DNA of 64,000 bases. Origin: Adineta vaga. Its lineage: Eukaryota > Animalia > Rotifera. The stretch covers positions 11,222,001 to 11,286,000 of the forward strand of contig CP075493.1 in assembly GCA_021613535.1 (NCBI GenBank). Direction: 5' to 3'. Position 1 is the stretch's first letter; the number at the start of each line of letters is the position of its first letter. Under the pieces are notes generated by a model. That model had not been told where the DNA came from and did not search any database. It worked only from the letters and a program-made list of their open reading frames with translations. Below, in pieces: positions 1 to 64,000 of this stretch. Both the position numbers and the translations under genes were made by a program.

Positions 1-717
1 TCTCCTCTAATGGCAGAGGATTTACCAAATGATTATATATTGACTAGAGCGGTTGGCGTTTTCGGTCAGCTAATGGCTGAATATTTGTTGACTTATATTC
101 TCGCACACGAACGTCAATTGATGGAACGAATCGATCATCAAAAACAAAGAAAATGGTGTAATCTTCAACCAGGTACTCTTAAAGGACGACAGATTCTTAT
201 CGTTGGAGCTGGAGAAATTGGTTGTTGCGTGGCGCAAATGTTGTTGCCTTTTGGCATTGATTTGATAGGAATCGTCAATACAACTCGTTCTATTAATCCA
301 TTTCGTCTGTGTGGAACATTGGATGATCTCCCTGGTTTTTTAGAAAATGCAGACTATGTAATTAATCTCTTGCCTGACACATCACAAACACAAAATATTT
401 GGAATGCAACATTATTTGATCGAATGAAGCCAACAGCTATATTTATCAATGCAGGACGGGGAAATGCAGTTGTCGATGCTGATCTCATTGCGACTTTAGA
501 ACAAAAACGATTGGCAGGTGCAATAATTGATGTTTGTCGAGAAGAACCATTACTAGTGGACCATCCATTTTGGCATACAAAAGGACTCATCCTTACCAAT
601 CATAGTGCAGCACCGTCTCTCGCACGCCCTATTGCCGAACTTTTTTGTAACAATCTAAACAGATTCTGTAATCATCTTAGTATGCTTGGTAAAGTTGACT
701 TCAATCGTTGTTATTAG
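1..717 (+). CDS. D-isomer-specific 2-hydroxyacid dehydrogenase (GhrA-like, bacterial type); 5'-truncated by the window edge
   Basis: Frame is open from base 1 (SPLMAED...). Rossmann motif ILIVGAGEIG, FINAGRG (catalytic Arg), DVCREEPL (Glu) and LTNHSAA (His). No intron in the visible part. Confidence 0.9.
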   Translation, partial: SPLMAEDLPNDYILTRAVGVFGQLMAEYLLTYILAHERQLMERIDHQKQRKWCNLQPGTLKGRQILIVGAGEIGCCVAQMLLPFGIDLIGIVNTTRSINPFRLCGTLDDLPGFLENADYVINLLPDTSQTQNIWNATLFDRMKPTAIFINAGRGNAVVDADLIATLEQKRLAGAIIDVCREEPLLVDHPFWHTKGLILTNHSAAPSLARPIAELFCNNLNRFCNHLSMLGKVDFNRCY

Positions 718-783
718 AAAATATAAATTCTCGGCATGAGCGATACTTAATTTGCAAGAATATCTTAATACATTGATCATCAA

Positions 784-852
784 CTTGAGGGTGGGTGAAT
801 GTGGGTGAAATTGAGAGGGAGAGAAAACAGAAAAAACATATCCACACCCTCA
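784..852. repeat. Short imperfect palindrome with TGAGGG/TGTGGG arms (dispersed family)
   Basis: cttgagggtgggtg at 784 and ccacaccctca at 842; lies between two convergent stop codons. Confidence 0.5.
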
Positions 853-976
853 TCAAAACCGATTTGATATAAGTGAGCATATGTTCTACTTTGATAAATT
901 TAAAAAGAAAGGTTAGCTTCAGTGTAAAGTTTATTACAATACAACGATGATTACAAAATAACACTAAATTTAGTTT

Positions 977-1924
977 TTATTCGACGACTACCGTACGATT
1001 ATTTTCACGAACTGTTAACATTAATGATTGAGGAAAAATTTGTCTTTGTCGACGACGAAGATGAAAGATTTGAAGTAGTCGACTTCTTAAGTCAGATAAT
1101 GACAAAGCGCAAACAAATGGAAATAATGGAAAGATAAAATATGTAATAAATGTTGTATAACGAACGACATCATCAAAGATGTCAGATGTGACATTGAACA
1201 GTACACAAATGCTTACAATTAAGAAAGGAAAATACAAAATAATATATAAAAATGAAATCGATAACATTTGAATCGTCATCTTGCGATATTTTCGCCATTG
1301 AAAACGTTGATTCATCTTCTTCTTCTGCCATATAACACGAATAATTAAAGTAATACTAAACAGAACGATGATAGGAAAGGGCAAAAATTGATGAACTATC
1401 AATTCATACATTGCCAATGCATAGTTGGCAAAGATACAAACTGATATACAAATATAACCTGATTGAGGATAACTATTTTCACAAGGTGGAATAAAATAAA
1501 CAACTACATAGAAACTAAAACAATAACAAAGAACAAAGATTATGGGTAAATAATGAATAAGAAAACGTTTTTTCTTTGTTGACATCCATCGATCATGAAA
1601 AACAAGAATATGTCTTTCGATAGTTGCCCACGCTAATAGAATTGTATAAGTGACATACAATGACCAATCATTGAAACCCCAAATTGAACAGAATACAGGT
1701 GATCGATACCATGTACCTTCATATTGATAATAGATCATCATCCAAATATAATTTGTTAATTGAGAAAAGAGACCAAGTGAAAGAAGAACAATAATAACAT
1801 GATTATGAAGACTATGTCGTAATGTACGATTAAATAATAAAGAATACAAGACAAAAAAAGCACAGAGAATCGATGGAATAACAAAGGCGAGAAAACACCA
1901 AAATCGAGCTACTTTAGAGATCAT
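977..1924 (-). CDS. Orphan class A (rhodopsin-like) GPCR
   Basis: Seven hydrophobic segments, TM3 'LAWATIERH' (DRY variant), Cys at the top of TM3, TM7 'PLFPFVC'; intronless. Confidence 0.85.
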   Translation of the reverse strand: MISKVARFWCFLAFVIPSILCAFFVLYSLLFNRTLRHSLHNHVIIVLLSLGLFSQLTNYIWMMIYYQYEGTWYRSPVFCSIWGFNDWSLYVTYTILLAWATIERHILVFHDRWMSTKKKRFLIHYLPIIFVLCYCFSFYVVVYFIPPCENSYPQSGYICISVCIFANYALAMYELIVHQFLPFPIIVLFSITLIIRVIWQKKKMNQRFQWRKYRKMTIQMLSISFLYIILYFPFLIVSICVLFNVTSDIFDDVVRYTTFITYFIFPLFPFVCALSLSDLRSRLLQIFHLRRRQRQIFPQSLMLTVRENNRTVVVE

Positions 1925-2335
1925 CCTTTTGCGTATATAGTAAGAAGAAAAAATGTTCCAGTGAATAGAAAAAGCAAAAGTCAGAAGATAAATTGAAGAT
2001 AATAATTATCTGTTCGTTTGAATCAAAGTAAATTATAAACTGAAGATTCACTTCTTCAAAAAGTACAAAGATTACATTCATGAATGAGCCTGATTAGATG
2101 AACAATAATTATAATTCTGTATTCCGAAATTATGTTTGCACTTTGCTATTATGCGAGTAGTGATGAATGCGGATCATTTCCTCCTTGTACTGCATGAAAC
2201 ATTCTGTGGTGATACGGTTGATATTCAGCCATGTAGAAAAAATGAATGAGATCTCATTGTCCAACTACAAGTCTGAATTTTTATACATGAGTTGATAAGA
2301 TTTTGTTTTATATTTTAAAGAAACAGGTATCATAG

Positions 2336-3439
2336 CTACACATGAAATTTTTCAAACAAATTCTCAACATCACGTTCTAGATTTTTTTCTGCTTCATCAA
2401 GTAAATGTTCTCTTCCATGATACCAATCAGTATAAGCAACAACAACCATCGCTTCTGATACAGCATCATTCATATTCCTTCGATTTTTGAATCGTTCTTC
2501 ATAGAGTTTCATTCGTTCTTCACCAAATGATGCGCAAAGACATTCACGAAGAAACATCAATTCTTGTTCACCTTTCCATACTTCTCCAAGTGTCATTGTT
2601 TCAAAATCTTGATCAACAATCATCAATGAACTCCATTCCCAATCGATTAATGCTTGAATCGTTTGTGTTTTAGGATCAATAATGATATTTTTAGGCGCTA
2701 TATCTGTATGTGTCAAGACAACTCGTTCGTCGAATATCATTTTCTTTTGTTCTTCTCGTAGTAACTTGATAATTGCTTCAAATTTCGATACATAATGAGA
2801 ATACTTGGATTTTGCCATTTCCGGAAGTCGGAATTGTATATAATCACACGAATAATCGTAGATATTTTCATACGGACCCAGTTGAGAATCAACGTTAGGA
2901 CATAACACAGCTTCGAATTTCCCATTTTTTGAAGCAATCTTCTCAAAACAACCTAATTTGTTGACATCTACAGATGTTATATCGATATTAATCATATCAG
3001 TATAGATTTTTACGAGTTGAAGCAAGTAAGGTTTTCGTTCTTCGAAACTTAATGAATTATAAATGTCAGATAATGGAATGCCTTGTATGTATGTCATAAG
3101 AATATATTCATAGCCGATGAGATCATTTGTACATGAATAAGATATGACTTTTGGTACCGGTATCGATGTGTATGTGTGCAAGAAATCAAGAACAATGGCT
3201 TCATTTCTCGTTTTAAGTAATTTCCAAAGAGGATTGGTAACTTTAAGAATATATTGTTCACCATTGGATATTCGTATATGATATATAGGATTACAAAATC
3301 CGTTCTCAATTCGTAATGATATAAAATTTTCATCATCATTGAGTATATTAGCATGATGTAAAACTTTTTTGATTTGTTCGTCTTTAATTTGATGTGTATG
3401 AACTGTCATTCTTTGTTTTAGTTTGAACAAAATATTCAA
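2336..3439 (-). CDS. Aminoglycoside phosphotransferase / choline kinase-like (APH) protein
   Basis: YILKV (ATP-binding Lys), IPVPKV, HTDIAPKNII (HxDxxxxN) and IDWEWS. True start is probably the ATG near 3409 or an upstream exon. Confidence 0.85.
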   Translation of the reverse strand: MNILFKLKQRMTVHTHQIKDEQIKKVLHHANILNDDENFISLRIENGFCNPIYHIRISNGEQYILKVTNPLWKLLKTRNEAIVLDFLHTYTSIPVPKVISYSCTNDLIGYEYILMTYIQGIPLSDIYNSLSFEERKPYLLQLVKIYTDMINIDITSVDVNKLGCFEKIASKNGKFEAVLCPNVDSQLGPYENIYDYSCDYIQFRLPEMAKSKYSHYVSKFEAIIKLLREEQKKMIFDERVVLTHTDIAPKNIIIDPKTQTIQALIDWEWSSLMIVDQDFETMTLGEVWKGEQELMFLRECLCASFGEERMKLYEERFKNRRNMNDAVSEAMVVVAYTDWYHGREHLLDEAEKNLERDVENLFEKFHV

Positions 3440-4334
3440 TATATTCTAGAAAGTGTTTTTATAAATTCAGTTAAAAAATATGTAATGACTCAATACAAGT
3501 CCATTTTGTTGTTATCAATAATGAATCAGATTGAAATATAATATACTCAAGAAGTTCGACAAAGTAAGCGATGGAAAAGATGTCACTCTATAGCGACGAA
3601 TGTAACTCTAATGCATATACATATATCTTCGAAGATAAGTAAGAAAGAACCATGAACTCATATCAAATTTGTCAATTACCACATATAAAGGTATATTGTA
3701 TTACGTTTTAAATTGCAACTATCCGAAAATGATCTGTTTATATACTTTCATAACGCCGGTGACTATATCTATACCTATTGATCAGTTTTACATATTATAG
3801 AGGATACAGGTACAACATTCACAATGAAAATCGATCATGGTCTTTGTTATTATTAATAACACAGTTTTGCTTTTGTTATCATATGAGAAAAGTAGGATGA
3901 AAAAGATTCCATTCTTATTTTACATTGTAGAAACATATGTGTTATTGCAATTCGGTTTATACAAGTGATTGATACAAAACTTAGCGATGGTATACGACAA
4001 TATAAGTTTGATTCAATCTATTTTCTTGTTGTATTATCAGTAATAGCAAAAAGAATGATCGACTACTGTTGATTGAACAAACTTTTCAGCTTTTAACATG
4101 AAGAAGCGGGTGTTTTGAATATGTTTTCTAGCAATCTTCATCTTATATGAAACGTCACTGAAAGTGAGCACACATGGCATCGTTTAATGACGATCGATAA
4201 CGGAAGGAAAAAGAAAAAAATTGTGTATGAATATTATATTATGATGTCATTGGGAAATTTTCAATCTACGGCATGTATATAAACTATCGCTTTTATCATA
4301 ATTTTCACAATAGAAAGAAATTGTTTTTTCAAAA

Positions 4335-4879
4335 ATGGCACGATCGCAAAGAGATATAGGATGGGTACTTAGAAACGATCGTGAGCGTGATCAACGTTAT
4401 ACAATGCCACAAGTTCTCAATTTTGATGGTTCTAGAGACAGACGATTCGGTTTGCTTGAACAACCTGTATTTGGATCATCTGATTTATTAACTCAAGGTC
4501 GTTCACGATATTACAATGGTATTGATGGGGGATATGGTCCTGGTAAGATATACTTATGTTCATTATATTTTTAATTTTTTTCTGATTTTCAGGTGTCTAT
4601 CAATTGATGACGATGGCAGGAATGGGACGACCTACAACTCAATATACTGGTATGTCTCTTGATCTCCATCGACGATTGAACGAGCATGGCCGTGGTGGAT
4701 CAGATAACATTGCTCTACAGATGCATCAAGCCGCTAATCGAGGAATGGATGTACGTGCTCGTTTTGCGCCAGCTGACAATATATTCGAAGCAAGAGCTCA
4801 AGAATTATTCCTGCTTGATCAAAGAAACTTTTCTTGGAATTCGAGAAACAATGGTGGAATAGATCCATCTTGGTGGTGA
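4335..4879 (+). CDS. Small GIY-YIG nuclease-domain protein (ET/HRT-like), 2 exons (4335-4542, 4593-4879), 164 aa
   Basis: A 50-nt GT-AG intron joins two ORFs in phase, giving GPGVYQL...QYTGMSLDLHRRLNEH...EARAQELFLL...FSWNSRNNG. This supplies the GIY, YxG, Arg, Glu and Asn motifs. Confidence 0.75.
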
Positions 4880-5347
4880 ATGGTAAACTGGCTGGTTGAT
4901 GCTGCTCTTTTTCCTCCTTTTTTTCAAAATATATCCTCCTGCTCCTGTTTTCACTTCAAATCTCCTCCTATCCCTCCTTTTTCATTTTAATTTCAAAATC
5001 ACTAAATTGAATACCGTGAAAAAACAAAAACTCGATGCTGAAAAGATTTAAATCATTCGAACAGGAGACAGAACTCATGTTGAAATATAAAAGCTTCAAT
5101 AAGAACAAAAAACACTTCGAATATTACTTGAAGAAGAAAATCAAAGATTAGAAAATTAATTGAAAAAAGGTGCTTTTACTGATGTCCGAGCTGCCTATAG
5201 GCATTACAAAATCTGGAACGGAAAAAAATAAAATCTATAAATGAAGAAATGAAGAAATTATGGAAAATTTATCCATCATTCAACAAAAACGAGTTTGTGC
5301 GAGCATCAATAATTAAAACAAAAAATTAGTTTCTGAACAGTGAAAAA

Positions 5348-5576
5348 GAGGGTGTGGGTGTGAGGTTGCAATGATAAACGATAAAATACCCATGCCCTCA
5401 AGATGGTGAAAATTATACGTTTGAGAAGTTTTTGTGTTATTAGTTTTGTTTCGTTATGTCAGAAAGAATGGTTTCTGCAAATTAGAAATGAGTTGTGTAA
5501 ATAACATGGTAAGATTTGATTTGGTTAGTGAATGGGTGAAGAGAGGAGTACTACCCACACCCACACCCTCAAGATG
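5348..5576. repeat. Cluster of telomere-like palindromic motifs (GAGGGTGTGGGTGTG ... CACACCCACACCCTCAAGAT)
   Basis: Arms at 5348-5362, 5388-5405 and 5554-5576. Confidence 0.6.
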
Positions 5577-7556
5577 AAAATGAAGTGCCACGAAAAATTA
5601 AATTGAAGGGTTTACGAGCAATATTGTCTGACCATTCAGCATTTAAAATGGTGAGCTTTTATACTCTAGTAAGCCTTTTTAAACTGCTAATGTGTTTCAG
5701 TATTTATAGATTTCTCGATTAGAGCAACAAGTTAGAAAATATGGCGCTACAATAAAGTTTTGCCGTGAGTTTCACTGCGAACTTAATTGTATTGAAGGTC
5801 TATGGTGCTCACAGAAAATGTATGTTCGTCGAAAACATGATAAAAAATATAAAATTATGCTCGTGCTCCTTATTGAATCACGTGAAACTTCCAAGATAAA
5901 GAAGTTCACTTGAAACTTTTACGAAGATTCTGGAAATGTTTGTTGACTTATATAGATGGTCAGTCGTATGCGGAAGTAATGAAGATGTTCTTTAGTACTA
6001 AATGTAAAACAACAGTTAACAGTCATACACATATTAGTAACAGTAACTTCAGCGTTAATTTGTGATTGTCATTGTGAATATTTAGAATAAATATACCAGT
6101 AAATACGTTAACGAACAGAGAATATTTGTTTTCATTTCAGTTGTATCTATGCAATCCGAAATTTGGCATTGATTTTAACTTATTCTAGTGTGTTTTGACT
6201 TTATTGGGAGTGAACAGAAAAAATGAACAAAAATCACTTGGCTGATTTTTCTTAGCGACGAAAAGAAATTTTTGAAAAAACTCTTCGTAACTTTGGAGCT
6301 ATGCTACTGATCAATCTAACTATGTAAGAATATTGGCTCTAGCATTTCTAAAAAAAACTTGTGATATTGTTGCAAAATTAAGTTCCAGTTTTTGAGCACA
6401 GTTCTTGGAAAATTATTTTGTGAACTAATAATTTGTTCTGGAAATGGTTTAAAACCAGTTTCTTATTCAGTTTTCGATGGTCTATCAGAAAAACTAAGTT
6501 AGAGGATTTCACCTCGTAACATATTTGATAAAAAGAGAAATCTATGAACTGTTGCCAAATTATCTATTTTTCATACCTTCTATGTTTTTCCAGTTTTTCG
6601 ATCAAGAAAAAGTTTAAAAAAACGCTAGGTACAAAAATTCTCTATCATTTGGAGTATAAAATTTTTAGAAAATTGTCAATTTAAGTTTGATGTACGTCCT
6701 TCTTATCTTGGCAAATAGAAGAAACTATAGCAAGTAGTTCGAACTAAATATAAACCGGCAAATTATAGTAATGATTTATTTACCTGATATTTAGCTGTTG
6801 TTCGAAAATCCATTACTAACAATGAAGCTTCTTCCGACAACTATAGTGCTTCAATCAATTGTTTACTAATAAAATCACTCGAACAAAGCAGGAATGAAGA
6901 TGATATTATTTGCAACGAAAGTTTTATATAGTATATTTATATTTGTACAAATACATGAAAGAGCATCGGCATGTTCAAAACAATAAAGAAGAGAAAGTAT
7001 AATCGATGTTGAATTATTGTTGTATTCATCTTCATCATGTACAAATAAATTACAATTATATATATATATGCGTTCTCGGAAGCCAATTAAAATAATATCG
7101 ATAATTCATGATTAAATGTTACTTGGTAAAAATAGTTTGATTTTATTTATCTTCTCCTTCTAAAAAACAAATTCCCTAAAATTTGTTTGTGTTCAATCTG
7201 AAACAAATTAAAATTTAATGAGGGTCAGTGTCCTTCATATATATTTGAATGATAATATTAGAGAATTCTTTCTTCTCAGGCAAAATAAATGCGTAAATCG
7301 AAACGGAATCACGACGAGATATAAAAGAAATGCATCGTTTTATTATTTAAAATTATATGGATTGCTTTTGTACATTTTTCTTAGTTAAGTTTATTTATAT
7401 ATCAAAAATAAATTAGTATCTGCACATTTAGATTGGCAAAGAAAAAGATTTATCGGCAACTAACGACAACTATTGTTTTTCTTCAGAACACACACATAAA
7501 ATGGACGTAATGTGTACGAATGAATTAATTTTTTTGACTCATTTTCATTTCTAGTT

Positions 7557-8588
7557 ATGGCTACATATAAATTAGTTCTAGTTCGTCATGGTGAAAGGTA
7601 AATGAGTTTATAAGTTATTAGTATTTAAGATAATCAAAAATCAATTTAGTGAATGGAACGAAAAAAATCTATTTTGTGGATGGTATGATGCTGATGTATC
7701 AGAAAAAGGCGTAGAAGAAAGTAAACAAGCCAGTAAGGTTTGTTTCTTTTCTTTATTTTATCATAAATTCAAAAGAAGTTATGGATGAATTTTAATTTAG
7801 TGGCTTAAAGAAGGAGGTTTTACATTTGATATAGCTTATACATCTGTATTAAAACGAGCAATTAAATCATTATATATTATTCAAGAAGAATTAGATCTTC
7901 ATTGGATTCCAGTCTATCGTCATTGGCGTCTTAATGAACGTGTTTATGGAGATCTACAAGGAAAAGATAAAATCGAGACAGCAGCGAAATATGGTAAAGA
8001 TCAAGTAAAAGTTAGTTGAATTATTTTCTTTTATCAATAAATCTGAAGACATTATTTTGAAAAAAAAACAGATTTGGCGTCGTGCTTATGATATTCCACC
8101 TCCACCTCTCGATGAATCAAGTGAATTCAATCCAAAAAATGATCCCAAATATCAAGTGAATACTTTCAAAGAATTCTTTTCAAATATATTTTGTTTCATT
8201 CTAGAATATTGATAAACATCTAATACCATTAACTGAATGTTTGAAAGATACAGTTATACGTGTATTACCTTATTGGCATGATACGATTGTTCCATCAATT
8301 CGTTCCGGTCAAAAAGTCCTTATTTGTGTTCATGGTACCGCACTTCGTGCATTAATTAAATATCTTGATAAAGTATCCGATGAAAAAATTTCGGAAATCA
8401 ATGTGCCAACAGGTTTAATAGAAAAAGAAAACGATTGAAATTTTATTCGATTTTATGTTTAAGGTATTCCACTAGTTTATGAATTAGATGAAGAATTAAA
8501 TCCAATCAAACATTATTATGTTGCACCAGATGATATCGTTAAAAAAGCAACTGATAAAGTTGCTAATCTTGGACAGACAAAAGAATAA
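7557..8588 (+). CDS. PGAM: 2,3-BPG-dependent phosphoglycerate mutase, 6 coding exons
   Basis: Spliced: [27 protein letters not shown]...TSVLKRAI...WRLNERVYG...[13 protein letters not shown]...[13 protein letters not shown]...GIPLVYELD; stop at 8586-8588. Confidence 0.93.
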
Positions 8589-8708
8589 ACATATGGTTTT
8601 TCCGTAAATCAAATTCGGTGATAGATCTATAGTTGTTTTTCTCTAAACTTTTATTATTAACATTTCTTTGAGAGTTTATGAAATATATTCATGCTCAGCG
8701 ATAATTAT

Positions 8709-9569
8709 TTATTTTGACAAACATTCTTTAAGAGCTTTCACAAATGCACCAGCACAAAAACACAAAGTACATCCAAGTGCACATACTAGTGAAAATAATA
8801 TTGATCCATAAGAAGTTATCGTAATAATATAAATAACGAAATCATATGTTTTATATTCTGATCGATTAGGTAACAGTTGAGCACAATAAACTACTGCAGT
8901 AATTGTAACAATCAGAACTAATATACCACTTATTATCATTAAAACTACTACCCATACTGAGTATATCTTATCACCATCGTCGTCAGCATCATCATCTCCA
9001 AAATGACATCCTTTATCGACCACTTTTTCTACCATAGGTATGCCACAAAATGTTCCTAATATCATTAAAATTTCATAGAATGTACCACGAAATGGTGAAG
9101 TTGCATCGAGAAATAGAAATAAAATTTGCGTTTCAAACAATGCTCCATATAACATTATACGTAATGGGAATGCACACCATACCGATGGACATTTTCTCGA
9201 ATACTTTTCACCACAATTCCATTCACAGAAAATACAAATTAGATGAAGAATAACTTCAAGAACAAAAAATAGTATAGCAACGATAAGTAAATTCGTTGTA
9301 TTTTTTAATAATAATAAATATGCTATTAATTCACCTGATTCAACACATATACTAAAGATAATTTTTGCAACTGGATGCAAAAATAATGGTTCAATTGTTG
9401 AGGCGCCACCGACACCAAATAAAATGAAAAAGAATCGTTGTTGAGCAGTTTCCTCGAGATCATTATCTTTAGCAATGAAATATATTCCTAATTGTTCAGC
9501 AAGGTTGAATATGTCAATAAAAATGCCTAAAATATTAGCAACCAATAATCTTTTCTCTTTTTGTATCAT
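8709..9569 (-). CDS. Uncharacterised multi-pass membrane protein
   Basis: 286-aa intronless ORF with ~7-8 hydrophobic segments, an acidic loop and a Cys-rich C-terminal helix. Confidence 0.7.
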   Translation of the reverse strand: MIQKEKRLLVANILGIFIDIFNLAEQLGIYFIAKDNDLEETAQQRFFFILFGVGGASTIEPLFLHPVAKIIFSICVESGELIAYLLLLKNTTNLLIVAILFFVLEVILHLICIFCEWNCGEKYSRKCPSVWCAFPLRIMLYGALFETQILFLFLDATSPFRGTFYEILMILGTFCGIPMVEKVVDKGCHFGDDDADDDGDKIYSVWVVVLMIISGILVLIVTITAVVYCAQLLPNRSEYKTYDFVIYIITITSYGSILFSLVCALGCTLCFCAGAFVKALKECLSK

Positions 9570-11034
9570 ACTTGATTAGAGATTTCTAGATTATTGACAA
9601 TCTAGAAAAGAAAGTAGGTCACAGCAATACCAAACATATGGAATTTTTGATAAGATCTTCTGAGTCGACAGAATATTTCTGCCAAGTCTTATATTACTAC
9701 ATATATGATCTCATTCAAATTTGTCATTGTTTGCATCCGCAAAAATTTCTTCTTACTGTTTGCTTTCTTTCTAGTAGTGCTGTTTTCGTATGACCCATTT
9801 TAAAGTAAACACAGCAACCGTTACTGATTTATTTAAATAGTTTTGTCTTTCTCTTGTTGGCATAGAAATCATGCCATACATCGACAAAAAGAAAAAGAAA
9901 AAAATAGTCTCTTGCATCGATTATTTTGTCAACTTAAACCTTGGAAATGAACGAGATATAGAAGGAACTCTGCATATCACTGAAGTTATAAATCGATGAA
10001 TTTATATGTACGAAAAATGTTCTAATTAACATTAATGTGTTCAAATCGTAAAAAGATTTTTTTCGTATTCTAAATACTTCGTATATTCTTCATTTCTCGG
10101 TTGTCATAAATGATAAATCATATAAATATGTTCCAACGTGATTGTATGACGCATGTAAAAAAAGGCCTGTTAGTGTAATATTTCTCTATAAAATCTCGAG
10201 ATTGATGATCTATTTATGAATGAATGACATCTTTAAACGACGAGAACTAACGTATTCATTACATTCCTCTTTTAACTGTTGATAACTATTGTAATGATGC
10301 GAATTCTATTCCATTTATTTTCGACTACAATACAACATGATTGTCTTTATGCTGATGTGCCCATCGGAACAGAAAATGATCCCTATGAAATCAGAGTTGC
10401 AACCCTCTTCGCTGAAAAGTATTTCCTCGAAAGAATCCCGGACGCATTGCGCTGTTATGGGCCCTTTATTTCTTATACAGGTTTATTCACCATAAAGGGG
10501 CCAACGCATCTGTATAATCCATATCGAATTCGAATCTCTAAATAAAACTTCGGCAAACGTGTTACAAATTGAAACGAGATTATAAACAAGATTGTATGAT
10601 ATTTGATGAGTCCGTGACAAAATATTATTTTATCTGGAATTTCTTCATCATGTCTAGGTATGATGTCTGTCTACGATGTTGAGAATCTATATATGTTTGA
10701 TGAATTAATAGACAAGTGAAATGACATGTAATATGTTGTTCTATGGTATTTTTGATTAAAAACTTGCGTTTATATCATCTTTCATGATATTGATTGAGAT
10801 CTTTAAATTGTGATAGAGAAAAATTTATTCTTCGATAAAATTAACATCATAAAGTTTGACTTTTTCACATGAAAATAATGTTCATTCTAACTAGACAATA
10901 CTGATAATTCACAATGATCAATATGTTTGTTGATAAAATGTAGTGATGCATTTCATTTGCAAGATTTTATTTAGAATTATTTAAAATCTGTAGTCTTTTA
11001 ACAGAGTGTTCACGTATTTCCAGATCAAACTATA

Positions 11035-12220
11035 TTATTCATCTCCCTCATCGTCTTCTTCTTCTTCTTCTTCATCATCATCTTCGTTTTCATCTTCACT
11101 TGGTTTAATAGCTAACTGTGAATCATACATTTCTAGAACGTGTGAAGCAATTTCGCCCACATCTGCTACATCAATATTTGCAAAAACAACAATCGTCACT
11201 TTCACATTTAGGACTCGAATAATATACGATTGAAAACCTTGCCATGTTCCACCATGACTAACAACTCGCATACCACTGACAGTTTCCTCTAAACACCAAC
11301 CGAAACCATATGGATATGTTGTATCATCGTTTAATTTGACAGCACTCCACATTTGATCGAAACTGTTTTGTTTCTTCAATATTACATTGCTATTCAAACC
11401 AGTCTCATATTTTATCATATCATAAACACTCACATAGAGAGCACCATCAGCAAAACTATTGACACCAGGTGAAACCCATTCTTGATTTTTAACTTTATTA
11501 TCAACAAGTTCATAACCTGATGCACGATTTAAAACAATATCACTTTCACTAATTATACGCGCTGTATTCATTCCAAGTGGTTCGAAAATATTCTTCTTTA
11601 GAAAATCACCATAAAAATCACCAGTAATACGATGAATTAATATTCCTAATGTAATATATCCAAGATTACTATATGAATGTTGTTCACCAGGTTTAAAATC
11701 AAGAGAAACTTTCTTAATCAATTTCCACATACCATCTTCATCAATATCTTCTTGAGTACTAAAACCAGAAGGATAATCGGTCGTACCAGCAGTATGTGTT
11801 AACAGATGGCGAACCGTTACATTTTTCCATGATTTAGGTATATCATCCATATATTCTTTAATTCGTGTATCTAAGTCAAGTTCTCCTCTTTCAACTAAGA
11901 TCATAATAGCCAATGCTGTAAATTGTTTACCTATTGAACCTGATTGAAACATAGTTTCAAGTTTCACAGGCACTTGATGTTCAATGTTTGAATAACCATA
12001 GCCTTGTCCAAAAATCATCTGATTATTTTTTATTATAGCTATGGAAAGACCTGGAATCTTTTGTTTTTTCATTTCTGTTCGAATATATTCATCAATGTGA
12101 TGATAACTATTCGTATTATAATCTATACAAAATCAACATGATTAGAGTTTGTTTTCTTTTTTTTCTATCTAAATAAATCAACTTACTGCTTGCATACTGG
12201 TATGATGAAGGCGTGTACAT
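11035..12220 (-). CDS. Serine hydrolase, class C beta-lactamase/AmpC-like; 2 exons (12220-12187, 12122-11035); acidic C-terminal tail
   Basis: SIGK (SxxK), LLTHTAG, YSN and HGG motifs. Exon 1 MYTPSSYQYAS joins in phase through a 64-nt gtaagt...tag intron. Confidence 0.88.
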
Positions 12221-12655
12221 TTCGTATTCGGACTTTTCTCTTGAGTGTATTTCTTTACCGTACTGTTTGTTTTTATATGTAATCGACGTTCGTTCCGCAT
12301 AAGTTGAGAATGATTGGAAAAAAATCTTTTTACGTCATTGATATTTTTTCGTATCCTTACTCATTTCATGCCTAATTTAACCAGAACATAAATTGTCAAT
12401 CAGCATCTTTTGAAATTGTGGTTGTTGGCGAAGGTATATACTGAAAAAATATCTTCACTCATTCAAGCCCCCACATTAACGTTCACCCCTTAAAGTGATA
12501 GGCAACTCTCTCTTGTTATTCTATGTTTTCATACACATGACTCATGAATGTTGACATCATGTTTACTGCTTATTGGTTAGGAATGTAATTTCGTAATCAA
12601 TGTTCGTCCATTATAACCTGAAGTTACGTTGTGATCACGTTATTTTTGTTTCTTT

Positions 12656-14350
12656 ATGGACGATTTTTCAACAGAAAACAAACCAAGTCTTATACTGGAG
12701 TAAATCTTTTATTTTTGATAACGATTCAATGAGTTTCTTGGATCAATTTTAGGAATGATTCCAGAGAAAATTCCAATACTTCAGCTGGTGAACACGAATC
12801 TGGTTTTTATATTTTCGAAATCTATTTAAATCATTGATATTCTATTGTTCTAGACAAAATACTCGAAGATACATCAATTGGCACAATCGATACTTTCGAT
12901 GATCTAAATCTAGGTGAACCACTTTTACGTGGTATTTATGGATATGGTTTCGAACGACCTTCACCTGTTCAACAACGTGCTATAAAACCGTGTATTATGG
13001 GTGCGTGTCTATTGATAATATTACGAATAAGACTATCATCAAATTTACTTACGATAGGACACAATACGATTGTTCAAGCACAGTCAGGCACAGGAAAAAC
13101 TGCTTTGTATGTGATAGCTATCTTACAACGAATTGACCTAAGTATCAAAGATTGCCAAGCATTGGTTTTAGTACCAACACGAGAATTAGGTCAAAGTGTT
13201 CGTAATCGAATTAACTATTTTGTTTAATAATAACTGGAAGGTACTGTTTTTATACAATTTAGATCCGAAATGTATTCTTATCAATTGGTGAGTACATGAA
13301 TATTACCTGTCATGCCTGCATCGGTGGTACTAACATACGTGATGATTTGACTCGTCTTGAAGCAGGTGTTCAGATCGTAATTGGAACACCTGGACGAGTG
13401 AATGACACATTAAATCGATCAAAACTTCGTATGTAATCTGTTCATTACTCATAAATTCTAATTGATTTTAATTCAGGTAGTGACAATATTAAAATGCTCG
13501 TCTTGGAAGAGGCGGATGAGGTGTTAGGGCGCTGTTTTGAGGAGCAAGTTTGCGATGTGTTAAAAAAACTACCGTCGGACATTCAAATGCTCATTTTCAC
13601 TGCGACTATGCCATGTGAATTGGAGGAAATTATCTCTAAATTTATGATAAATCCTGTTCGAATTCTTGTCAAACGGTGTAATTTGACTCTTGACGGTGCT
13701 CGTCAGTTTTATATCAATATTGCACGTGAAGTAAAAAAAATGATCTTCTTCTAACATCGTCTACATCTGGATGTATTTCTTGTTCTCTATAAAAAGGAAT
13801 GGAAAATCGATACGCTCTGTGATTTACTTGAGTCAATAGACGTCAGACAAACTGTTATCTACTGCAATACACGTAAAACAGTTGATTTCGTGAACGAAAA
13901 ATTACGTGCACAAACCTTTACTGTTGGTATACTGTAAGTCGAAAATAAAATTGAGATTTTATGGGAAGATTTTTTCTTTAGCAAAACGATATGACTCAAC
14001 AAGAACGTGATGCTTATTTAAAGGAATTCCAAACAGGATCGAGTCGCTTATTGATTGCTACAGATCCATTTTCTCGCACTATTTATCCACATGCTCAGCT
14101 TTTTATTAACTATGACTTACCGAAGAGCATGGAAGCTTATATGAATCGGTAAGAAATTGAACTATCTTTAGTACATGTAATTACATAGATTGTATCGAAT
14201 TTCAGAATTGGTCATGGTGGTGCGTATGGTCGAAAAGCTACAGTATTTAATTTTATCAACGATAACGAACGAAAACATGTACAGGAAATAGAAAAGTTTT
14301 ATGATACACATATCGAAGAATTACCTGCAGATCTTTCTGATATTATTTGA
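12656..14350 (+). CDS. eIF4A-like DEAD-box protein with degenerate catalytic motifs, ~10 exons
   Basis: Spliced: [88 protein letters not shown]. The junctions checked are in frame. Confidence 0.9.
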
Positions 14351-14473
14351 AGTTTTTCGATGTTAACATATTATATACTCATTGTACCGTAATGTTTATT
14401 TCAGAATAAGAGAAAAATCACTCTAGGTGTTATTCAATCTAAGAATGCCTACATCTAGTGAAAACAGGTCAAA

Positions 14474-16173
14474 TCAGTCTTCATTCTTTTCCAATACAAA
14501 TTGCAATGTTACTGTTCCTTCAGGTATTTTATCATCGTACAATATTTGAAGGAGATCTACTATGGTTAAATCACTTCCAATTTCTGAGTTGTCATTATCA
14601 CCAATTAAAAATAATTTGTAAGAAGCAATATCTTGATTTTCGAGTCTTAATGATTCTAATGCGCACTGGATAATTTCTGAAACTTGCGTTTCTCCTTTAC
14701 AAGGTACAACTGTTGTTTGATTTCCATATGATATTGAACATTTAATTGAAGCCGTAGAAATTAATTGAAAGTCAAATTTGTTATCAGGTGCACTGAGATC
14801 TTCAAGAATAATTCCTGCACCAATTTCACAATTATCGTAATGTAAGCAACAGTAAGACTTCCTGATTTGAAATAGTTGACAGGCAATGTCTAAAATACGT
14901 TCCACACTCGTGGATAATGGACAATAGAACTGTAATGAAGAATCCTTATCTTCTGAATTCATAATTGTCACAGAAGATGGTAAAATCGTATCAATTAATT
15001 GAAAACATACAATAGGTGATGCAAAGCACGATAATGAAGTATTTTCTCCTGGAATAAAATCATTGTGATAAAGAAGTTGTTGTTTGCTATAATCAAATTC
15101 ATTTTCTTTTAGAATATCATTAATTATTGCTGATGTACGAAATCGTTGACGAACAATTTTATTTTCATCTTGGAATGCAATTGAAACAAGATAGGTTTCA
15201 TTTTCTTCTACCAAAATAAAATCTTGCGTATGTAAATGACTAATAGATTCATCAGTTCGAAAAATTCGTTGAGTATCATTTGATGTCAGATAAAGATTAC
15301 AATAATCGGGTATTTCTGTTTGTTGTAGAAGTTGTTTAACAGTCGTGTTATTGTTTGAAACAAGGATTTGCATTTCTTGTTGATTGTTATTCATGAAAAT
15401 ATTAATTGGAATGACTAATCGAAAATGAATTGTTTCATTATTATCCTCAGATCGATATGCATCAACCTGTTTACGATAACAATCTTCAGTAATTAATTGA
15501 TCATTTGAATATAAACAACAGTTATTGAGATTTAATTCCGCAAATGTTTGATTATTCAATAGATTCTGAATTGTAATAGATTTTAAAGTATGTATATGTT
15601 GAGTATTTTCTCCAAAGGTCAGATCAATATGAATGGTTTCATCGAGAGTGATACCATCAATGATTGTGTCAATATTGTCTGACAATGCAATTGATTGATC
15701 GTCATTGATAAGCGATTGCTTTTCTCGATTCCAAAAAGTACATGGTGATTCAATTTGTGGTAAAATAAATTTGCGCCATAATTCGATCTGTTCCCATTGA
15801 GCCTCTGGATGATACACAGTCGTTTTCTCTAATTCACCTTGATTGGATGTTAATGTTATTTCATAGAGAATCGTGTTCTCATCTTGCTCTTGAATATAAA
15901 TAATAATTGGAAGAGTTTTATGCATTTCATACAAATCTCCAATAATTCCATCCTGAATATATTGTCCGATTTCATCATAGAAACAATATCGATGATTCGG
16001 TGATGTTAATAGCAAATTTTGTTTTGTAATAATATCATTCATGAGAGATTGTAATGTACAATCAGGCATTGTCATATAGTTAAATCGCCGTTTATCAAAA
16101 TGAAATTCAAGAGAAATTAATGCTGATCGTTCCACAATGAAGTATTTGAGTGGTAATGGAGCTAGTGGTGGAT

Positions 16174-16205
<32 letters not shown>

Positions 16206-19200
16206 AAATCAAACAATATTCGACGATCATCAATGACAGCATAAGTATTTAAATCGTATTTTTTTTTATGAAATAGTTGTTTGAATTCTTCATGTAAGTT
16301 ATTACTGTTACATATTTTAGAATCACTTTTTCCATCGGGATGTGTAAAAACGAACTTTTGCGTTGGTTTTGTTGGTTTAACGTTTTGCATTTCTTGTTCA
16401 TTCTTTTCTAAAATGGATGTACACGAAGTAATTGGTATCGGATTTATTTGTATTTGAAATAGAGATGAATATTGTGGTGAATCTTTTTCATGAATCACGT
16501 TATAACTATCTATATTATCATCTTCGTCATCATCGGAATGATTTATGGAATATGTTGAATCCGTTCTATCAATTCCATGTAATTGACGATGATAACGATT
16601 TTTTGTAATTGTATCTTGTTCATTTGGATTTTCATCAAAATTTTCTTCCCAAAGTTGCGCTGTTTTTTCTTCAATATTTATCTTTTGTTCTTGTAAATTT
16701 GATTGAATTTGATTCAAATAAATGCTCAATGATAGATAATTTTCACATTTGATTTCTTCCGGTATTAATAGAAGTATTTCATTATCAATTCGAATATATT
16801 CCATCGTTAATTTCAACGATTCAGTTGATTGTTGTAGGAGAGTATCTTCAATGGATTTTAAATCTTGTAATAATTGGCTAATTTTTTGAATATTTAATTT
16901 GAGTGTATCGATATTTTCATCGTAATTAGTATTGATTAATTTAGATTCAAAAATCTGTTGAAGTTGAGTACTCAAATGCGTATCAATAGGAGTTCGAAGT
17001 AGATCAGGAATATTTACAAATGAATATTCAAATGTTCGTATCAATGTTCGATATACTTGTCCAATGTGATTTAAATGAGATAGTTTGAAATCGTGTACTT
17101 CGTATTGAATTAATTGTTGCATGAGATATTCATTTTCTTGAATTGATTGAATAAATTCATAGATACTTAATGATGATGCATCTGTTTGTTCTTCTTTGAT
17201 TATTGTTGCAATTTGTTTCAAAAGATTATAACCATGATAAAGTTTATCAATAAGCATATCATTTAAATGATTCCATTCATGTTCTAATGGTACAGAATAA
17301 TTTTCATCGAGATCAAATGATTTCTCATCATCATCATCATCATTCAACGTGACAAGAGAAATCAGTTTTCGTGGTTCATAAAATTGATATTTTTGAATGA
17401 TATGTTTATAGTTAATATGACATAGAAGTAGATAGGTTCGAATAATATATGATTGTATATACGTAAAATCAAAACTGAGTGGTGTATCTTCTTTAACAAA
17501 ATATTCATTTTCGAGAATCAAACTTGCAGAAGTTATTTTATTAATCCAAGAACAATCGGCATCGTTTAATGTAATTACACCAGTATTATAGAGTGCAACT
17601 TGAATGAGAGATATTTGATTTGGGAGAAGTTTTTTTATTAAAAATCGTAATATGGAACTGCTTTGATGATTGAGTCTATTGTTCTCGAATTCTTGTTCGA
17701 TTAAATCCAAGAAATTATTATGATAATCGACAAGGATACTATAGAAATATACGTAGACGAGAGGTGTTTACGAGAAAAAATATCTTTTTATACAATACCT
17801 GAGTATTCGCATAATAAGATCTTCGTCATCTGGATTTCCAATGGTAATCAAACGATGTACTGGTGTTTCGAGTGATATTTCTGTAAAATGTGTAGTTATA
17901 TCACATGGGCCCGGACGAATAAGACCATTGGTAAAAGTATGATAAGCATTGACTGCTTCAATTCCTTTCACAATGATATCCATATAATTTTGTGCTTCAT
18001 TTCGACGATGCCGACAAGTATATTTGTTCAAATGTTCTTTTGCTCGATCATGTATCTCTTTCAAGGTAATTTCCCAGACTTGTTCACGTTCAATTAATTG
18101 TGTATAGGTTTGATGAAGTAAAAGATAAAAATGACTTAATTCGTAAATATATTTTGTCATACTAAACAAATCTGTTGAATCTATGAATTGTTCTAAGATT
18201 CGCAAAGAGAGATGAGCAATTTTTGGATTGTGAATTTCTGTTTTGAAATGTGTTGTTTGAATCATCATTGGCGTTTGAGAAGTATATTGTTGCAAATTGA
18301 ATTGAATTTGTGATTGTAATTGTAATTGATCAACGTATCGTTTATATTCAGGTAACCGTTCATGAATGTTATAGAATACTTCATTCTGATAATTAAGTTC
18401 TGCTTGTACTTTAGAAGAGAAGTCTCTATAAAGAGGTTTTATCCAAGAATGTTCCTGTTGACCTGTGAGATATGCCATTCGTTCAAAACAACAATTGAGT
18501 AAGATACAAGCATCATCTTGATTTGAATTTATCGCTAAGAAATTGAAGACTGATAATAATCGAGCACGAACAAAATGGCACACTTTTGCGCGAAGACTAT
18601 CACCAGCCATGTGACAATCTGCCTGTCTATCTGCAATAGCGTTTGGTGATAGAATAGGACCATACAAATTTTGGACAGATTCTTCAAATAGTAACAAATG
18701 CCAAGCCTATATTAATGATAATTAAGGGTGGAAAACCAGATTATAGTGAAAATACAATAGCTTACCAGTGCACCAAACGTTGAAAAATAAACTGCATACA
18801 CGGCCGGAACTTTCAATTGATTGTCGTGATCATTGCCTATATATTGAGTAAGTTCACCAGTCACTGAAATGATACAACCACAGTCGTAATGAATAGCGAA
18901 TCTATCAACTGGAGCCTGATGTGTAGATCCGAAACCTAAGGATTAACGAAACATATTTACAAAAATTCTATTAAAACTAGAAATAACTGTGAATAAAAAC
19001 TTACCAAATGTACCTTCGATTGATAATGGTTCAAATGCAAATGTCCAGAGAAAACTTTCCTTTCCGCCTTTGATAATCATAGCCAATAAATTAACTAGAC
19101 AATGACGTATACATAATTCATCTGCTGCTTCACAATCTAGCCGAAACAAATGATTGAGATAATTAAAATCGATCGTATTAGTTCGTTGAGGATAACCAAT

Positions 19201-22200
19201 CATGTAGTGTTCAGGATCGAGGATACAACGAAAAATACGTAATTCTTCCGGAGAAAGTGCTAACGTTTGTTCAATAACATTCAGTAAAGCACGCAATGTG
19301 TGTAATTGATTGTTACAATAATAATTATAATAAATATTTAGTAGAAGAATAACTTTGATATCAGTGACTTGTAATTCATCAGCAGGTGTATTTAATTTAA
19401 GTTGAATCCAGTCAAGAAGAGGTCTCCATTGATTGATTGATTCATTATTGATACATGTAGCAATTACTTGAGTTAATTCATTATACGATTGATGAAGATG
19501 TGGAAAAATTGAAAATGTATGACTGTTTTGTGATAAAGTAAATTGTAATTGATGAGAAAATTGTAGATATTTATTCTGTTTTGGTATTTGTTTTAACTCA
19601 AGATGACGGCACAATATATTTGCCCATGTTTGAACTAATGTTTGAATCTTCTCACTTTTCAATAATTTTAAGAGAAAATGCCAAGACTGTTTTGATATAA
19701 TGGTAGATAGAAAGATTTGTAGATAAGGATTAAGTTGAGTTGTTGTATCGTCTAATAATAGATATTTATCGATTAAAACTTTTAAACAATTAAAAAATCC
19801 ATTTGTCTCATGATCGCTATCATTATCAGAAGCAATTTGACACAAAAATATTGCTACTAAACGTAAGAGAAAATATTCTTGAAATTCTTTAAATACTAAT
19901 TTGATTGCAGACGTTAGTTCTAGTCCTTTAACCTTTGGAGGTTTTAATGCCATCAATTCGTCAATGAGATTTTCATCGATTGCATTCTCGTTAGCATATC
20001 GATCGATGTGAAAGAAGAATAAATCAAGTAGGACTGAGCGATGATCATAACTTTGTTGTGCGACAACAGATGGATGTAACGGTACATGATAATCTTTTAA
20101 TCGATTTCTATTCGATATACATTGCATTACAATCGGTAAAAGATAATTGATACGATCCACAATGGATGAAACTGTGAGTTGTAATTGTTCAATTGTAAGA
20201 TCAATTAATTCGTCAAATAAAAGTTGTTTTGCTGGGATAGACCATTTACATTTCGAATCGCCGAGACAAATAAAAACACAATTGATATCATCCTGTGATT
20301 GTTGTTTGGATGTTTTCAATATTGATATTATCCATTGTTGAAAATCGATCATCAACGTACAATCTTCCGAATATTCATGAATAGTATTGATAATATCTGA
20401 TAATCTCTCCAGGTAAGGTGACTTATTATTATTACTTATTCTTGATGTATTCTCTTGAGGTAGATATTCTAATAGTCGAGAAATAAGCTGTACTGAATCC
20501 GATACAGTTTCATTGAGGAAAATAGCGTATGCTAATCGCATAAATTCAAGTTGATTCCGAATCTGGGCAAGTTTAGTACTACGTAGAAGTGTACCTGATG
20601 GATAATATTTGTTAATAAATGTGTACATATAAGACCATTGTTGAATTTGTTTTTCATCTCTATTTAAACATAGTTCCCGTAATCTTGTCCATAATAGATC
20701 AAATAAAATTCGAAACAATTCCTCACGTATATGAGATCGAGTAGAGTTTTTGTTTTGACATAATTCATTCGCATAAGAACGATTTGAATGAAAACTATTA
20801 ATGATTCGACAAGCTGAATACAATGATGAGATATCATTTTGTTCGTATTCAAATGTAGTGTAAATTTGAGCCAGATGGGACACAAGTTCAGCAGACATTT
20901 CTGATGCAGTATTGTCATCCTCATCTTTTAGTAATAACCAATCGGAAATAGCATTGATAGCATCGATAGATTGACTTTGATCATTATCAAATTTTCCTTC
21001 AACAGTCGTACAATAGATTCGTACTAAATCATTCGAATAATAGCTAAGAAGACTTTCAGTAATCATATCAGTCAAAACTTTATCTTTCTTCATGTGTTTC
21101 ATTAATTTGATGCAGAATTGCTCTTTCGAACATTCAACGATTTGATTGGCATCTGTTGAAGTTTTATTTTGGGTATTCATCAACATTTGTTTAATATTAT
21201 CAGCATGTGCTTTAATTCGTTGATGAAATAATTGATAAAGAGGAGTTTGTAGAATGAATGCATTTTGTATAATAAGTTGAAAAGTACTTTGAGATGGTGA
21301 TGGACATTTACCATTATTATCATCATCAAGTATAAATCCTGAGTAGTCAATTAGATGAAGAATCGATTTAATACTCATCTTACTATTGGATAATTTTGAT
21401 AATGTTTCTAAACCATAGTCATTAGCGAGAATTTTTAATATATTTGATACAAAATTTGTAAATGATGTTCGAATTTGAAGTTGTAAAGAATCTACTAGAC
21501 CCATCAAACGCTTTCCACATAGAATATCCTTTGAAATTTGATAGATTTTATTGTATGAAGTTTGTGATGAATTTTTCTTTCGAGACAATTGTTCATGATA
21601 AATATTAACAATATATTCTCGTACATGAGTTAAACGTTCCAAAATCTTTTTCAAACATTCAACACGTTGTTTCGTACTTGTTTGTTTATGATAGAATTCA
21701 TAAGCATATTCATCGCTGAACATGTCTTGTGCGGGTTGTGTATGAAATATTTGAGTTCTCGAACAGAAATCCCATAAACAATCATCAAAGAGAATATTTA
21801 AATCACAAATCACATCCTTTGGCGATTCTTTCAGTTGTTTTTTCGGTGATGAAACGATTTCCAACATTTTTTGTAAATGAAATGCACTACCAGGTGTACA
21901 CGTATCAAAGAAATAGAAATCCCAACCGTGCAAAAAGATCGTTGGGAAACCATTCTGATTATAAAGTTCTTGTGCTGGCATATGAACTAACATAATAAAG
22001 TATTTCTCTAGTCTTGAATTGTTTCTATTCTTATTGCAATCGAATTCGGTTTTGTCAACTAACTGTCGAACAAATGGCAAATGTTGTCGGTGTTGTCCCA
22101 TTTGACCATTGATTATAATAATCAAAACGTTTTTGTTTGATTCTTTTTCGAAAACGCGAAATTTCTCTTCCAATACAGCAGCATTTTCAATGATTGCCTA

Positions 22201-25200
22201 AGAAAAATAATTGTTAGCATAAAAGTTTCCAAATTCAATTAAACTTACAAGATTTAGAATTTCTATCATATCATCGATCTTTTCATTGAATCCGTTGTTC
22301 TTCTGTCTACTAAACAATTGATATTTGGATGCTTTATTTATTCCAACAACATAAGGTGATGTTCGTGTATATATCATTATTTTAGTAGTTGTAATAAAAT
22401 TCATTTCTATAGGTCTGTCAGCTGTTGTTCTATGCGTTGGACCATTGTCATCGGATGGCTTCTGTATAAGTTCTCGAACAAAGTTTTCTATATTGAAATG
22501 TTCTTGATATTGAAAGTAATTCTTAAATAATGCTTCAGCAAATTTATCTTCAAATGTCGGTAATTTGAATATGATTGATTCAGGGGAAGCGATTTGTATC
22601 AATTTCGATAAAATCAAACGTAAAAGACATAGTTGTTTATCTGTTTGATTTTGTTCAATGAAATGTTTCGTTTTGAAATTTAATTGAGTATAAATTCGAT
22701 GAATATTTGAAATGGAACATTGTCGATCGACATCAGTTTCAATCACTGATGATAGACATGAATAGAGCGTATTTTCATTCATTCCATATAGATATTGTTG
22801 ACCGAAATGTTTAATAAATGAGTGCATTTTACTTTCAACACTTTTCATTATATTTCGTTCTTCATTAGAAAGACGTTCGAATTGAATACGATAGAAATCA
22901 ACGATACTCAATGAATATTTCTGAAATCGACTCAAGAATGGTGCTGGTATTTCATTGAATTCATGTCGATTTACATGTACGATACATTGAAAATTATCGT
23001 GCACGACAACATCAACTGTTTTTGATCCAATGGCAACCTTCGAAAAGATTCTTCTTATATCACCCGTAGCCATGATTGAAAAATTCTGATTAAAAACATC
23101 ATAAAGTGAACCATGTATACGTCCTGTATTAACCATTAAGATTGTTCTTCCTGCTTCCATACATAATTTAATTGTCGATAACATTTCAACATTTTTCAAT
23201 TCATTATTCATATCATCGGAGAAATCTGACATTCGAAAAACTGTTGTTTGCTTAGGATCAATGATACCTGTTTGAAATAGCAGACGAACAGCACTTTCAT
23301 CATCTGATTCATCAATAATTAATTTATAACGACCATACAATCGTCGTTGTATTGATTCAAGTTTCATTGAATCTTGAAGAATAGTGATTACATCACGGTA
23401 GACATCATGTTGTTGTCGTCCTTTCGATAATATTTCAAAATCAGGACGTTTTTCTTGCACAGCTTTGAAAAATATGTCAACTACTTTGTCAAACTCTTTG
23501 CTACTAATTCCATTGAAATTATTTTCCAATGCATGCAATAAACTTTCCGGTCGAATTGTGTCGAGAACAACATCTTGCTGATCTGTTGAAGTTGATCGTA
23601 ATTCAAAACGGAGTTCACGTAACATATAAATAAAATCACGATCGTGAAATATCTTTGGAATATTGGGACATTGTAAAAGCCGACGATAGCCATGACACAA
23701 ACCAGTAATGATGTCAACTAAATGAGGATGTGTTGTTTCTTTATTTTTTAAACCAAGACAACCATAAGCTAAAACTTCTTGATCGTCTTCTGATGGAAGT
23801 GATCGATAGATACAAGTCATTCGATTGGCATTTGCAGCATCAAATGCTTTATTGGCGATTGCTACAAATGCTACTTGACATTCATCTAAATATTGATGTA
23901 ATACTTTTAATATCATTTTCTTTTCATCGGGCAAGGAAGCTTCATCCAAAAATACAACCTAAATATTGATTTATTCTAATTGAAAATGAGTATAAGAAAA
24001 GCTTACACATCGAGTGTTCATGCGATTCTGTTGATAATGCTGTTCACGTTTAATAGCTCGTTCGAATACGGATGCAATATCATTCGATGATGTGTATTTC
24101 GAACCAAGACAAAAGAATGGATCTACTGCTGGTAGTTTTTTACAGAACTCAGTTTTTGATAATTGTGGACCTTGAAGATTCTGTAATACGATTTGGAATG
24201 AAAGAGTTTTTGATTGTCCTACAAATTAAATCCAATAAGTTTACTATTAATTAAATCGTTCATTATTTAAGACTAACCTGGTGCACCAATAATGCACAAA
24301 GGCATTCGAGTGACAACACTTATAGTTATTGCAAAAATATGTTCGCGAATCTTCGATAGAGAAAAATTAATAAGGATAATCATGAACAAATATAGATGAG
24401 ATACATACGGCTTGGTTAATGGCAACACCTGTTGGAATGACAAAATTGGTGGTATTAACAAAATTTTCTAGTTCTTCTTGAATGATTCTTGCAAATCTTG
24501 ATAGACTTTTAGATAATAATTTAGCAAATTCTTCTCGTGAAGGTGTTTTTTGATCTCCTCGTTTCTTATTATCTTCATCTGTCGGTAGTCGAAAATAGTA
24601 GATTAATGCTAGTGATAACGCGATACATCGATCAAGATCAGGTTCTTCTTCTTCGTCTTTCATACTCTCATAGAAATATTCGATGAGTGTAAAACATCGT
24701 TGAATTTCTCTTTGTGATACTGTATTTTTACCTAATTTTTCTTCACAAAATGCTTGTGCAGCTAGAATTGCTTCGATTAGTTTCCCTTGTAAATATATGC
24801 GTAATTCTGGTTCCATTTCAAAACTTAAGTCAAATTTTGTTACTTTTTGTGTAATATAATCATGCAATGTTCTTGGTTCTAAAGAACCATACGATACTTT
24901 CAAATGTTCTAGTGATTCTGGTAGTTTATGAACGACATAATCTATACGATGAACAAGATTGTCTTGATTATCTTTGTCTAATGCTGGATTGATTGCAGCC
25001 GTAAAGAAAATGTTTTCTGGTATATTTTCACCTTGTAATGTTCTATCGGTAAATATTTCTTTAAAAAGTCCAAGACATGATGATGTATTTACTTCATCGA
25101 AAAAGACTACCAATTTAATATCTTTCCACTTATCTGCTAATTTTGATATTGGCGTGATAAACTCTTTAATATCTTGTTCAGTGACACCTGGATGAATCAG

Positions 25201-28200
25201 CATTCGATAGAATACTGATTTGACATGTGAATATGAAAGATATTCCTCTAGAATTTTTATAGATGTTCGTATGCTCAACGGACCATTTTCGATTAAATCG
25301 TCTAACTCAGAACTACCTTCGATTAAAGGTAAACTAGCCAACTCAGATGTTACATATTTACGCATCGCAATCAATAATCGTTTAGTAGTTGATGCGCAGT
25401 TTTTCTGCACTACGCTTAGAATAGTTCGCCAGATGAATACAAACATTTTAGAATCGTTTTTTGACTCTGAAAACGAAGTTTTAAATTGTGTTAGTAATTC
25501 GAGATTCATTCCATCTATAGATTGTTCTTCAGCTGTATCTTCAAGTAGATTTGAGAACTGATCGTTGAATCGGATTCGATTTTGTTCATTACAAAATGCA
25601 CGAAGACGACGAATTCCTAGGGATCGTGTAGGTGACGAAGGTCTACTACTTTGATCATCTTCATCTTCATCGCTAGTATACTCTCGATTGAGTTCTCGAA
25701 TTTTATTATCAGCTTCATCATCATCATCATCCTGACTATATTCGTGATCTTCGTCGATATCATCTTTCTGGGTATCTTCTTCATCAGTATTCATTAATTT
25801 TGGTTTCAAATGCTCAAGTATTTCATTCAAGAGATTTGGCTGTTTTTCAAGAATTTTCGTGAAGATGAATCCAGACATCCATACATTAGCGCGTTCCAGT
25901 ATTTGTTTGAGAAAAATAGTTTGATCGTAACTATGTTGAATATTTGCATTTACCAATAATGAATAGAATTTGAGTAAATATGTTTTTCCAATTCCTGTAT
26001 CACCTTCAATTATCAACGGGAGACTTGTTAATTTTCGTTCATGAATATGAAAAAGTTTATAAGCAAAGTTTTCTGTGAGAATAAATTTCATTTGATTCAT
26101 AATCTGTTCACATGTTTCATATTTAGTATTGACAAGCCAGGATAGACATTCGAGAAAACGATTTCTATTTAAGAACTCTACTCTTGTCAATGGATCCTTA
26201 TCTTTCCATAAAGTTTTTATTGTCGCGGGCACTTCATCCCAATTGTTATGCAACAAATGTAATGAAAAGTCAGGATCATAAACAAGATACACACGTGGAT
26301 AGTTATCATCATGAAAACTGATCTGACAAAGTGCCTTAGCTTCTTGTATCATTTGAGTCATGGCTGTTGAACCAAGATGTGGGGTGGTTTCGTTTAAAAT
26401 GTAAAAAGGATTAATAAAAAATCGAACACGACGATAGAGAAATTTTGTGAATGACACGTCATATATTTTATTTCGTTGTCCGTACGGTGAGCATTTGTCT
26501 ATGCAATCGTATATATGTTGACGGCATTCATTCTCGTCATGTAGCGTGTCAAACTCGTATGGCGAACAGAATCGTGTCGTTGGACGACGATCAATCGTAT
26601 TGTTTGAATATGCTTTAAGAAATCGCGCAACTAATTCTTCTTCTTCTCCAATATATAACTGATAATCTTCATTCGTGATTGTTTCTATTGATGATCGAGC
26701 AACTATAGAAACTATTGGTAATATATAATTCAAATTCTCCTCTAATGACGCATTGTATTTTGTTGAATATGGAATCTCAATGAAAAACGTCCAGCTAGTC
26801 ATATTTGGCAAAGCAAATGTTAGACCACTCGTTGGATCAATAAGTGAACCGCATACGAATAAGGAAAATAAGGTGCGATTCAAGTCATCAAATGGAGCAT
26901 AGTTGTATATATTAATGTAAACAGTTGCTTGACTACCGCGTATTGTTGAATCATATGAAATGAGTGAACTTATAAAGGATGATAAGCTTAATTTATCGTT
27001 GATACTAAAGCGTAATGTTTCTTCGGTCATGTACACTTTATTCACTCGATGTGTTTTACCTAAAAGTAGAAAACAAAATCAAGTAAAAGCGAAATAAGTT
27101 AATATCATTACCAGTTCCTTGTTTTCCACAAATGATGTACATTTCCGAAGGAAGTCGATCAGTTTTCTCGAACAGTTGTGTCAATTGCGTATGAGTTTTT
27201 GAGACATTTCGATAATCGGATGGTACATGAAAGAATTTCAATCCTCTTCGATATGTTGTTAATTCTCGAGAAAAATAATAGACGACTCCATGTGATTCTC
27301 TACAATTTGTTAGTAAATCTTGTTCATTCAATAGTACTTCACGAAGACGAAAATGCATTTTATCAATATCTAATATAACGAAAATCATATTGGCAAATGT
27401 TCGGATACGTGAAAAGAATAAATGAATATCATCTTCATTGACTGTTGAACACCATAAAATTTGAGATGCTGATGGTAATCGATCATTGAATAGATTTAAT
27501 AGAATACAAAACATTTCTAAATCAAACGTGCACTCAAATAGTTTCGTTTTCGATGTATCAGATTTTGGATTTAATGTGATAAGATACTGTTGACTTTCAT
27601 TACTTGTTACATTCTTATATATTGTTTGATTTGATTCCTTCAAAAATTCATTGAGAAAATAATCGAGATATTTAAGTGATCCATCGACACTAACATCATG
27701 TGTCAATGTATTATTATCGTATATCGATGATACTGAATCTTCAAATGGTTCACTTTCACTAATAGGTAATGAACGTAAATAATAGAGAAGAGAATATTGA
27801 GTACACTTGAACGCATTTGCATCACCATCGTCTTTTTCTTTCTCATATGAATATAACTTTTCAAATAGTTCAAGTTTAATTCGATAATTGGATTTTGAAT
27901 TTGTCAGTAAAATAATCATATTCATAATTTGTCGATTGGAGAACAATTTCAACAGGTAGCTTTTAGTTCTCCATTCTTGTAATCTATCAATCCAATCGTT
28001 GTATTCTCTTTCAAGTCGTTCCCAAGCATCTTTAAAACATTTTGTCCGAGATTGAATCATATCTTTTAGTTCTGTTTGATCTATGTCTTGATTTTCTTGC
28101 GATGTAAGTAATACCGGATTAATTGGATCTAGTCAAAGTAATTTAGAATATTAGTAGATGATAATTTTTTTAATATCTCTTACTTTTTGAACTATAAATT

Positions 28201-31200
28201 TTATAACGTTTACTCGTTAGTTGATAATTTGGATGACCGCTCATTTCTAATTTGATGAAAGTTGAATAAATATCGCCAATAAGTTTCAATAACTTCAATT
28301 GTTCTTCTAAGAGAATCTTCATATGAAACATGTTTTCTGGCAAATCTACATTGCAGAATATCAACTGACGTTTGTGATCTTCTATATCGGCCATGGATAG
28401 AGTCGTTTTTATTTTATCCACTTTGGATTCTTCTTCATCATCACTACTTTCATAGTTTCTTTCTTTTCTACCGATCATTTCTGTATTGGATGTTGTTGAT
28501 TGAGTTTTATCAATAAAATAATGGATTTCAAGCGAAGATTGTTCATGTAATAGGTGTCGTAGACGAATAGCAACTTGACCTGTTTTATATAAATGTGTCA
28601 TTACAACCAGAGCATTATCAAAAACAGTTGTTTCTTCGGCTGATAACCACATGCGAATAATTTGCGTATTGGTATTAGTATCTATAAAATAGGAAACTTA
28701 TATAGATTTATTTACAATGATTGACATATACATTTACCTTTCATATGACGAAGAGAATGTGTATCAAAATTGACTAAATTCACAATATGACCAACAAATT
28801 CTTGCAATGTATTAGCTTTCAGAACGAATGGTTCACATAATGTATAGGTAAGAATAAAAGAATTCAGCATGATATTATTGCGTTCCTGTAATTGAAATTG
28901 TATTGTTAAATTATCTCGTAGTTCTTGGAATTTTTGTCGACCTTTATCAGAATATAAATCGAACTCTTTCATTAATTCGATGATGTTTGGACATTCATTG
29001 GCTGTTTTAATCAAATCTAAATGTTTACTACTGATATTTTGAAATTCTTTTGTCAATAAACCATAATCTTGACAGATATTTTCTAATGAACAATCCTTTT
29101 TGCTGCTCAGTTGTTCGAGTTCATCGAGTTCATTATTCCCATCCGTGTTGGAAATAATATCAAACTTTTTAATACAATCAATAATCACCTTTATATGACT
29201 ATAATATTGAAAGATTTGTAATCGTTTACAGATTTGTTCAGTCTGCGGTTTGTTGATGGGCAGTGTCGTTGTTGTTGTTGGGTGTTGTCCATCATTTGTC
29301 AGCCGATCCGTTAATAAAGTTGTAACTTCATGTGAAATATGTATGCTTTCGCCACAGAAAATCTTTTCAAGTTCAACCATATCAGATAGCTTTATTTTCC
29401 CATCTAATAGTTGTTCAACGTATGGAAAAATGTTGTTATCAAGCTTGTCTGCAAAGTCAAATATTGAAATGCGTTCTTTTTGTGCACGATCATCGTTATA
29501 ACATAATTCGGTTATACCATCAAACAAATGGCAAACAGGTAGATCACTTTGTTTAACCTGATACCATACTGAACGTGGACTATACTTCTTATTGGTAATT
29601 TGGATTATTAATTGACCAGAATATAAGGTTTCAAATTCACCGTGGTAAACAAATTTATCAGTAGGAATATCTGCCTCACAAAATAACAGATCAGCATCAC
29701 CTGATGAATCTCCACGCTGAAACCAAATACTGGCATCACATGACCAATTTTCACTAGCCAGTGCCCAGTAAACATGTTGTCGACTGCTAACCTCACATCT
29801 TTTAAAAATAGTATCACCATCGTCCACCAAGAAAGAATTGTTAGCATTTAAACGCTTGAGATCTTGTATAAATCTTTTGGCATCTTGCACATCATATTTG
29901 GTACCTCTTTCAATCGTTTTGAAGGGTATTGAGCAATTTAATATGTAGCAAAGACGCTCCAAACATTTGATCGATTTCAACATTGTCATTGTTTTGTCTG
30001 CTATCTTTTTCATTTCTGATACTTGTGCTGTAACTTTGTTTCTATTACCATTTATAGCGAAATTCAGTTCAGCTGCGCCGTCAACATGAAATTTTCTCAA
30101 CCATTCTATAACATATTGGAAAATATCAAAGAATTGTCGAAACCATGCGATCCATTCATTCACTAGTTTGATAAAGTCATCAAACGATTGTACGCTGGGT
30201 TCCATCCTTAACTCAATAAAGTCTTTGGGTTGTTGATAGAATAAGATCGCAGAAATGTTGCTTGGTATATTGATAAATTTCTGCTCAAAATGGTCCCCCT
30301 GTGACAAGATTTCTCGGAAGTCAATTAGCGAAAATAGACATGGCGCAATCGATGTTTTGAATAAGTTTTGATACGTTAACGGTGAAGCTATGCAAAAATA
30401 TGAAATAAATTAAATATACTGAATCCAAGCATATGTTAAATTACCTCTTAGTAAAAGAATATTTCTCGTCGCTTGCTGAGCTTTTTGAATGAATTCATTC
30501 ACTTGATTTTCGTTAACTAGAGACGATTTATCATGATGAGCGGCGAGGATAAAATTAATGATGGTTTCTATATTTGGTGAGAATAATATAGAACTGATAT
30601 ATTTCATAATAATAGTCTCAAATACTGTATTAACAAAGACAATTGTTAAAGTATCATTGCGTAGATAAATATGGTGTCCAACGCGTTTCATCCAGTCAAC
30701 GATAGCGACAAGTATTTCATTTAGATCTTTAATACTGGTTTTTTGGATACTTAATTGTACAACTCTTGACCAAACATAACTCTTCCAAGGATGTTCACGA
30801 TGCGCATGACGTAAATCTTCATACTCTGATTTAATAATATAGGAATTTATCGAGATGATTGGTAATATATATTCAGTTAACCATGCGTCTTCAATTATTT
30901 CTGTTGGATTCTTATTAACACAAATATAATTATTGAAATCTTCTATTCTTCGGAAACAATGTAGAATTTTTTCTGATATTAATCCTTTATGGCCAAAATT
31001 AAATAGTAAACGATTGATAATGATTGAGCATGACAACTGTGAAAGATTACGTATCTGAGATAGTTTGAGAGCAGTATTGAACAACTGTAACCATTCTTGA
31101 TCTTCTATTTTGTAAGGATCCAGATCGGTAACAAACAGTTCTGAAACATAACCATCGAATACGGTTCCCAAAATTTTCATTCGATTCGCAAAGTTTTTAT

Positions 31201-32502
31201 CATTCAGCGTCGTGAGAGTATCGATGGCCATATTTATTATATTAAGGAATTCCTTGATGTTCAATAAGTCACTTTGTTTGATTAGTGTCGAAATCATCTG
31301 TGCTGACAACATATCGTTCAAGTTTAAGTCTTTCATTAGATTCAAAGAAACTTTCCAAAACGATTCGCCGGTCATATTTGCGGCGCATGCAGGCAGATAC
31401 CTCCCGAACAGTTCTTCCCATTCAGTAACATGGCGAAGTAAATCTTCAATGTGACCTCGATATTTGTAGTTCTTAATCATCCAATTTGATAAATGTGTTA
31501 AAAATTCACTGAAGAATGTCTTCATATTTAGATTTAAATCCTGAAGAAGAGAAATACAAGTAGAAAATGCTGGTATTTTTGGGTCTGCCCAAGGTTGTGT
31601 TTTTTCCATGAGACTAATAAATGTCGGAATATCAAGTGGAAAAGTTGTAAGGACCTGCTTATATTTAATAAATGCCGCAACAACTGATGCAAGTGGTAGA
31701 TCAATCGATTGTACCTGTGATAAGATGTTAAACCAAGAATAATCACGATGATCATCGCATTTCAGTGATGATTGCAACGATACTTTGTAGAGAACAAGAA
31801 ATATAACCAGATCCATATCGTTTCGAATAATTCTGATCGTCATTAAATGTTCTTGAATGTTTATTCTTCTTAAAATGTCTCGATCCTCTATAAGTACATT
31901 TGGCTTTTCACCATTTGTTCTTTCAAATACATATGCCAATTCTTCATAGAGAACAGTTCTTAATTCTTCTAATTCTTTACTTCGTTTTTCTTTTTTAGCG
32001 TGACTTACGTAGTTCAAGTATTCAACGATACGACGATAGATGTAGAAATATGAGTCGGTACGAGTCGAAAACTTCAATAAGTCGTCATCCGACTCAAAAC
32101 TTTTTATTGTACATTTCATAATATACCAAACATCGTTCGAAAACAGTTCATTATGCGGAGAACGATTGGATTCATCGAATGAGCCAATTATGTTCGCAAC
32201 TGAATTGAAAAATATAATGCCGTTGTCTTCATTGTTGAAAACATCGGCGATGGCAGCAATCGCTGGAGATACAACTTTACTTCTACTCCAACTCTCTGAA
32301 AGTACTTTGAATATTCTAGTCACGTAATTCATCAAAGGTATTTTGCTATGAGAAACAAAAAATCTAAAATAAAAATATGGGTGATATTAAACGTTTTTAA
32401 AAAGGTTTCCTCTAAGATACAAACACAAAAAGTTTATATTGGATATTTGACATTGAATACCTGAGTTTACCTGTAATATCCTGTATTCTCGTTTATATAC
32501 AT
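14474..32502 (-). CDS. Giant RNF213/mysterin-like multi-AAA+ protein (~5,800 aa, 13 exons) with GOLD-like domain, RZ remnant and C-terminal ubiquitin-like array
   Basis: The large minus-strand ORFs and small linking exons join in phase through GT-AG introns. RNF213-type motifs: GKQGTGKT (split by intron 27060-27110), FILTENFAYK, GDTGIGKT+FFDEVNT, VSQREIQRC, GAPGQSKT+VFLDEASL, DAANANRM, RDFIYMLR, MEAGRTILMVN, SLYDVFNQNF, PAPFLSRFQK. The start at 32502 is tentative. Confidence 0.85.
16175..16205 (+). repeat. (TAG)n microsatellite encoding poly-Thr in the RNF213-like gene
   Basis: About 10 tag units; reads TTTTTTTTTT on the minus strand. Confidence 0.9.
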
Positions 32503-33356
32503 CCATTACATAACAACTAGAAGAGATATTGTTACCATTATTTTTGTTATTGATATTTGTCTAGTAGATTTCTGACTTAACTTACCGATGTAATACTCAA
32601 ATTTTAGTCAGTTTTAAAACGAATACCAGTATATTTTTTCTCATTCAGTTATTCAGAACATAAAAAAACAACATTAGAGCTATGAATACAAGTAGAAAAA
32701 AAACGTAGTAAAATATACTGATAATGAGCTTCTCACGTCTCACTTATAAAAATGGGGAAAAAAAAAGAAATTTCTTTACATAAATCGATGCGTGCAGCAT
32801 AAGGAAACCAGTCAAAGACCGCAAAATAAACATAGAAAAGGAACGGTTTCACTTGAGCGAGAGAAAGGAAATTAAAGCATTAAAAACACTTGTGTCTCGA
32901 TAAAATATGTGTAATATTCTCGAGAAAGAAAGTCTGAAAATAAAGTTAAAAACAGATGACGTCTTTTATTTTCATATTCTTCAACTTGATTGAAGGATTA
33001 TTTTCCTTTTTTCGTTTATTTCATCACGAGTGGGTTTTTTCCCACTCTCAAGTTCATTTGATAAATTTGATTGATATGAATGTATCAAACATTTGTCTGA
33101 ACAATCAGTGAAAGAGAGAACTATGAACATGTTCTACTGTCGATTGTGTTGCTATTCAAAAAGAAAGCTTTTTTAACATCAGTGCACCATAATGAAAGAG
33201 AATCAGAATAAAACAAATAGTGTACATAGAAACTATGAAAGAATTCATAGTTACACATTTTTATTGATGTTTCAAATGAGAAAAAAAGAAGAAATCAAAG
33301 TCTATCGGAGAGGATTGAAATTATGTGCTTTTATGATATACTGAAAGAAGAACAGA

Positions 33357-34145
33357 GTGTCTCAAAATCATTTCTTTCTAGATACACAACGAGACTTCGA
33401 TACTATAGACATGAATAATGGATCAAATAACATACTTCCATCCAATTCATTAGGAATTCAATCGGAAACACTTCGTATTCATCCAATCTCTGATATATTT
33501 GAACCTACAAAGAACTATGTCGGATTAATCGATTATTTGACTGGTGAAATTCATATAAAACAATCAGATTGGGTTATAAACAATATTCCACGAAGAACGG
33601 GACGTCGTACTGGTAGTTATCTTCATGGTCGATTGTTTTATTTTGTTTATAAATCTTGGAGAATGCGAAATACATTATTTGTCGGAGGTGGATTTTCGTA
33701 TTTGGATGGGACATGGAGATATCTTTCGAGAACATTAAATACAATGAATGACAATCGATTATTAAATAAATTTGAAGAAAAACTATTACAAGTAGTTATT
33801 GATAATGTATATATCAATCATTTATGGCTTAAAATGCATTCGAACTATCGTTTCGATTGTCGAACTTTAGCCGCATTAGAACGAAATCAACAATATACTT
33901 CTCTCGTTCATCCGTCAGATGTTCATATCAATAGGAAACTACATGGTACTATTGAATGGTTGAATGATCAACGTCGTCGTCTTGGTTTTATCAAATGCAT
34001 CGGATTGGACAGAAATATGTACATAAATTCTACGAATATATCGAACTGTCATTCAGTATCATGTTCCGGTACAAATGTTGAATTTAATATTGTAGAAGAA
34101 GATAATACATGGAGAGCAGACAACGTAACTGTCATTTGGCCTTAA
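33357..34145 (+). CDS. Unknown N-terminal domain fused to a C-terminal cold-shock domain
   Basis: C-terminus HGTIEWLNDQRRRLGFIKC...MYINSTNI...GTNVEFNIVE...RADNVT matches the CSD pattern. Start uncertain (possible acceptor at 33380, or ATG at 33411). Confidence 0.65.
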   Translation: MSQNHFFLDTQRDFDTIDMNNGSNNILPSNSLGIQSETLRIHPISDIFEPTKNYVGLIDYLTGEIHIKQSDWVINNIPRRTGRRTGSYLHGRLFYFVYKSWRMRNTLFVGGGFSYLDGTWRYLSRTLNTMNDNRLLNKFEEKLLQVVIDNVYINHLWLKMHSNYRFDCRTLAALERNQQYTSLVHPSDVHINRKLHGTIEWLNDQRRRLGFIKCIGLDRNMYINSTNISNCHSVSCSGTNVEFNIVEEDNTWRADNVTVIWP

Positions 34146-34281
34146 ATTATTGTACATTGTACGTCTATTCCTAAACAGCTTGATCTTCTCGGTCTGCACA
34201 TACAGATTCTCTCCTATACTCTTAAATTATTATCTTTCTTTTTACACATATTTAAGAACGATGATTTAAAATGACAGAAGT

Positions 34282-35289
34282 TTATTCGATTACAATAGTA
34301 TAATTCTTTGTTGAAACTTGTTCAAAACCACCACCATTAAAGATTGGAATCAGATTAATTGTAGATCCTTTTTTAACACGAGTAATAGTTAAGATCTGTC
34401 GTACTTGAAAATCTTTTTGATTAAAAGACAATTCTTTGGGTGTCCATGTTAAACACTCTGAACATTCATTGGCTTTCCATTGAATAGAAACAACATCACT
34501 TCCATTAATTCGATGTGGAGGTGTCGGAAGCCAAACTTGTATTTTAACATTTTCATTCAAATCAACTTTTGTCGATTGAGGTACATATGAAATTCCAAGC
34601 ATAACATCTCGACATGTAGTTGCCCAATCTTTAGGTATGGAATTAAAATATTTATCATCTGGTTTACCCACTGAAATAACTAAATATTCTGTAGTAAATT
34701 GTCGCGTTTCCCATGGAGTTTCGAGTACTTGAGTTGATCGAACAGGAATATCCGTATTTTTTCGAAAATAAATTTCTTCACATGGAACATCATTGGGACC
34801 TTCGGGATGACATGTTTGATTCGAATACCAATAATCTTCGTAGACAGAAGAATTTGTTGACTGAATCATTGGATATTTAAAATCAATGAAAGTTTTTATT
34901 TCAAATGTTGTGCCATTATTCCAATGAGAAGGAAATGCATTGAATGTACTTCCACCATATTTCCAATACGTTCCATAAATACAACCAATATTAGGAAAAC
35001 CTTGTAATAATTGTACGTAATATTTGGATTGTGGAGAGTCAGGAGTTGCATAGGGAAACTTTTTTAATGCATAACCTGTTTCTGATTGTTTCACACTATA
35101 AGAATCTGATTTGTAAGCACGTTGATTCACTTCATCAATAGCATATAATGTAGCACCATTGGCAAAGAATAGAATTTGTGGTGGAAAATAAGGTTGAGCA
35201 CAATCAACGAACTGATAAAAGAGAAAAAATGAGATACAAAACAAGTATAGCTCCATTTGACTTCGTATGCGTTTAAAAAAATATTTCAT
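34282..35289 (-). CDS. Secreted protein; possible ependymin/LolA-like N-terminal part and C-terminal Ig/Calx-beta-like domain
   Basis: Signal peptide MELYLFCISFFLFYQFVDCA; C-terminal LTWTPKELSFNQKDFQVRQILTIT motif; intronless. Confidence 0.6.
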   Translation of the reverse strand: MKYFFKRIRSQMELYLFCISFFLFYQFVDCAQPYFPPQILFFANGATLYAIDEVNQRAYKSDSYSVKQSETGYALKKFPYATPDSPQSKYYVQLLQGFPNIGCIYGTYWKYGGSTFNAFPSHWNNGTTFEIKTFIDFKYPMIQSTNSSVYEDYWYSNQTCHPEGPNDVPCEEIYFRKNTDIPVRSTQVLETPWETRQFTTEYLVISVGKPDDKYFNSIPKDWATTCRDVMLGISYVPQSTKVDLNENVKIQVWLPTPPHRINGSDVVSIQWKANECSECLTWTPKELSFNQKDFQVRQILTITRVKKGSTINLIPIFNGGGFEQVSTKNYTIVIE

Positions 35290-36270
35290 ACAATGTCATA
35301 TTATCAGCATATATATAGATATATAATCATAGTTGTTCGATGATAACAAAATAGCTGCTCTCTATTCTACTATGTACATAATCACACCATATGTGTGAGA
35401 TTCTCACTTACAGAAATCATTTCTGTATTTAATCGTACCTTTTTTTTTATAAAACTTATAAAATCTAATAAGCAAAGTATGACATAATATGGTTTTGTTT
35501 TTTTAAAAATTCACGCGGGCTGAAATTAATATAATGAAGATTTTTTCCTCTTCTTTCTTTGCATACAAGAGAGACCACAAGTATATTCATCACGAAGTAC
35601 TAACTTTTCCTTTTCTAAATTTTATGTTTTATATTGACGTGAGAAAAACAGATTTATCTATCATATTTAACCGTAGTTTTATCATTATAAAAACTTCCAC
35701 TGTCGAACATACAATATTTTGATTTGCTCATAGTTTAAATGTATATCTTTGAAATGGTATCAACATTTGTACATGATCATCGACTTATAGAAATAGAACT
35801 TTTGAAAAATGAAAGCATAGTAATAAAAGATATACAAAAGTATTTATTACTTACTGCAATATTTGCACTATCCTTCGTGTCTATGACCATTATTAAGATT
35901 TACTTTTTTATTGCTTTGATTATATAGAATTATTAATTTGTATTCGTAATGGATTGTTTCTATTCTATGACCTACGATCTTAGTGAGACAATAAAAGTCG
36001 AAATTAATGAACAAATAGGAAACTGTATCCTGTTAAAAAAAATATACTAGTTGTCACTTTAATCTTTCCATTTGAAAACTTTTTATCACTAGATGCACCT
36101 AAAGAAGCGTATTTAATGCGTTTAACCGAAACAAATGCACGTTCTTCAAAAAGCCGCTATAAATAGATTTAATCTATGTGCGATGTTTAAATGAGATCAT
36201 TAGTGTTCATTTTTATGAGACAATTCATCGTTGCATTTTTGCTAGAAACTATTTCATCATTTAGTGAAAC

Positions 36271-37284
36271 ATGTCCACACCTTTATCATCATCGGATGTC
36301 AATCTTATCGGCCTGTTGAGCAATATTTCCATTCAAGCCAACCGTTATTTGTCAATTTTGATTTTCCTCTTCGGATTTATTGGTAATCTTTTGAATATAT
36401 TGATTCTTTCTCAACGTCCTCTACGCTCAAATCCTTGCTTACGATTCTTTCTTGTCTCATCCATTGCATATTTCATTTGTCTTATAACTGGTCTTATAAC
36501 TCGAGTTTTATCTACATGGAATGCTGATTTTACTAATACAAATGACTTCCTTTGTAAACTTCGTGCTTTTCTCATTTTCAATTCATCAACAATCGCTAAT
36601 TGGCTTATCACAGTAGCTACTATTGATCGATGGCTTTCTTCAAGTGCCAATATTCATCGTCGACAAAAGAGTACATTGAAAAACGCTCAACACAGTATGA
36701 TTGGTATTATTATTCTATCGAGTGTTTGTCAAATACAACAAATCTTTTGTTTTGAAGCTAATCTTATCAATAGTCCAGTAAAGTGTTACACAAGAACAGT
36801 AACATGTGGTATTCTATCAGATATATCTCTCGCTTTACTAACTATTCTGATTCCATTAGTGCTTATGTTTGTATTTGGTTTGATGATTATTTCGAATGTT
36901 CGTCAAACAAAACTTCGTGTACAACCAAGGATTCATACAGTTGGTAATAATGATTGTTCCAGTGCTAAGCATCAACGTCAACAAAGAAATAAAGATCGTC
37001 ATTTACTGATTATGCTATTTGTTCAAGTTCTACTTATTCTCATATGTACTCTGCCAATTGCTATTTTGAAAATTTATACTACTTTAACACGAAATACATC
37101 AAAATCAACGTTAGAGAAAACGATCGAAAATTTTCTTCTGAATCTGTTTTTTCTTCTCTTTAATATCGCAGCTGGAATTCCATTCTTTATTTATACATTG
37201 ACTGGAGGAAACATATTTCGAAAAACATTGTTTGATCTTGTTCAATCATTAAGTCAAAAGTTGAGACGGTATAATCAAGATTGA
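36271..37284 (+). CDS. Orphan class A GPCR
   Basis: GFIGNLLN (TM1), CKLR, ATIDRW, CTLP (TM6), PFFIY (TM7). Confidence 0.88.
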   Translation: MSTPLSSSDVNLIGLLSNISIQANRYLSILIFLFGFIGNLLNILILSQRPLRSNPCLRFFLVSSIAYFICLITGLITRVLSTWNADFTNTNDFLCKLRAFLIFNSSTIANWLITVATIDRWLSSSANIHRRQKSTLKNAQHSMIGIIILSSVCQIQQIFCFEANLINSPVKCYTRTVTCGILSDISLALLTILIPLVLMFVFGLMIISNVRQTKLRVQPRIHTVGNNDCSSAKHQRQQRNKDRHLLIMLFVQVLLILICTLPIAILKIYTTLTRNTSKSTLEKTIENFLLNLFFLLFNIAAGIPFFIYTLTGGNIFRKTLFDLVQSLSQKLRRYNQD

Positions 37285-39292
37285 TTTTATAGTCTCAGCA
37301 AATCCTGTAAATGTTCTGTTGTAACCATTTTGAGGGTGTGAGTATGAATGTGAATGAAAATTCATTTCGTTATCTTTACATCCCTATTCTCATGTATCCT
37401 CACATCATTTTATTAATAAATGTTCATTTTGTTTTGTCCATCACAATGTTTCATTTGCATCTTCAAAAGTACTGCTCATATTCTTTCTTTAGAGAAGTGG
37501 ACTTAATTAATTCATGATCTTGTTTAAGTTCCAATCGAAGATTTACCGCATGTCAATTGGATAAATCAAATGAGTTTCCGAAGGATGCAATTTGTTGATC
37601 ATCCATACAGTAATAAATTAGAAAATATCATTTCTATTGTTGAGATCTAAAAAAGTACTACTCCATGAAAATCATACGGCTATATCTTTCAGGTATTTTT
37701 ATGAAGTCTTCGTCTGAAGATAAAAGAATGACGAAATAATTTTGGAAGCATTCATCATATCTTTAACACCATAAAACTGAATTTTAAAACCTTTAATATA
37801 TTGAGAATCATAAAAGCTCTAATTAACGAAATGACTCGTTTTTCTTATAACAAAGTGGTTCGAAAAAATAGAGAGATGACACTCTTTATTTTTCATGTTT
37901 AGTTTTTTGTGAAAATTAACTTGATGTAGGTATTAAGCGAAATATTCGAAAGCAATATTATTTGATAAATCAGTAGATAACTTTTCACATAGTGAATCAG
38001 TTTACAATACCAGATGTTTCTATTTCAAATTTATCATTACATCTATCATACGAGTTGCTATTTTGATTGATTCTTCATAAAGATTTACTAGTTATAAATG
38101 AAGCATTTCTAACTCAATCATCGGCCTGATCTAAATATTATTCTCATGTAGGAACGTATTTTGTGATATAAAAGCAGTCTTTTATACTTTATTTTAATCG
38201 TTCATGACTCGATGATAGAAGAACTACAGGATACATGCTACAGAATGATGAACATAGAAAAATCTTGAGAAAATGAAGAATCAATCTCGAATTTTCAAAT
38301 AGTGCTTATATATAGTATTAATTATTGTTTTGTCTGTTTTTGTAAGTCACTTTTCTCAGTTCCTGCTCATTACTTATATACCAGCTTGTTATGATAAAGA
38401 AACATATTGATCAATATCAATTATCGTAAGGATCGAAATTGAATTAGAACTAGAATCAATATACGTATTTTATAGACTTCAACAGTATAGTATTTTTTCG
38501 TTTTTTCATCATTCAAAGCAAGGTATGGATGATGGACGACAGGCGACATTATTAGATAGACTCTTATTACATAGTTGTAATGAGCAATCTGAAATCGAAT
38601 TCCATGCAGAATGAAACAATGAGGATAATGTAAACGTAACTCTAGCATTATTTTACATACTTGTTACAAATAGAAATATAGTACTTGTATGATTCTTTCT
38701 TTCTTCAGAGCTAAAAACTAAATCATTGAAAAAATCTGAATGAGTTACTTTCTTCAAAGGAATAATTATATTCTATCACAATTGTATGCTCAGTAGGCAT
38801 CCAATAAAAAAGTTATCGCAACTATTTGTAGTTTACTTTATCTCTTCAAAATGGCAGTGGGATCAGAGAAATGAAATAAATCATACTATGATGCCATAAT
38901 CCTATATGTTGAGTTGATATAAAATTTCAAAATAGAATAACTAAAAGCTTTTATTATCATAATTTATTTGTCGTAAACTTTGTTCTATGCGCTCCCTTAG
39001 CATTCTCAACACATTCAGAGCAAGTCAAAGTGATTCGTCATGTGATAGGTTCCAATATTCATCGACATCGATTTCTTTACCTAATTTATGATTACCTTTT
39101 CCTGCCTTTGTACAGTAGACTACCTACTGATACTTCCTAAAAAAAGTATCATCATTTAGAGTATATATTGTGGTTTATTTATGAATGTCAGATAAGAATT
39201 CGAACCGCTATATTTGAAGAAAACAAAACTATAGTAGAATATTATATTAATAATGAAACGCACAGATTATAGTCATTCTTTGAAGAGAAGAA

Positions 39293-40148
39293 TCAATTAT
39301 CGACAACTTTGGCAATTTTGACAATATTCCAACGTTGTGAAACTTGAGCATTATTCTTGCGACTCATTTGTGCAACTTGATTCGAAGGATTGACACCGAA
39401 AAACATATTTTCAGTTGTAAATTCATTCCATAATCTAAATGTACCATCATTTTCACGAATCAAATGCCAACGTTGTCCAGTATAATAACCAGTTAAAGCA
39501 AGATGTGGTGTAGTATTTATTCCATTATTGATAATATCGAGAGCATATTGATCAGCAAATGATCGAGTTCGTAAACTGTAGACATTATCATCCAAATGAA
39601 CAAATCGCCAGAATTGACTTGCTCTGTCAGAGACTGGATTCATCTTCAGACCAAATGTTTTACTCCTGTCGTCGATGCCTAATGCAAATTCTGAGCCACT
39701 TAAAGCATTCATCAAACGATAATAGTAAGAAGTATCGATTTCATCTGAAAGTTTTTCGATATGGATAATTTCTTTAGGATTTTTCTCGACATTGGAGATT
39801 TTATTTAGTTTCTTTTTGGCATTCAATATTTCATTTGGATTTTGTTCAAAATTTAAGACTTCATTTGGATTCTGTTCGGCATTGAAGATTTCATTTGGAT
39901 CTGTTTCAACATTCAAAAACTCATCATCAATTTCGTGATTACCATCTTCACGTTTTGCAGCAATGGACGAATCATCTAATTTAAGAAAAACAGATTTTTA
40001 CAGAAATACATCGGTCATACAATTAAAACTTGTCATGCATTGGATTGACAGTGTATCTTGACAAGTAGATGAACTTACTACTAGGAAGTGTAACAACCAG
40101 TTGTAAGAATGAAATAAACAGCAACAATATTATCCATTTTAATTGCAT
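39293..40148 (-). CDS. Secreted ricin-B (beta-trefoil) lectin with a repetitive pro-region; 2 exons (40148-40079, 39975-39293)
   Basis: Exon 1 is a signal peptide (MQLKWIILLLFISFLQLVVTLP) joined in phase. Three QxW repeats (SQFW, GQRW, SQRW) and ALDI. Confidence 0.82.
39745..39915 (-). repeat. 30-bp coding tandem repeat (~6 units, NxExNPNEI[LF])
   Basis: tcatttggat recurs at 39831, 39861 and 39891; tctttaggat at 39771. Confidence 0.8.
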
Positions 40149-42454
40149 AATTTGAGTCAATTCCACAATTTTATAGAATAAGATACTCAACTGAATAGAA
40201 GATAGTTATACAGGCATCTGTCGTACATAAGAGAAGGAATGTTTGTAACCAATTTGATATGCGAAAAAATGTGTTAATTGATCATATGTACAATTAGATA
40301 TACATGTAATTTATTGTTGTGTTCCACTTAACACCCTCTGCTTAGCGAGTCGAATAATGACTGCGTAAGTAATCTCTATTCAAATTTACATGATGACAAT
40401 TTGCATACCACCAAGCATCATTATCTTGATCTTTGATTGGAAACTGTGTATTATTGTGAAAAGACAAAGAATCTTCAGCGTCGCCTTTAGTATATGCTCC
40501 CGATTTCAATCGATATTTGTCCGATTGTCTAGCTATTCGAATACTGTAATATCGAGCAAATCGTTTTTGCCCATCGAAATCTTCTTGTGATTCTCAGTAT
40601 TCATTTCACACAAGACTTTAAAAGTTTTTCCTGGAAAACAACTGAAATAGATGATGAATAACATAAAAAGAGTTGAATACCGTCTCTAGATCGTATCTCA
40701 TAAATATCATTTTGTGCAACTTGATTTGCTGCTGCTGCTGCATCACGATAAATATCAGCACAATCTTCCATGGATAATCATTCATTGATCATCTACCACT
40801 ATTTAATTTTACTTCGATGATGTTAATTGAATCGTTATAAATTAAACCGCGTGTTGAATCAGCATTGATATCATATGTAGATCTCAGTTTAATCACTGCG
40901 ATGAAAACTAAAATGGCACTCTATGAGAAAAACATGTCTATGATCAATCGGAATGTGAATAAAAACGTATGTTTTATTACATAATTTATATAGTATCCTA
41001 GAAAGCAAAGAATGAGGTTCTGGAATCGTCTGAATCTTATCAGAACAGTTATTATAGTGAAAGAAGATGAGAGATTTATGATAGTTTTTAAATTGTTATA
41101 TTTTGATGACTTCGATCTGTTATTTCGAAAGATATGTTCGAAACGTCTATTCCGAATGTAGAGTTCAGTCGACAAAGAAGAATACAAATCAAATACAATT
41201 GTCATTATTGAATTCGTTTTTGCAAAGAATACTTGAATTTATATTCTCTCGTCCTTACATATGATACGAACCCAGTTGCAATATCATTCGATAATTTCAG
41301 CAAATATTTAAACTAAAATAGACATGTATTACTTGCTCGGCATATTCAAGATTGTAAGCTATGTAATGGCTACGTACACGAACCTAAGATTTGGTAGGAT
41401 TTATTAAAAACTGTCACGGTATCAGTGCAGAGAGTAAATATTTGGCAGAGATTTTTCGAAACTATGATGAGTTCTGTATGCTTGCAACTGGTCCAGTATA
41501 GCTTTAAAGAGACGATAATTCGCTTCGTAGAATGAGTAGAGGCTTGGGAGAATTTTTGCCGAACCACCAATTGTTCTATACAACGGTCCAAGGTTTCATT
41601 CAATATATTCAAATATATAAACATATTCCTATACTTTAAAGTGGTTCAATGTAAGTTGTACGAAACGCTCAATTGCATCGGAGAGATTCTTAGAGCTTAG
41701 CGAATTTTCTACCAAACCAGTCACGGCTGTCACTGGTTCATTTAACAAACGGAGATGACTCATTGAAAGATATGGCTATTCATATCGGTCGACGTCCACT
41801 TTATCTTGACCTAAACCCCAACTCTCTAGCGTTCCAAATATAGTAAAGATTTGCGACGCACTCAGACATTAAACTAAACTCACTTTTACGAGAAATATTC
41901 AAAATGAAGTTTGGAAGTATATTTTGCTACGTTTTTAATCACAAAATAATGCTTAAGAAATAATTTCTCAGTCGTTCTCAACAAATCAGCGGTGGAAATC
42001 AGTGTAGCGAATCTATTAAAAGGCTTATAAGACGCACCGACTGATGCCCTCTTTCATCATACCTTTTGCATTGCTCAAAACTTTTTTAGTAGACATTATC
42101 TTAAGAGTAGCCATTTTCAGAAGATATAATCTGATACCCATCAAAGGTCGCGCATAACTGATAAATATAGTGCATTTCAAACACGCGATTTCGCTATCTC
42201 GGACACACACAAAATCAATAACTTCGATGAAAAAACCACCTCTCACAGTCGGAAATCATGAGTTTAAAAGAAAATACACTATCATACGGATAACACGAAT
42301 TTGAAGCACACTGTATTCATTTCGTTCCCATAAGTTTGCTCTAAAAAATTTCTTTACAGAAAAACACTGCAAAACAATGTTCATTGAGCCACAATTAAAG
42401 TATCACCTTATTTCCAAAAACACTTCGAAGATATTCTTGTCCTTGTTCGTCAAT

Positions 42455-43989
42455 TCAATTTTGGCTGAGATGTAGTTTGGTGAGTGTCTATAGTGGAGAG
42501 CGATCAAAGATCTGTCAATTAGGTAAAGAGCGACAGAATATTACTGTGTTTGTTCGCAAGGCATCACCAATATGTTGTGCTCCTTGATGGCCGATTTTAT
42601 TATTCCATAGATTGAGGGTGGTGAGTCTCTATAAACGAGAGTGAGCATAAATGTATGAATTAGGTAAAGAGCGAAAGAATATTACCGTGTTCGTTCGTAA
42701 GCCATCGCTAATATGTTGTGCTCCTTGTTCGCCGATGTGATTGCTCCCGAGATCTAGTGTGGTTAGTGTCTACAGACGAGAGAGAGCATGTATGTCTGAA
42801 TTAGGGGAAGATCGAATGAATAATACCGTATTCGTTCGCAAGGCATCACTAATATGTTGTGCTCCTTGATCGCCGATTCGATTGCTCCCGAGAGTTAGTG
42901 TGGTGAGTCTCTATAAACGAGAGTGAGCATAGATGTATGAATTAGGTAAAGAGCGAAAGAATATTACCGTGTTCGTTCGCAAGCCATCACTAATATGTTG
43001 TGCTCCTCGATGGCCGATGCGATTGCCCCAGAGATCTAGTGTGGTTAGTGTCTACAGACGAGAGAGAGCATGGATGTATGAATTAGGCGAAGAGCGTATG
43101 GTTATTACCGTGTTTATTCGCAAGACTTTACTAATATGTTGTGCTCCTTGTTCGCCGATTTGTTTATGCAAGATACTTAGTGTGATGAGTGCCTATGTAT
43201 TGAATATTTATTTCGAAAATATACGTAAGGCCATCGAAACTTTAGATTAACGTTTTTCAACTAGCTATAGCATTATACAAGAGTTGCGGCGGTGGTTTTG
43301 TGAAAGAGTTCAGAAAGTACTTGGTTTGGGTTCATGGGGTGAAAAGAAAAGTCGTCGCTCGGCTTATTATTACTGAGTTATTGTTCGAATTATCAGATGA
43401 GTAGGGTGAATACTGCACTTAAGGGAATGATAGTTGATTATTTCGAATGGTTTTGGATTCTTATTTTTACAGTTAGTTTGTGGGGGATATTATTGATTCG
43501 TGGCACAATATAAAACAGTGCACTTTCTTTTATTCGGTGGGTTTCAGAGTTGAAATAGAGACATTTGTTTGAAATAGGAAAGGTATTTTATAATTGTGCG
43601 GTTTTATTCTTGTTCGGCTGATGAGTTTACATTGAATAAGATGTATATCCTATAGACATGGATAGAAAAGGACAGATGAAAGGAAGAATTGTTTTTAATG
43701 ACATGAGTCAATGTTGTGTTTGATTCACTTGTGGAAATTGCTTCGGAATTGTGAAATCTTTTTTTTTGAGTAAACTCATTAAGTTAGATACTACGAGGCT
43801 CATGTATGCTAGAACGGACGAGAAAATAAGTAAAGAACTTGGCAATCTTACTTGATACCGATGATAAATGTTAAGAATTTGATTAAAACGTTGGCAAACA
43901 TTTTGCATTGAAAAAACTAGTGTGAAATCAGTCAAATGATCCAAAATTCGATAGACGAGTTCAATCGGTAAAGTTGAAAATGTGTACAT
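42455..43989 (-). CDS. F-box + RI-type (NLRC3-like) LRR protein; exons 43989-43852, 43192-43109, 43051-42968, 42910-42827, 42769-42686, 42628-42545, 42487-42455
   Basis: F-box exon TLPIELVYRILDHL...RYQ|gtaag (phase 0), then five 84-nt phase-0 exons each encoding one 28-aa LRR (e.g. TLTTLDLWGNRIGHRGAQHISDGLRTNT). TGA at 42457-42455. Confidence 0.88.
42488..43192 (-). repeat. 141-bp tandem repeat (84-nt exon + 57-nt intron) x5 with a 282-bp higher-order alternation
   Basis: aatatgttgtgctcct recurs every 141 bp; intron 3' ends alternate ...ctcgtctgtag / ...ctcgtttatag. Confidence 0.92.
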
Positions 43990-44342
43990 AGTCACTTTAG
44001 ATTTCACAAAAGTTTGTTGAGAATACAAGTTATTGAATATATTTTGTTTGTTAGACGAAGAAATTCGCTTTACTTAACTGAAAGTATTGTAGTTTTGTTA
44101 TTGAAAAAAGAAAATGAAGTCTGACGATTTCAACAAAAGTGAATCGTTAATTTATGCAAAAAGATGGCGTTAATTTTTTGTGTTGTGTGGAGTTTCGTCT
44201 GCTGTGTAGGATTATGAGTGTCAGTTCACTCTCAAGATACGCTAAGTTTCATTAGAAATTTTTTGAGGTTCACAAAAAAATTCATTTTAAGAAAGGATAG
44301 TTTTGCACATGATATTCATCAAAAGTTTAATTATAAAAGAAA

Positions 44343-44397
44343 ATCTTTGAGAGCATGTGTCAATAGTCTCTTCTTTTCACACCTACACCCTCAAGAT
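44343..44397. repeat. Telomere-like palindromic element
   Basis: atctttgagagcatgtgt ... cacacctacaccctcaagat. Confidence 0.5.
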
Positions 44398-44795
44398 AGT
44401 GGACGTAAGTAAGTTCTTCTCGTTCGATGAAATGCTGTTTTCTGATTGATTTAGACAAACAAACAAATTTTAAGCATTTTAACGACTCTATTTAACGAGT
44501 CTATAACCCTTTCTTTCAGAAAAGGGAATAACGATGTAATAGAAGAAAACCCAGAGTATTTTCGAAATTGTTTTATCAATAGAGGATACAGTTGAAAACT
44601 GTTGTTACTTCATAAATATTTTATTTAAAGTCTATTTAGAAAAAAACAGAACATAATTTTCTATACAAATCCGAGTATACATATTTTACACTCCAAATTG
44701 AAGCTCTTCAGGGATATTTCTAATCAATAACATATGCGTTTGAATATTTTTCAATAAAATCACATCGGTAACAATATATATTTGATACAATGATA

Positions 44796-47700
44796 TTAGA
44801 ACCAAACACGTAATTCGTCATAAATACGAAATTCAAAATGTATATTGCAACAATGAAATTTCTGAGCATGAATAGCTGCAATTAATTTGTCTATGAACAA
44901 GACCCTCCTTTCGTCCCTAGATCGATAAAGACTATTTCTATTGAATACCAAATGTACCAATTGATCAAATTGATGACTAATGTTCACAATAACTTCAACA
45001 AGATTTTTATTCAGCATCATAACTGCATCACTTGTTTCGAGTAGATGTAGATGAGGTACTAATTCATGTAAACGATGAATATTAAAGTAACGTTTTGGAT
45101 TGCCATAATGTCCATCTAATAAGAGATGTACATGTTTCAGACTTAAGTATTTTCGTGAACAATAACGAAAAATTCTCCATGAACCTGCAAGAGACCAAAG
45201 ATTTGGTGATGCATCAAGGATTCGTTCGACCATAACAATACGTTGGTACTTCTGCAATGGATTTGATTTGATGTAGAATGTAAGAGATCGTAAATGATTA
45301 AGAGATAAATTCCAGTGTAAATCACAATTCAATGTCGTTGATATGTTATCATCTAAAGAATACACAAAAAATGCACTAAGCATTACAGTATTTAACCATT
45401 TTTTACTTGTTCGATGAGAAAATGAATTTTTTTTCAAAACTCGACTTTTATACACTGGAAATATTACTGAACTATGACAAAGAATAGAGGCGAAGTGCGA
45501 ACAAATCAAATAGATATTTAAAATCGTAATTATCTTTTGATTAGAGATTGTCTGTTGTCTTTAATATAGGAAGTGATTTATTTTCGACATTTGAACAATG
45601 TCTTATCCTTTTACAGACATAGCTTTCGTTTGATTTTGCTCAGAGGGGGCAAAATTCTAATTAATTCATTATTTTCGATTAAGATTGAATATGATCAATA
45701 ATGATTAAGAAAAGAAGAAAAATCGATAAGAAGAAAAGGTTTATAATTTTTTTATATTATATTGTGATTCTCTTTTTGTTATCAATTTATTTATTCTATC
45801 ACATAAAAAACACCTAATTTACGAACTAAAATATTCCTATTCGAGATTTATTGTTTGCATAATGATCAATTCTGCTTTGTCTCGAACTTTGCATACATAT
45901 TCCTCTACTATAAATCAATAAGTAAATGGTTCATATCAACACAAAATTTGTCTCATTATTTTCTTAAGTTTCGAGACAAAATTCCTTCGTACATATCCTA
46001 TAAAGTACTACCATTCAAACTCAAGACTATGAAGTTTCATTCAATGCGTATCTTTTTCTGACTTACTCTTTCATTTAAATATGTTAAATGAAGTTCATTA
46101 ACATGACCCCCTGCGACTATTTGAAGAGTTCTGTTAAATTGCTCAACGTCATATTTTTGATCATCTGTTTATGAACCAATCGTCGTCGAATTGTTCGAAT
46201 GGGAGCAGATACATGTGTCGCAAAACCGTGATTGTAAAAAGTTCGTTTTTGTTGATATAAAAGGTTAATTGAAAAATTGCTGATAATAAATACGATCTTT
46301 CGAATCAAATCGATTTCATCTGAATTACGCATATAACACTCGTCCATATGAAAATTAATGCTGTCAAAAGGCCATTGACGATTGGAATTGAATGAATTCA
46401 TTTTCCATTCATGTTCGATTTCTTGAGGAAAACATAATGAGAAATGAAGAGTTTTCAAAGCAGGAAAAATTGAAGAATTACAAAGTTCTTGAAATTGACC
46501 AAGACGATCTAAAGCTGTCAGAAAAAGAAATGAAATCAATCTTTTCATCCAGTTATTTATTCAAAAGCATATACAATATGAATGAAACTAAGTGAATAAT
46601 TAAAATCATTCGTTGTCAAAGTAATAAATAAAGAAATAGCTTACTATCATCATGCATATCAATAAGTATCAGTTCTTCAAGTACAGGCATTGTTATCGAG
46701 CCAATCAATGTGATAACATCATTCAAGGATATATAACGTAGGATTAAAACTCTCAGAAGAGTACCACCATTATTCATTTCTTGTAGAGAAGCTTTGGAAA
46801 GTTCAGCATTTGGTAGTAATATATTTACATTGGAAGGTGAATTAATATCCAAATTTTCAATAGTATAATGTTCATATATTCAATTGCAGGTAGAGCATTG
46901 TGTTGAAATAAAAGTTTTAATTCACTGAAATATTGAATACTTAATGTTAATTGAACTGTATTTGGCCATGATAGTTGTTCCATGTTGTGTAAACATTTTC
47001 TGTCATCCCGCGCCAATGACTGTGGCCTAGGGATAAAATTCGTAAAAATAATAATCAAGTAAATAAGATTCTTTCGCTCCAATTATTTTTCTGTTTTAGA
47101 AAAGTTAGACGACGTTTTCTTCATCGAAAGAAAATAAAATTGATTATAGATCTTTTTTATAACTAGTCATTTAGGGAATGCTATATTTTACCAACGGAGA
47201 AAAATTGATTGCGAAAGTAAATAGCTTTATATATTACTTATATTGTTGTTTTCATTTTCTTTTAACTGTTGACCGTCATCATTACCCTTGCCCTAGAAGT
47301 TTTCAAATGCTTGAGATAGAAAAAGAAAAACTCAGCAATGAAACCGATAGATGATACAACTTATATCCAATGGCATTCCTTAAATCTATGTTTTATCGCA
47401 TAGCAAATTAAAACTATTCAGTTGTTTTTTCCTATAACAATTTTGATTTTCTTTTCAATACTATCGAAATGATACGGATTCGTCAGAGGTTTGATTTTTC
47501 GTATGCTAAATTTAAAGTGTTGAGGGGTGGGTGTGGGACCCACACCCTGATAATTCAAGATTTTTACTATGAAAACATATTTGATAACATATCTTGTTCA
47601 ACTTCTAGTATCATATAGTATGAACTGAAACACGATGACGAATAAGTTCAGAAAGTATTTCAGGATATCTGTTTGTCGGTTCTTCGGAGATAAGATGTAA

Positions 47701-48132
47701 ATATTGTAATGTATTATTAGTACAAACGAGAGGTATTAGTATTGGTTTAATGACATAACATGAACAGTATACTGCTTGTAACGCAATAAGGCGTTTTATC
47801 GATGGGAACAGTACATTTAATTGATCATTTTCTTTGAAAGTTTTCCCCCAATATTTCAGTAACGTCCAGCAAGCATATGAATTATGAAGCACAACAGTAT
47901 CGATCAAACTATTAAAACGATCTCTATGACTATTATTATTATTGAGCCATAGATGTAGTTGATCATAATGCATTAAATTAACATTCAATAAATGACGACT
48001 TGAAGTGAGAAGACATTGAATGCGAGCATTATTTATGTAAAGAAAAGCTTGACAAAGATCAAATGAAGATAAAAATGAAAGTATAATAAGCAAAAGCTCA
48101 TTTGGTAATGATTCCAATGTACTTTTACTCAT
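44796..48132 (-). pseudogene. F-box/degenerate-LRR pseudogene
   Basis: F-box LESLPNELLLIILSFL. An apparent 2-bp duplication (actatatga) gives a stop at 47611, followed by a mutated donor (caag|atatg). ORFs 46825-47082 and 46616-46852 overlap out of frame. Confidence 0.7.
47520..47561. repeat. Telomere-like hairpin gggtgtggg-a-cccacaccc
   Basis: Perfect 9-bp inverted repeat flanked by ttgagg and tcaagat. Confidence 0.6.
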
Positions 48133-48661
48133 CGTTATTTTCCTCTAAATCTGTCCTATTCGCATATATGTTTACTACGATTGATATGTGAATGACCTTG
48201 AATAGACAGAAAAATAAGACGAATTCAAATTAAACTAATGAAAAAGTCACAATTGAGCAAGGACATTGCTTATTTCGTTATCATTCTTTTTTATTCAATT
48301 CGCTTGATATTTAAGATGGCACACAATATATGTTCATAATCATTCGAAGAAAAATGTAAAGAGAAATTCTCCGTTTAAAAATAATGTTTTTTAACAGAAT
48401 ATCATGCCAGTTTTTTTCAAAATCGAATAGAAGATGATCAAATAAAAGTGTAGTCATTTCCTCTTGTAATTTAGTAAATGAATATTGAATTGAAAAATAT
48501 GAAAACAATCTACTGATATTATATTTAATAGCCGAATGATAATTAGAAAGATAAGATTGATATTTTCCTTCAAATTCCTTTATTCGTGATATGAAAAAAG
48601 TACTACTCCATCATGTCCTATAAGATCATTGTCTTCAGTGAATGAAATAAAAAGTAATATG

Positions 48662-51600
48662 TCATTTTTTGGAAGTCTTCTTATTATTTAATCTCAATGG
48701 TTGCTTGATGGATATTTCTTTGATTGTTTTAGTGGATTGATTAGGATTCTTCAATTCATCTTTTATTTCAGCTAACATTTTCATTTGTTTTCCCGATGTG
48801 TCTTCGATTTCATTCACGGATTGAAACATATCTTCATCAATATAAGTAGTATATGTAAAAAAATGCACCACGTTTTTGTAAAGTCTTTCCAAACGAGACT
48901 TGCGTTTCATATTACGAAATCCATAGAGTCTAGAGCGATTTGCAAGATGTCCACAGAATAACTGATGAAGTTGTAATCGTAAAATTTCATAATCAGATAT
49001 AAGTTCAAACTTCATATCAATCTGAGCACCTTTAGCTCGGTTTACTAAGGGCATAATTTCACTAACAGCCAAACCTATTTTATATAGAAAGTTAATTTTC
49101 AAATTGAACGAATGTTTTTCATACTTGTCAGTAGATTTCCTACTAAAATTACGATAACAATAGCGAATAAAACAAACATGATATAACTGAGTTTGTAATA
49201 AGGCTTCATTGGATCATGTTCATCGAACATTTTCTCAGAAAAGTCTAGTTCTCCACTCATCATCATTACTAAAATTGAAACGATATGTGAAACGAAATAT
49301 ATAACTTAAATTCTTTTTTGTCGACAATACCTATTTGACTTAATGAACGAGAACCAAAATCATTAAATTCGTCTCGATATTGGAAGAGCATATAGAATGG
49401 TAATGCAAAACTAACGAGTAAACATGTTAGTACAGGAAGAAAGAAAATAAAGCGAATAATGACAATCTTAAGCATAATAAAGTAGATACCAATGATAGGT
49501 ATGTACTGAACATAATAGAGTAAACCTATATAGGCAGCAAATATTCCAAACGTTCCATACTGCCATTGAAGAGGACATCGCATCGTAACGTTGTTTTGAT
49601 AGGCACTATCCCAAAGAAAGATACCACTGAGATAAAGTGCTCCAATTTCGAAAACTAATATAAATAGTTTTGTTATACCATATCGAAAGAAGGCAAGAAA
49701 TAACCAAAAGTTTTTTAGAAGAAGTAGAACGATAACAACACATTTTATATATTTCAATGCATAATCTACTACATTTTTCGTACCTCTACCACCTAAAGTA
49801 CCGTTTTCAAGTGCTTGCGAAACATTCTCACACAATTGATTATCAAAATGAAAGTTTGTTTCATTGTAATATATCTGTGGGTGTTGAACACGCACAGCTA
49901 TTAATGTAAATAAGCTAAGAAAAATGCAATAAAGCAGAAAGAACGCAGAAAATATCCAGCAACTCCAACTACAAGCTAGTCGATTAGCTAAACTTTGACT
50001 CAATGGATGTGCCATCAAATGCGTTCTATTGTGTTTAGCCATTAAACGCAGTGGATAATTTTCAACAATAGTCGCAACATCTCGTGTATATGTATTGATG
50101 TGTCCGACTTTGTCTTCTATTTTATCCGTTGGATTATTTCCTTTTTCATCAACGAAATTATCTTAATGAAAAGAAGACTTAGATTTTCATGAAAATCATC
50201 CATTTTTCTTACCTTTTATCCAAGTATTAATAAAATATTGATCATCTAAGAATTCATAATTGTAAATCTTATTATGTAAAGGTATTCTTTCTCCACCAAT
50301 ATCAATCGTACATTTTTCGAGAATAAGAAGAGCCATGTCAGGCATATGCTCAATAAGCTTTCGCATGGGTGTGCCTGCCATATGTCCTTTTATGAAGCAA
50401 AACTTACGTGGTTGAATTTGTGCATTGCGCATCAATTCAAATATACGATCATGTTCAATAAAATATTTAACAATTTCTTCATTATGTTCTTCAATTGCTA
50501 CTTCAAGACAGTTTAAACCATTTCTATTCGTTAACAGGAGATCAGCATTATGATTGAGTAAAGATTTAACAAGTTTCGACGATCCATATCTGGATGCATT
50601 ATGCAATGGTGTATCCCGTCGAATATTAAGAGCATCAACATCGACATTCTGATGAATAAGATGATCAATACATTCAATTCGATCTTTTACACTTTCTTCA
50701 TTTCCATTATCCCAAGAAACGGCGTAATGCAACGGCGAATTATTATCCATATCAAGTGCATTTGAATCTAACTCGTTGTCAATAAGTAGTTTTAATATTT
50801 GAGGATTACCTGAAATTAAATTGTCACATATATGTGAATTGCATCTTTTAAAAATTACCTTTTACTGCTGCGAGATGTAAATTTGTACGAAATTGAGTAT
50901 CCGTTGCATGAATCATTTTTTTTCTTGATTCTGATTCGGGTATGAGACGCAGCATTGATTCCACAATTTTTAGTTGATTGTTAGAAATAGCTTCTTGAAA
51001 AGGTATTAATTTATTGTAGTTTTTCAAATGCCATATGGGTATTTTTCCTGGATGACTTCTCGGTAACGTTTTGTAAAGTTCTAGTAATTTTTCGCCCATG
51101 TAAACGTTACCTTTTTGAGCACAGATATGTAGTGGTGTATCACCCGTTGCATCTTTTTGCGTTAAAATATACCTTTTCTTGTCAACATTATTCAATGCTT
51201 TGAAGATAATTTCAGTCATCGCTTGCTGTTGTATTTCAGCACAAATATGAAGTACTGTACGTTTGCGATTTTCGGTACGTATACTGAAAACATCGTCTGT
51301 ACATAATTTTGTGTCAAGAAGTGCTTTAACACATTCAAAACGACGATGTTTGACAGCTATCATCAATGGTGTATATCCATCAGAATCTCGTTTTTTTAAT
51401 AGACTATGTGTGATTTTCAAGCATGATATTGACTTATGGCCATCTCGTTCGCGACAAGCAGCGTGAAGAATATTATCTGGGAAAGAAAATGGTTGGTTTT
51501 GAAGAAATGAAACAACTGTTCCGTTTCGATGGCGAACTGCAGCATGAACTAAAGTTTCAATACCAGGATAATTAGGCATATTTTGCAGAAAATTTTTAAG

Positions 51601-52647
51601 AATATCCAGATGACCGTGTTCAGCCGCAATATCTATAGGTCGTTTTTTGTCGTAGGTTTCCTCGTTGAACCATTCATAATGTTCATTATCGAATAGTTCA
51701 AAGATAGCTGTACTATCATAAAATTGGCAAGCATAATGAATTGGTAATGCGCCTTGAATATCACGTAACTATGAAGAGTAAACATATATAGTAAATGAGA
51801 ATAAAAATAATCTACATTGACTTACATCAAATATACTTTTCGATTGCGTAACTTTATCTCTTCGGATGGATTTATCCTTTTTTATTATAGCTTTAGCATT
51901 TTCAATACGACCTTGCATGATAGCATGATGTAATGCCGTTCGTTTTTGATTGTCTTGCGAATAGATGTTGATGTCAGGTTGCATTAATAAATATTGTAGA
52001 ACTGATGAAGATGACTAAAGACAAGCAGAAAAAATTTATCTTTGTTTTGTTTATTATCACTAACATTTGGAGATCGATCGTGATGGTAACTATTTCAGTA
52101 TTGTTTTCGTCATCAACTAAACTTGCAGCCAAATGCAGAGGTGTTTGTCCATCATTTCCAATTAGATTCACATCTATAAGAGGCAAGAGAAATCGATACA
52201 AATAGAATGAAAGAGTAAACTCTGAATAGTGTTTACTGCATTTGAAGTTTTCAATTAGTTCCTGACAAAAGAATAACTTGTTCGATAGAACAGCATAATG
52301 TAATGCGGCATAATTATCTTCTTCATCGAGTTTTTCAAGTATTTCTTTCTTCTGCACTTTGTATGGAGGATCGTTTAATTTTCTGACAATATCTTGCCAG
52401 TTTTGTTGCGCTTGTTCTTCGGTTTCTATTCCATCTTCTTCACCAATAGTTTCATCCAGTATCATCTATATAGATAAAGTACGTGAAAATAATTTATGTT
52501 TTATTTGATTCTTACCTGTTTAATTTGTGTATACATTGGTGGCATCGCTTTCATTGATGTCCTTTCTTTGGGTGCCTTCGATGAACGAAATATATTTGAG
52601 AATTTACTCTCTACATTAACTTGTTCTGGAGTCACTCGGTGCGCCAT
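48662..52647 (-). CDS. TRPA-family ankyrin-repeat cation channel, multi-exon
   Basis: Many ankyrin repeats (TPLHLAA, TALHHA, TPLMIA, TPLHICA, SPLHYA, TPLHNA), LMAHPLSQSL linker, TM block at 49269-50042, pore MMSGELDF, S6/TRP-like NLLT|GLAVSEI. One junction near 52010-52090 is ambiguous. Confidence 0.85.
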
Positions 52648-53337
52648 TAATGTTTATTCAAAGCAATACTTTGTTTTATAAACTTACTAAAGAAAATGAT
52701 TTCAATCTTTGTTCTTACTTACTTTAGTTCGAGTGTGTTTCGGGTGGGAATCAGTTATAAGAAATAACGAAGCTTTTTTAGAAATTTAACTTCTCTCTTA
52801 AAATGTTCGCACCGAACTAATGTGTTGATCTGTTTACTCAGTTGCGTTCTCTTTCATATTAATGATTACCAGCAAAAAACAGTATTGAGTTTTATGCAAA
52901 TGTAGACAATAAACGAAAGAGAATGGCAATTCTTTTGATTCAAATATGTGTTTCCTCCCATAACAAGAGTATGATTTTCATATGATTGAGGGTATTTTTC
53001 CTTTTCGTTGCAACAGAAAATATGCGTAACAACGCTTGGTCTGTTATTGAAACATATCTGAGTGTGAAGACGGGGCTAAAAATAGAAATGGAAAACCATA
53101 ACGTCACTCACACCATTACGCTTATTTTTCTTAATAAAATATAGGATAAAATATTGAAGTTCAACTTATTCTTCGATGCACTGAACATGCACAATATATC
53201 TAGGTTATATAATTAGTAAGTTTTTTTCATTCATGCATAGAAAAATTAAGGATAAATAGAATTAAATATTTTTTATTCCAATTAATTTTGACTTATTCTA
53301 TTAAAGCAGCAGTTATGAAGTCACGCGCGCATCATTA

Positions 53338-54360
53338 ATGATCTATCATAGTTATGTAGACTATTTCATTTCATACAGAGAAATGTCTTCAGATATTGAG
53401 CAAGCTCTTTATATATTCAGTGTTACAGATCATTTATATGAAACATTTGGTTTATTTACAATTATAATATGTACAATTGGCAACTTATGTAATTGTTTCG
53501 TTTTTCTTCGTATTCCACCACTAAATAAACATCCAAATGCATTGTTTTTGGTTGGTGCATCAATAGGAAGTTTATTATTTATCAATACTGGTCTATGGAC
53601 AATTATTATTCGTATACTAACTGGAATTGATTATATGAATAAATCACTATTTTGGTGCAAAGTAAATGGTTGGTTAACATATTCTGGTGGTTGTTTTAGT
53701 TTTATGTGCAATTGTTTTGCAGGGCTGTGTCAATTTCTAATATTATCACCAAATACTCAGTGGCAAAGATTAATCACATATACAAGTGCTAAATTAATTA
53801 TTCTATCTACAGCTATTGTTTATCTTTTGATATTTAGCCCAATACCAATATATTTTACGCACAATCAAACACCATCAGCAACCTATGTTTGTCGAAGTTC
53901 ATCTCGTATAATAGATTTGTATGCTAGTTATTGGATAATGATTGGTTATTATTTTATACCAGCTATATTAACATTCATCTTATTTGCTTTAATATGGTAT
54001 CATTTTCAACAATTCTTACGACGTCGTCATAATATTGAAGGTGTTGTTACTCGTATGATGCTTATACAAATGAGTACTGTATTAATAAGTGGAATTCCAG
54101 CAGGTATTTTCGTTTGTTATATTTTGGTTACACAATCAGTAGTTAAGACACCGTTAAGAGCAAGTTATGAGTTTCTTGTTTTAGTAATCCTTACATTATT
54201 TACCTTCTTGACAAATGGTTCAGCATTTTGGATTTATTTATTTTGTTCGAAAACATTTCGGAAACATCTGAAAGAATATATATTCAAAGTAAAACCTACG
54301 AATAGACAAGTACAACCAATTCCTTTAATAGCAATACATATATCTCCATCGCTACAATAA
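53338..54360 (+). CDS. Orphan class A GPCR (likely start at the ATG near 53383)
   Basis: TIGNLCN, FWCKV, seven TM segments, AFWIY...SKTFRK. Confidence 0.85.
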   Translation: MIYHSYVDYFISYREMSSDIEQALYIFSVTDHLYETFGLFTIIICTIGNLCNCFVFLRIPPLNKHPNALFLVGASIGSLLFINTGLWTIIIRILTGIDYMNKSLFWCKVNGWLTYSGGCFSFMCNCFAGLCQFLILSPNTQWQRLITYTSAKLIILSTAIVYLLIFSPIPIYFTHNQTPSATYVCRSSSRIIDLYASYWIMIGYYFIPAILTFILFALIWYHFQQFLRRRHNIEGVVTRMMLIQMSTVLISGIPAGIFVCYILVTQSVVKTPLRASYEFLVLVILTLFTFLTNGSAFWIYLFCSKTFRKHLKEYIFKVKPTNRQVQPIPLIAIHISPSLQ

Positions 54361-54945
54361 ATTTTACCTTTTATATTGTAAATCTTCAATAAAGAATATG
54401 TAAATGAAAATGTCCATTAGTGATATTTTTCAAAAAAGATATGAATATGAATACGGGATGAGCTCTATGAGAAAGAGAATAGACGCATTGACTTTTGTTG
54501 GGTTTTAAATCATTTGAAACAAAATACAAATAGATTTGCATTTCATTTTTGAATGAATGCCAAAAGTTATTGTTATAAAAATTATGCTCATTGACATGTC
54601 TATTTAAAACAAATTTGTTTAATGCTTCTTCTATATTTTTCATGATAATTTTCTTTACTATTATCTGATAAGAATTAATTCAGTTATAGTTAGTTGTTTT
54701 CGTATATGTTTTGTAACATTCCATAGTGTATCTTTAAAAAAAACAATCACAGCAAAGCAGCACACGTGTAAGTGTAAAGCGTTTTTTCTCGACTGACGAT
54801 TCGTTACAAAAATAAATAAAAAGTAACCTTCTACTGTTAAACACAGAACAGATGGAGAAGAATGAGAGGAAAAGAGTCACTGATAGAGTATCATTCTTAT
54901 TCAAAACGAGTCTAGTATTGTATTTTATTGCTTCTGTATTCGAAA

Positions 54946-55761
54946 ATGGAGCCAAAAATTGTTTTTCTTTGGTGTCATCCACGTTCGATTTCAACTGCAG
55001 TTGAACGTGCATTTATGCAACGACAAGATTTTATCACATTTCATGAACCATTTGGTGAACCCTTTTATTTTGGACCCGAACGTATATCCGATTATTATGA
55101 TGATGAATACTGTGCAAAACACGAGCATGCAAACACAACCTATGAAAAGATTATCAATGAATTTTTCAGTGCTGCTAACATAAACAATAAAAAGGTTTTC
55201 GTAAAAGATATGGCCCGTCATGTAATAAGAAAAGATCATAGGTCAGATCATTCGGACAATCCAACTGTTCTACCGATTGACTTTCTTAAACGTTGTTATC
55301 ATACATTTCTTATTCGTACCCCAGAGAAAGCTCTACCATCTTTATATAATGTCTTTACAAGTGGTCGATGTGTTAATTATGATCGATTCTATACGAATGA
55401 AATGGGTATTCGTGAATTACGAGCTTTATTTCAATTTATAACGAAACTCAATGGTATTCGACCTACTCTCATCGATTCGGCTGATCTTCTTCGCGAACCT
55501 GAAATATATGTGAAGAAATATTGTGAATACTCAATTGAAGATCAATTTGAACCATCAATGATGGAATGGAAAGCAGAGAAAATCGATGCTTTTGATAAAT
55601 GGTCAGGTTTTCATGATGCTGTGCAACAGAGTACTGGATTCAAGAAGCAAATAAAATCTAATGATGATCAGAATGTTGATTTGCCTGGTTTTATTCAAGA
55701 AGCAATTGAAGAAAATATCCCCATTTATAATGAATTAACGAAATTTAAAATGGTTCCATAA
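54946..55761 (+). CDS. Sulfotransferase-like P-loop protein (Sulfotransfer_5 / BCAT-like N-terminal domain family)
   Basis: LWCHPRSISTAVERAF, FHEPFG, VFVKDMA, HTFLIRTPEK, IDSADLL, F(E)PSMMEW, FHDAVQQSTGF; intronless. Confidence 0.78.
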   Translation: MEPKIVFLWCHPRSISTAVERAFMQRQDFITFHEPFGEPFYFGPERISDYYDDEYCAKHEHANTTYEKIINEFFSAANINNKKVFVKDMARHVIRKDHRSDHSDNPTVLPIDFLKRCYHTFLIRTPEKALPSLYNVFTSGRCVNYDRFYTNEMGIRELRALFQFITKLNGIRPTLIDSADLLREPEIYVKKYCEYSIEDQFEPSMMEWKAEKIDAFDKWSGFHDAVQQSTGFKKQIKSNDDQNVDLPGFIQEAIEENIPIYNELTKFKMVP

Positions 55762-56011
55762 ATGAAGCTTGTCTTCCGATAAGACTAACATATGATATAG
55801 TTTATATTTTCATGTAAAAGAAAATGTGTTTTTAGAACAGAATTTATCGATAAATTTCTTCTCTTAAATTGTTATTTGGAAGATTCGATGAAATGTTATT
55901 GTCTCCTCTCTTATCTCTGCTTTTTTCACATATCAATTTCCTTTTTTTTGCCGTTTCTCTAATCATTTTGCTTATTTTGACGACAAACATTTTAAGTCAC
56001 AATAGTAGAAA

Positions 56012-56258
56012 ATGCTTCTAGCAGTTGTTATTGATCTGAGTACTGTATGTTCATGTGTTGGTGTATTTCGACATGATAAAGTAGAAATTATTCCTAACGA
56101 TCAAGGTAATCGAACAATACCCTCCTAATGTTGCATTTACTAATAGCGCACGCCTTTTGGGCGATATGCTGCTAAAATCAAGTAAGAGTGAATACGGATA
56201 ATGCCATATTTGATGTTAAACGACTTATTGGTCGGAAATTTATTGATGCATCTATTCG
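56012..56258 (+). pseudogene. HSP70: HSP70 N-terminal fragment (degraded)
   Basis: [32 protein letters not shown], then frameshifted VAFT..RLLGD..AAK..QV...IFDVKRLIGRKF. Confidence 0.88.
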
Positions 56259-56379
56259 TAATTTGAATTATGAAGCTGTGTAAGCACCAATCGTGATTGA
56301 TTTAAATTGTAAAAATACATACGAATAAACCTCTTCGTTTCTTTGTTCAATAAGAAGTGTACACGTTTTTATACTGCTA

Positions 56380-58100
56380 CTAACGACGAATAACAGGTTT
56401 TCGAAAGACATCAGAATACATTTGACAAATATGTTGTTTAGTAGCATAATTTAGAGAATCAAACATATAAAACACACGAATTTCTTCGATGGCATCTGTA
56501 ACAGATTTGAGTCGTTTATCTTCTTTAAGTAATGATTTCAGTTGATTTATTAGTCGTATCTTGGCACTAATATTTCCTTGACAGATATTAATCATTTTCA
56601 CATTCGATGCTAACAGAAGCCAAGTAATCAATGTCTTTGCATCCAGTTGATCGAGATTGCATGTATTCAAATCAAGAACACTGACTAAAGGTAACATGGG
56701 ATCTTTAGATCGTTCAATGATTAACTAATTGAAGAAAAATACAAATTAGATGTAAAGAGAAATGAGAAACGAACCTGTTCGAGAAGAAGATTTGAAGAAA
56801 CAAAACTGCAATGTAGAATAGAAAGTTCTTGTTGTGATGCTCGAAATATATGACCTATAATGTTTACTAAATCGAGCGTAAGCGGTTGACGATTATGATT
56901 AATAAATCGAAGATATTTTTGTTTGGTAAAACAAACATCGAATAAACTAATATGTCCTTTATTCAAGAGCCAATCTTGAGGATCACTTGGAAACCATATA
57001 TAATCATCTAAGTGACAAGGCATTGAAAAAATGGAAGTTTCACGATGGTTATCACAAAAGATGAGTATTGGTGGTCGAAGAGCATCTAGCCACCAATTAC
57101 TTTGAAATTGATGTAATATGTTGCTAATCTCTTCGGTTTCATCATGCCAATAATTGAAAGCAAATGAAAATTGCTTCAAATGTTGACATGGTTCAAATAT
57201 TCCTTGTAAATAATATCCATCCAATGATTTGTTTAAAGAAATTTCTGGTGTCAAATATTCCAGAGAATCTTGATAATGATTGATTATTCTTTCGATCGTT
57301 TGAATGTCATTTAAACGCTTGGTAGTAGCAGTAATATGCAATTGTTTCAGAGTAGACGAGGATGGAGTTGACATTAACATAGGATCGCAATCTGAATCAT
57401 CATCGGCGGAGACCAGTTGTCTGACTTTTAGATACATTAAATTAGGAGTAAAAGCACACAGTAAAAGTAGAGCTTTCTCGGAACAACTCTCAACACATAG
57501 GCGATTCATAGCTGATGAGACGAATCTGTTTAATGTAAATTTTATCTAAGATCATATCATAGTTTGATTAGCAAACATTTGAAAATATTTCGTAATACAG
57601 ACCTTTAAAGTTTCTTCTTTACATTTCGTATAATCATTTTCATCGTCGGGAAGAATATTGCAAACGTGCATAGTACATCCAAACACGAATGAAGTGCATG
57701 TTGTATAGAATCGCGATCGACATTCAGATCAATAGTAGCAAAATTGGAGCAACGAAGGATGATTGAATGAAGATTCACATAAGAATCTGTGGATAAGAAG
57801 AATTGTGGTAATAGTTTCCACATCAATATTGATAGTTTCGATAATACTCTTAATAGTTTGATTAAATTTATCCAAAATCGTTTCGGAACTATCTTTTAAA
57901 ATAGTAAAGTGACGAATTGATTGATAGACTATTATATTCAATCTATAGTTCAAACCGCAGAATGCTTGAACAACATCAATTGAATTCAAATAGGATATGA
58001 TCATGAATAATAGTTCATTTGGTAATAATTCTAAGCTATTGATTTGATAGTTTTCTTCAATACCAAGGGAACGAAGACTTGATCTCATATTCAACGCCAT
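56380..58100 (-). pseudogene. F-box/degenerate-LRR gene with two apparent frameshifts in exon 1 (pseudogene or assembly errors)
   Basis: F-box LELLPNELLFMIISYL. Frame shifts near 57815 and 57660; downstream exons 57545-56776 and ~56703-56380 join in phase. Confidence 0.62.
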
Positions 58101-58645
58101 TCAATCAAGAAAAGAACTCGCTCGTTGAAAGAAATGTGCACATGCTTGCATAATCAGCAAAAATTCTTTTCATATTTTTTTTTCTTTCTCAAGAAAGGAG
58201 AATCGTTTTTATGCAAAATAACCACGTGCTTTGTCTTTAAATTCGATGCCATGAATGATCGACTCCCATGTGATTATTGATCAACAAGCAGATCTTTTTC
58301 GAATGTTCTTCGTCAGTCATCATTGGCAAGCTCTTCCTATAAATGCAAAAATTCTCAATGACTGTTTTTCTCGATAATTGATCGAGTGTTTTCTGCGATT
58401 ATACCTTTGCATAGTTTCCTACAGTTGGTACTTATATTTTGTAATTCTATGAGACTGAAATAAAAGTCTTTTTTATGTTACAATAGCTATAACACGATAT
58501 GTTGTTGACTAAAGCTCTTTATCTAACATTTACCTTTCTATAACAACACTGCATTTTTTTTCTTCCTACTCTTTACAAAAACAAAATGATTAACATCGGT
58601 AAATAATAAAATCTTCAAAAAGAAATTAGTTTTTTAGTTGCAAAT

Positions 58646-61108
58646 ATGGAAAAAGCTGACTTTAGTCACTTAGAAAAACTAAAGATACAACAACGTATAA
58701 TGAACATTTTGATATGTAGTTTTGGTATTACAATCCTATTGCAGACGTTTTATTATTCTCCTCCATCATTTTCGTCAGCTAAATTACCAACCTCCATCGA
58801 TGATATGCTTCAGCGACTGATGTTCATTTCTTCTCTTATTACATGTATAATATTCTTCACGATTAAGCACCATTTTGGTATATATGCAGCTTATTTATCA
58901 TTTCAAAAATCCATTGAAACAATTCCTGTTCTAATTGATCTAATTACTCTATTATTTATATATCAATACAGTAGGAAGGAAATCAATCAACAAAGTTCAT
59001 CAACCCGTCTTCATTTTTCTGTAATGCTGACACTAACTCGTTTCATTCTCAGTTTTCGTTTCATACATCAGAAATGTAATTGTCGATGGAAAAGACAACT
59101 AGTTAGGACCGTTGATATATTACTATTTATTTTGGTAACTACTAGTCTCCTACAAGATTCACATCCAAGTATTATTCGAATCGTACAAAAACTTTTACTA
59201 GGTTTAATTATTATCCAGTTGAATAATCTATTTTGTAATGAAGTGTTTTGGATTTCCTGCAAAAGATCGATTACTTTGCAAATAGTCAATGTATTTCATC
59301 ATATCTTATCTGTTCGACAGATTTTAGCATTATTTGTTATTAGTTCGTATATTGTCTTTACATTTTACCCGATTATTTTCGATGAAAATGAACGTTTATT
59401 TTTCACTAATCATATCACAAGTTCTCTTAAAGCTTTCATATACAGTGTAACCATTTGTACGATCGTTTTTCTAACTATCAATTGGGATAACTTGCAAAAT
59501 AGATTAGAACTACAGCGGGATAAAATTTTATATTTTTCTATTGGATTTGATAATGTGCTAGAAACGACATCATCCAAACTGGAAGCGTCTATTCAATCTC
59601 AAAAAAGATTAACAACTGTACTTACAGATGGTGTTAAGTAAGAATTTATTTTGTACAAATTGTCGACATATGTAATTTCGTTTTGTAGTCCTAGATCAAA
59701 TCCAATACAAAGCACAGAACTAAAACCTTTAAGATCTTACACTAATGACAAATATAAAGAGCTGAGGTTTTCTCTTGAAAATCTATTAAAAGCGTCTGGA
59801 TTGCCAAAATTACAAAATATTCCACAAGCACCAGTACGATTGATTTTCCAGGACACACTTACTTTGTTTTTGTTTAATTTAGAATAAAAAGAGCGGTTCA
59901 TTCCCTCACCTCGTTGGCTCATTTTTTTCCATCGAAAACGTCAGAATCAATTGCAGAAGCAAAGTCAACTTCCTTAACTATTGAAAATGGATTAATTGAA
60001 ATTGAAAAAGGCGATATTACACAACAAAAAGTAAACATCTCCTATTCCTTTGTATTCTCTCGGAGAGTGTCTTTCACACGTTTTATTCTAGGTAGATGTT
60101 ATCATCGGAAGTTCATCGTCGAATAATCTTCGAAAAGTTTTATTAAAAGTAGGTGGAGAACATGTTGCCTGTTTTTACAATAAAGAATATGAAAATAATC
60201 CAAATTCATTACTTATCTCGACACCTGCAGGTCAACTACTTTGTAAAAGAATATTTTTTCTCAAATGGCAACCTGACAGCGATCCAGAACTTCTTCGACA
60301 ATCAATTGTTGATCTTATATCTAATGTCGTACAAAATGTTCGTGCACATAATTATACTTCAATTGCTTTTCCAGCTATTGGCTGTGGTGGACATGCTTGT
60401 TCAGTTGACATTGTAGTTAAAACAATGATTAGAGAAATGAAACAACATATTAAAGAGAGAAAACTAGCATGGACAGTAAAATTCATTATTGAACCAAATC
60501 AACAAAATGTTTATGATGAATTTTGTAAACAACTTCTATCATCTAATCAACCATCAACTTTATATGGTAGACAACAGTCTGAAAATAAACAATTGCGATG
60601 TACCATTTCGCAATATACAGATGAATATAAATTAATTATAAATCAATTCGATGAAACAATGAAAGGAAAATATACGAAAATTATTCAACTTGAACGAATT
60701 CAAAATGAACGATGGCAAATGCAATATCTTGCTCATTGGAAAGATTTTCGCAAAAGATTGAATGAAAATACCGAAAAACTCTTATACCATGGATGTCCTG
60801 AATCAGCAGCAAAATTAATTATTGAAGATTGTTTTAATCGAAGTTTTGCTGGTGTTAATGGAACTTTATATGGCGTTGGTGTTTATTTTTCATCCAATGC
60901 AAGTTATAGTCATGGATATACAAAATCTAATATTAAAGGTGAACGATGCATGTTTGTTGCTCGTGTTCTTGTGGGAAAGACGACTCAAGGCAATGCACAC
61001 ATGAAAATTCGACCACTTGGATTCGATTCAACAACAGATGGAAATCATATTTTTGTTACTTATCATGATGCACAAGCATATGCTGAATATTTAATTACAT
61101 ATAAATAA
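58646..61108 (+). CDS. Multi-TM + macrodomain + PARP catalytic domain (PARP14/15-like mono-ADP-ribosyltransferase)
   Basis: Macro: IEIEKGDITQQK|VDVIIGSSS...SIAFPAIGCG. PARP: LYHG, YGVGVYFS, SHGY, IFVTYHDAQAYAEYLI. The TM exon joins in phase via intron 59638-59688; the junction at 59767/59834-59882 is ambiguous. Confidence 0.8.
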
Positions 61109-61386
61109 ATAAAAATGATATTTTAATTTCAGATGAATCAGTTACGATTCTTCGTTCGGTGTATTTTGACTTTTTTTTCATTCTGTCGTAACGCATGACT
61201 TCATTCGTATATGTAAAAATCAAAAGTTAACGCATGGAGATAAATGTGAAAAAAAATCCGATACTGAACACATTGCCTATCGTTTATTATACACGTAGTA
61301 GAGAAAAATGAAGTATAAAATCATGTGAAGACAAAATATTAGTATTTTTTGTTATGTTTTATGGGCATCATTTTTTTTATAATTAG

Positions 61387-63018
61387 ATGACTACTAATGA
61401 TGACCACCACACAGCATCAAGAAATTCAAACAATATTCAAATTGCATCATATGTCAGTAGCCCATCTGATGAAGGTGATAGACAAATAATTGAATTCGGC
61501 TATGAGCCTGTTTTCAAAAGAGAATTCGGTCGACTTGCTTCATTTTCATTTGCCTTCTCTATTTCTGGTCTTTACGCTACAATTGCAACGACTTTTATAT
61601 ACGGCTTGCGAGCAGGTGGTGCACCAGCACTTGTCTGGTGTTGGTTAATTTCCGGTTTTGGTTGCATGTGTATTGCGTTGAGTGTTGCTGAACTCGTTTC
61701 TGCTTATCCAACATCGGGTGGACTCTATTTCACGCTGAAATATCTTCTTCCAGCTAAATATATTCCATTGACGTCGTGGATTTGTGGTTGGTTGAATCTT
61801 CTTGGTCAAGTTGCTGGACTTGCTTCCACAGACTATGGATGTTCACAGCTTCTACTTGCTGCAATCAGTATGGGCACAGGATTTCGTTATAAACCAACTG
61901 CTGGACATACTGTTGGTGTTATGGCTGCAATTGTTATTCTGCATGGTTTTATCAATAGTCTTAGTACTAAATGGCTCGATCGAATCACAAGATGGTATGC
62001 AATCTTTCATCTGACTGTATTATTATCGGCAAGTATTGCCTTATTAGTATGTCAAAAAGAAAAACACTCAGCGAAGTACGTATTCGTTGATATTGAATCG
62101 CGAAATGGTTGGAGTCCTATTGGATTTTCGTTTCTTTTTGGATTTCTTTCTGTTGCTTGGGCAATGACAGATTACGATGCAACAGCACATATTGCAGAAG
62201 AAATTCAGAATGCAGCTGTGCGTGCTCCACAAGCGATCACTTCTGCTCTCTTTCTAACATATAGCCTTGGTTTCCTCTTTAACATAGTTCTTGCTTTCAC
62301 TATGGGAGACATCGACAATCTTCTTTCATCTCCAACTGATCAACCATTTGCTCAACTCTTCTACAACGTGTTTGGTATAGCTGGTGGCATTGCTTTTACA
62401 CTGTTTGCTTTCATTATTCTAAATTTCTGTGGCATTGCTGCTCTTCAAGCTAGTGCACGCACAATTTTTGCTTTTTCACGTGATGAACTTCTACCGTTCT
62501 CCAATATTTGGACTCGAATAAATAGTTATACTAGTACTCCTTTAATTGCCGTTTGGTTAAATGTTATTCTTGCTATAGGCATTAATCTTATTGGACTCGC
62601 TTCATATACGGCAATCACAGCAATCTTTGATGTCTGTACAATTGCACTTGATTGGAGTTATTGTATACCGATCATTTGTAAGATGATTTTTAGTTCTAGA
62701 ACAGGACGTTATACTCCTGGACCATGGAATTTAGGAAAATTTTCTTGGATAATTAATTGTTGGTCAGTAATCTGGACCTTGTTTGTTTCCATTATTTTTC
62801 TAATGCCAACAACACGGCCAGTAACTGCAGAAAATATGAACTATGCCGCTGTTATTCTTGTCGGTATTCTTACATTCGCAATGATTTATTGGTATATAGG
62901 TGGTGCACGCGAGAAGTATATTGGACCGCGTAACAAACATCAGCAACAAAAAGAAGAAAATAATATTACTGAGTCGATTTCTTCTATGTACAAAAAAGAT
63001 CATGTAACTAAGTTTTGA
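61387..63018 (+). CDS. APC-superfamily amino acid/GABA/polyamine permease (fungal UGA4/TPO5/HNM1-like)
   Basis: GYEPVFKREF, SFAFSISG, SVAELVSAYPTSGGLY, MTDYDATAHIAEE, FAFSRD, GPWNLG, NMNYA; ~12 TM segments; intronless. Confidence 0.92.
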   Translation: MTTNDDHHTASRNSNNIQIASYVSSPSDEGDRQIIEFGYEPVFKREFGRLASFSFAFSISGLYATIATTFIYGLRAGGAPALVWCWLISGFGCMCIALSVAELVSAYPTSGGLYFTLKYLLPAKYIPLTSWICGWLNLLGQVAGLASTDYGCSQLLLAAISMGTGFRYKPTAGHTVGVMAAIVILHGFINSLSTKWLDRITRWYAIFHLTVLLSASIALLVCQKEKHSAKYVFVDIESRNGWSPIGFSFLFGFLSVAWAMTDYDATAHIAEEIQNAAVRAPQAITSALFLTYSLGFLFNIVLAFTMGDIDNLLSSPTDQPFAQLFYNVFGIAGGIAFTLFAFIILNFCGIAALQASARTIFAFSRDELLPFSNIWTRINSYTSTPLIAVWLNVILAIGINLIGLASYTAITAIFDVCTIALDWSYCIPIICKMIFSSRTGRYTPGPWNLGKFSWIINCWSVIWTLFVSIIFLMPTTRPVTAENMNYAAVILVGILTFAMIYWYIGGAREKYIGPRNKHQQQKEENNITESISSMYKKDHVTKF

Positions 63019-63575
63019 AATGCTTCTTGTATTTTCAACAAAAGTTTTAAAACTCAGATAGTATATACATATCTCAATCTTATTTATGCATTTGCGTCGA
63101 TCAGTACATATAATAATTAAAATAAATATATTTTACTGAAATACCTTAAGAAAAAAATATTTTGTTAACGCCATAAGTTATTTTCATCGTCATCATCAAT
63201 TATCGATTTATGTAAATGAGTATACAGAAAAAACAAAAGTGCTTATAATATAACATTAAAACACACCAGATGGTAATAATATTTTTCGTATGAGAAAAAT
63301 ACGCAGTTTCATTAAAAAAGAAATGTAAAAAAATAGAAATACGATTTCTGATTTCGTCAAAAATTCTTCAATACTATAAATAAATACTGAAAAAGTAATT
63401 CCTAAAATATATATCGGTGTACTGAAATGTTCTCTGAGAATGTACTTTTTACTCATTAACAAGATGCAATCATCCATAACTAAGTGATGACGTATGTGTA
63501 GATGTATTTAATCGTGAAGCGAACGATAGTTGTAATCATTCATATTTTCAAATATTTCAAAGCACATCAACAAAA

Positions 63576-63884
63576 ATGGCCTTTACTGGTAGTGGATATA
63601 TTGATCCAAATGTTACTGCTTTCGGTGGATTTCCTGGCGGAATTAATCAAAGTACATAAGATGTTTTCTTGTATATTTAAATACATTTATTTCTTTCAGC
63701 TCCAGCAGGTGTAGTTTATCCTATAAATCCAGTTTTACCTGGTGTTATTGCAACTCCTATTCCTGTCTTAGCTCCAGCAAGCACAATAACAGCATCAGGA
63801 TCAATTGTTACGCCACTAAGCTCTACCATCATTGATCCTACTTCTAATTTCATGGCAACGACAAACTATGCTCCTGGAATTTAA
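63576..63884 (+). CDS. Small Pro/Thr/Gly/Ile-rich orphan protein, 2 exons (63576-63651, 63700-63884), 86 aa
   Basis: A 48-nt GT-AG intron is in phase: MAFTGSGYIDPNVTAFGGFPGGINQTPAGVVYPINPVLPG...NYAPGI*. AATAAA follows the stop. Confidence 0.6.
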
Positions 63885-64000
63885 TAAAAAAACAAACTTT
63901 AATTGCCTTGTAAAAAACATAAACATTTGCAATTTTCAATAAACATACAGTTATAATTATAACCGTTAGTCATTCACAAGACATTGAGTCTGATATAGAT

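Follow-up and report, generated by a model that had tools for sequence, protein, structure and literature searches.

A giant Adineta vaga gene that appears to belong to an old, RZ-less sister family of RNF213, with a GOLD arm and a ubiquitin-like tail

On the minus strand of a 64,000-nucleotide stretch of the genome of the bdelloid rotifer Adineta vaga (contig CP075493.1; hereafter the window), thirteen long open reading frames of 57 to 1,097 codons each follow one another head to tail from 32560 to 14477, in DNA with a local G+C content of 31%. An earlier note proposed that they form an RNF213-like gene that lost its RING and acquired new terminal modules. RNF213 itself, an immune ubiquitin ligase, has been studied almost only in mammals. 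What kind of machine does this locus encode, and where does it come from? The overall explanation reached here, which we regard as reasonably probable, is one intact and weakly expressed gene of an RZ-less sister family of RNF213, with bdelloid GOLD and ubiquitin-like (Ubl) additions and a mechanism that we infer.

Between any two adjacent frames, a GT..AG intron of 48-69 nt (about 55 nt typically) can be placed that keeps the reading frame. The one giant protein that the earlier note had read here is thereby borne out, with 12 or 13 exons and a frame of 5,744-5,783 aa. The gene model includes the following features:

14474..32506, minus strand: whole gene, delimited by in-frame GT-AG introns, open frames and collinearity with full-length rotifer proteins
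14474-14476, minus strand: stop codon; the 13-exon model starts at ATG 32506, the 12-exon model at ATG 32332
32421..32506, minus strand: putative coding exon 1
28184..28681, minus strand: exon 4, with an open frame, in-frame introns and collinear rotifer proteins

The 13-exon model comprises 17,349 nt (divisible by 3), that is 5,783 codons, and the 12-exon model 5,744 aa. Exon 1 is proposed from a possible splice only (32420/32364), and since the A. ricciae protein begins at the position of ATG 32332, inside exon 2, the coding exons may number 12. Contigs of the public run X4, few and of low depth in this single run, lie on exons 2-5, and in one of them the intron 30388-30444 is spliced out, which provides RNA confirmation for one of the 12 introns. 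For the other 11 junctions, the support comes from the continuous frame and from full-length models of paralogous and orthologous genes that are collinear with this one (A. vaga I4U23_010595, 5,692 aa; Rotaria, 5,789 aa; A. ricciae, 5,622 aa). Full-length models from a further five bdelloid species show the parts in the same order, and so do Gefionella transcripts, which lack introns. Judged from its sequence, the locus is a single intact giant gene of about 5,750 aa; it is weakly expressed.

The AAA+ core is encoded by exons 5 to 9 and the beginning of exon 10:

27112..28128, minus strand: exon 5, ending within the first (upstream-most) P-loop
27052..27127, minus strand: first P-loop, GKQGTG followed by KT, split by a phase-1 intron (27060-27111) inside a Gly codon
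24409..27059, minus strand: exon 6, AAA2 to AAA3
25981..26004, minus strand: AAA3 Walker A, GDTGIGKT, within the exon
25111..25980, minus strand: AAA3 Walker A-B spacer, about 290 aa, partly acidic and of low complexity
25087..25110, minus strand: AAA3 Walker B, VVFFDEVN, within the exon
24205..24287, minus strand: AAA4 Walker A, GAPG followed by QSKT, on exons 7 and 8, split by a phase-1 intron (24219-24277) inside a Gly codon
22249..23958, minus strand: exon 9, from AAA4 Walker B (VVFLDEAS, 23935-23958) through AAA5

All the AAA motifs quoted earlier (GKQGTGKT; GDTGIGKT/FFDEVN; GAPGQSKT/LDEAS) were found, two of the P-loops being complete only after splicing. The first P-loop was taken as AAA2 because it lies upstream of AAA3. 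In phmmer searches of all PDB sequences, exon 6 matched RNF213 only (E 1e-8, with both Walker motifs of AAA3 in the alignment), as did exon 9 (E 6e-14 across 395 aa). Grouping with RNF213 rather than with midasin or dynein, on which the earlier note had staked its reading beforehand, is what these searches return, neither exon having a dynein or midasin match up to E 10. Walker A and Walker B are intact in AAA3 and AAA4, which are of the active type in RNF213 as well, and the P-loop is intact in the presumed AAA2. ATP binding and hydrolysis are thus predicted to persist, and the protein should still work on ATP like an RNF213-type switch. The AAA3 Walker A-B spacer, across which the hhalign confidence is 0, is far longer than the corresponding one of mouse RNF213 (about 40 aa).

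The likeness extends well beyond the core. An hhalign comparison of 17 members of the RZ-less family described below with 13 RNF213-clade proteins gives a probability of 100 (E 4e-153), collinear to the C-terminus of RNF213. In this alignment, residues 232-4913 of P0149, on which the exons of the window are collinear, correspond to residues 590-5217 of the 5220 of Xenopus RNF213. The N-arm, six AAA modules, hinge, E3 shell and C-terminal domain (CTD) follow one another in the same order as in RNF213 (mysterin, the giant AAA+/E3 ligase of vertebrates; PDB 6tax, 8s24, 9i1i), which confirms the RNF213-like AAA core and post-AAA region that had been recognised from motifs.

The two ends of the protein depart from this scheme. 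The N-terminal end comprises:

30445..32363, minus strand: exon 2, N-terminal region
28738..30387, minus strand: exon 3, containing the GOLD domain and covered by the spliced X4 contig
29543..29923, minus strand: GOLD-fold beta-sandwich, residues 155-281 of the exon-3 model

Exon 2 has homologues only in bdelloids (phmmer) and no Pfam match, and an Atlas search with it returned only weak matches of mixed families. The AlphaFold2 (AF2) model of exon 3 has a mean pLDDT of 82.8, rising to about 90 over residues 155-281. Foldseek matches this segment to the GOLD domains of ACBD3 (6hlv; E 5e-7, TM 0.72-0.76), SEC14L and p24 proteins (E 5e-7 to 7e-4 and TM 0.68-0.76 overall). Although exon 3 gives no Pfam match to GOLD at the sequence level, a GOLD fold, as previously suggested, is present in the model. 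Its beta-sandwich is common to ACBD3, SEC14-like and p24/TMED proteins, but here it lies within a helical arm, and the protein that carries it is a cytosolic AAA giant. In RNF213 the N-arm carries instead a CBM20 domain, at a different position (PMC11549300). From about residue 390 of exon 3, the sequence is common to protist members of the family, which marks the start of the conserved arm.

The C-terminal end comprises:

14486..16360, minus strand: eight tandem ubiquitin-like (beta-grasp) domains

AF2 models this tail with a mean pLDDT of 83.3 as eight beta-beta-alpha-beta-beta-beta units, in agreement with the poly-Ubl tail proposed earlier. The best Foldseek matches are linear tetra-ubiquitin (E 9.5e-15), the USP7 HUBL region (E 8.5e-13), ISG15 and FAT10, all of which share tandem beta-grasp domains with short linkers; weak, sub-threshold Pfam matches (RA, TUG-UBL1, RBD) fall on the last unit. 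The modelled protein thus ends in eight back-to-back Ubl domains, included in about 780 residues that are additional to RNF213. Unlike these relatives, the rotifer tail has eight units, only about 10% identity to them and no terminal Gly-Gly: Gly-Gly is absent from the whole 635-aa tail, which ends in LEKNED. The array is thus not a conjugatable modifier. It is also carried by an AAA/E3-like giant, whereas that of USP7 belongs to a deubiquitinase.

In phmmer and hhalign searches, both the first ~1,000 aa including GOLD and the Ubl tail match bdelloid members only. The two ends therefore look bdelloid-specific at the sequence level. However, non-rotifer members too extend 750-1,075 aa beyond the CTD, so the Ubl tail may be older than it appears. 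The ends of other members differ: precomputed Pfam gives, for example, SAM domains for Oscarella and FN3 for Sycon.

Between these ends, the region that corresponds to the ligase of RNF213 comprises:

19005..22197, minus strand: exon 10, last AAA part, hinge and E3-shell region, by hhalign collinearity
18766..18935, minus strand: exon 11, remnant of the RZ position
18874..18891, minus strand: conserved HYDCGC motif at the RZ-finger position
16700..18706, minus strand: end of the RNF213 E3 module and homology to the E2-binding CTD, on exon 12 and the first third of exon 13

A profile search with the E3-shell region retrieves Gefionella at E 1e-63. Where hhalign places the RING of RNF213, at about residues 585-600 of exon 10, there is no RING; no exon has a RING pattern or a RING Pfam match, and the whole protein has no CxxC. 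The absence of a C3HC4 RING reported in the earlier note is therefore real. In mammalian RNF213, the catalytic site is the RZ finger, and neither autoubiquitination nor LPS ubiquitylation reportedly needs the RING (PMC12075652); the zinc ligands of the finger are C4505, H4509, C4525 and C4528 and its nucleophile is C4516 in human numbering (PMC11549300, PMC12075652). The RZ profile PF20173 does not match the rotifer protein even at E 10, although it detects the finger in Xenopus, snake, Mytilus, Oopsacas and two other ORFs of the A. vaga genome. Exon 11 nevertheless aligns with the RZ finger by hhalign, with a confidence of 8-9 in the flanks, so that the RZ remnant suspected from the sequence does lie at the homologous position. 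There the finger is shrunk to HYDCGC, whose first Cys aligns with the zinc ligand C4505 and not with the catalytic C4516. The zinc loop is deleted, and the nucleophile and three of the four zinc ligands, C4525 and C4528 among them, are missing. The local confidence over the motif is low (about 3; GEL against GEC), the nucleophile being either deleted or replaced by Leu. The CTD region aligns with a confidence of 5-9 and reaches residue 5217 of the 5220 of Xenopus RNF213. Its E2-contact stretch (mouse F5093, W5097, D5101, Y5106, E5108) aligns at a confidence of 1-2 only; there it shows no conserved Trp in the RZ-less family, and equivalents of F5093 and W5097 are not recognisable in this weak alignment. 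By these alignments, the ligase scaffold (shell and CTD) is kept whereas the RING and the zinc-finger active site are absent.

One could conclude that the protein is a non-catalytic pseudo-ligase: its shell and CTD would be structural only, and it would serve purely to build a scaffold or coat, driven by ATP, on which its Ubl array is displayed. The lack of a C4516-equivalent nucleophile, of a zinc ligand set and of recognisable E2-contact residues argues for this, as does the resemblance of the tail to linear polyubiquitin and USP7 HUBL. However, the D-C motif, which occupies the place of the former active site, shows almost no variation between rotifers and malawimonads. This suggests that its role is chemical and not structural. 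The conservation of shell and CTD is also still detectable after very long times. A wholly non-catalytic protein is thus on the unlikely side, and the RZ-less sister gene with an output of its own remains our preferred explanation.

The origin of the gene was addressed with a tree of the AAA4-AAA5 region, obtained by a quick search with SH-aLRT and without bootstrap. It shows two clades (SH-aLRT 100 each), and the gene of the window falls in the RZ-less one, outside RNF213, with malawimonads (Gefionella), Picozoa, Amoebozoa, a stramenopile (Pinguiococcus), sponges and the other bdelloid sequences. Named members are Gefionella okellyi EP00698_P000161, Polysphondylium CYY_006083, a Pelomyxa 'AAA+ ATPase' and proteins of Oscarella, Sycon and Amphimedon. 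No RING or RZ match is present among the listed members (precomputed Pfam listing), which share with the rotifer gene the E3-shell region and the D-C motif at the RZ position. The E-values and the Pfam content likewise each fall into two tiers, one for this family and one for the RNF213 clade. In that clade the C3HC4 RING is a feature of vertebrate members; Pfam finds no RING in the RZ-bearing mollusc and sponge proteins tested, and two bivalve sequences have a RING-like Cys/His spacing in the alignment. The RZ-bearing clade extends to the protist Diphylleia, which implies that the split predates animals. On this evidence we assign the gene to a sister family of RNF213 that is old and as yet unnamed, and on which a literature search found no publication.

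Among named animals, the family is present in sponges and bdelloids only, and bdelloids could have received it from a protist instead of an animal ancestor. For the E3-shell exon, the highest-scoring matches outside rotifers are Gefionella at 159 bits and Picozoa at 151, while the single sponge match with a name reaches 26 bits, and the bdelloid clade adjoins both protists in the tree. Yet this join is weakly supported (86, drawn open). In the AAA exons an Oscarella pearsei protein does as well as Gefionella (296 bits to 221, and 287 to 315), and introns and composition are typical of the host. Such a transfer is decidedly unlikely.

The reading of the earlier note, an RNF213 orthologue re-engineered in the rotifer lineage by loss of the RING and most of the RZ and gain of new ends, appears very unlikely. 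The collinear architecture and the bdelloid-only ends would fit it, but the absence of RING and RZ is common to the Gefionella, Picozoa, Amoebozoa, Pinguiococcus and sponge proteins that form one clade with the rotifer genes, the split is older than animals, and RZ-bearing RNF213-type ORFs are retained in the A. vaga genome. This reading is thus contradicted by the Pfam listing, the tree and the RZ-type genes; of the proposed lineage-specific architecture, only the ends stand, and the RING was probably not lost from this gene.

The A. vaga genome contains three intact copies of the family, together with decayed fragments, some interrupted by stop codons. The paralogues share 31-35% identity at the two ends, which evolve fastest, and 62-82% in the AAA4 exons. 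In both respects the family resembles those of immune-type genes. The pathogen-sensing role put forward in the earlier note is a hypothesis. That the locus itself would consist of several genes or a decayed pseudogene, as the sparse RNA-like contigs, the single intron seen spliced and the interrupted fragments elsewhere might suggest, is scarcely credible given about 17.3 kb of unbroken frame over 12-13 exons in AT-rich DNA, two P-loops that need splicing and an order of parts shared with the other bdelloids and Gefionella.

As an RZ-less sister of RNF213, the protein could work as follows. The GOLD arm would recruit the machine to its target, be it a membrane, a lipid or a protein, and ATP binding in the AAA ring would gate the C-terminal module. 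The output would differ from RZ-type ubiquitin transfer: the near-invariant Cys of the D-C motif may serve for transthiolation without zinc, or ubiquitin-binding partners may read the built-in Ubl array itself as the signal. Mammalian RNF213 builds its ubiquitin coat enzymatically. The eight-Ubl tail could be a hard-wired stand-in for such a coat, marking the target without an E2 or a catalytic cysteine: cooperative ATP-driven assembly on a GOLD-recognised target would let the array recruit ubiquitin-binding autophagy or degradation factors. We consider this quite unlikely.

The RNF213 superfamily would thus have a second branch, with a eukaryotic spread at least as wide, in which motor, shell and CTD are retained and the zinc finger is never seen. 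This raises the question of what the ancestral output of RNF213-type machines was, and whether the scaffold can operate with a zinc-free cysteine loop or without catalysis. The bdelloid version, with its GOLD arm and poly-Ubl tail, would offer a compact natural system in which to address both.

The window, which is AT-rich (G+C about 31%), lies at C1:11,222,001-11,286,000 of an assembly of 100.8 Mb in six contigs, and the close protein matches to its giant gene carry bdelloid rotifers, including Adineta vaga, as source labels. From 32560 to 14477 on the minus strand, thirteen successive open frames of 57 to 1,097 codons each are found, which cannot have arisen by chance at these lengths and this base composition. 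Introns of 48-69 nt of the GT..AG type (typically GTAAGT or GTAAAT donors and a pyrimidine-rich TAG acceptor) connect each adjacent pair in frame, and the exon lengths sum to 17,349 nt, i.e., 5,783 codons. Exon 1 is uncertain: the start of the A. ricciae protein coincides with the ATG at 32332, within exon 2, which would reduce the gene to 12 coding exons (5,744 aa).

None of the runs recorded as RNA contains this stretch. Low-depth contigs of the public run X4 cover exons 2-5 and one of them, the spliced contig being found in this run only, omits exactly 30388-30444, the predicted intron 2/3. Contigs of the runs X1 and X3 continue through the introns unspliced and thus behave as DNA would. 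Apart from the X4 junction, the single-gene model is based on collinearity with full-length bdelloid models (A. vaga paralogue, 5,692 aa; A. ricciae, 5,622 aa; Rotaria, 5,789 aa) and, likewise, with assembled Gefionella transcripts. Over 27001-33000, about 1% of positions are not identical between the X1 contigs and the window, most of the differences being transitions; these contigs probably represent a different conspecific haplotype or strain.

All AAA motifs quoted in the earlier note (GKQGTGKT, GDTGIGKT, VVFFDEVN, GAPGQSKT and VVFLDEAS) were found. GDTGIGKT, VVFFDEVN and VVFLDEAS each lie inside a single exon; GKQGTG/KT and GAPG/QSKT are complete only across introns (slash), following the pattern GxxGxG/K[ST]. 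These phase-1 introns (27060-27111 and 24219-24277, minus strand) cut two of the three P-loops at the identical place, the Gly codon before Lys.

Searches were run per exon; P0149 (A. vaga I4U23_010595), a naturally occurring paralogue of full length, was the coordinate proxy. Pfam gave no significant match for any exon, phmmer against PDB returned no match at all for exons 10, 12 and 13, and an Atlas feature search with exon 2 gave nothing beyond weak matches of mixed families. Against all PDB sequences, RNF213 is the sole match of exon 6 (E 1e-8, with both Walker A and Walker B of AAA3 aligned) and of exon 9 (E 6e-14, 395 residues from the AAA4 Walker B on); for these two exons, neither dynein nor midasin appears up to E 10. 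The AAA core is thus RNF213-like, as previously proposed. Starting from exon 10 and its two paralogues, a profile search of 1.84 billion representatives retrieved numerous fragments from rotifers and several giants of full length. The top named ones belong to the malawimonad Gefionella okellyi (E 1e-63) and to a picozoan; the former contains three P-loops, and Pfam detects neither RING nor RZ in it.

Ranking of relatives with the AAA region of this Gefionella protein separates two tiers. The first (E 1e-192 to 1e-58) gathers Gefionella, Picozoa, bdelloids, sponges (Oscarella, Sycon, Amphimedon), Amoebozoa (Polysphondylium, Pelomyxa) and the stramenopile Pinguiococcus; in the precomputed Pfam listing, none of its members has a RING or RZ entry. 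The second (E 1e-33 and weaker) is RNF213 proper, most members of which carry PF20173 (RZ), vertebrate ones also having a RING. In an AAA4-AAA5 tree (quick IQ-TREE search, SH-aLRT support, without bootstrap), the tiers form two clades, each with an SH-aLRT of 100. The window gene falls in an 11-row bdelloid clade (SH-aLRT 100) adjoining Gefionella and Picozoa, the junction of bdelloids to these protists being weakly supported. Since the protist Diphylleia lies in the RZ-bearing clade, the split is older than animals. The gene is therefore less lineage-specific than was first proposed, its tier including protists and sponges besides bdelloids. The E3-shell exon, exon 10, scores 159 bits with Gefionella and 151 with Picozoa versus 26 for the sole named sponge match; for the AAA exons, an Oscarella pearsei protein is about as good a match as Gefionella. 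For the bdelloid genes, vertical descent with wide loss is favoured over transfer, although not strongly.

Alignment by hhalign of 17 first-tier with 13 second-tier proteins (probability 100, E 4e-153) makes residues 232-4913 of P0149 equivalent to 590-5217 of the 5,220 residues of Xenopus RNF213, so that about 780 residues of the RZ-less protein extend past the RNF213 C-terminus. Confidence is 5-8 across the AAA ring and CTD, zero in part of AAA3 and about 1 at the vertebrate RING position. In Pfam controls, a snake RNF213 showed both RING and RZ, and the Xenopus, Mytilus and Oopsacas proteins showed the RZ only. In place of the vertebrate RING, two bivalve proteins of the RNF213 clade (P0192 and P0194) have a RING-like Cys/His spacing that is not scored by Pfam, which suggests that a "no RING" call based on Pfam only may undercount in invertebrate RNF213. 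Another difference concerns AAA3, whose Walker A and B are separated by about 290 residues (25111-25980, minus strand) versus about 40 in mouse RNF213. This insert includes Asp/Glu-rich low-complexity runs; a shorter one in Gefionella indicates that it is partly family-wide.

At the RZ position, the family motif HYDC/GC stands opposite WYxC of the finger, with a confidence of 8-9 on both flanks, and the 23 zinc-loop residues that follow are missing. In human RNF213, zinc is bound by C4505, H4509, C4525 and C4528, the nucleophile is C4516 (mouse C4462), the general base is H4537 and the E2 is docked by the CTD (PMC11549300, PMC12075652). Among these residues, only the equivalent of C4505 survives in the RZ-less family: all 17 aligned members have Cys at this site, a motif alignment shows Ser in 2 of 22, and Asp usually precedes it. 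The nucleophile would be either deleted or, in another register, replaced by Leu (G-E-L versus G-E-C). The retained Cys and a downstream His were considered as the RNF213 catalytic pair and rejected, this Cys aligning with the zinc ligand C4505 and the His not being kept among rotifer paralogues. The whole window protein contains no CxxC, and the E2-contact residues of RNF213 are not recognisable in the family, over a stretch where the alignment is poor.

The GOLD domain and the poly-Ubl tail announced in the earlier note are both borne out by AlphaFold2 and Foldseek. The last 635 residues (13 sequences, mean pLDDT 83.3) are modelled as eight successive beta-grasp units, which match linear tetra-ubiquitin (E 9.5e-15) and the USP7 HUBL array (E 8.5e-13), as well as ISG15, FAT10 and OASL. 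Pfam at E 10 gives weak beta-grasp matches (RA, TUG-UBL1, Par3, RBD) for the last unit only. The tail has no Gly-Gly, which indicates that the units are built-in domains and not modifiers. In exon 3 (31 sequences, mean pLDDT 82.8), a beta-sandwich at residues 155-281 matches the GOLD domains of ACBD3, SEC14-like and p24 proteins (E 5e-7, TM up to 0.76). The arm of human RNF213 bears a CBM20 sandwich at residues 378-515 (PMC11549300); the two sandwiches are different, and what they share is a role rather than ancestry.

Comparison by phmmer and hhalign finds counterparts of the first ~1,000 residues and of the Ubl tail in bdelloid members only, including Didymodactylos. When rotifer Ubl tails were compared by hhalign with the long tails of protist and sponge members, no match was convincing (24% probability at best); Pfam detected nothing in the ends of four non-rotifer members, and an Atlas feature search with the Gefionella tail gave no usable result. 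Non-rotifer members do have tails of 750-1,075 residues past the CTD, so the Ubl tail may be older than sequence searches suggest.

The A. vaga genome carries three intact RZ-less copies (C1, C2 and C3), stop-containing fragments, and genes of the RZ-bearing type. Besides the window gene, the following were located:

C1:11158001-11168000 (L025 3400-9951), minus strand: RZ-bearing RNF213-type ORF, single open frame of 2,184 aa, PF20173 26.2 bits
C6:6298001-6308000 (L026 3134-9331), minus strand: RZ-bearing RNF213-type ORF, single open frame of 2,066 aa, PF20173 26 bits
C2:15.317-15.327 Mb: full-length RZ-less paralogue, GenBank I4U23_010595 (P0149); genome pieces L002, L003, L007-L010 and L017-L019, shared with the C3 copy
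C3:12.403-12.414 Mb: full-length RZ-less paralogue
C2:254513-255507, C5:1758828-1759529 and C3:16374329-16375139 (L011-L015): exon-10-start fragments, several in-frame stops each
C5:817183-819144 (L020 1342-3474), plus strand: poly-Ubl tail copy, open frame of 711 aa covering the complete array
C3:3688949-3690874 (L021, L023): poly-Ubl tail copy; L021 has the CTD end and first Ubl units, then stops short

Both RZ-bearing ORFs score just below the PF20173 cut-off of 27 bits, and the C1 one (11.16 Mb) is only ~55 kb from the window. The C2 and C3 paralogues share 65-66% identity with the window gene in exon 9, 45-57% in exon 10, where each has one extra intron, and 33-45% in exon 13. Between paralogues, identity is lowest at the ends, 31-35% in exons 2 and 13 versus 62-82% in exons 8-9. 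The short exon-10 matches with stops resemble decayed remains of other family members. No AAA core was detected near the C5 and C3 Ubl-tail copies, which may be stand-alone genes or remnants. Fast-evolving ends and decayed copies would fit, without proving, a conflict-type gene family.

From an established architecture with intact nucleotide-binding motifs, two folds and neither RING nor RZ, we infer that the product is probably an ATP-gated RNF213-type machine. Its GOLD arm would pick a membrane, lipid or protein target, and its output would be something other than RZ-type ubiquitin transfer. A zinc-free cysteine site is favoured by the nearly invariant D-C where the RZ active site was formerly located. 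A scaffold presenting its own Ubl array is favoured by the polyubiquitin-like tail and by the absence of the nucleophile and of the E2 contacts.

GenBank entries for the RZ-less family are gene models named hypothetical or unnamed, and no description of this sister family was found in literature searches. The window gene leads to a half of the RNF213 superfamily that is still unstudied.

What the first reader, a model, noticed from the sequence alone, without database searches (positions are those of the whole stretch)
14477..16365. About eight tandem, divergent ubiquitin-like (beta-grasp) units at the C-terminus of the RNF213-like protein
Seen: the last ~630 aa divide into ~70-90-aa units, each with a pattern of two strands, [TS]-[VIL]-x-x-[IL]-[LI] helix, strands, then an F-x-L strand. 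Examples: IPINIFMNNNQQEMQILVSNNNTTVKQLLQQ; SSVTIMNSEDKDSSLQFYCPLSTSVERILDIACQLF; IKCSISYGNQTTVVPCKGETQVSEIIQCALESLRL. There is no terminal GG. Vertebrate RNF213 has no such tail. Inference: a genetically encoded linear poly-Ubl that could mimic a ubiquitin chain, recruit autophagy/p97 adaptors, or act as bait for pathogen deubiquitylases.
Basis: inference. Interest (0 to 1): 0.8.

Follow-up and report, generated by a model that had tools for sequence, protein, structure and literature searches.

The report
Eight-domain ubiquitin-like tail on rotifer RNF213-like giant
The last 630 amino acids of a giant RNF213-like ATPase gene of a bdelloid rotifer really are eight head-to-tail, very diverged, non-conjugatable ubiquitin-fold domains; this fixed module is kept in all its relatives and has not been described on any RNF213 relative, and its function is still inferred.

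Summary
Observation confirmed.

- **Fold:** AlphaFold2 with a 75-sequence alignment gives pLDDT 93.6 and pTM 0.77, with eight consecutive beta-beta-alpha-beta-beta-(3-10)-beta units of 71-91 aa.
- **Structure matches:** Foldseek's best hits are linear tetra-ubiquitin (E 5e-15) and the five-UBL tail of USP7. A separate model of units 1-4 again hits tetra-ubiquitin over its full length (E 2e-12). Units 2, 7 and 8 superpose on SUMO, ubiquitin and a bacterial Ubl at Z 10.5-12.8, rmsd 1.4-1.9 Å.
- **Sequence:** repeats are almost invisible. There are no Pfam, PDB or self-BLAST hits, and only units 7/8 reach 90% by profile comparison.
- **Conservation:** all full-length homologues keep exactly eight units. 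None ends in GG. All named ones are bdelloid rotifers.

The mimicry idea is untested and partly contradicted: no GG/LRGG junctions, every unit distinct, and a confidently modelled domain arrangement. My best reading is a structured acidic docking or assembly arm, like the USP7 tail.

The scan found the same architecture before on a paralogue elsewhere in this genome (s1-494377). I reached the same conclusion independently.

The parts
16124..16366 (-). Ubl unit 1 (tail residues 1-81). It has a variable 15-22 aa loop between strands 4 and 5, which carries a run of ten Thr in this copy only.
   Evidence: DSSP of AF2 models; tetra-ubiquitin full-length Foldseek alignment of units 1-4; loop alignment
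15875..16123 (-). Ubl unit 2 (residues 82-164), SUMO-like, with a second helix before strand 5
   Evidence: VIA-align: SUMO2 7zjv_B Z 10.5, rmsd 1.9 Å, 73 aligned, 20% identity, model range 83-164
15641..15874 (-). Ubl unit 3 (residues 165-242)
   Evidence: DSSP pattern; tetra-Ub alignment; many paralogues have an intron near residue 177-182
15413..15640 (-). Ubl unit 4 (residues 243-318), with extra short helices. Its last strand runs on into the first strand of unit 5.
   Evidence: DSSP; tetra-Ub alignment; hhalign U2-U4 47%, in register
15200..15412 (-). Ubl unit 5 (residues 319-389)
   Evidence: DSSP. The full-model tetra-Ub hit (E 4.7e-15) is better than the hit of units 1-4 alone, so it must lie on a four-unit stretch that includes unit 5 (inference).
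14987..15199 (-). Ubl unit 6 (residues 390-460)
   Evidence: DSSP; not superposed singly
14750..14986 (-). Ubl unit 7 (residues 461-539), the most ubiquitin-like unit
   Evidence: VIA-align: ubiquitin, SUMO and FAT10 at Z 11.7-12.8, rmsd 1.4-1.8 Å over 72-80 residues; hhalign to an alignment of this genome's own PF00240 domains 60%, full length
14477..14749 (-). Ubl unit 8 (residues 540-630). It ends ...LEKNED with no GG, followed by the TGA stop at 14474-14476.
   Evidence: VIA-align: bacterial Ubl 8tyx_A Z 12.3, rmsd 1.8 Å, 79 aligned; hhalign U7-U8 90%; C-termini of homologues
16367..16633 (-). Acidic, low-complexity linker of about 90 aa between the conserved upstream domain and the Ubl array (taken as disordered from its sequence; not modelled)
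   Evidence: translation; poorly conserved columns in A3; fastest-changing part in a paralogue pair
16634..17738 (-). Conserved domain in the same last exon, upstream of the linker (about 360 aa). It has no PDB or Pfam match. It may correspond to the RNF213 CTD, but this is untested.
   Evidence: A3 alignment, mean column identity 37%; profile search of the PDB empty; Pfam empty
17739..17798 (-). Predicted 60-nt GT..AG intron with an in-frame TAA. It joins the last exon in frame to the upstream ORF. No RNA contig covers it.
   Evidence: sequence reading; no coverage at 17401-17800
14395..14400 (-). AATAAA polyadenylation signal, about 75 nt after the stop
   Evidence: sequence
24370..27045 (-). 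Exon of the same gene carrying the RNF213-type AAA unit (Walker A GDTGIGKT, Walker B FFDEVN)
   Evidence: phmmer against the PDB: only RNF213 chains, E 9e-9

Best explanation
The last 630 codons of the giant minus-strand gene encode eight head-to-tail ubiquitin-fold (beta-grasp) domains joined by 0-7-residue linkers. They cannot be conjugated, because there is no C-terminal GG. They form one fixed, co-evolving eight-unit module that is conserved in a bdelloid-rotifer family of RNF213-like AAA giants.

The module is strongly acidic and poor in lysine. It hangs on an acidic linker of about 90 aa behind a conserved domain.

Most likely it works as a structured docking or assembly arm. In that reading it resembles the five-UBL HUBL tail of USP7 or the Ubl domains carried by E3 ligases such as parkin, HOIL-1L and UHRF1. 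It would bind partner proteins, substrates or the enzyme's own body through unit-specific surfaces, rather than act as a literal copy of a ubiquitin chain.

Shown: fold, number of units, order, conservation, lack of GG. Inferred: the binding function and all partners.
For: **Fold**
- AF2 pLDDT 93.6 and pTM 0.77 for the 630 aa; 93.2 and 0.85 for units 1-4.
- Foldseek best hits are linear tetra-Ub (E 4.7e-15 and 1.6e-12). E-values are graded from di- to tri- to tetra-Ub. USP7 HUBL scores E about 1e-12 over about 660 columns.
- VIA Z 10.5-12.8 with rmsd 1.4-1.9 Å for units 2, 7 and 8.

**One fixed module**
- Every full-length homologue (26-50% identical) has all eight units with near-constant lengths.
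- Homologues align colinearly, never in a shifted register.
- Units are not recognisably similar to each other apart from U7/U8.

**Defined arrangement**
- High pTM, short linkers, and a continuous strand 312-325 across units 4/5.

**Not a modifier**
- No GG anywhere at the C-termini.
- Net charge about -45, with 28 Lys in 630 aa.

**Part of the giant**
- The same layout, with an AAA exon 8-12 kb upstream of the tail, recurs in the paralogues on contigs 2 and 3.
- A Rotaria gene model of 2726 aa carries the tail at its C-end.
- RNA-like contigs cover pieces of the tail.
Against: - No partner, binding surface or intramolecular contact was shown. The one complex prediction I tried did not complete.
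- TM-scores to USP7 HUBL are low (0.12-0.14), so the spatial arrangement is not HUBL's.
- I had no coordinates or PAE. 'Rigid' therefore rests on pTM alone.
- Six of eight units keep consecutive hydrophobic residues in strand 3, where Ub has L43-I44-F45. An I44-like contact surface for ubiquitin-binding domains is not excluded.
- Short-term pN/pS is near 1, from small counts. This could also mean relaxed constraint.
- Exon connectivity to the AAA part is predicted, not read from RNA.
Confidence: 0.55

Rival explanations
1. Chain mimic or built-in 'ISGylation'. The array imitates a poly-ubiquitin or ISG15-type signal. It would either recruit readers of ubiquitin or Ubl (autophagy receptors, p97 adaptors), or drive self-assembly of the giant in cis. 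In cis it would replace the ISG15 modification that mammalian RNF213 needs for oligomerisation.
For: - Linear poly-Ub chains are the best structural matches, and the 3-7-residue linkers resemble the four-residue tail between Ub units.
- Precedent: the non-conjugatable tandem Ubl of human OASL is thought to mimic poly-Ub for RIG-I (PMC8764230).
- Mammalian RNF213 binds ISG15, and its own ISGylation is needed for oligomerisation (PMC8486878).
- Strand 3 keeps consecutive hydrophobic residues in 6 of 8 units.
Against: - Identity to Ub or SUMO is 8-20%, and PF00240 is not detected.
- In unit 7, Ub L8 and I44 align with Ser and His, and those positions vary in the family.
- The outer face of strand 5 is polar in 6 of 8 units.
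- The units are all different and their number is fixed, which is not what valency-based mimicry needs.
- The confident inter-domain geometry differs from di- and tetra-Ub crystal forms (rmsd 7-25 Å).
Confidence: 0.2
2. Fast-evolving recognition module. The tail is the variable, target-binding end of an immune-type E3/AAA machine. It would be comparable to SPRY or LRR ends of other restriction factors and would diversify among paralogues to follow pathogen ligands or antagonists.
For: - There are at least five paralogous tails in this genome, only 27-36% identical to this one.
- The tail is somewhat more diverged than the adjacent domain: 49/36/33/30% against 59/40/41/35% for the same homologues.
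- pN/pS is about 1.1 (21 non-synonymous: 5 synonymous) between this copy and RNA-like contigs, and 0.75 (9:3) in a paralogue pair.
- Vertebrate RNF213 is an antimicrobial E3 (PMC8486878).
Against: - Counts are small.
- The upstream domain shows a similar ratio (3:1), so the signal is not specific to the tail.
- No hypervariable patch was mapped.
- An immune role of the rotifer proteins is assumed, not shown.
Confidence: 0.15
3. Decoy substrate for pathogen deubiquitylases or Ubl proteases.
For: Only the general resemblance to linear Ub chains and ISG15, which viral and bacterial proteases recognise (hits).
Against: No GG or LRGG at any junction or at the C-terminus. Linkers are ERSA, EQDENT, DET, EENET, DTILPSS and STAS. 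The recognition tail those proteases need is absent.
Confidence: 0.04
4. Passive spacer or rod with no specific binding role, or a decaying appendage.
For: Near-neutral short-term pN/pS. No conserved sequence motif shared with known binding sites.
Against: - Eight units with near-constant lengths are kept across three bdelloid families and across paralogues of 26-50% identity.
- pLDDT is very high, driven by a coherent alignment.
- The frame is intact in at least three other copies in this genome.
Confidence: 0.06

Closest known systems
USP7/HAUSP C-terminal HUBL (five tandem UBL domains; PDB 2ylm, 4z97, 5c56)
   Same: A C-terminal, non-conjugatable array of diverged ubiquitin-fold domains on an enzyme of the ubiquitin system. 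Units are unlike each other in sequence. Foldseek E about 1e-12 over about 660 columns. It is the natural model for a docking and regulating arm.
   Different: Eight units rather than five. No USP domain. TM-scores of only 0.12-0.14, so the spatial arrangement differs. No sequence similarity. HUBL's activating C-terminal peptide and its substrate-binding patches were not looked for or found here.
Linear (M1-linked) polyubiquitin and the polyubiquitin precursor
   Same: Head-to-tail beta-grasp units of about 76 aa with very short linkers. Best Foldseek matches: tetra-Ub E 4.7e-15 for the whole tail and 1.6e-12 for units 1-4.
   Different: Units are 8-20% identical to Ub and all different from one another. 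No GG-M junctions and no terminal GG. PF00240 is not detected. AF2 places the domains confidently relative to each other.
Immune di-Ubl proteins: ISG15, FAT10 and the C-terminal tandem Ubl of OASL
   Same: Tandem Ubl domains in antimicrobial contexts. Human OASL's tail is non-conjugatable and thought to mimic poly-Ub (PMC8764230). All appear among the Foldseek hits.
   Different: Two units, not eight. ISG15, FAT10 and avian OASL carry LRLRGG-type ends and are conjugated. None is fused to an AAA giant.
Vertebrate RNF213 (mysterin)
   Same: The host protein has an RNF213-type AAA unit with aligned Walker A and B motifs. The distance from that unit to the start of the tail (about 2,800 codons including introns) is about the length of the rest of human RNF213.
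   Different: RNF213 ends in a bilobal alpha-helical CTD, and no Ubl domain is described (PMC7311170). The last exon here has no sequence match to RNF213. The RING and RZ status of the rotifer protein was not examined here.

Membership tests
Ubiquitin-like beta-grasp fold (structural superfamily) | Secondary-structure order beta-beta-alpha-beta-beta-(3-10)-beta in about 70-90 residues | tested here: met
   All eight units show it in two independent AF2 models
Ubiquitin-like beta-grasp fold (structural superfamily) | Full-domain superposition on solved Ub or Ubl structures, with Z well above background and low rmsd | tested here: met
   Unit 7 Z 11.7-12.8, unit 8 Z 12.3, unit 2 Z 10.5, rmsd 1.4-1.9 Å. 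Units 1, 3, 4, 5 and 6 rest only on the four-unit alignments to tetra-Ub.
Pfam ubiquitin family PF00240 (sequence family) | Match to the family profile above its cut-off | tested here: not met
   No Pfam hit at E<=0.01. hhalign to an alignment of this genome's own PF00240 domains gives 60% for unit 7 and <=3% for the others.
Conjugatable Ubl modifiers (Ub, SUMO, NEDD8, ISG15, FAT10) | C-terminal di-glycine, exposed or exposable by processing | tested here: not met
   The protein ends ...LEKNED. Homologues end in [FL]xLxKKx[DE]-type tails, none with GG. No GG at unit junctions.
Linear polyubiquitin mimic | Conserved L8-I44-H68-V70 hydrophobic patch on the units | tested here: inconclusive
   In unit 7, L8 aligns with S and I44 with H, and both positions vary. 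The outer face of strand 5 is polar in 6 of 8 units, but strand 3 has consecutive hydrophobic residues in 6 of 8. Without coordinates, exposure could not be judged.
USP7-type HUBL | Five UBLs in a 2-1-2 arrangement following a USP catalytic domain | tested here: not met
   Eight units, no USP domain, TM 0.12-0.14 to HUBL chains. It is a functional analogy only.
RNF213 family (host protein) | RNF213-type AAA unit with Walker A and B motifs | tested here: met
   Only RNF213 chains are hit in the PDB, E 9e-9. GDTGIGKT aligns with GETGCGKT, and FFDEVNT with FFDEANT.
RNF213 family (host protein) | E3 module (RING, RZ finger) and helical CTD | not tested
   Outside this finding. A profile of the 448 aa before the tail hits nothing in the PDB.

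The most novel reading that the evidence does not exclude
An RNF213-like antimicrobial machine that carries its own permanent Ubl 'modification'. In an animal without ISG15, the encoded eight-Ubl tail would do in cis what ISGylation of RNF213 does in mammals. It would nucleate oligomerisation or adaptor recruitment on the target surface, so the enzyme brings a ready-made chain-like signal to whatever it binds.
Probability: 0.12. Interest if true: 0.8.

Novelty: new variant of a known kind. Interest (0 to 1): 0.6.

Why it matters
Tandem Ubl arrays and E3-borne Ubl domains are known. An invariant eight-domain, non-conjugatable Ubl array appended to an RNF213-type AAA giant has not been described. 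Two full-text searches, for RNF213 with rotifers and for RNF213 orthologues with ubiquitin-like domains, found nothing relevant, and the RNF213 structure paper mentions no Ubl.

It is the longest encoded array of distinct Ubl domains I could compare with: USP7 has five, and ISG15, FAT10 and OASL have two. It sits on a protein family whose mammalian member is a broad antimicrobial E3 that reads ISG15.

It offers a tractable test of how ubiquitin-fold domains are reused as scaffolds or as signals, because the tail is a soluble-looking 630-aa module predicted with very high confidence. It also marks a bdelloid-specific, multi-copy, fast-diverging family of giants that is a candidate for rotifer cell-autonomous immunity.

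Tried and rejected
- **Sequence-level repeat detection.** Self-BLAST found nothing. The self-mode of hhalign returned no rows. Window-by-window and unit-by-unit hhalign gave only U7-U8 (about 90%), U7-Ub (60%) and U2-U4 (47%).
- **Family and structure searches by sequence.** Pfam on nine ORF pieces of the gene gave only two sub-threshold hits. PDB sequence searches on the last exon, the exon before it, a profile of the 448 aa before the tail, and a 2726-aa Rotaria model were all empty.
- **A supposed conserved 'NPPLP' motif** in the unit-1 loop was an artefact of sparsely filled columns. The loop is variable, and the Thr run is private to this copy.
- **ESM Atlas.** The feature search (scores <=0.84, leads only) and the shape search (TM 0.26-0.37) gave only generic multi-Ubl proteins.
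- **Complex prediction.** I submitted the conserved upstream domain against the tail five times, and the tool answered 'busy' every time. There is no result, and it counts neither for nor against.
- **RNA evidence.** Only contigs of runs guessed to be RNA were available. They are spliced at a neighbouring intron (14148-14204) and cover pieces of the tail at low depth. They do not cover the introns at 17739-17798 or around 18700-18940, so exon linkage stays predicted.
- **DUB-bait idea.** Rejected for lack of any GG or LRGG.
- **Single-unit superposition** of units 1, 3, 4, 5 and 6 was not possible.
Full report
**Context**

The window is G000:C1:11222001-11286000 of a 100.8-Mb genome in six contigs. 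It is AT-rich (about 31% GC) with short introns.

On the minus strand, a row of long ORFs separated by short gaps runs from about 32.3 kb down to 14474. One of them (24370-27045) matches only RNF213 chains in the PDB (E 9e-9). The Walker A and Walker B motifs are aligned: GDTGIGKT with GETGCGKT, and FFDEVNT with FFDEANT.

The last ORF (17710-14474, 1078 codons) ends at a TGA, followed 75 nt later by AATAAA. A 60-nt GT..AG intron (17798-17739) that holds an in-frame TAA would join it in frame to the ORF upstream. This junction is predicted, not read from RNA.

**The observation**

By sequence alone nothing is visible:
- no Pfam family;
- no PDB sequence match;
- no self-BLAST repeat.

A search of 1.84 billion representative proteins found 129 relatives (94 at E<=1e-10). 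Nearly all match in a single colinear stretch, and no best stretch lies in a shifted register.

With a 75-sequence alignment (A1), AlphaFold2 gave a model with mean pLDDT 93.6 and pTM 0.77. Its DSSP string is eight consecutive copies of strand-strand-helix-strand-strand-(short helix)-strand:

| Unit | Residues |
|---|---|
| 1 | 2-79 |
| 2 | 84-161 |
| 3 | 168-240 |
| 4 | 244-318 |
| 5 | 319-387 |
| 6 | 391-458 |
| 7 | 464-537 |
| 8 | 541-627 |

First-helix starts are 72-86 residues apart. It marks the N-cap of helix 1 in four units.

**Fold**

- Foldseek against the PDB ranks linear tetra-ubiquitin first (7yui_A, E 4.7e-15, 327 columns). Next come other tetra-Ub chains, the five-UBL tail of USP7 (E about 1e-12, about 660 columns), tri-Ub (about 1e-10), di-Ub (about 1e-7), and ISG15, FAT10 and the OASL di-Ubl (about 1e-6).
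- VIA-align puts unit 7 (462-540) on ubiquitin, SUMO, FAT10 and ISG15 at Z 11.7-12.8 with rmsd 1.4-1.8 Å over 72-80 residues. It puts unit 8 (539-630) on a bacterial Ubl at Z 12.3, rmsd 1.8 Å.
- One domain fills such lists, so I folded units 1-4 alone (A2; pLDDT 93.2, pTM 0.85, same DSSP). Foldseek again puts tetra-Ub first, over 335 columns for a 322-residue query and a 305-residue target (E 1.6e-12). Tri-Ub scores about 1e-6 and di-Ub about 1e-5. This gradient is what four additive Ub-like units would give.
- VIA places unit 2 (83-164) on SUMO2 at Z 10.5, rmsd 1.9 Å, 20% identity.
- The tetra-Ub hit of the whole tail is better than that of units 1-4 alone. It must therefore lie on another four-unit stretch, and every such stretch contains unit 5 (inference).
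- Units 1, 3, 4, 5 and 6 were not superposed singly.

**Sequence periodicity**

Profile-profile comparison of the eight unit sub-alignments gives the following:
- U7-U8 90%, full length and in register;
- U7 against an alignment of twenty PF00240 domains from this genome, 60%, full length;
- U2-U4 47%;
- everything else at or below about 11%.

The repeat is therefore ancient. The units are more like their counterparts in other proteins than like each other.

**Conservation and range**

- Every homologue that spans the tail has all eight units. Lengths are U1 67-81 (one outlier at 87), U2 73-88, U3 73-101, U4 76-85, U5 70-75, U6 64-82, U7 76-80 and U8 82-103.
- None ends in GG. The ends follow [FL]xLxKKx[DE].
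- The junction peptides here are ERSA, EQDENT, DET, none, EENET, DTILPSS and STAS.
- This genome holds at least four further tail copies, on contigs 2, 3 (two) and 5, and a lone unit-8 fragment. They are 27-36% identical to this one. One of the contig-3 copies has in-frame stops.
- On contigs 2 and 3, an AAA exon 46-65% identical to ours lies 8-12 kb upstream of the tail, as it does here.
- A Rotaria magnacalcarata gene model of 2726 aa carries the tail at residues 2104-2726, its very end.
- Named relatives come from Rotaria magnacalcarata, R. socialis, Rotaria sp. Silwood2 and Didymodactylos carnosus. No named relative comes from outside the bdelloids.

**Other properties**

- The tail has a net charge of about -45. 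Only unit 1 is basic. There are 28 Lys in 630 residues.
- It is preceded by an acidic low-complexity stretch of about 90 aa and a conserved domain of about 360 aa that has no PDB match even as a profile.
- The tail is a little more diverged than that domain: 49/36/33/30% against 59/40/41/35% identity for the same four homologues.
- Contigs of four public runs, guessed to be RNA, are spliced at the neighbouring gene's intron (14148-14204). They cover pieces of the tail and of the rest of the last exon at low depth, but none of the gene's own predicted introns.
- Their differences from the window inside the tail are 21 non-synonymous to 5 synonymous, a pN/pS of about 1.1.
- In a paralogue pair from two metagenomes the tail shows 9:3 (0.75) and the upstream domain 3:1.
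- These counts are small. The signal is not specific to the tail. It contrasts with the long-term retention of fold and unit number.

**How it probably works**

Shown: a fixed eight-domain Ubl module that cannot be conjugated.

Inferred: a function as a structured docking or assembly arm. The reasons are:
- AF2 is confident about relative domain positions (pTM 0.77 and 0.85);
- linkers are 0-7 residues, and one strand (312-325) runs through units 4 and 5;
- each unit has its own conserved identity;
- the closest multi-domain precedent on an enzyme of the ubiquitin system is the USP7 HUBL, although the geometry differs (TM 0.12-0.14).

Literal chain mimicry is weakened by several points:
- there are no GG junctions;
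- identity to Ub is 8-20%;
- Ser and His stand at the Ub L8 and I44 positions of unit 7;
- the outer face of strand 5 is polar in six units.

Mimicry is not excluded. Six units keep consecutive hydrophobic residues in strand 3, where Ub has L43-I44-F45. Human OASL offers a precedent for a non-conjugatable Ubl tail thought to mimic poly-Ub (PMC8764230).

Mammalian RNF213 binds ISG15 and needs its own ISGylation to oligomerise (PMC8486878). This makes a cis-encoded substitute an attractive but untested idea.

The deubiquitylase-bait idea has no support.

**Comparison with known systems, and novelty**

Mouse RNF213 ends in a bilobal alpha-helical CTD, and the structure paper does not mention a ubiquitin-like domain (PMC7311170). 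Literature searches for RNF213 with rotifers or with Ubl domains in invertebrates found nothing relevant.

I file this as a new variant of a known kind: a tandem Ubl array on a ubiquitin-system enzyme.

The scan had already reached the same structural conclusion on a paralogue on another contig (s1-494377). My result was obtained independently on this copy and agrees.

**Limits**

- No coordinates or PAE were available.
- The complex prediction did not complete.
- Exon linkage is predicted.
- The RING and RZ status of the host protein was left to the report on the whole gene.

Noticed in passing
window 14006-15143 (intron 14148-14204, + strand): Contigs of four RNA-like runs splice out a 57-nt GT..AG intron of the plus-strand neighbour (the eIF4A-like gene ending near 14350). 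They then run on without a break into the 3' end of the minus-strand giant. The two convergent genes lie about 125 nt apart and may have overlapping 3' UTRs.
   Followed up: partly
window 16162-16215: A run of ten Thr codons in the strand 4/5 loop of unit 1 is private to this copy. All homologues have a shorter, variable loop there. The reads tool flagged it as a repeat where contigs break.
   Followed up: partly
G000:C3:3688949-3690223 (L006/L007): A further tail paralogue with in-frame TGA and TAA stops and a missing middle part. It is probably a pseudogene.
   Followed up: no
G000:C2:15307649-15307879 (L008): An isolated unit-8-like fragment (90-aa open frame) lies about 10 kb downstream of the contig-2 paralogue's tail. 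It may be a remnant of a tandem duplication.
   Followed up: no
G000:C1:11169254-11169487 and G000:C6:6308354-6309232: These are more distant matches (30-39% identity) to the RNF213-type AAA exon. The first lies in a 2743-codon open frame only about 53 kb from this window. No tail copy was found next to either, so there may be tail-less RNF213-like giants in the same genome.
   Followed up: no
G000:C3:2588430-2589326: Four tandem, diverged PF00240 ubiquitin domains sit in one 363-codon frame, among 59 PF00240 matches in the genome. This rotifer has many diverged poly-Ubl genes besides true polyubiquitin.
   Followed up: no
homologues of tail residues 177-185: Many paralogues' ORFs stop or start at tail residue 177-185, early in unit 3. 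This points to an intron there in most family members that this copy lacks.
   Followed up: no
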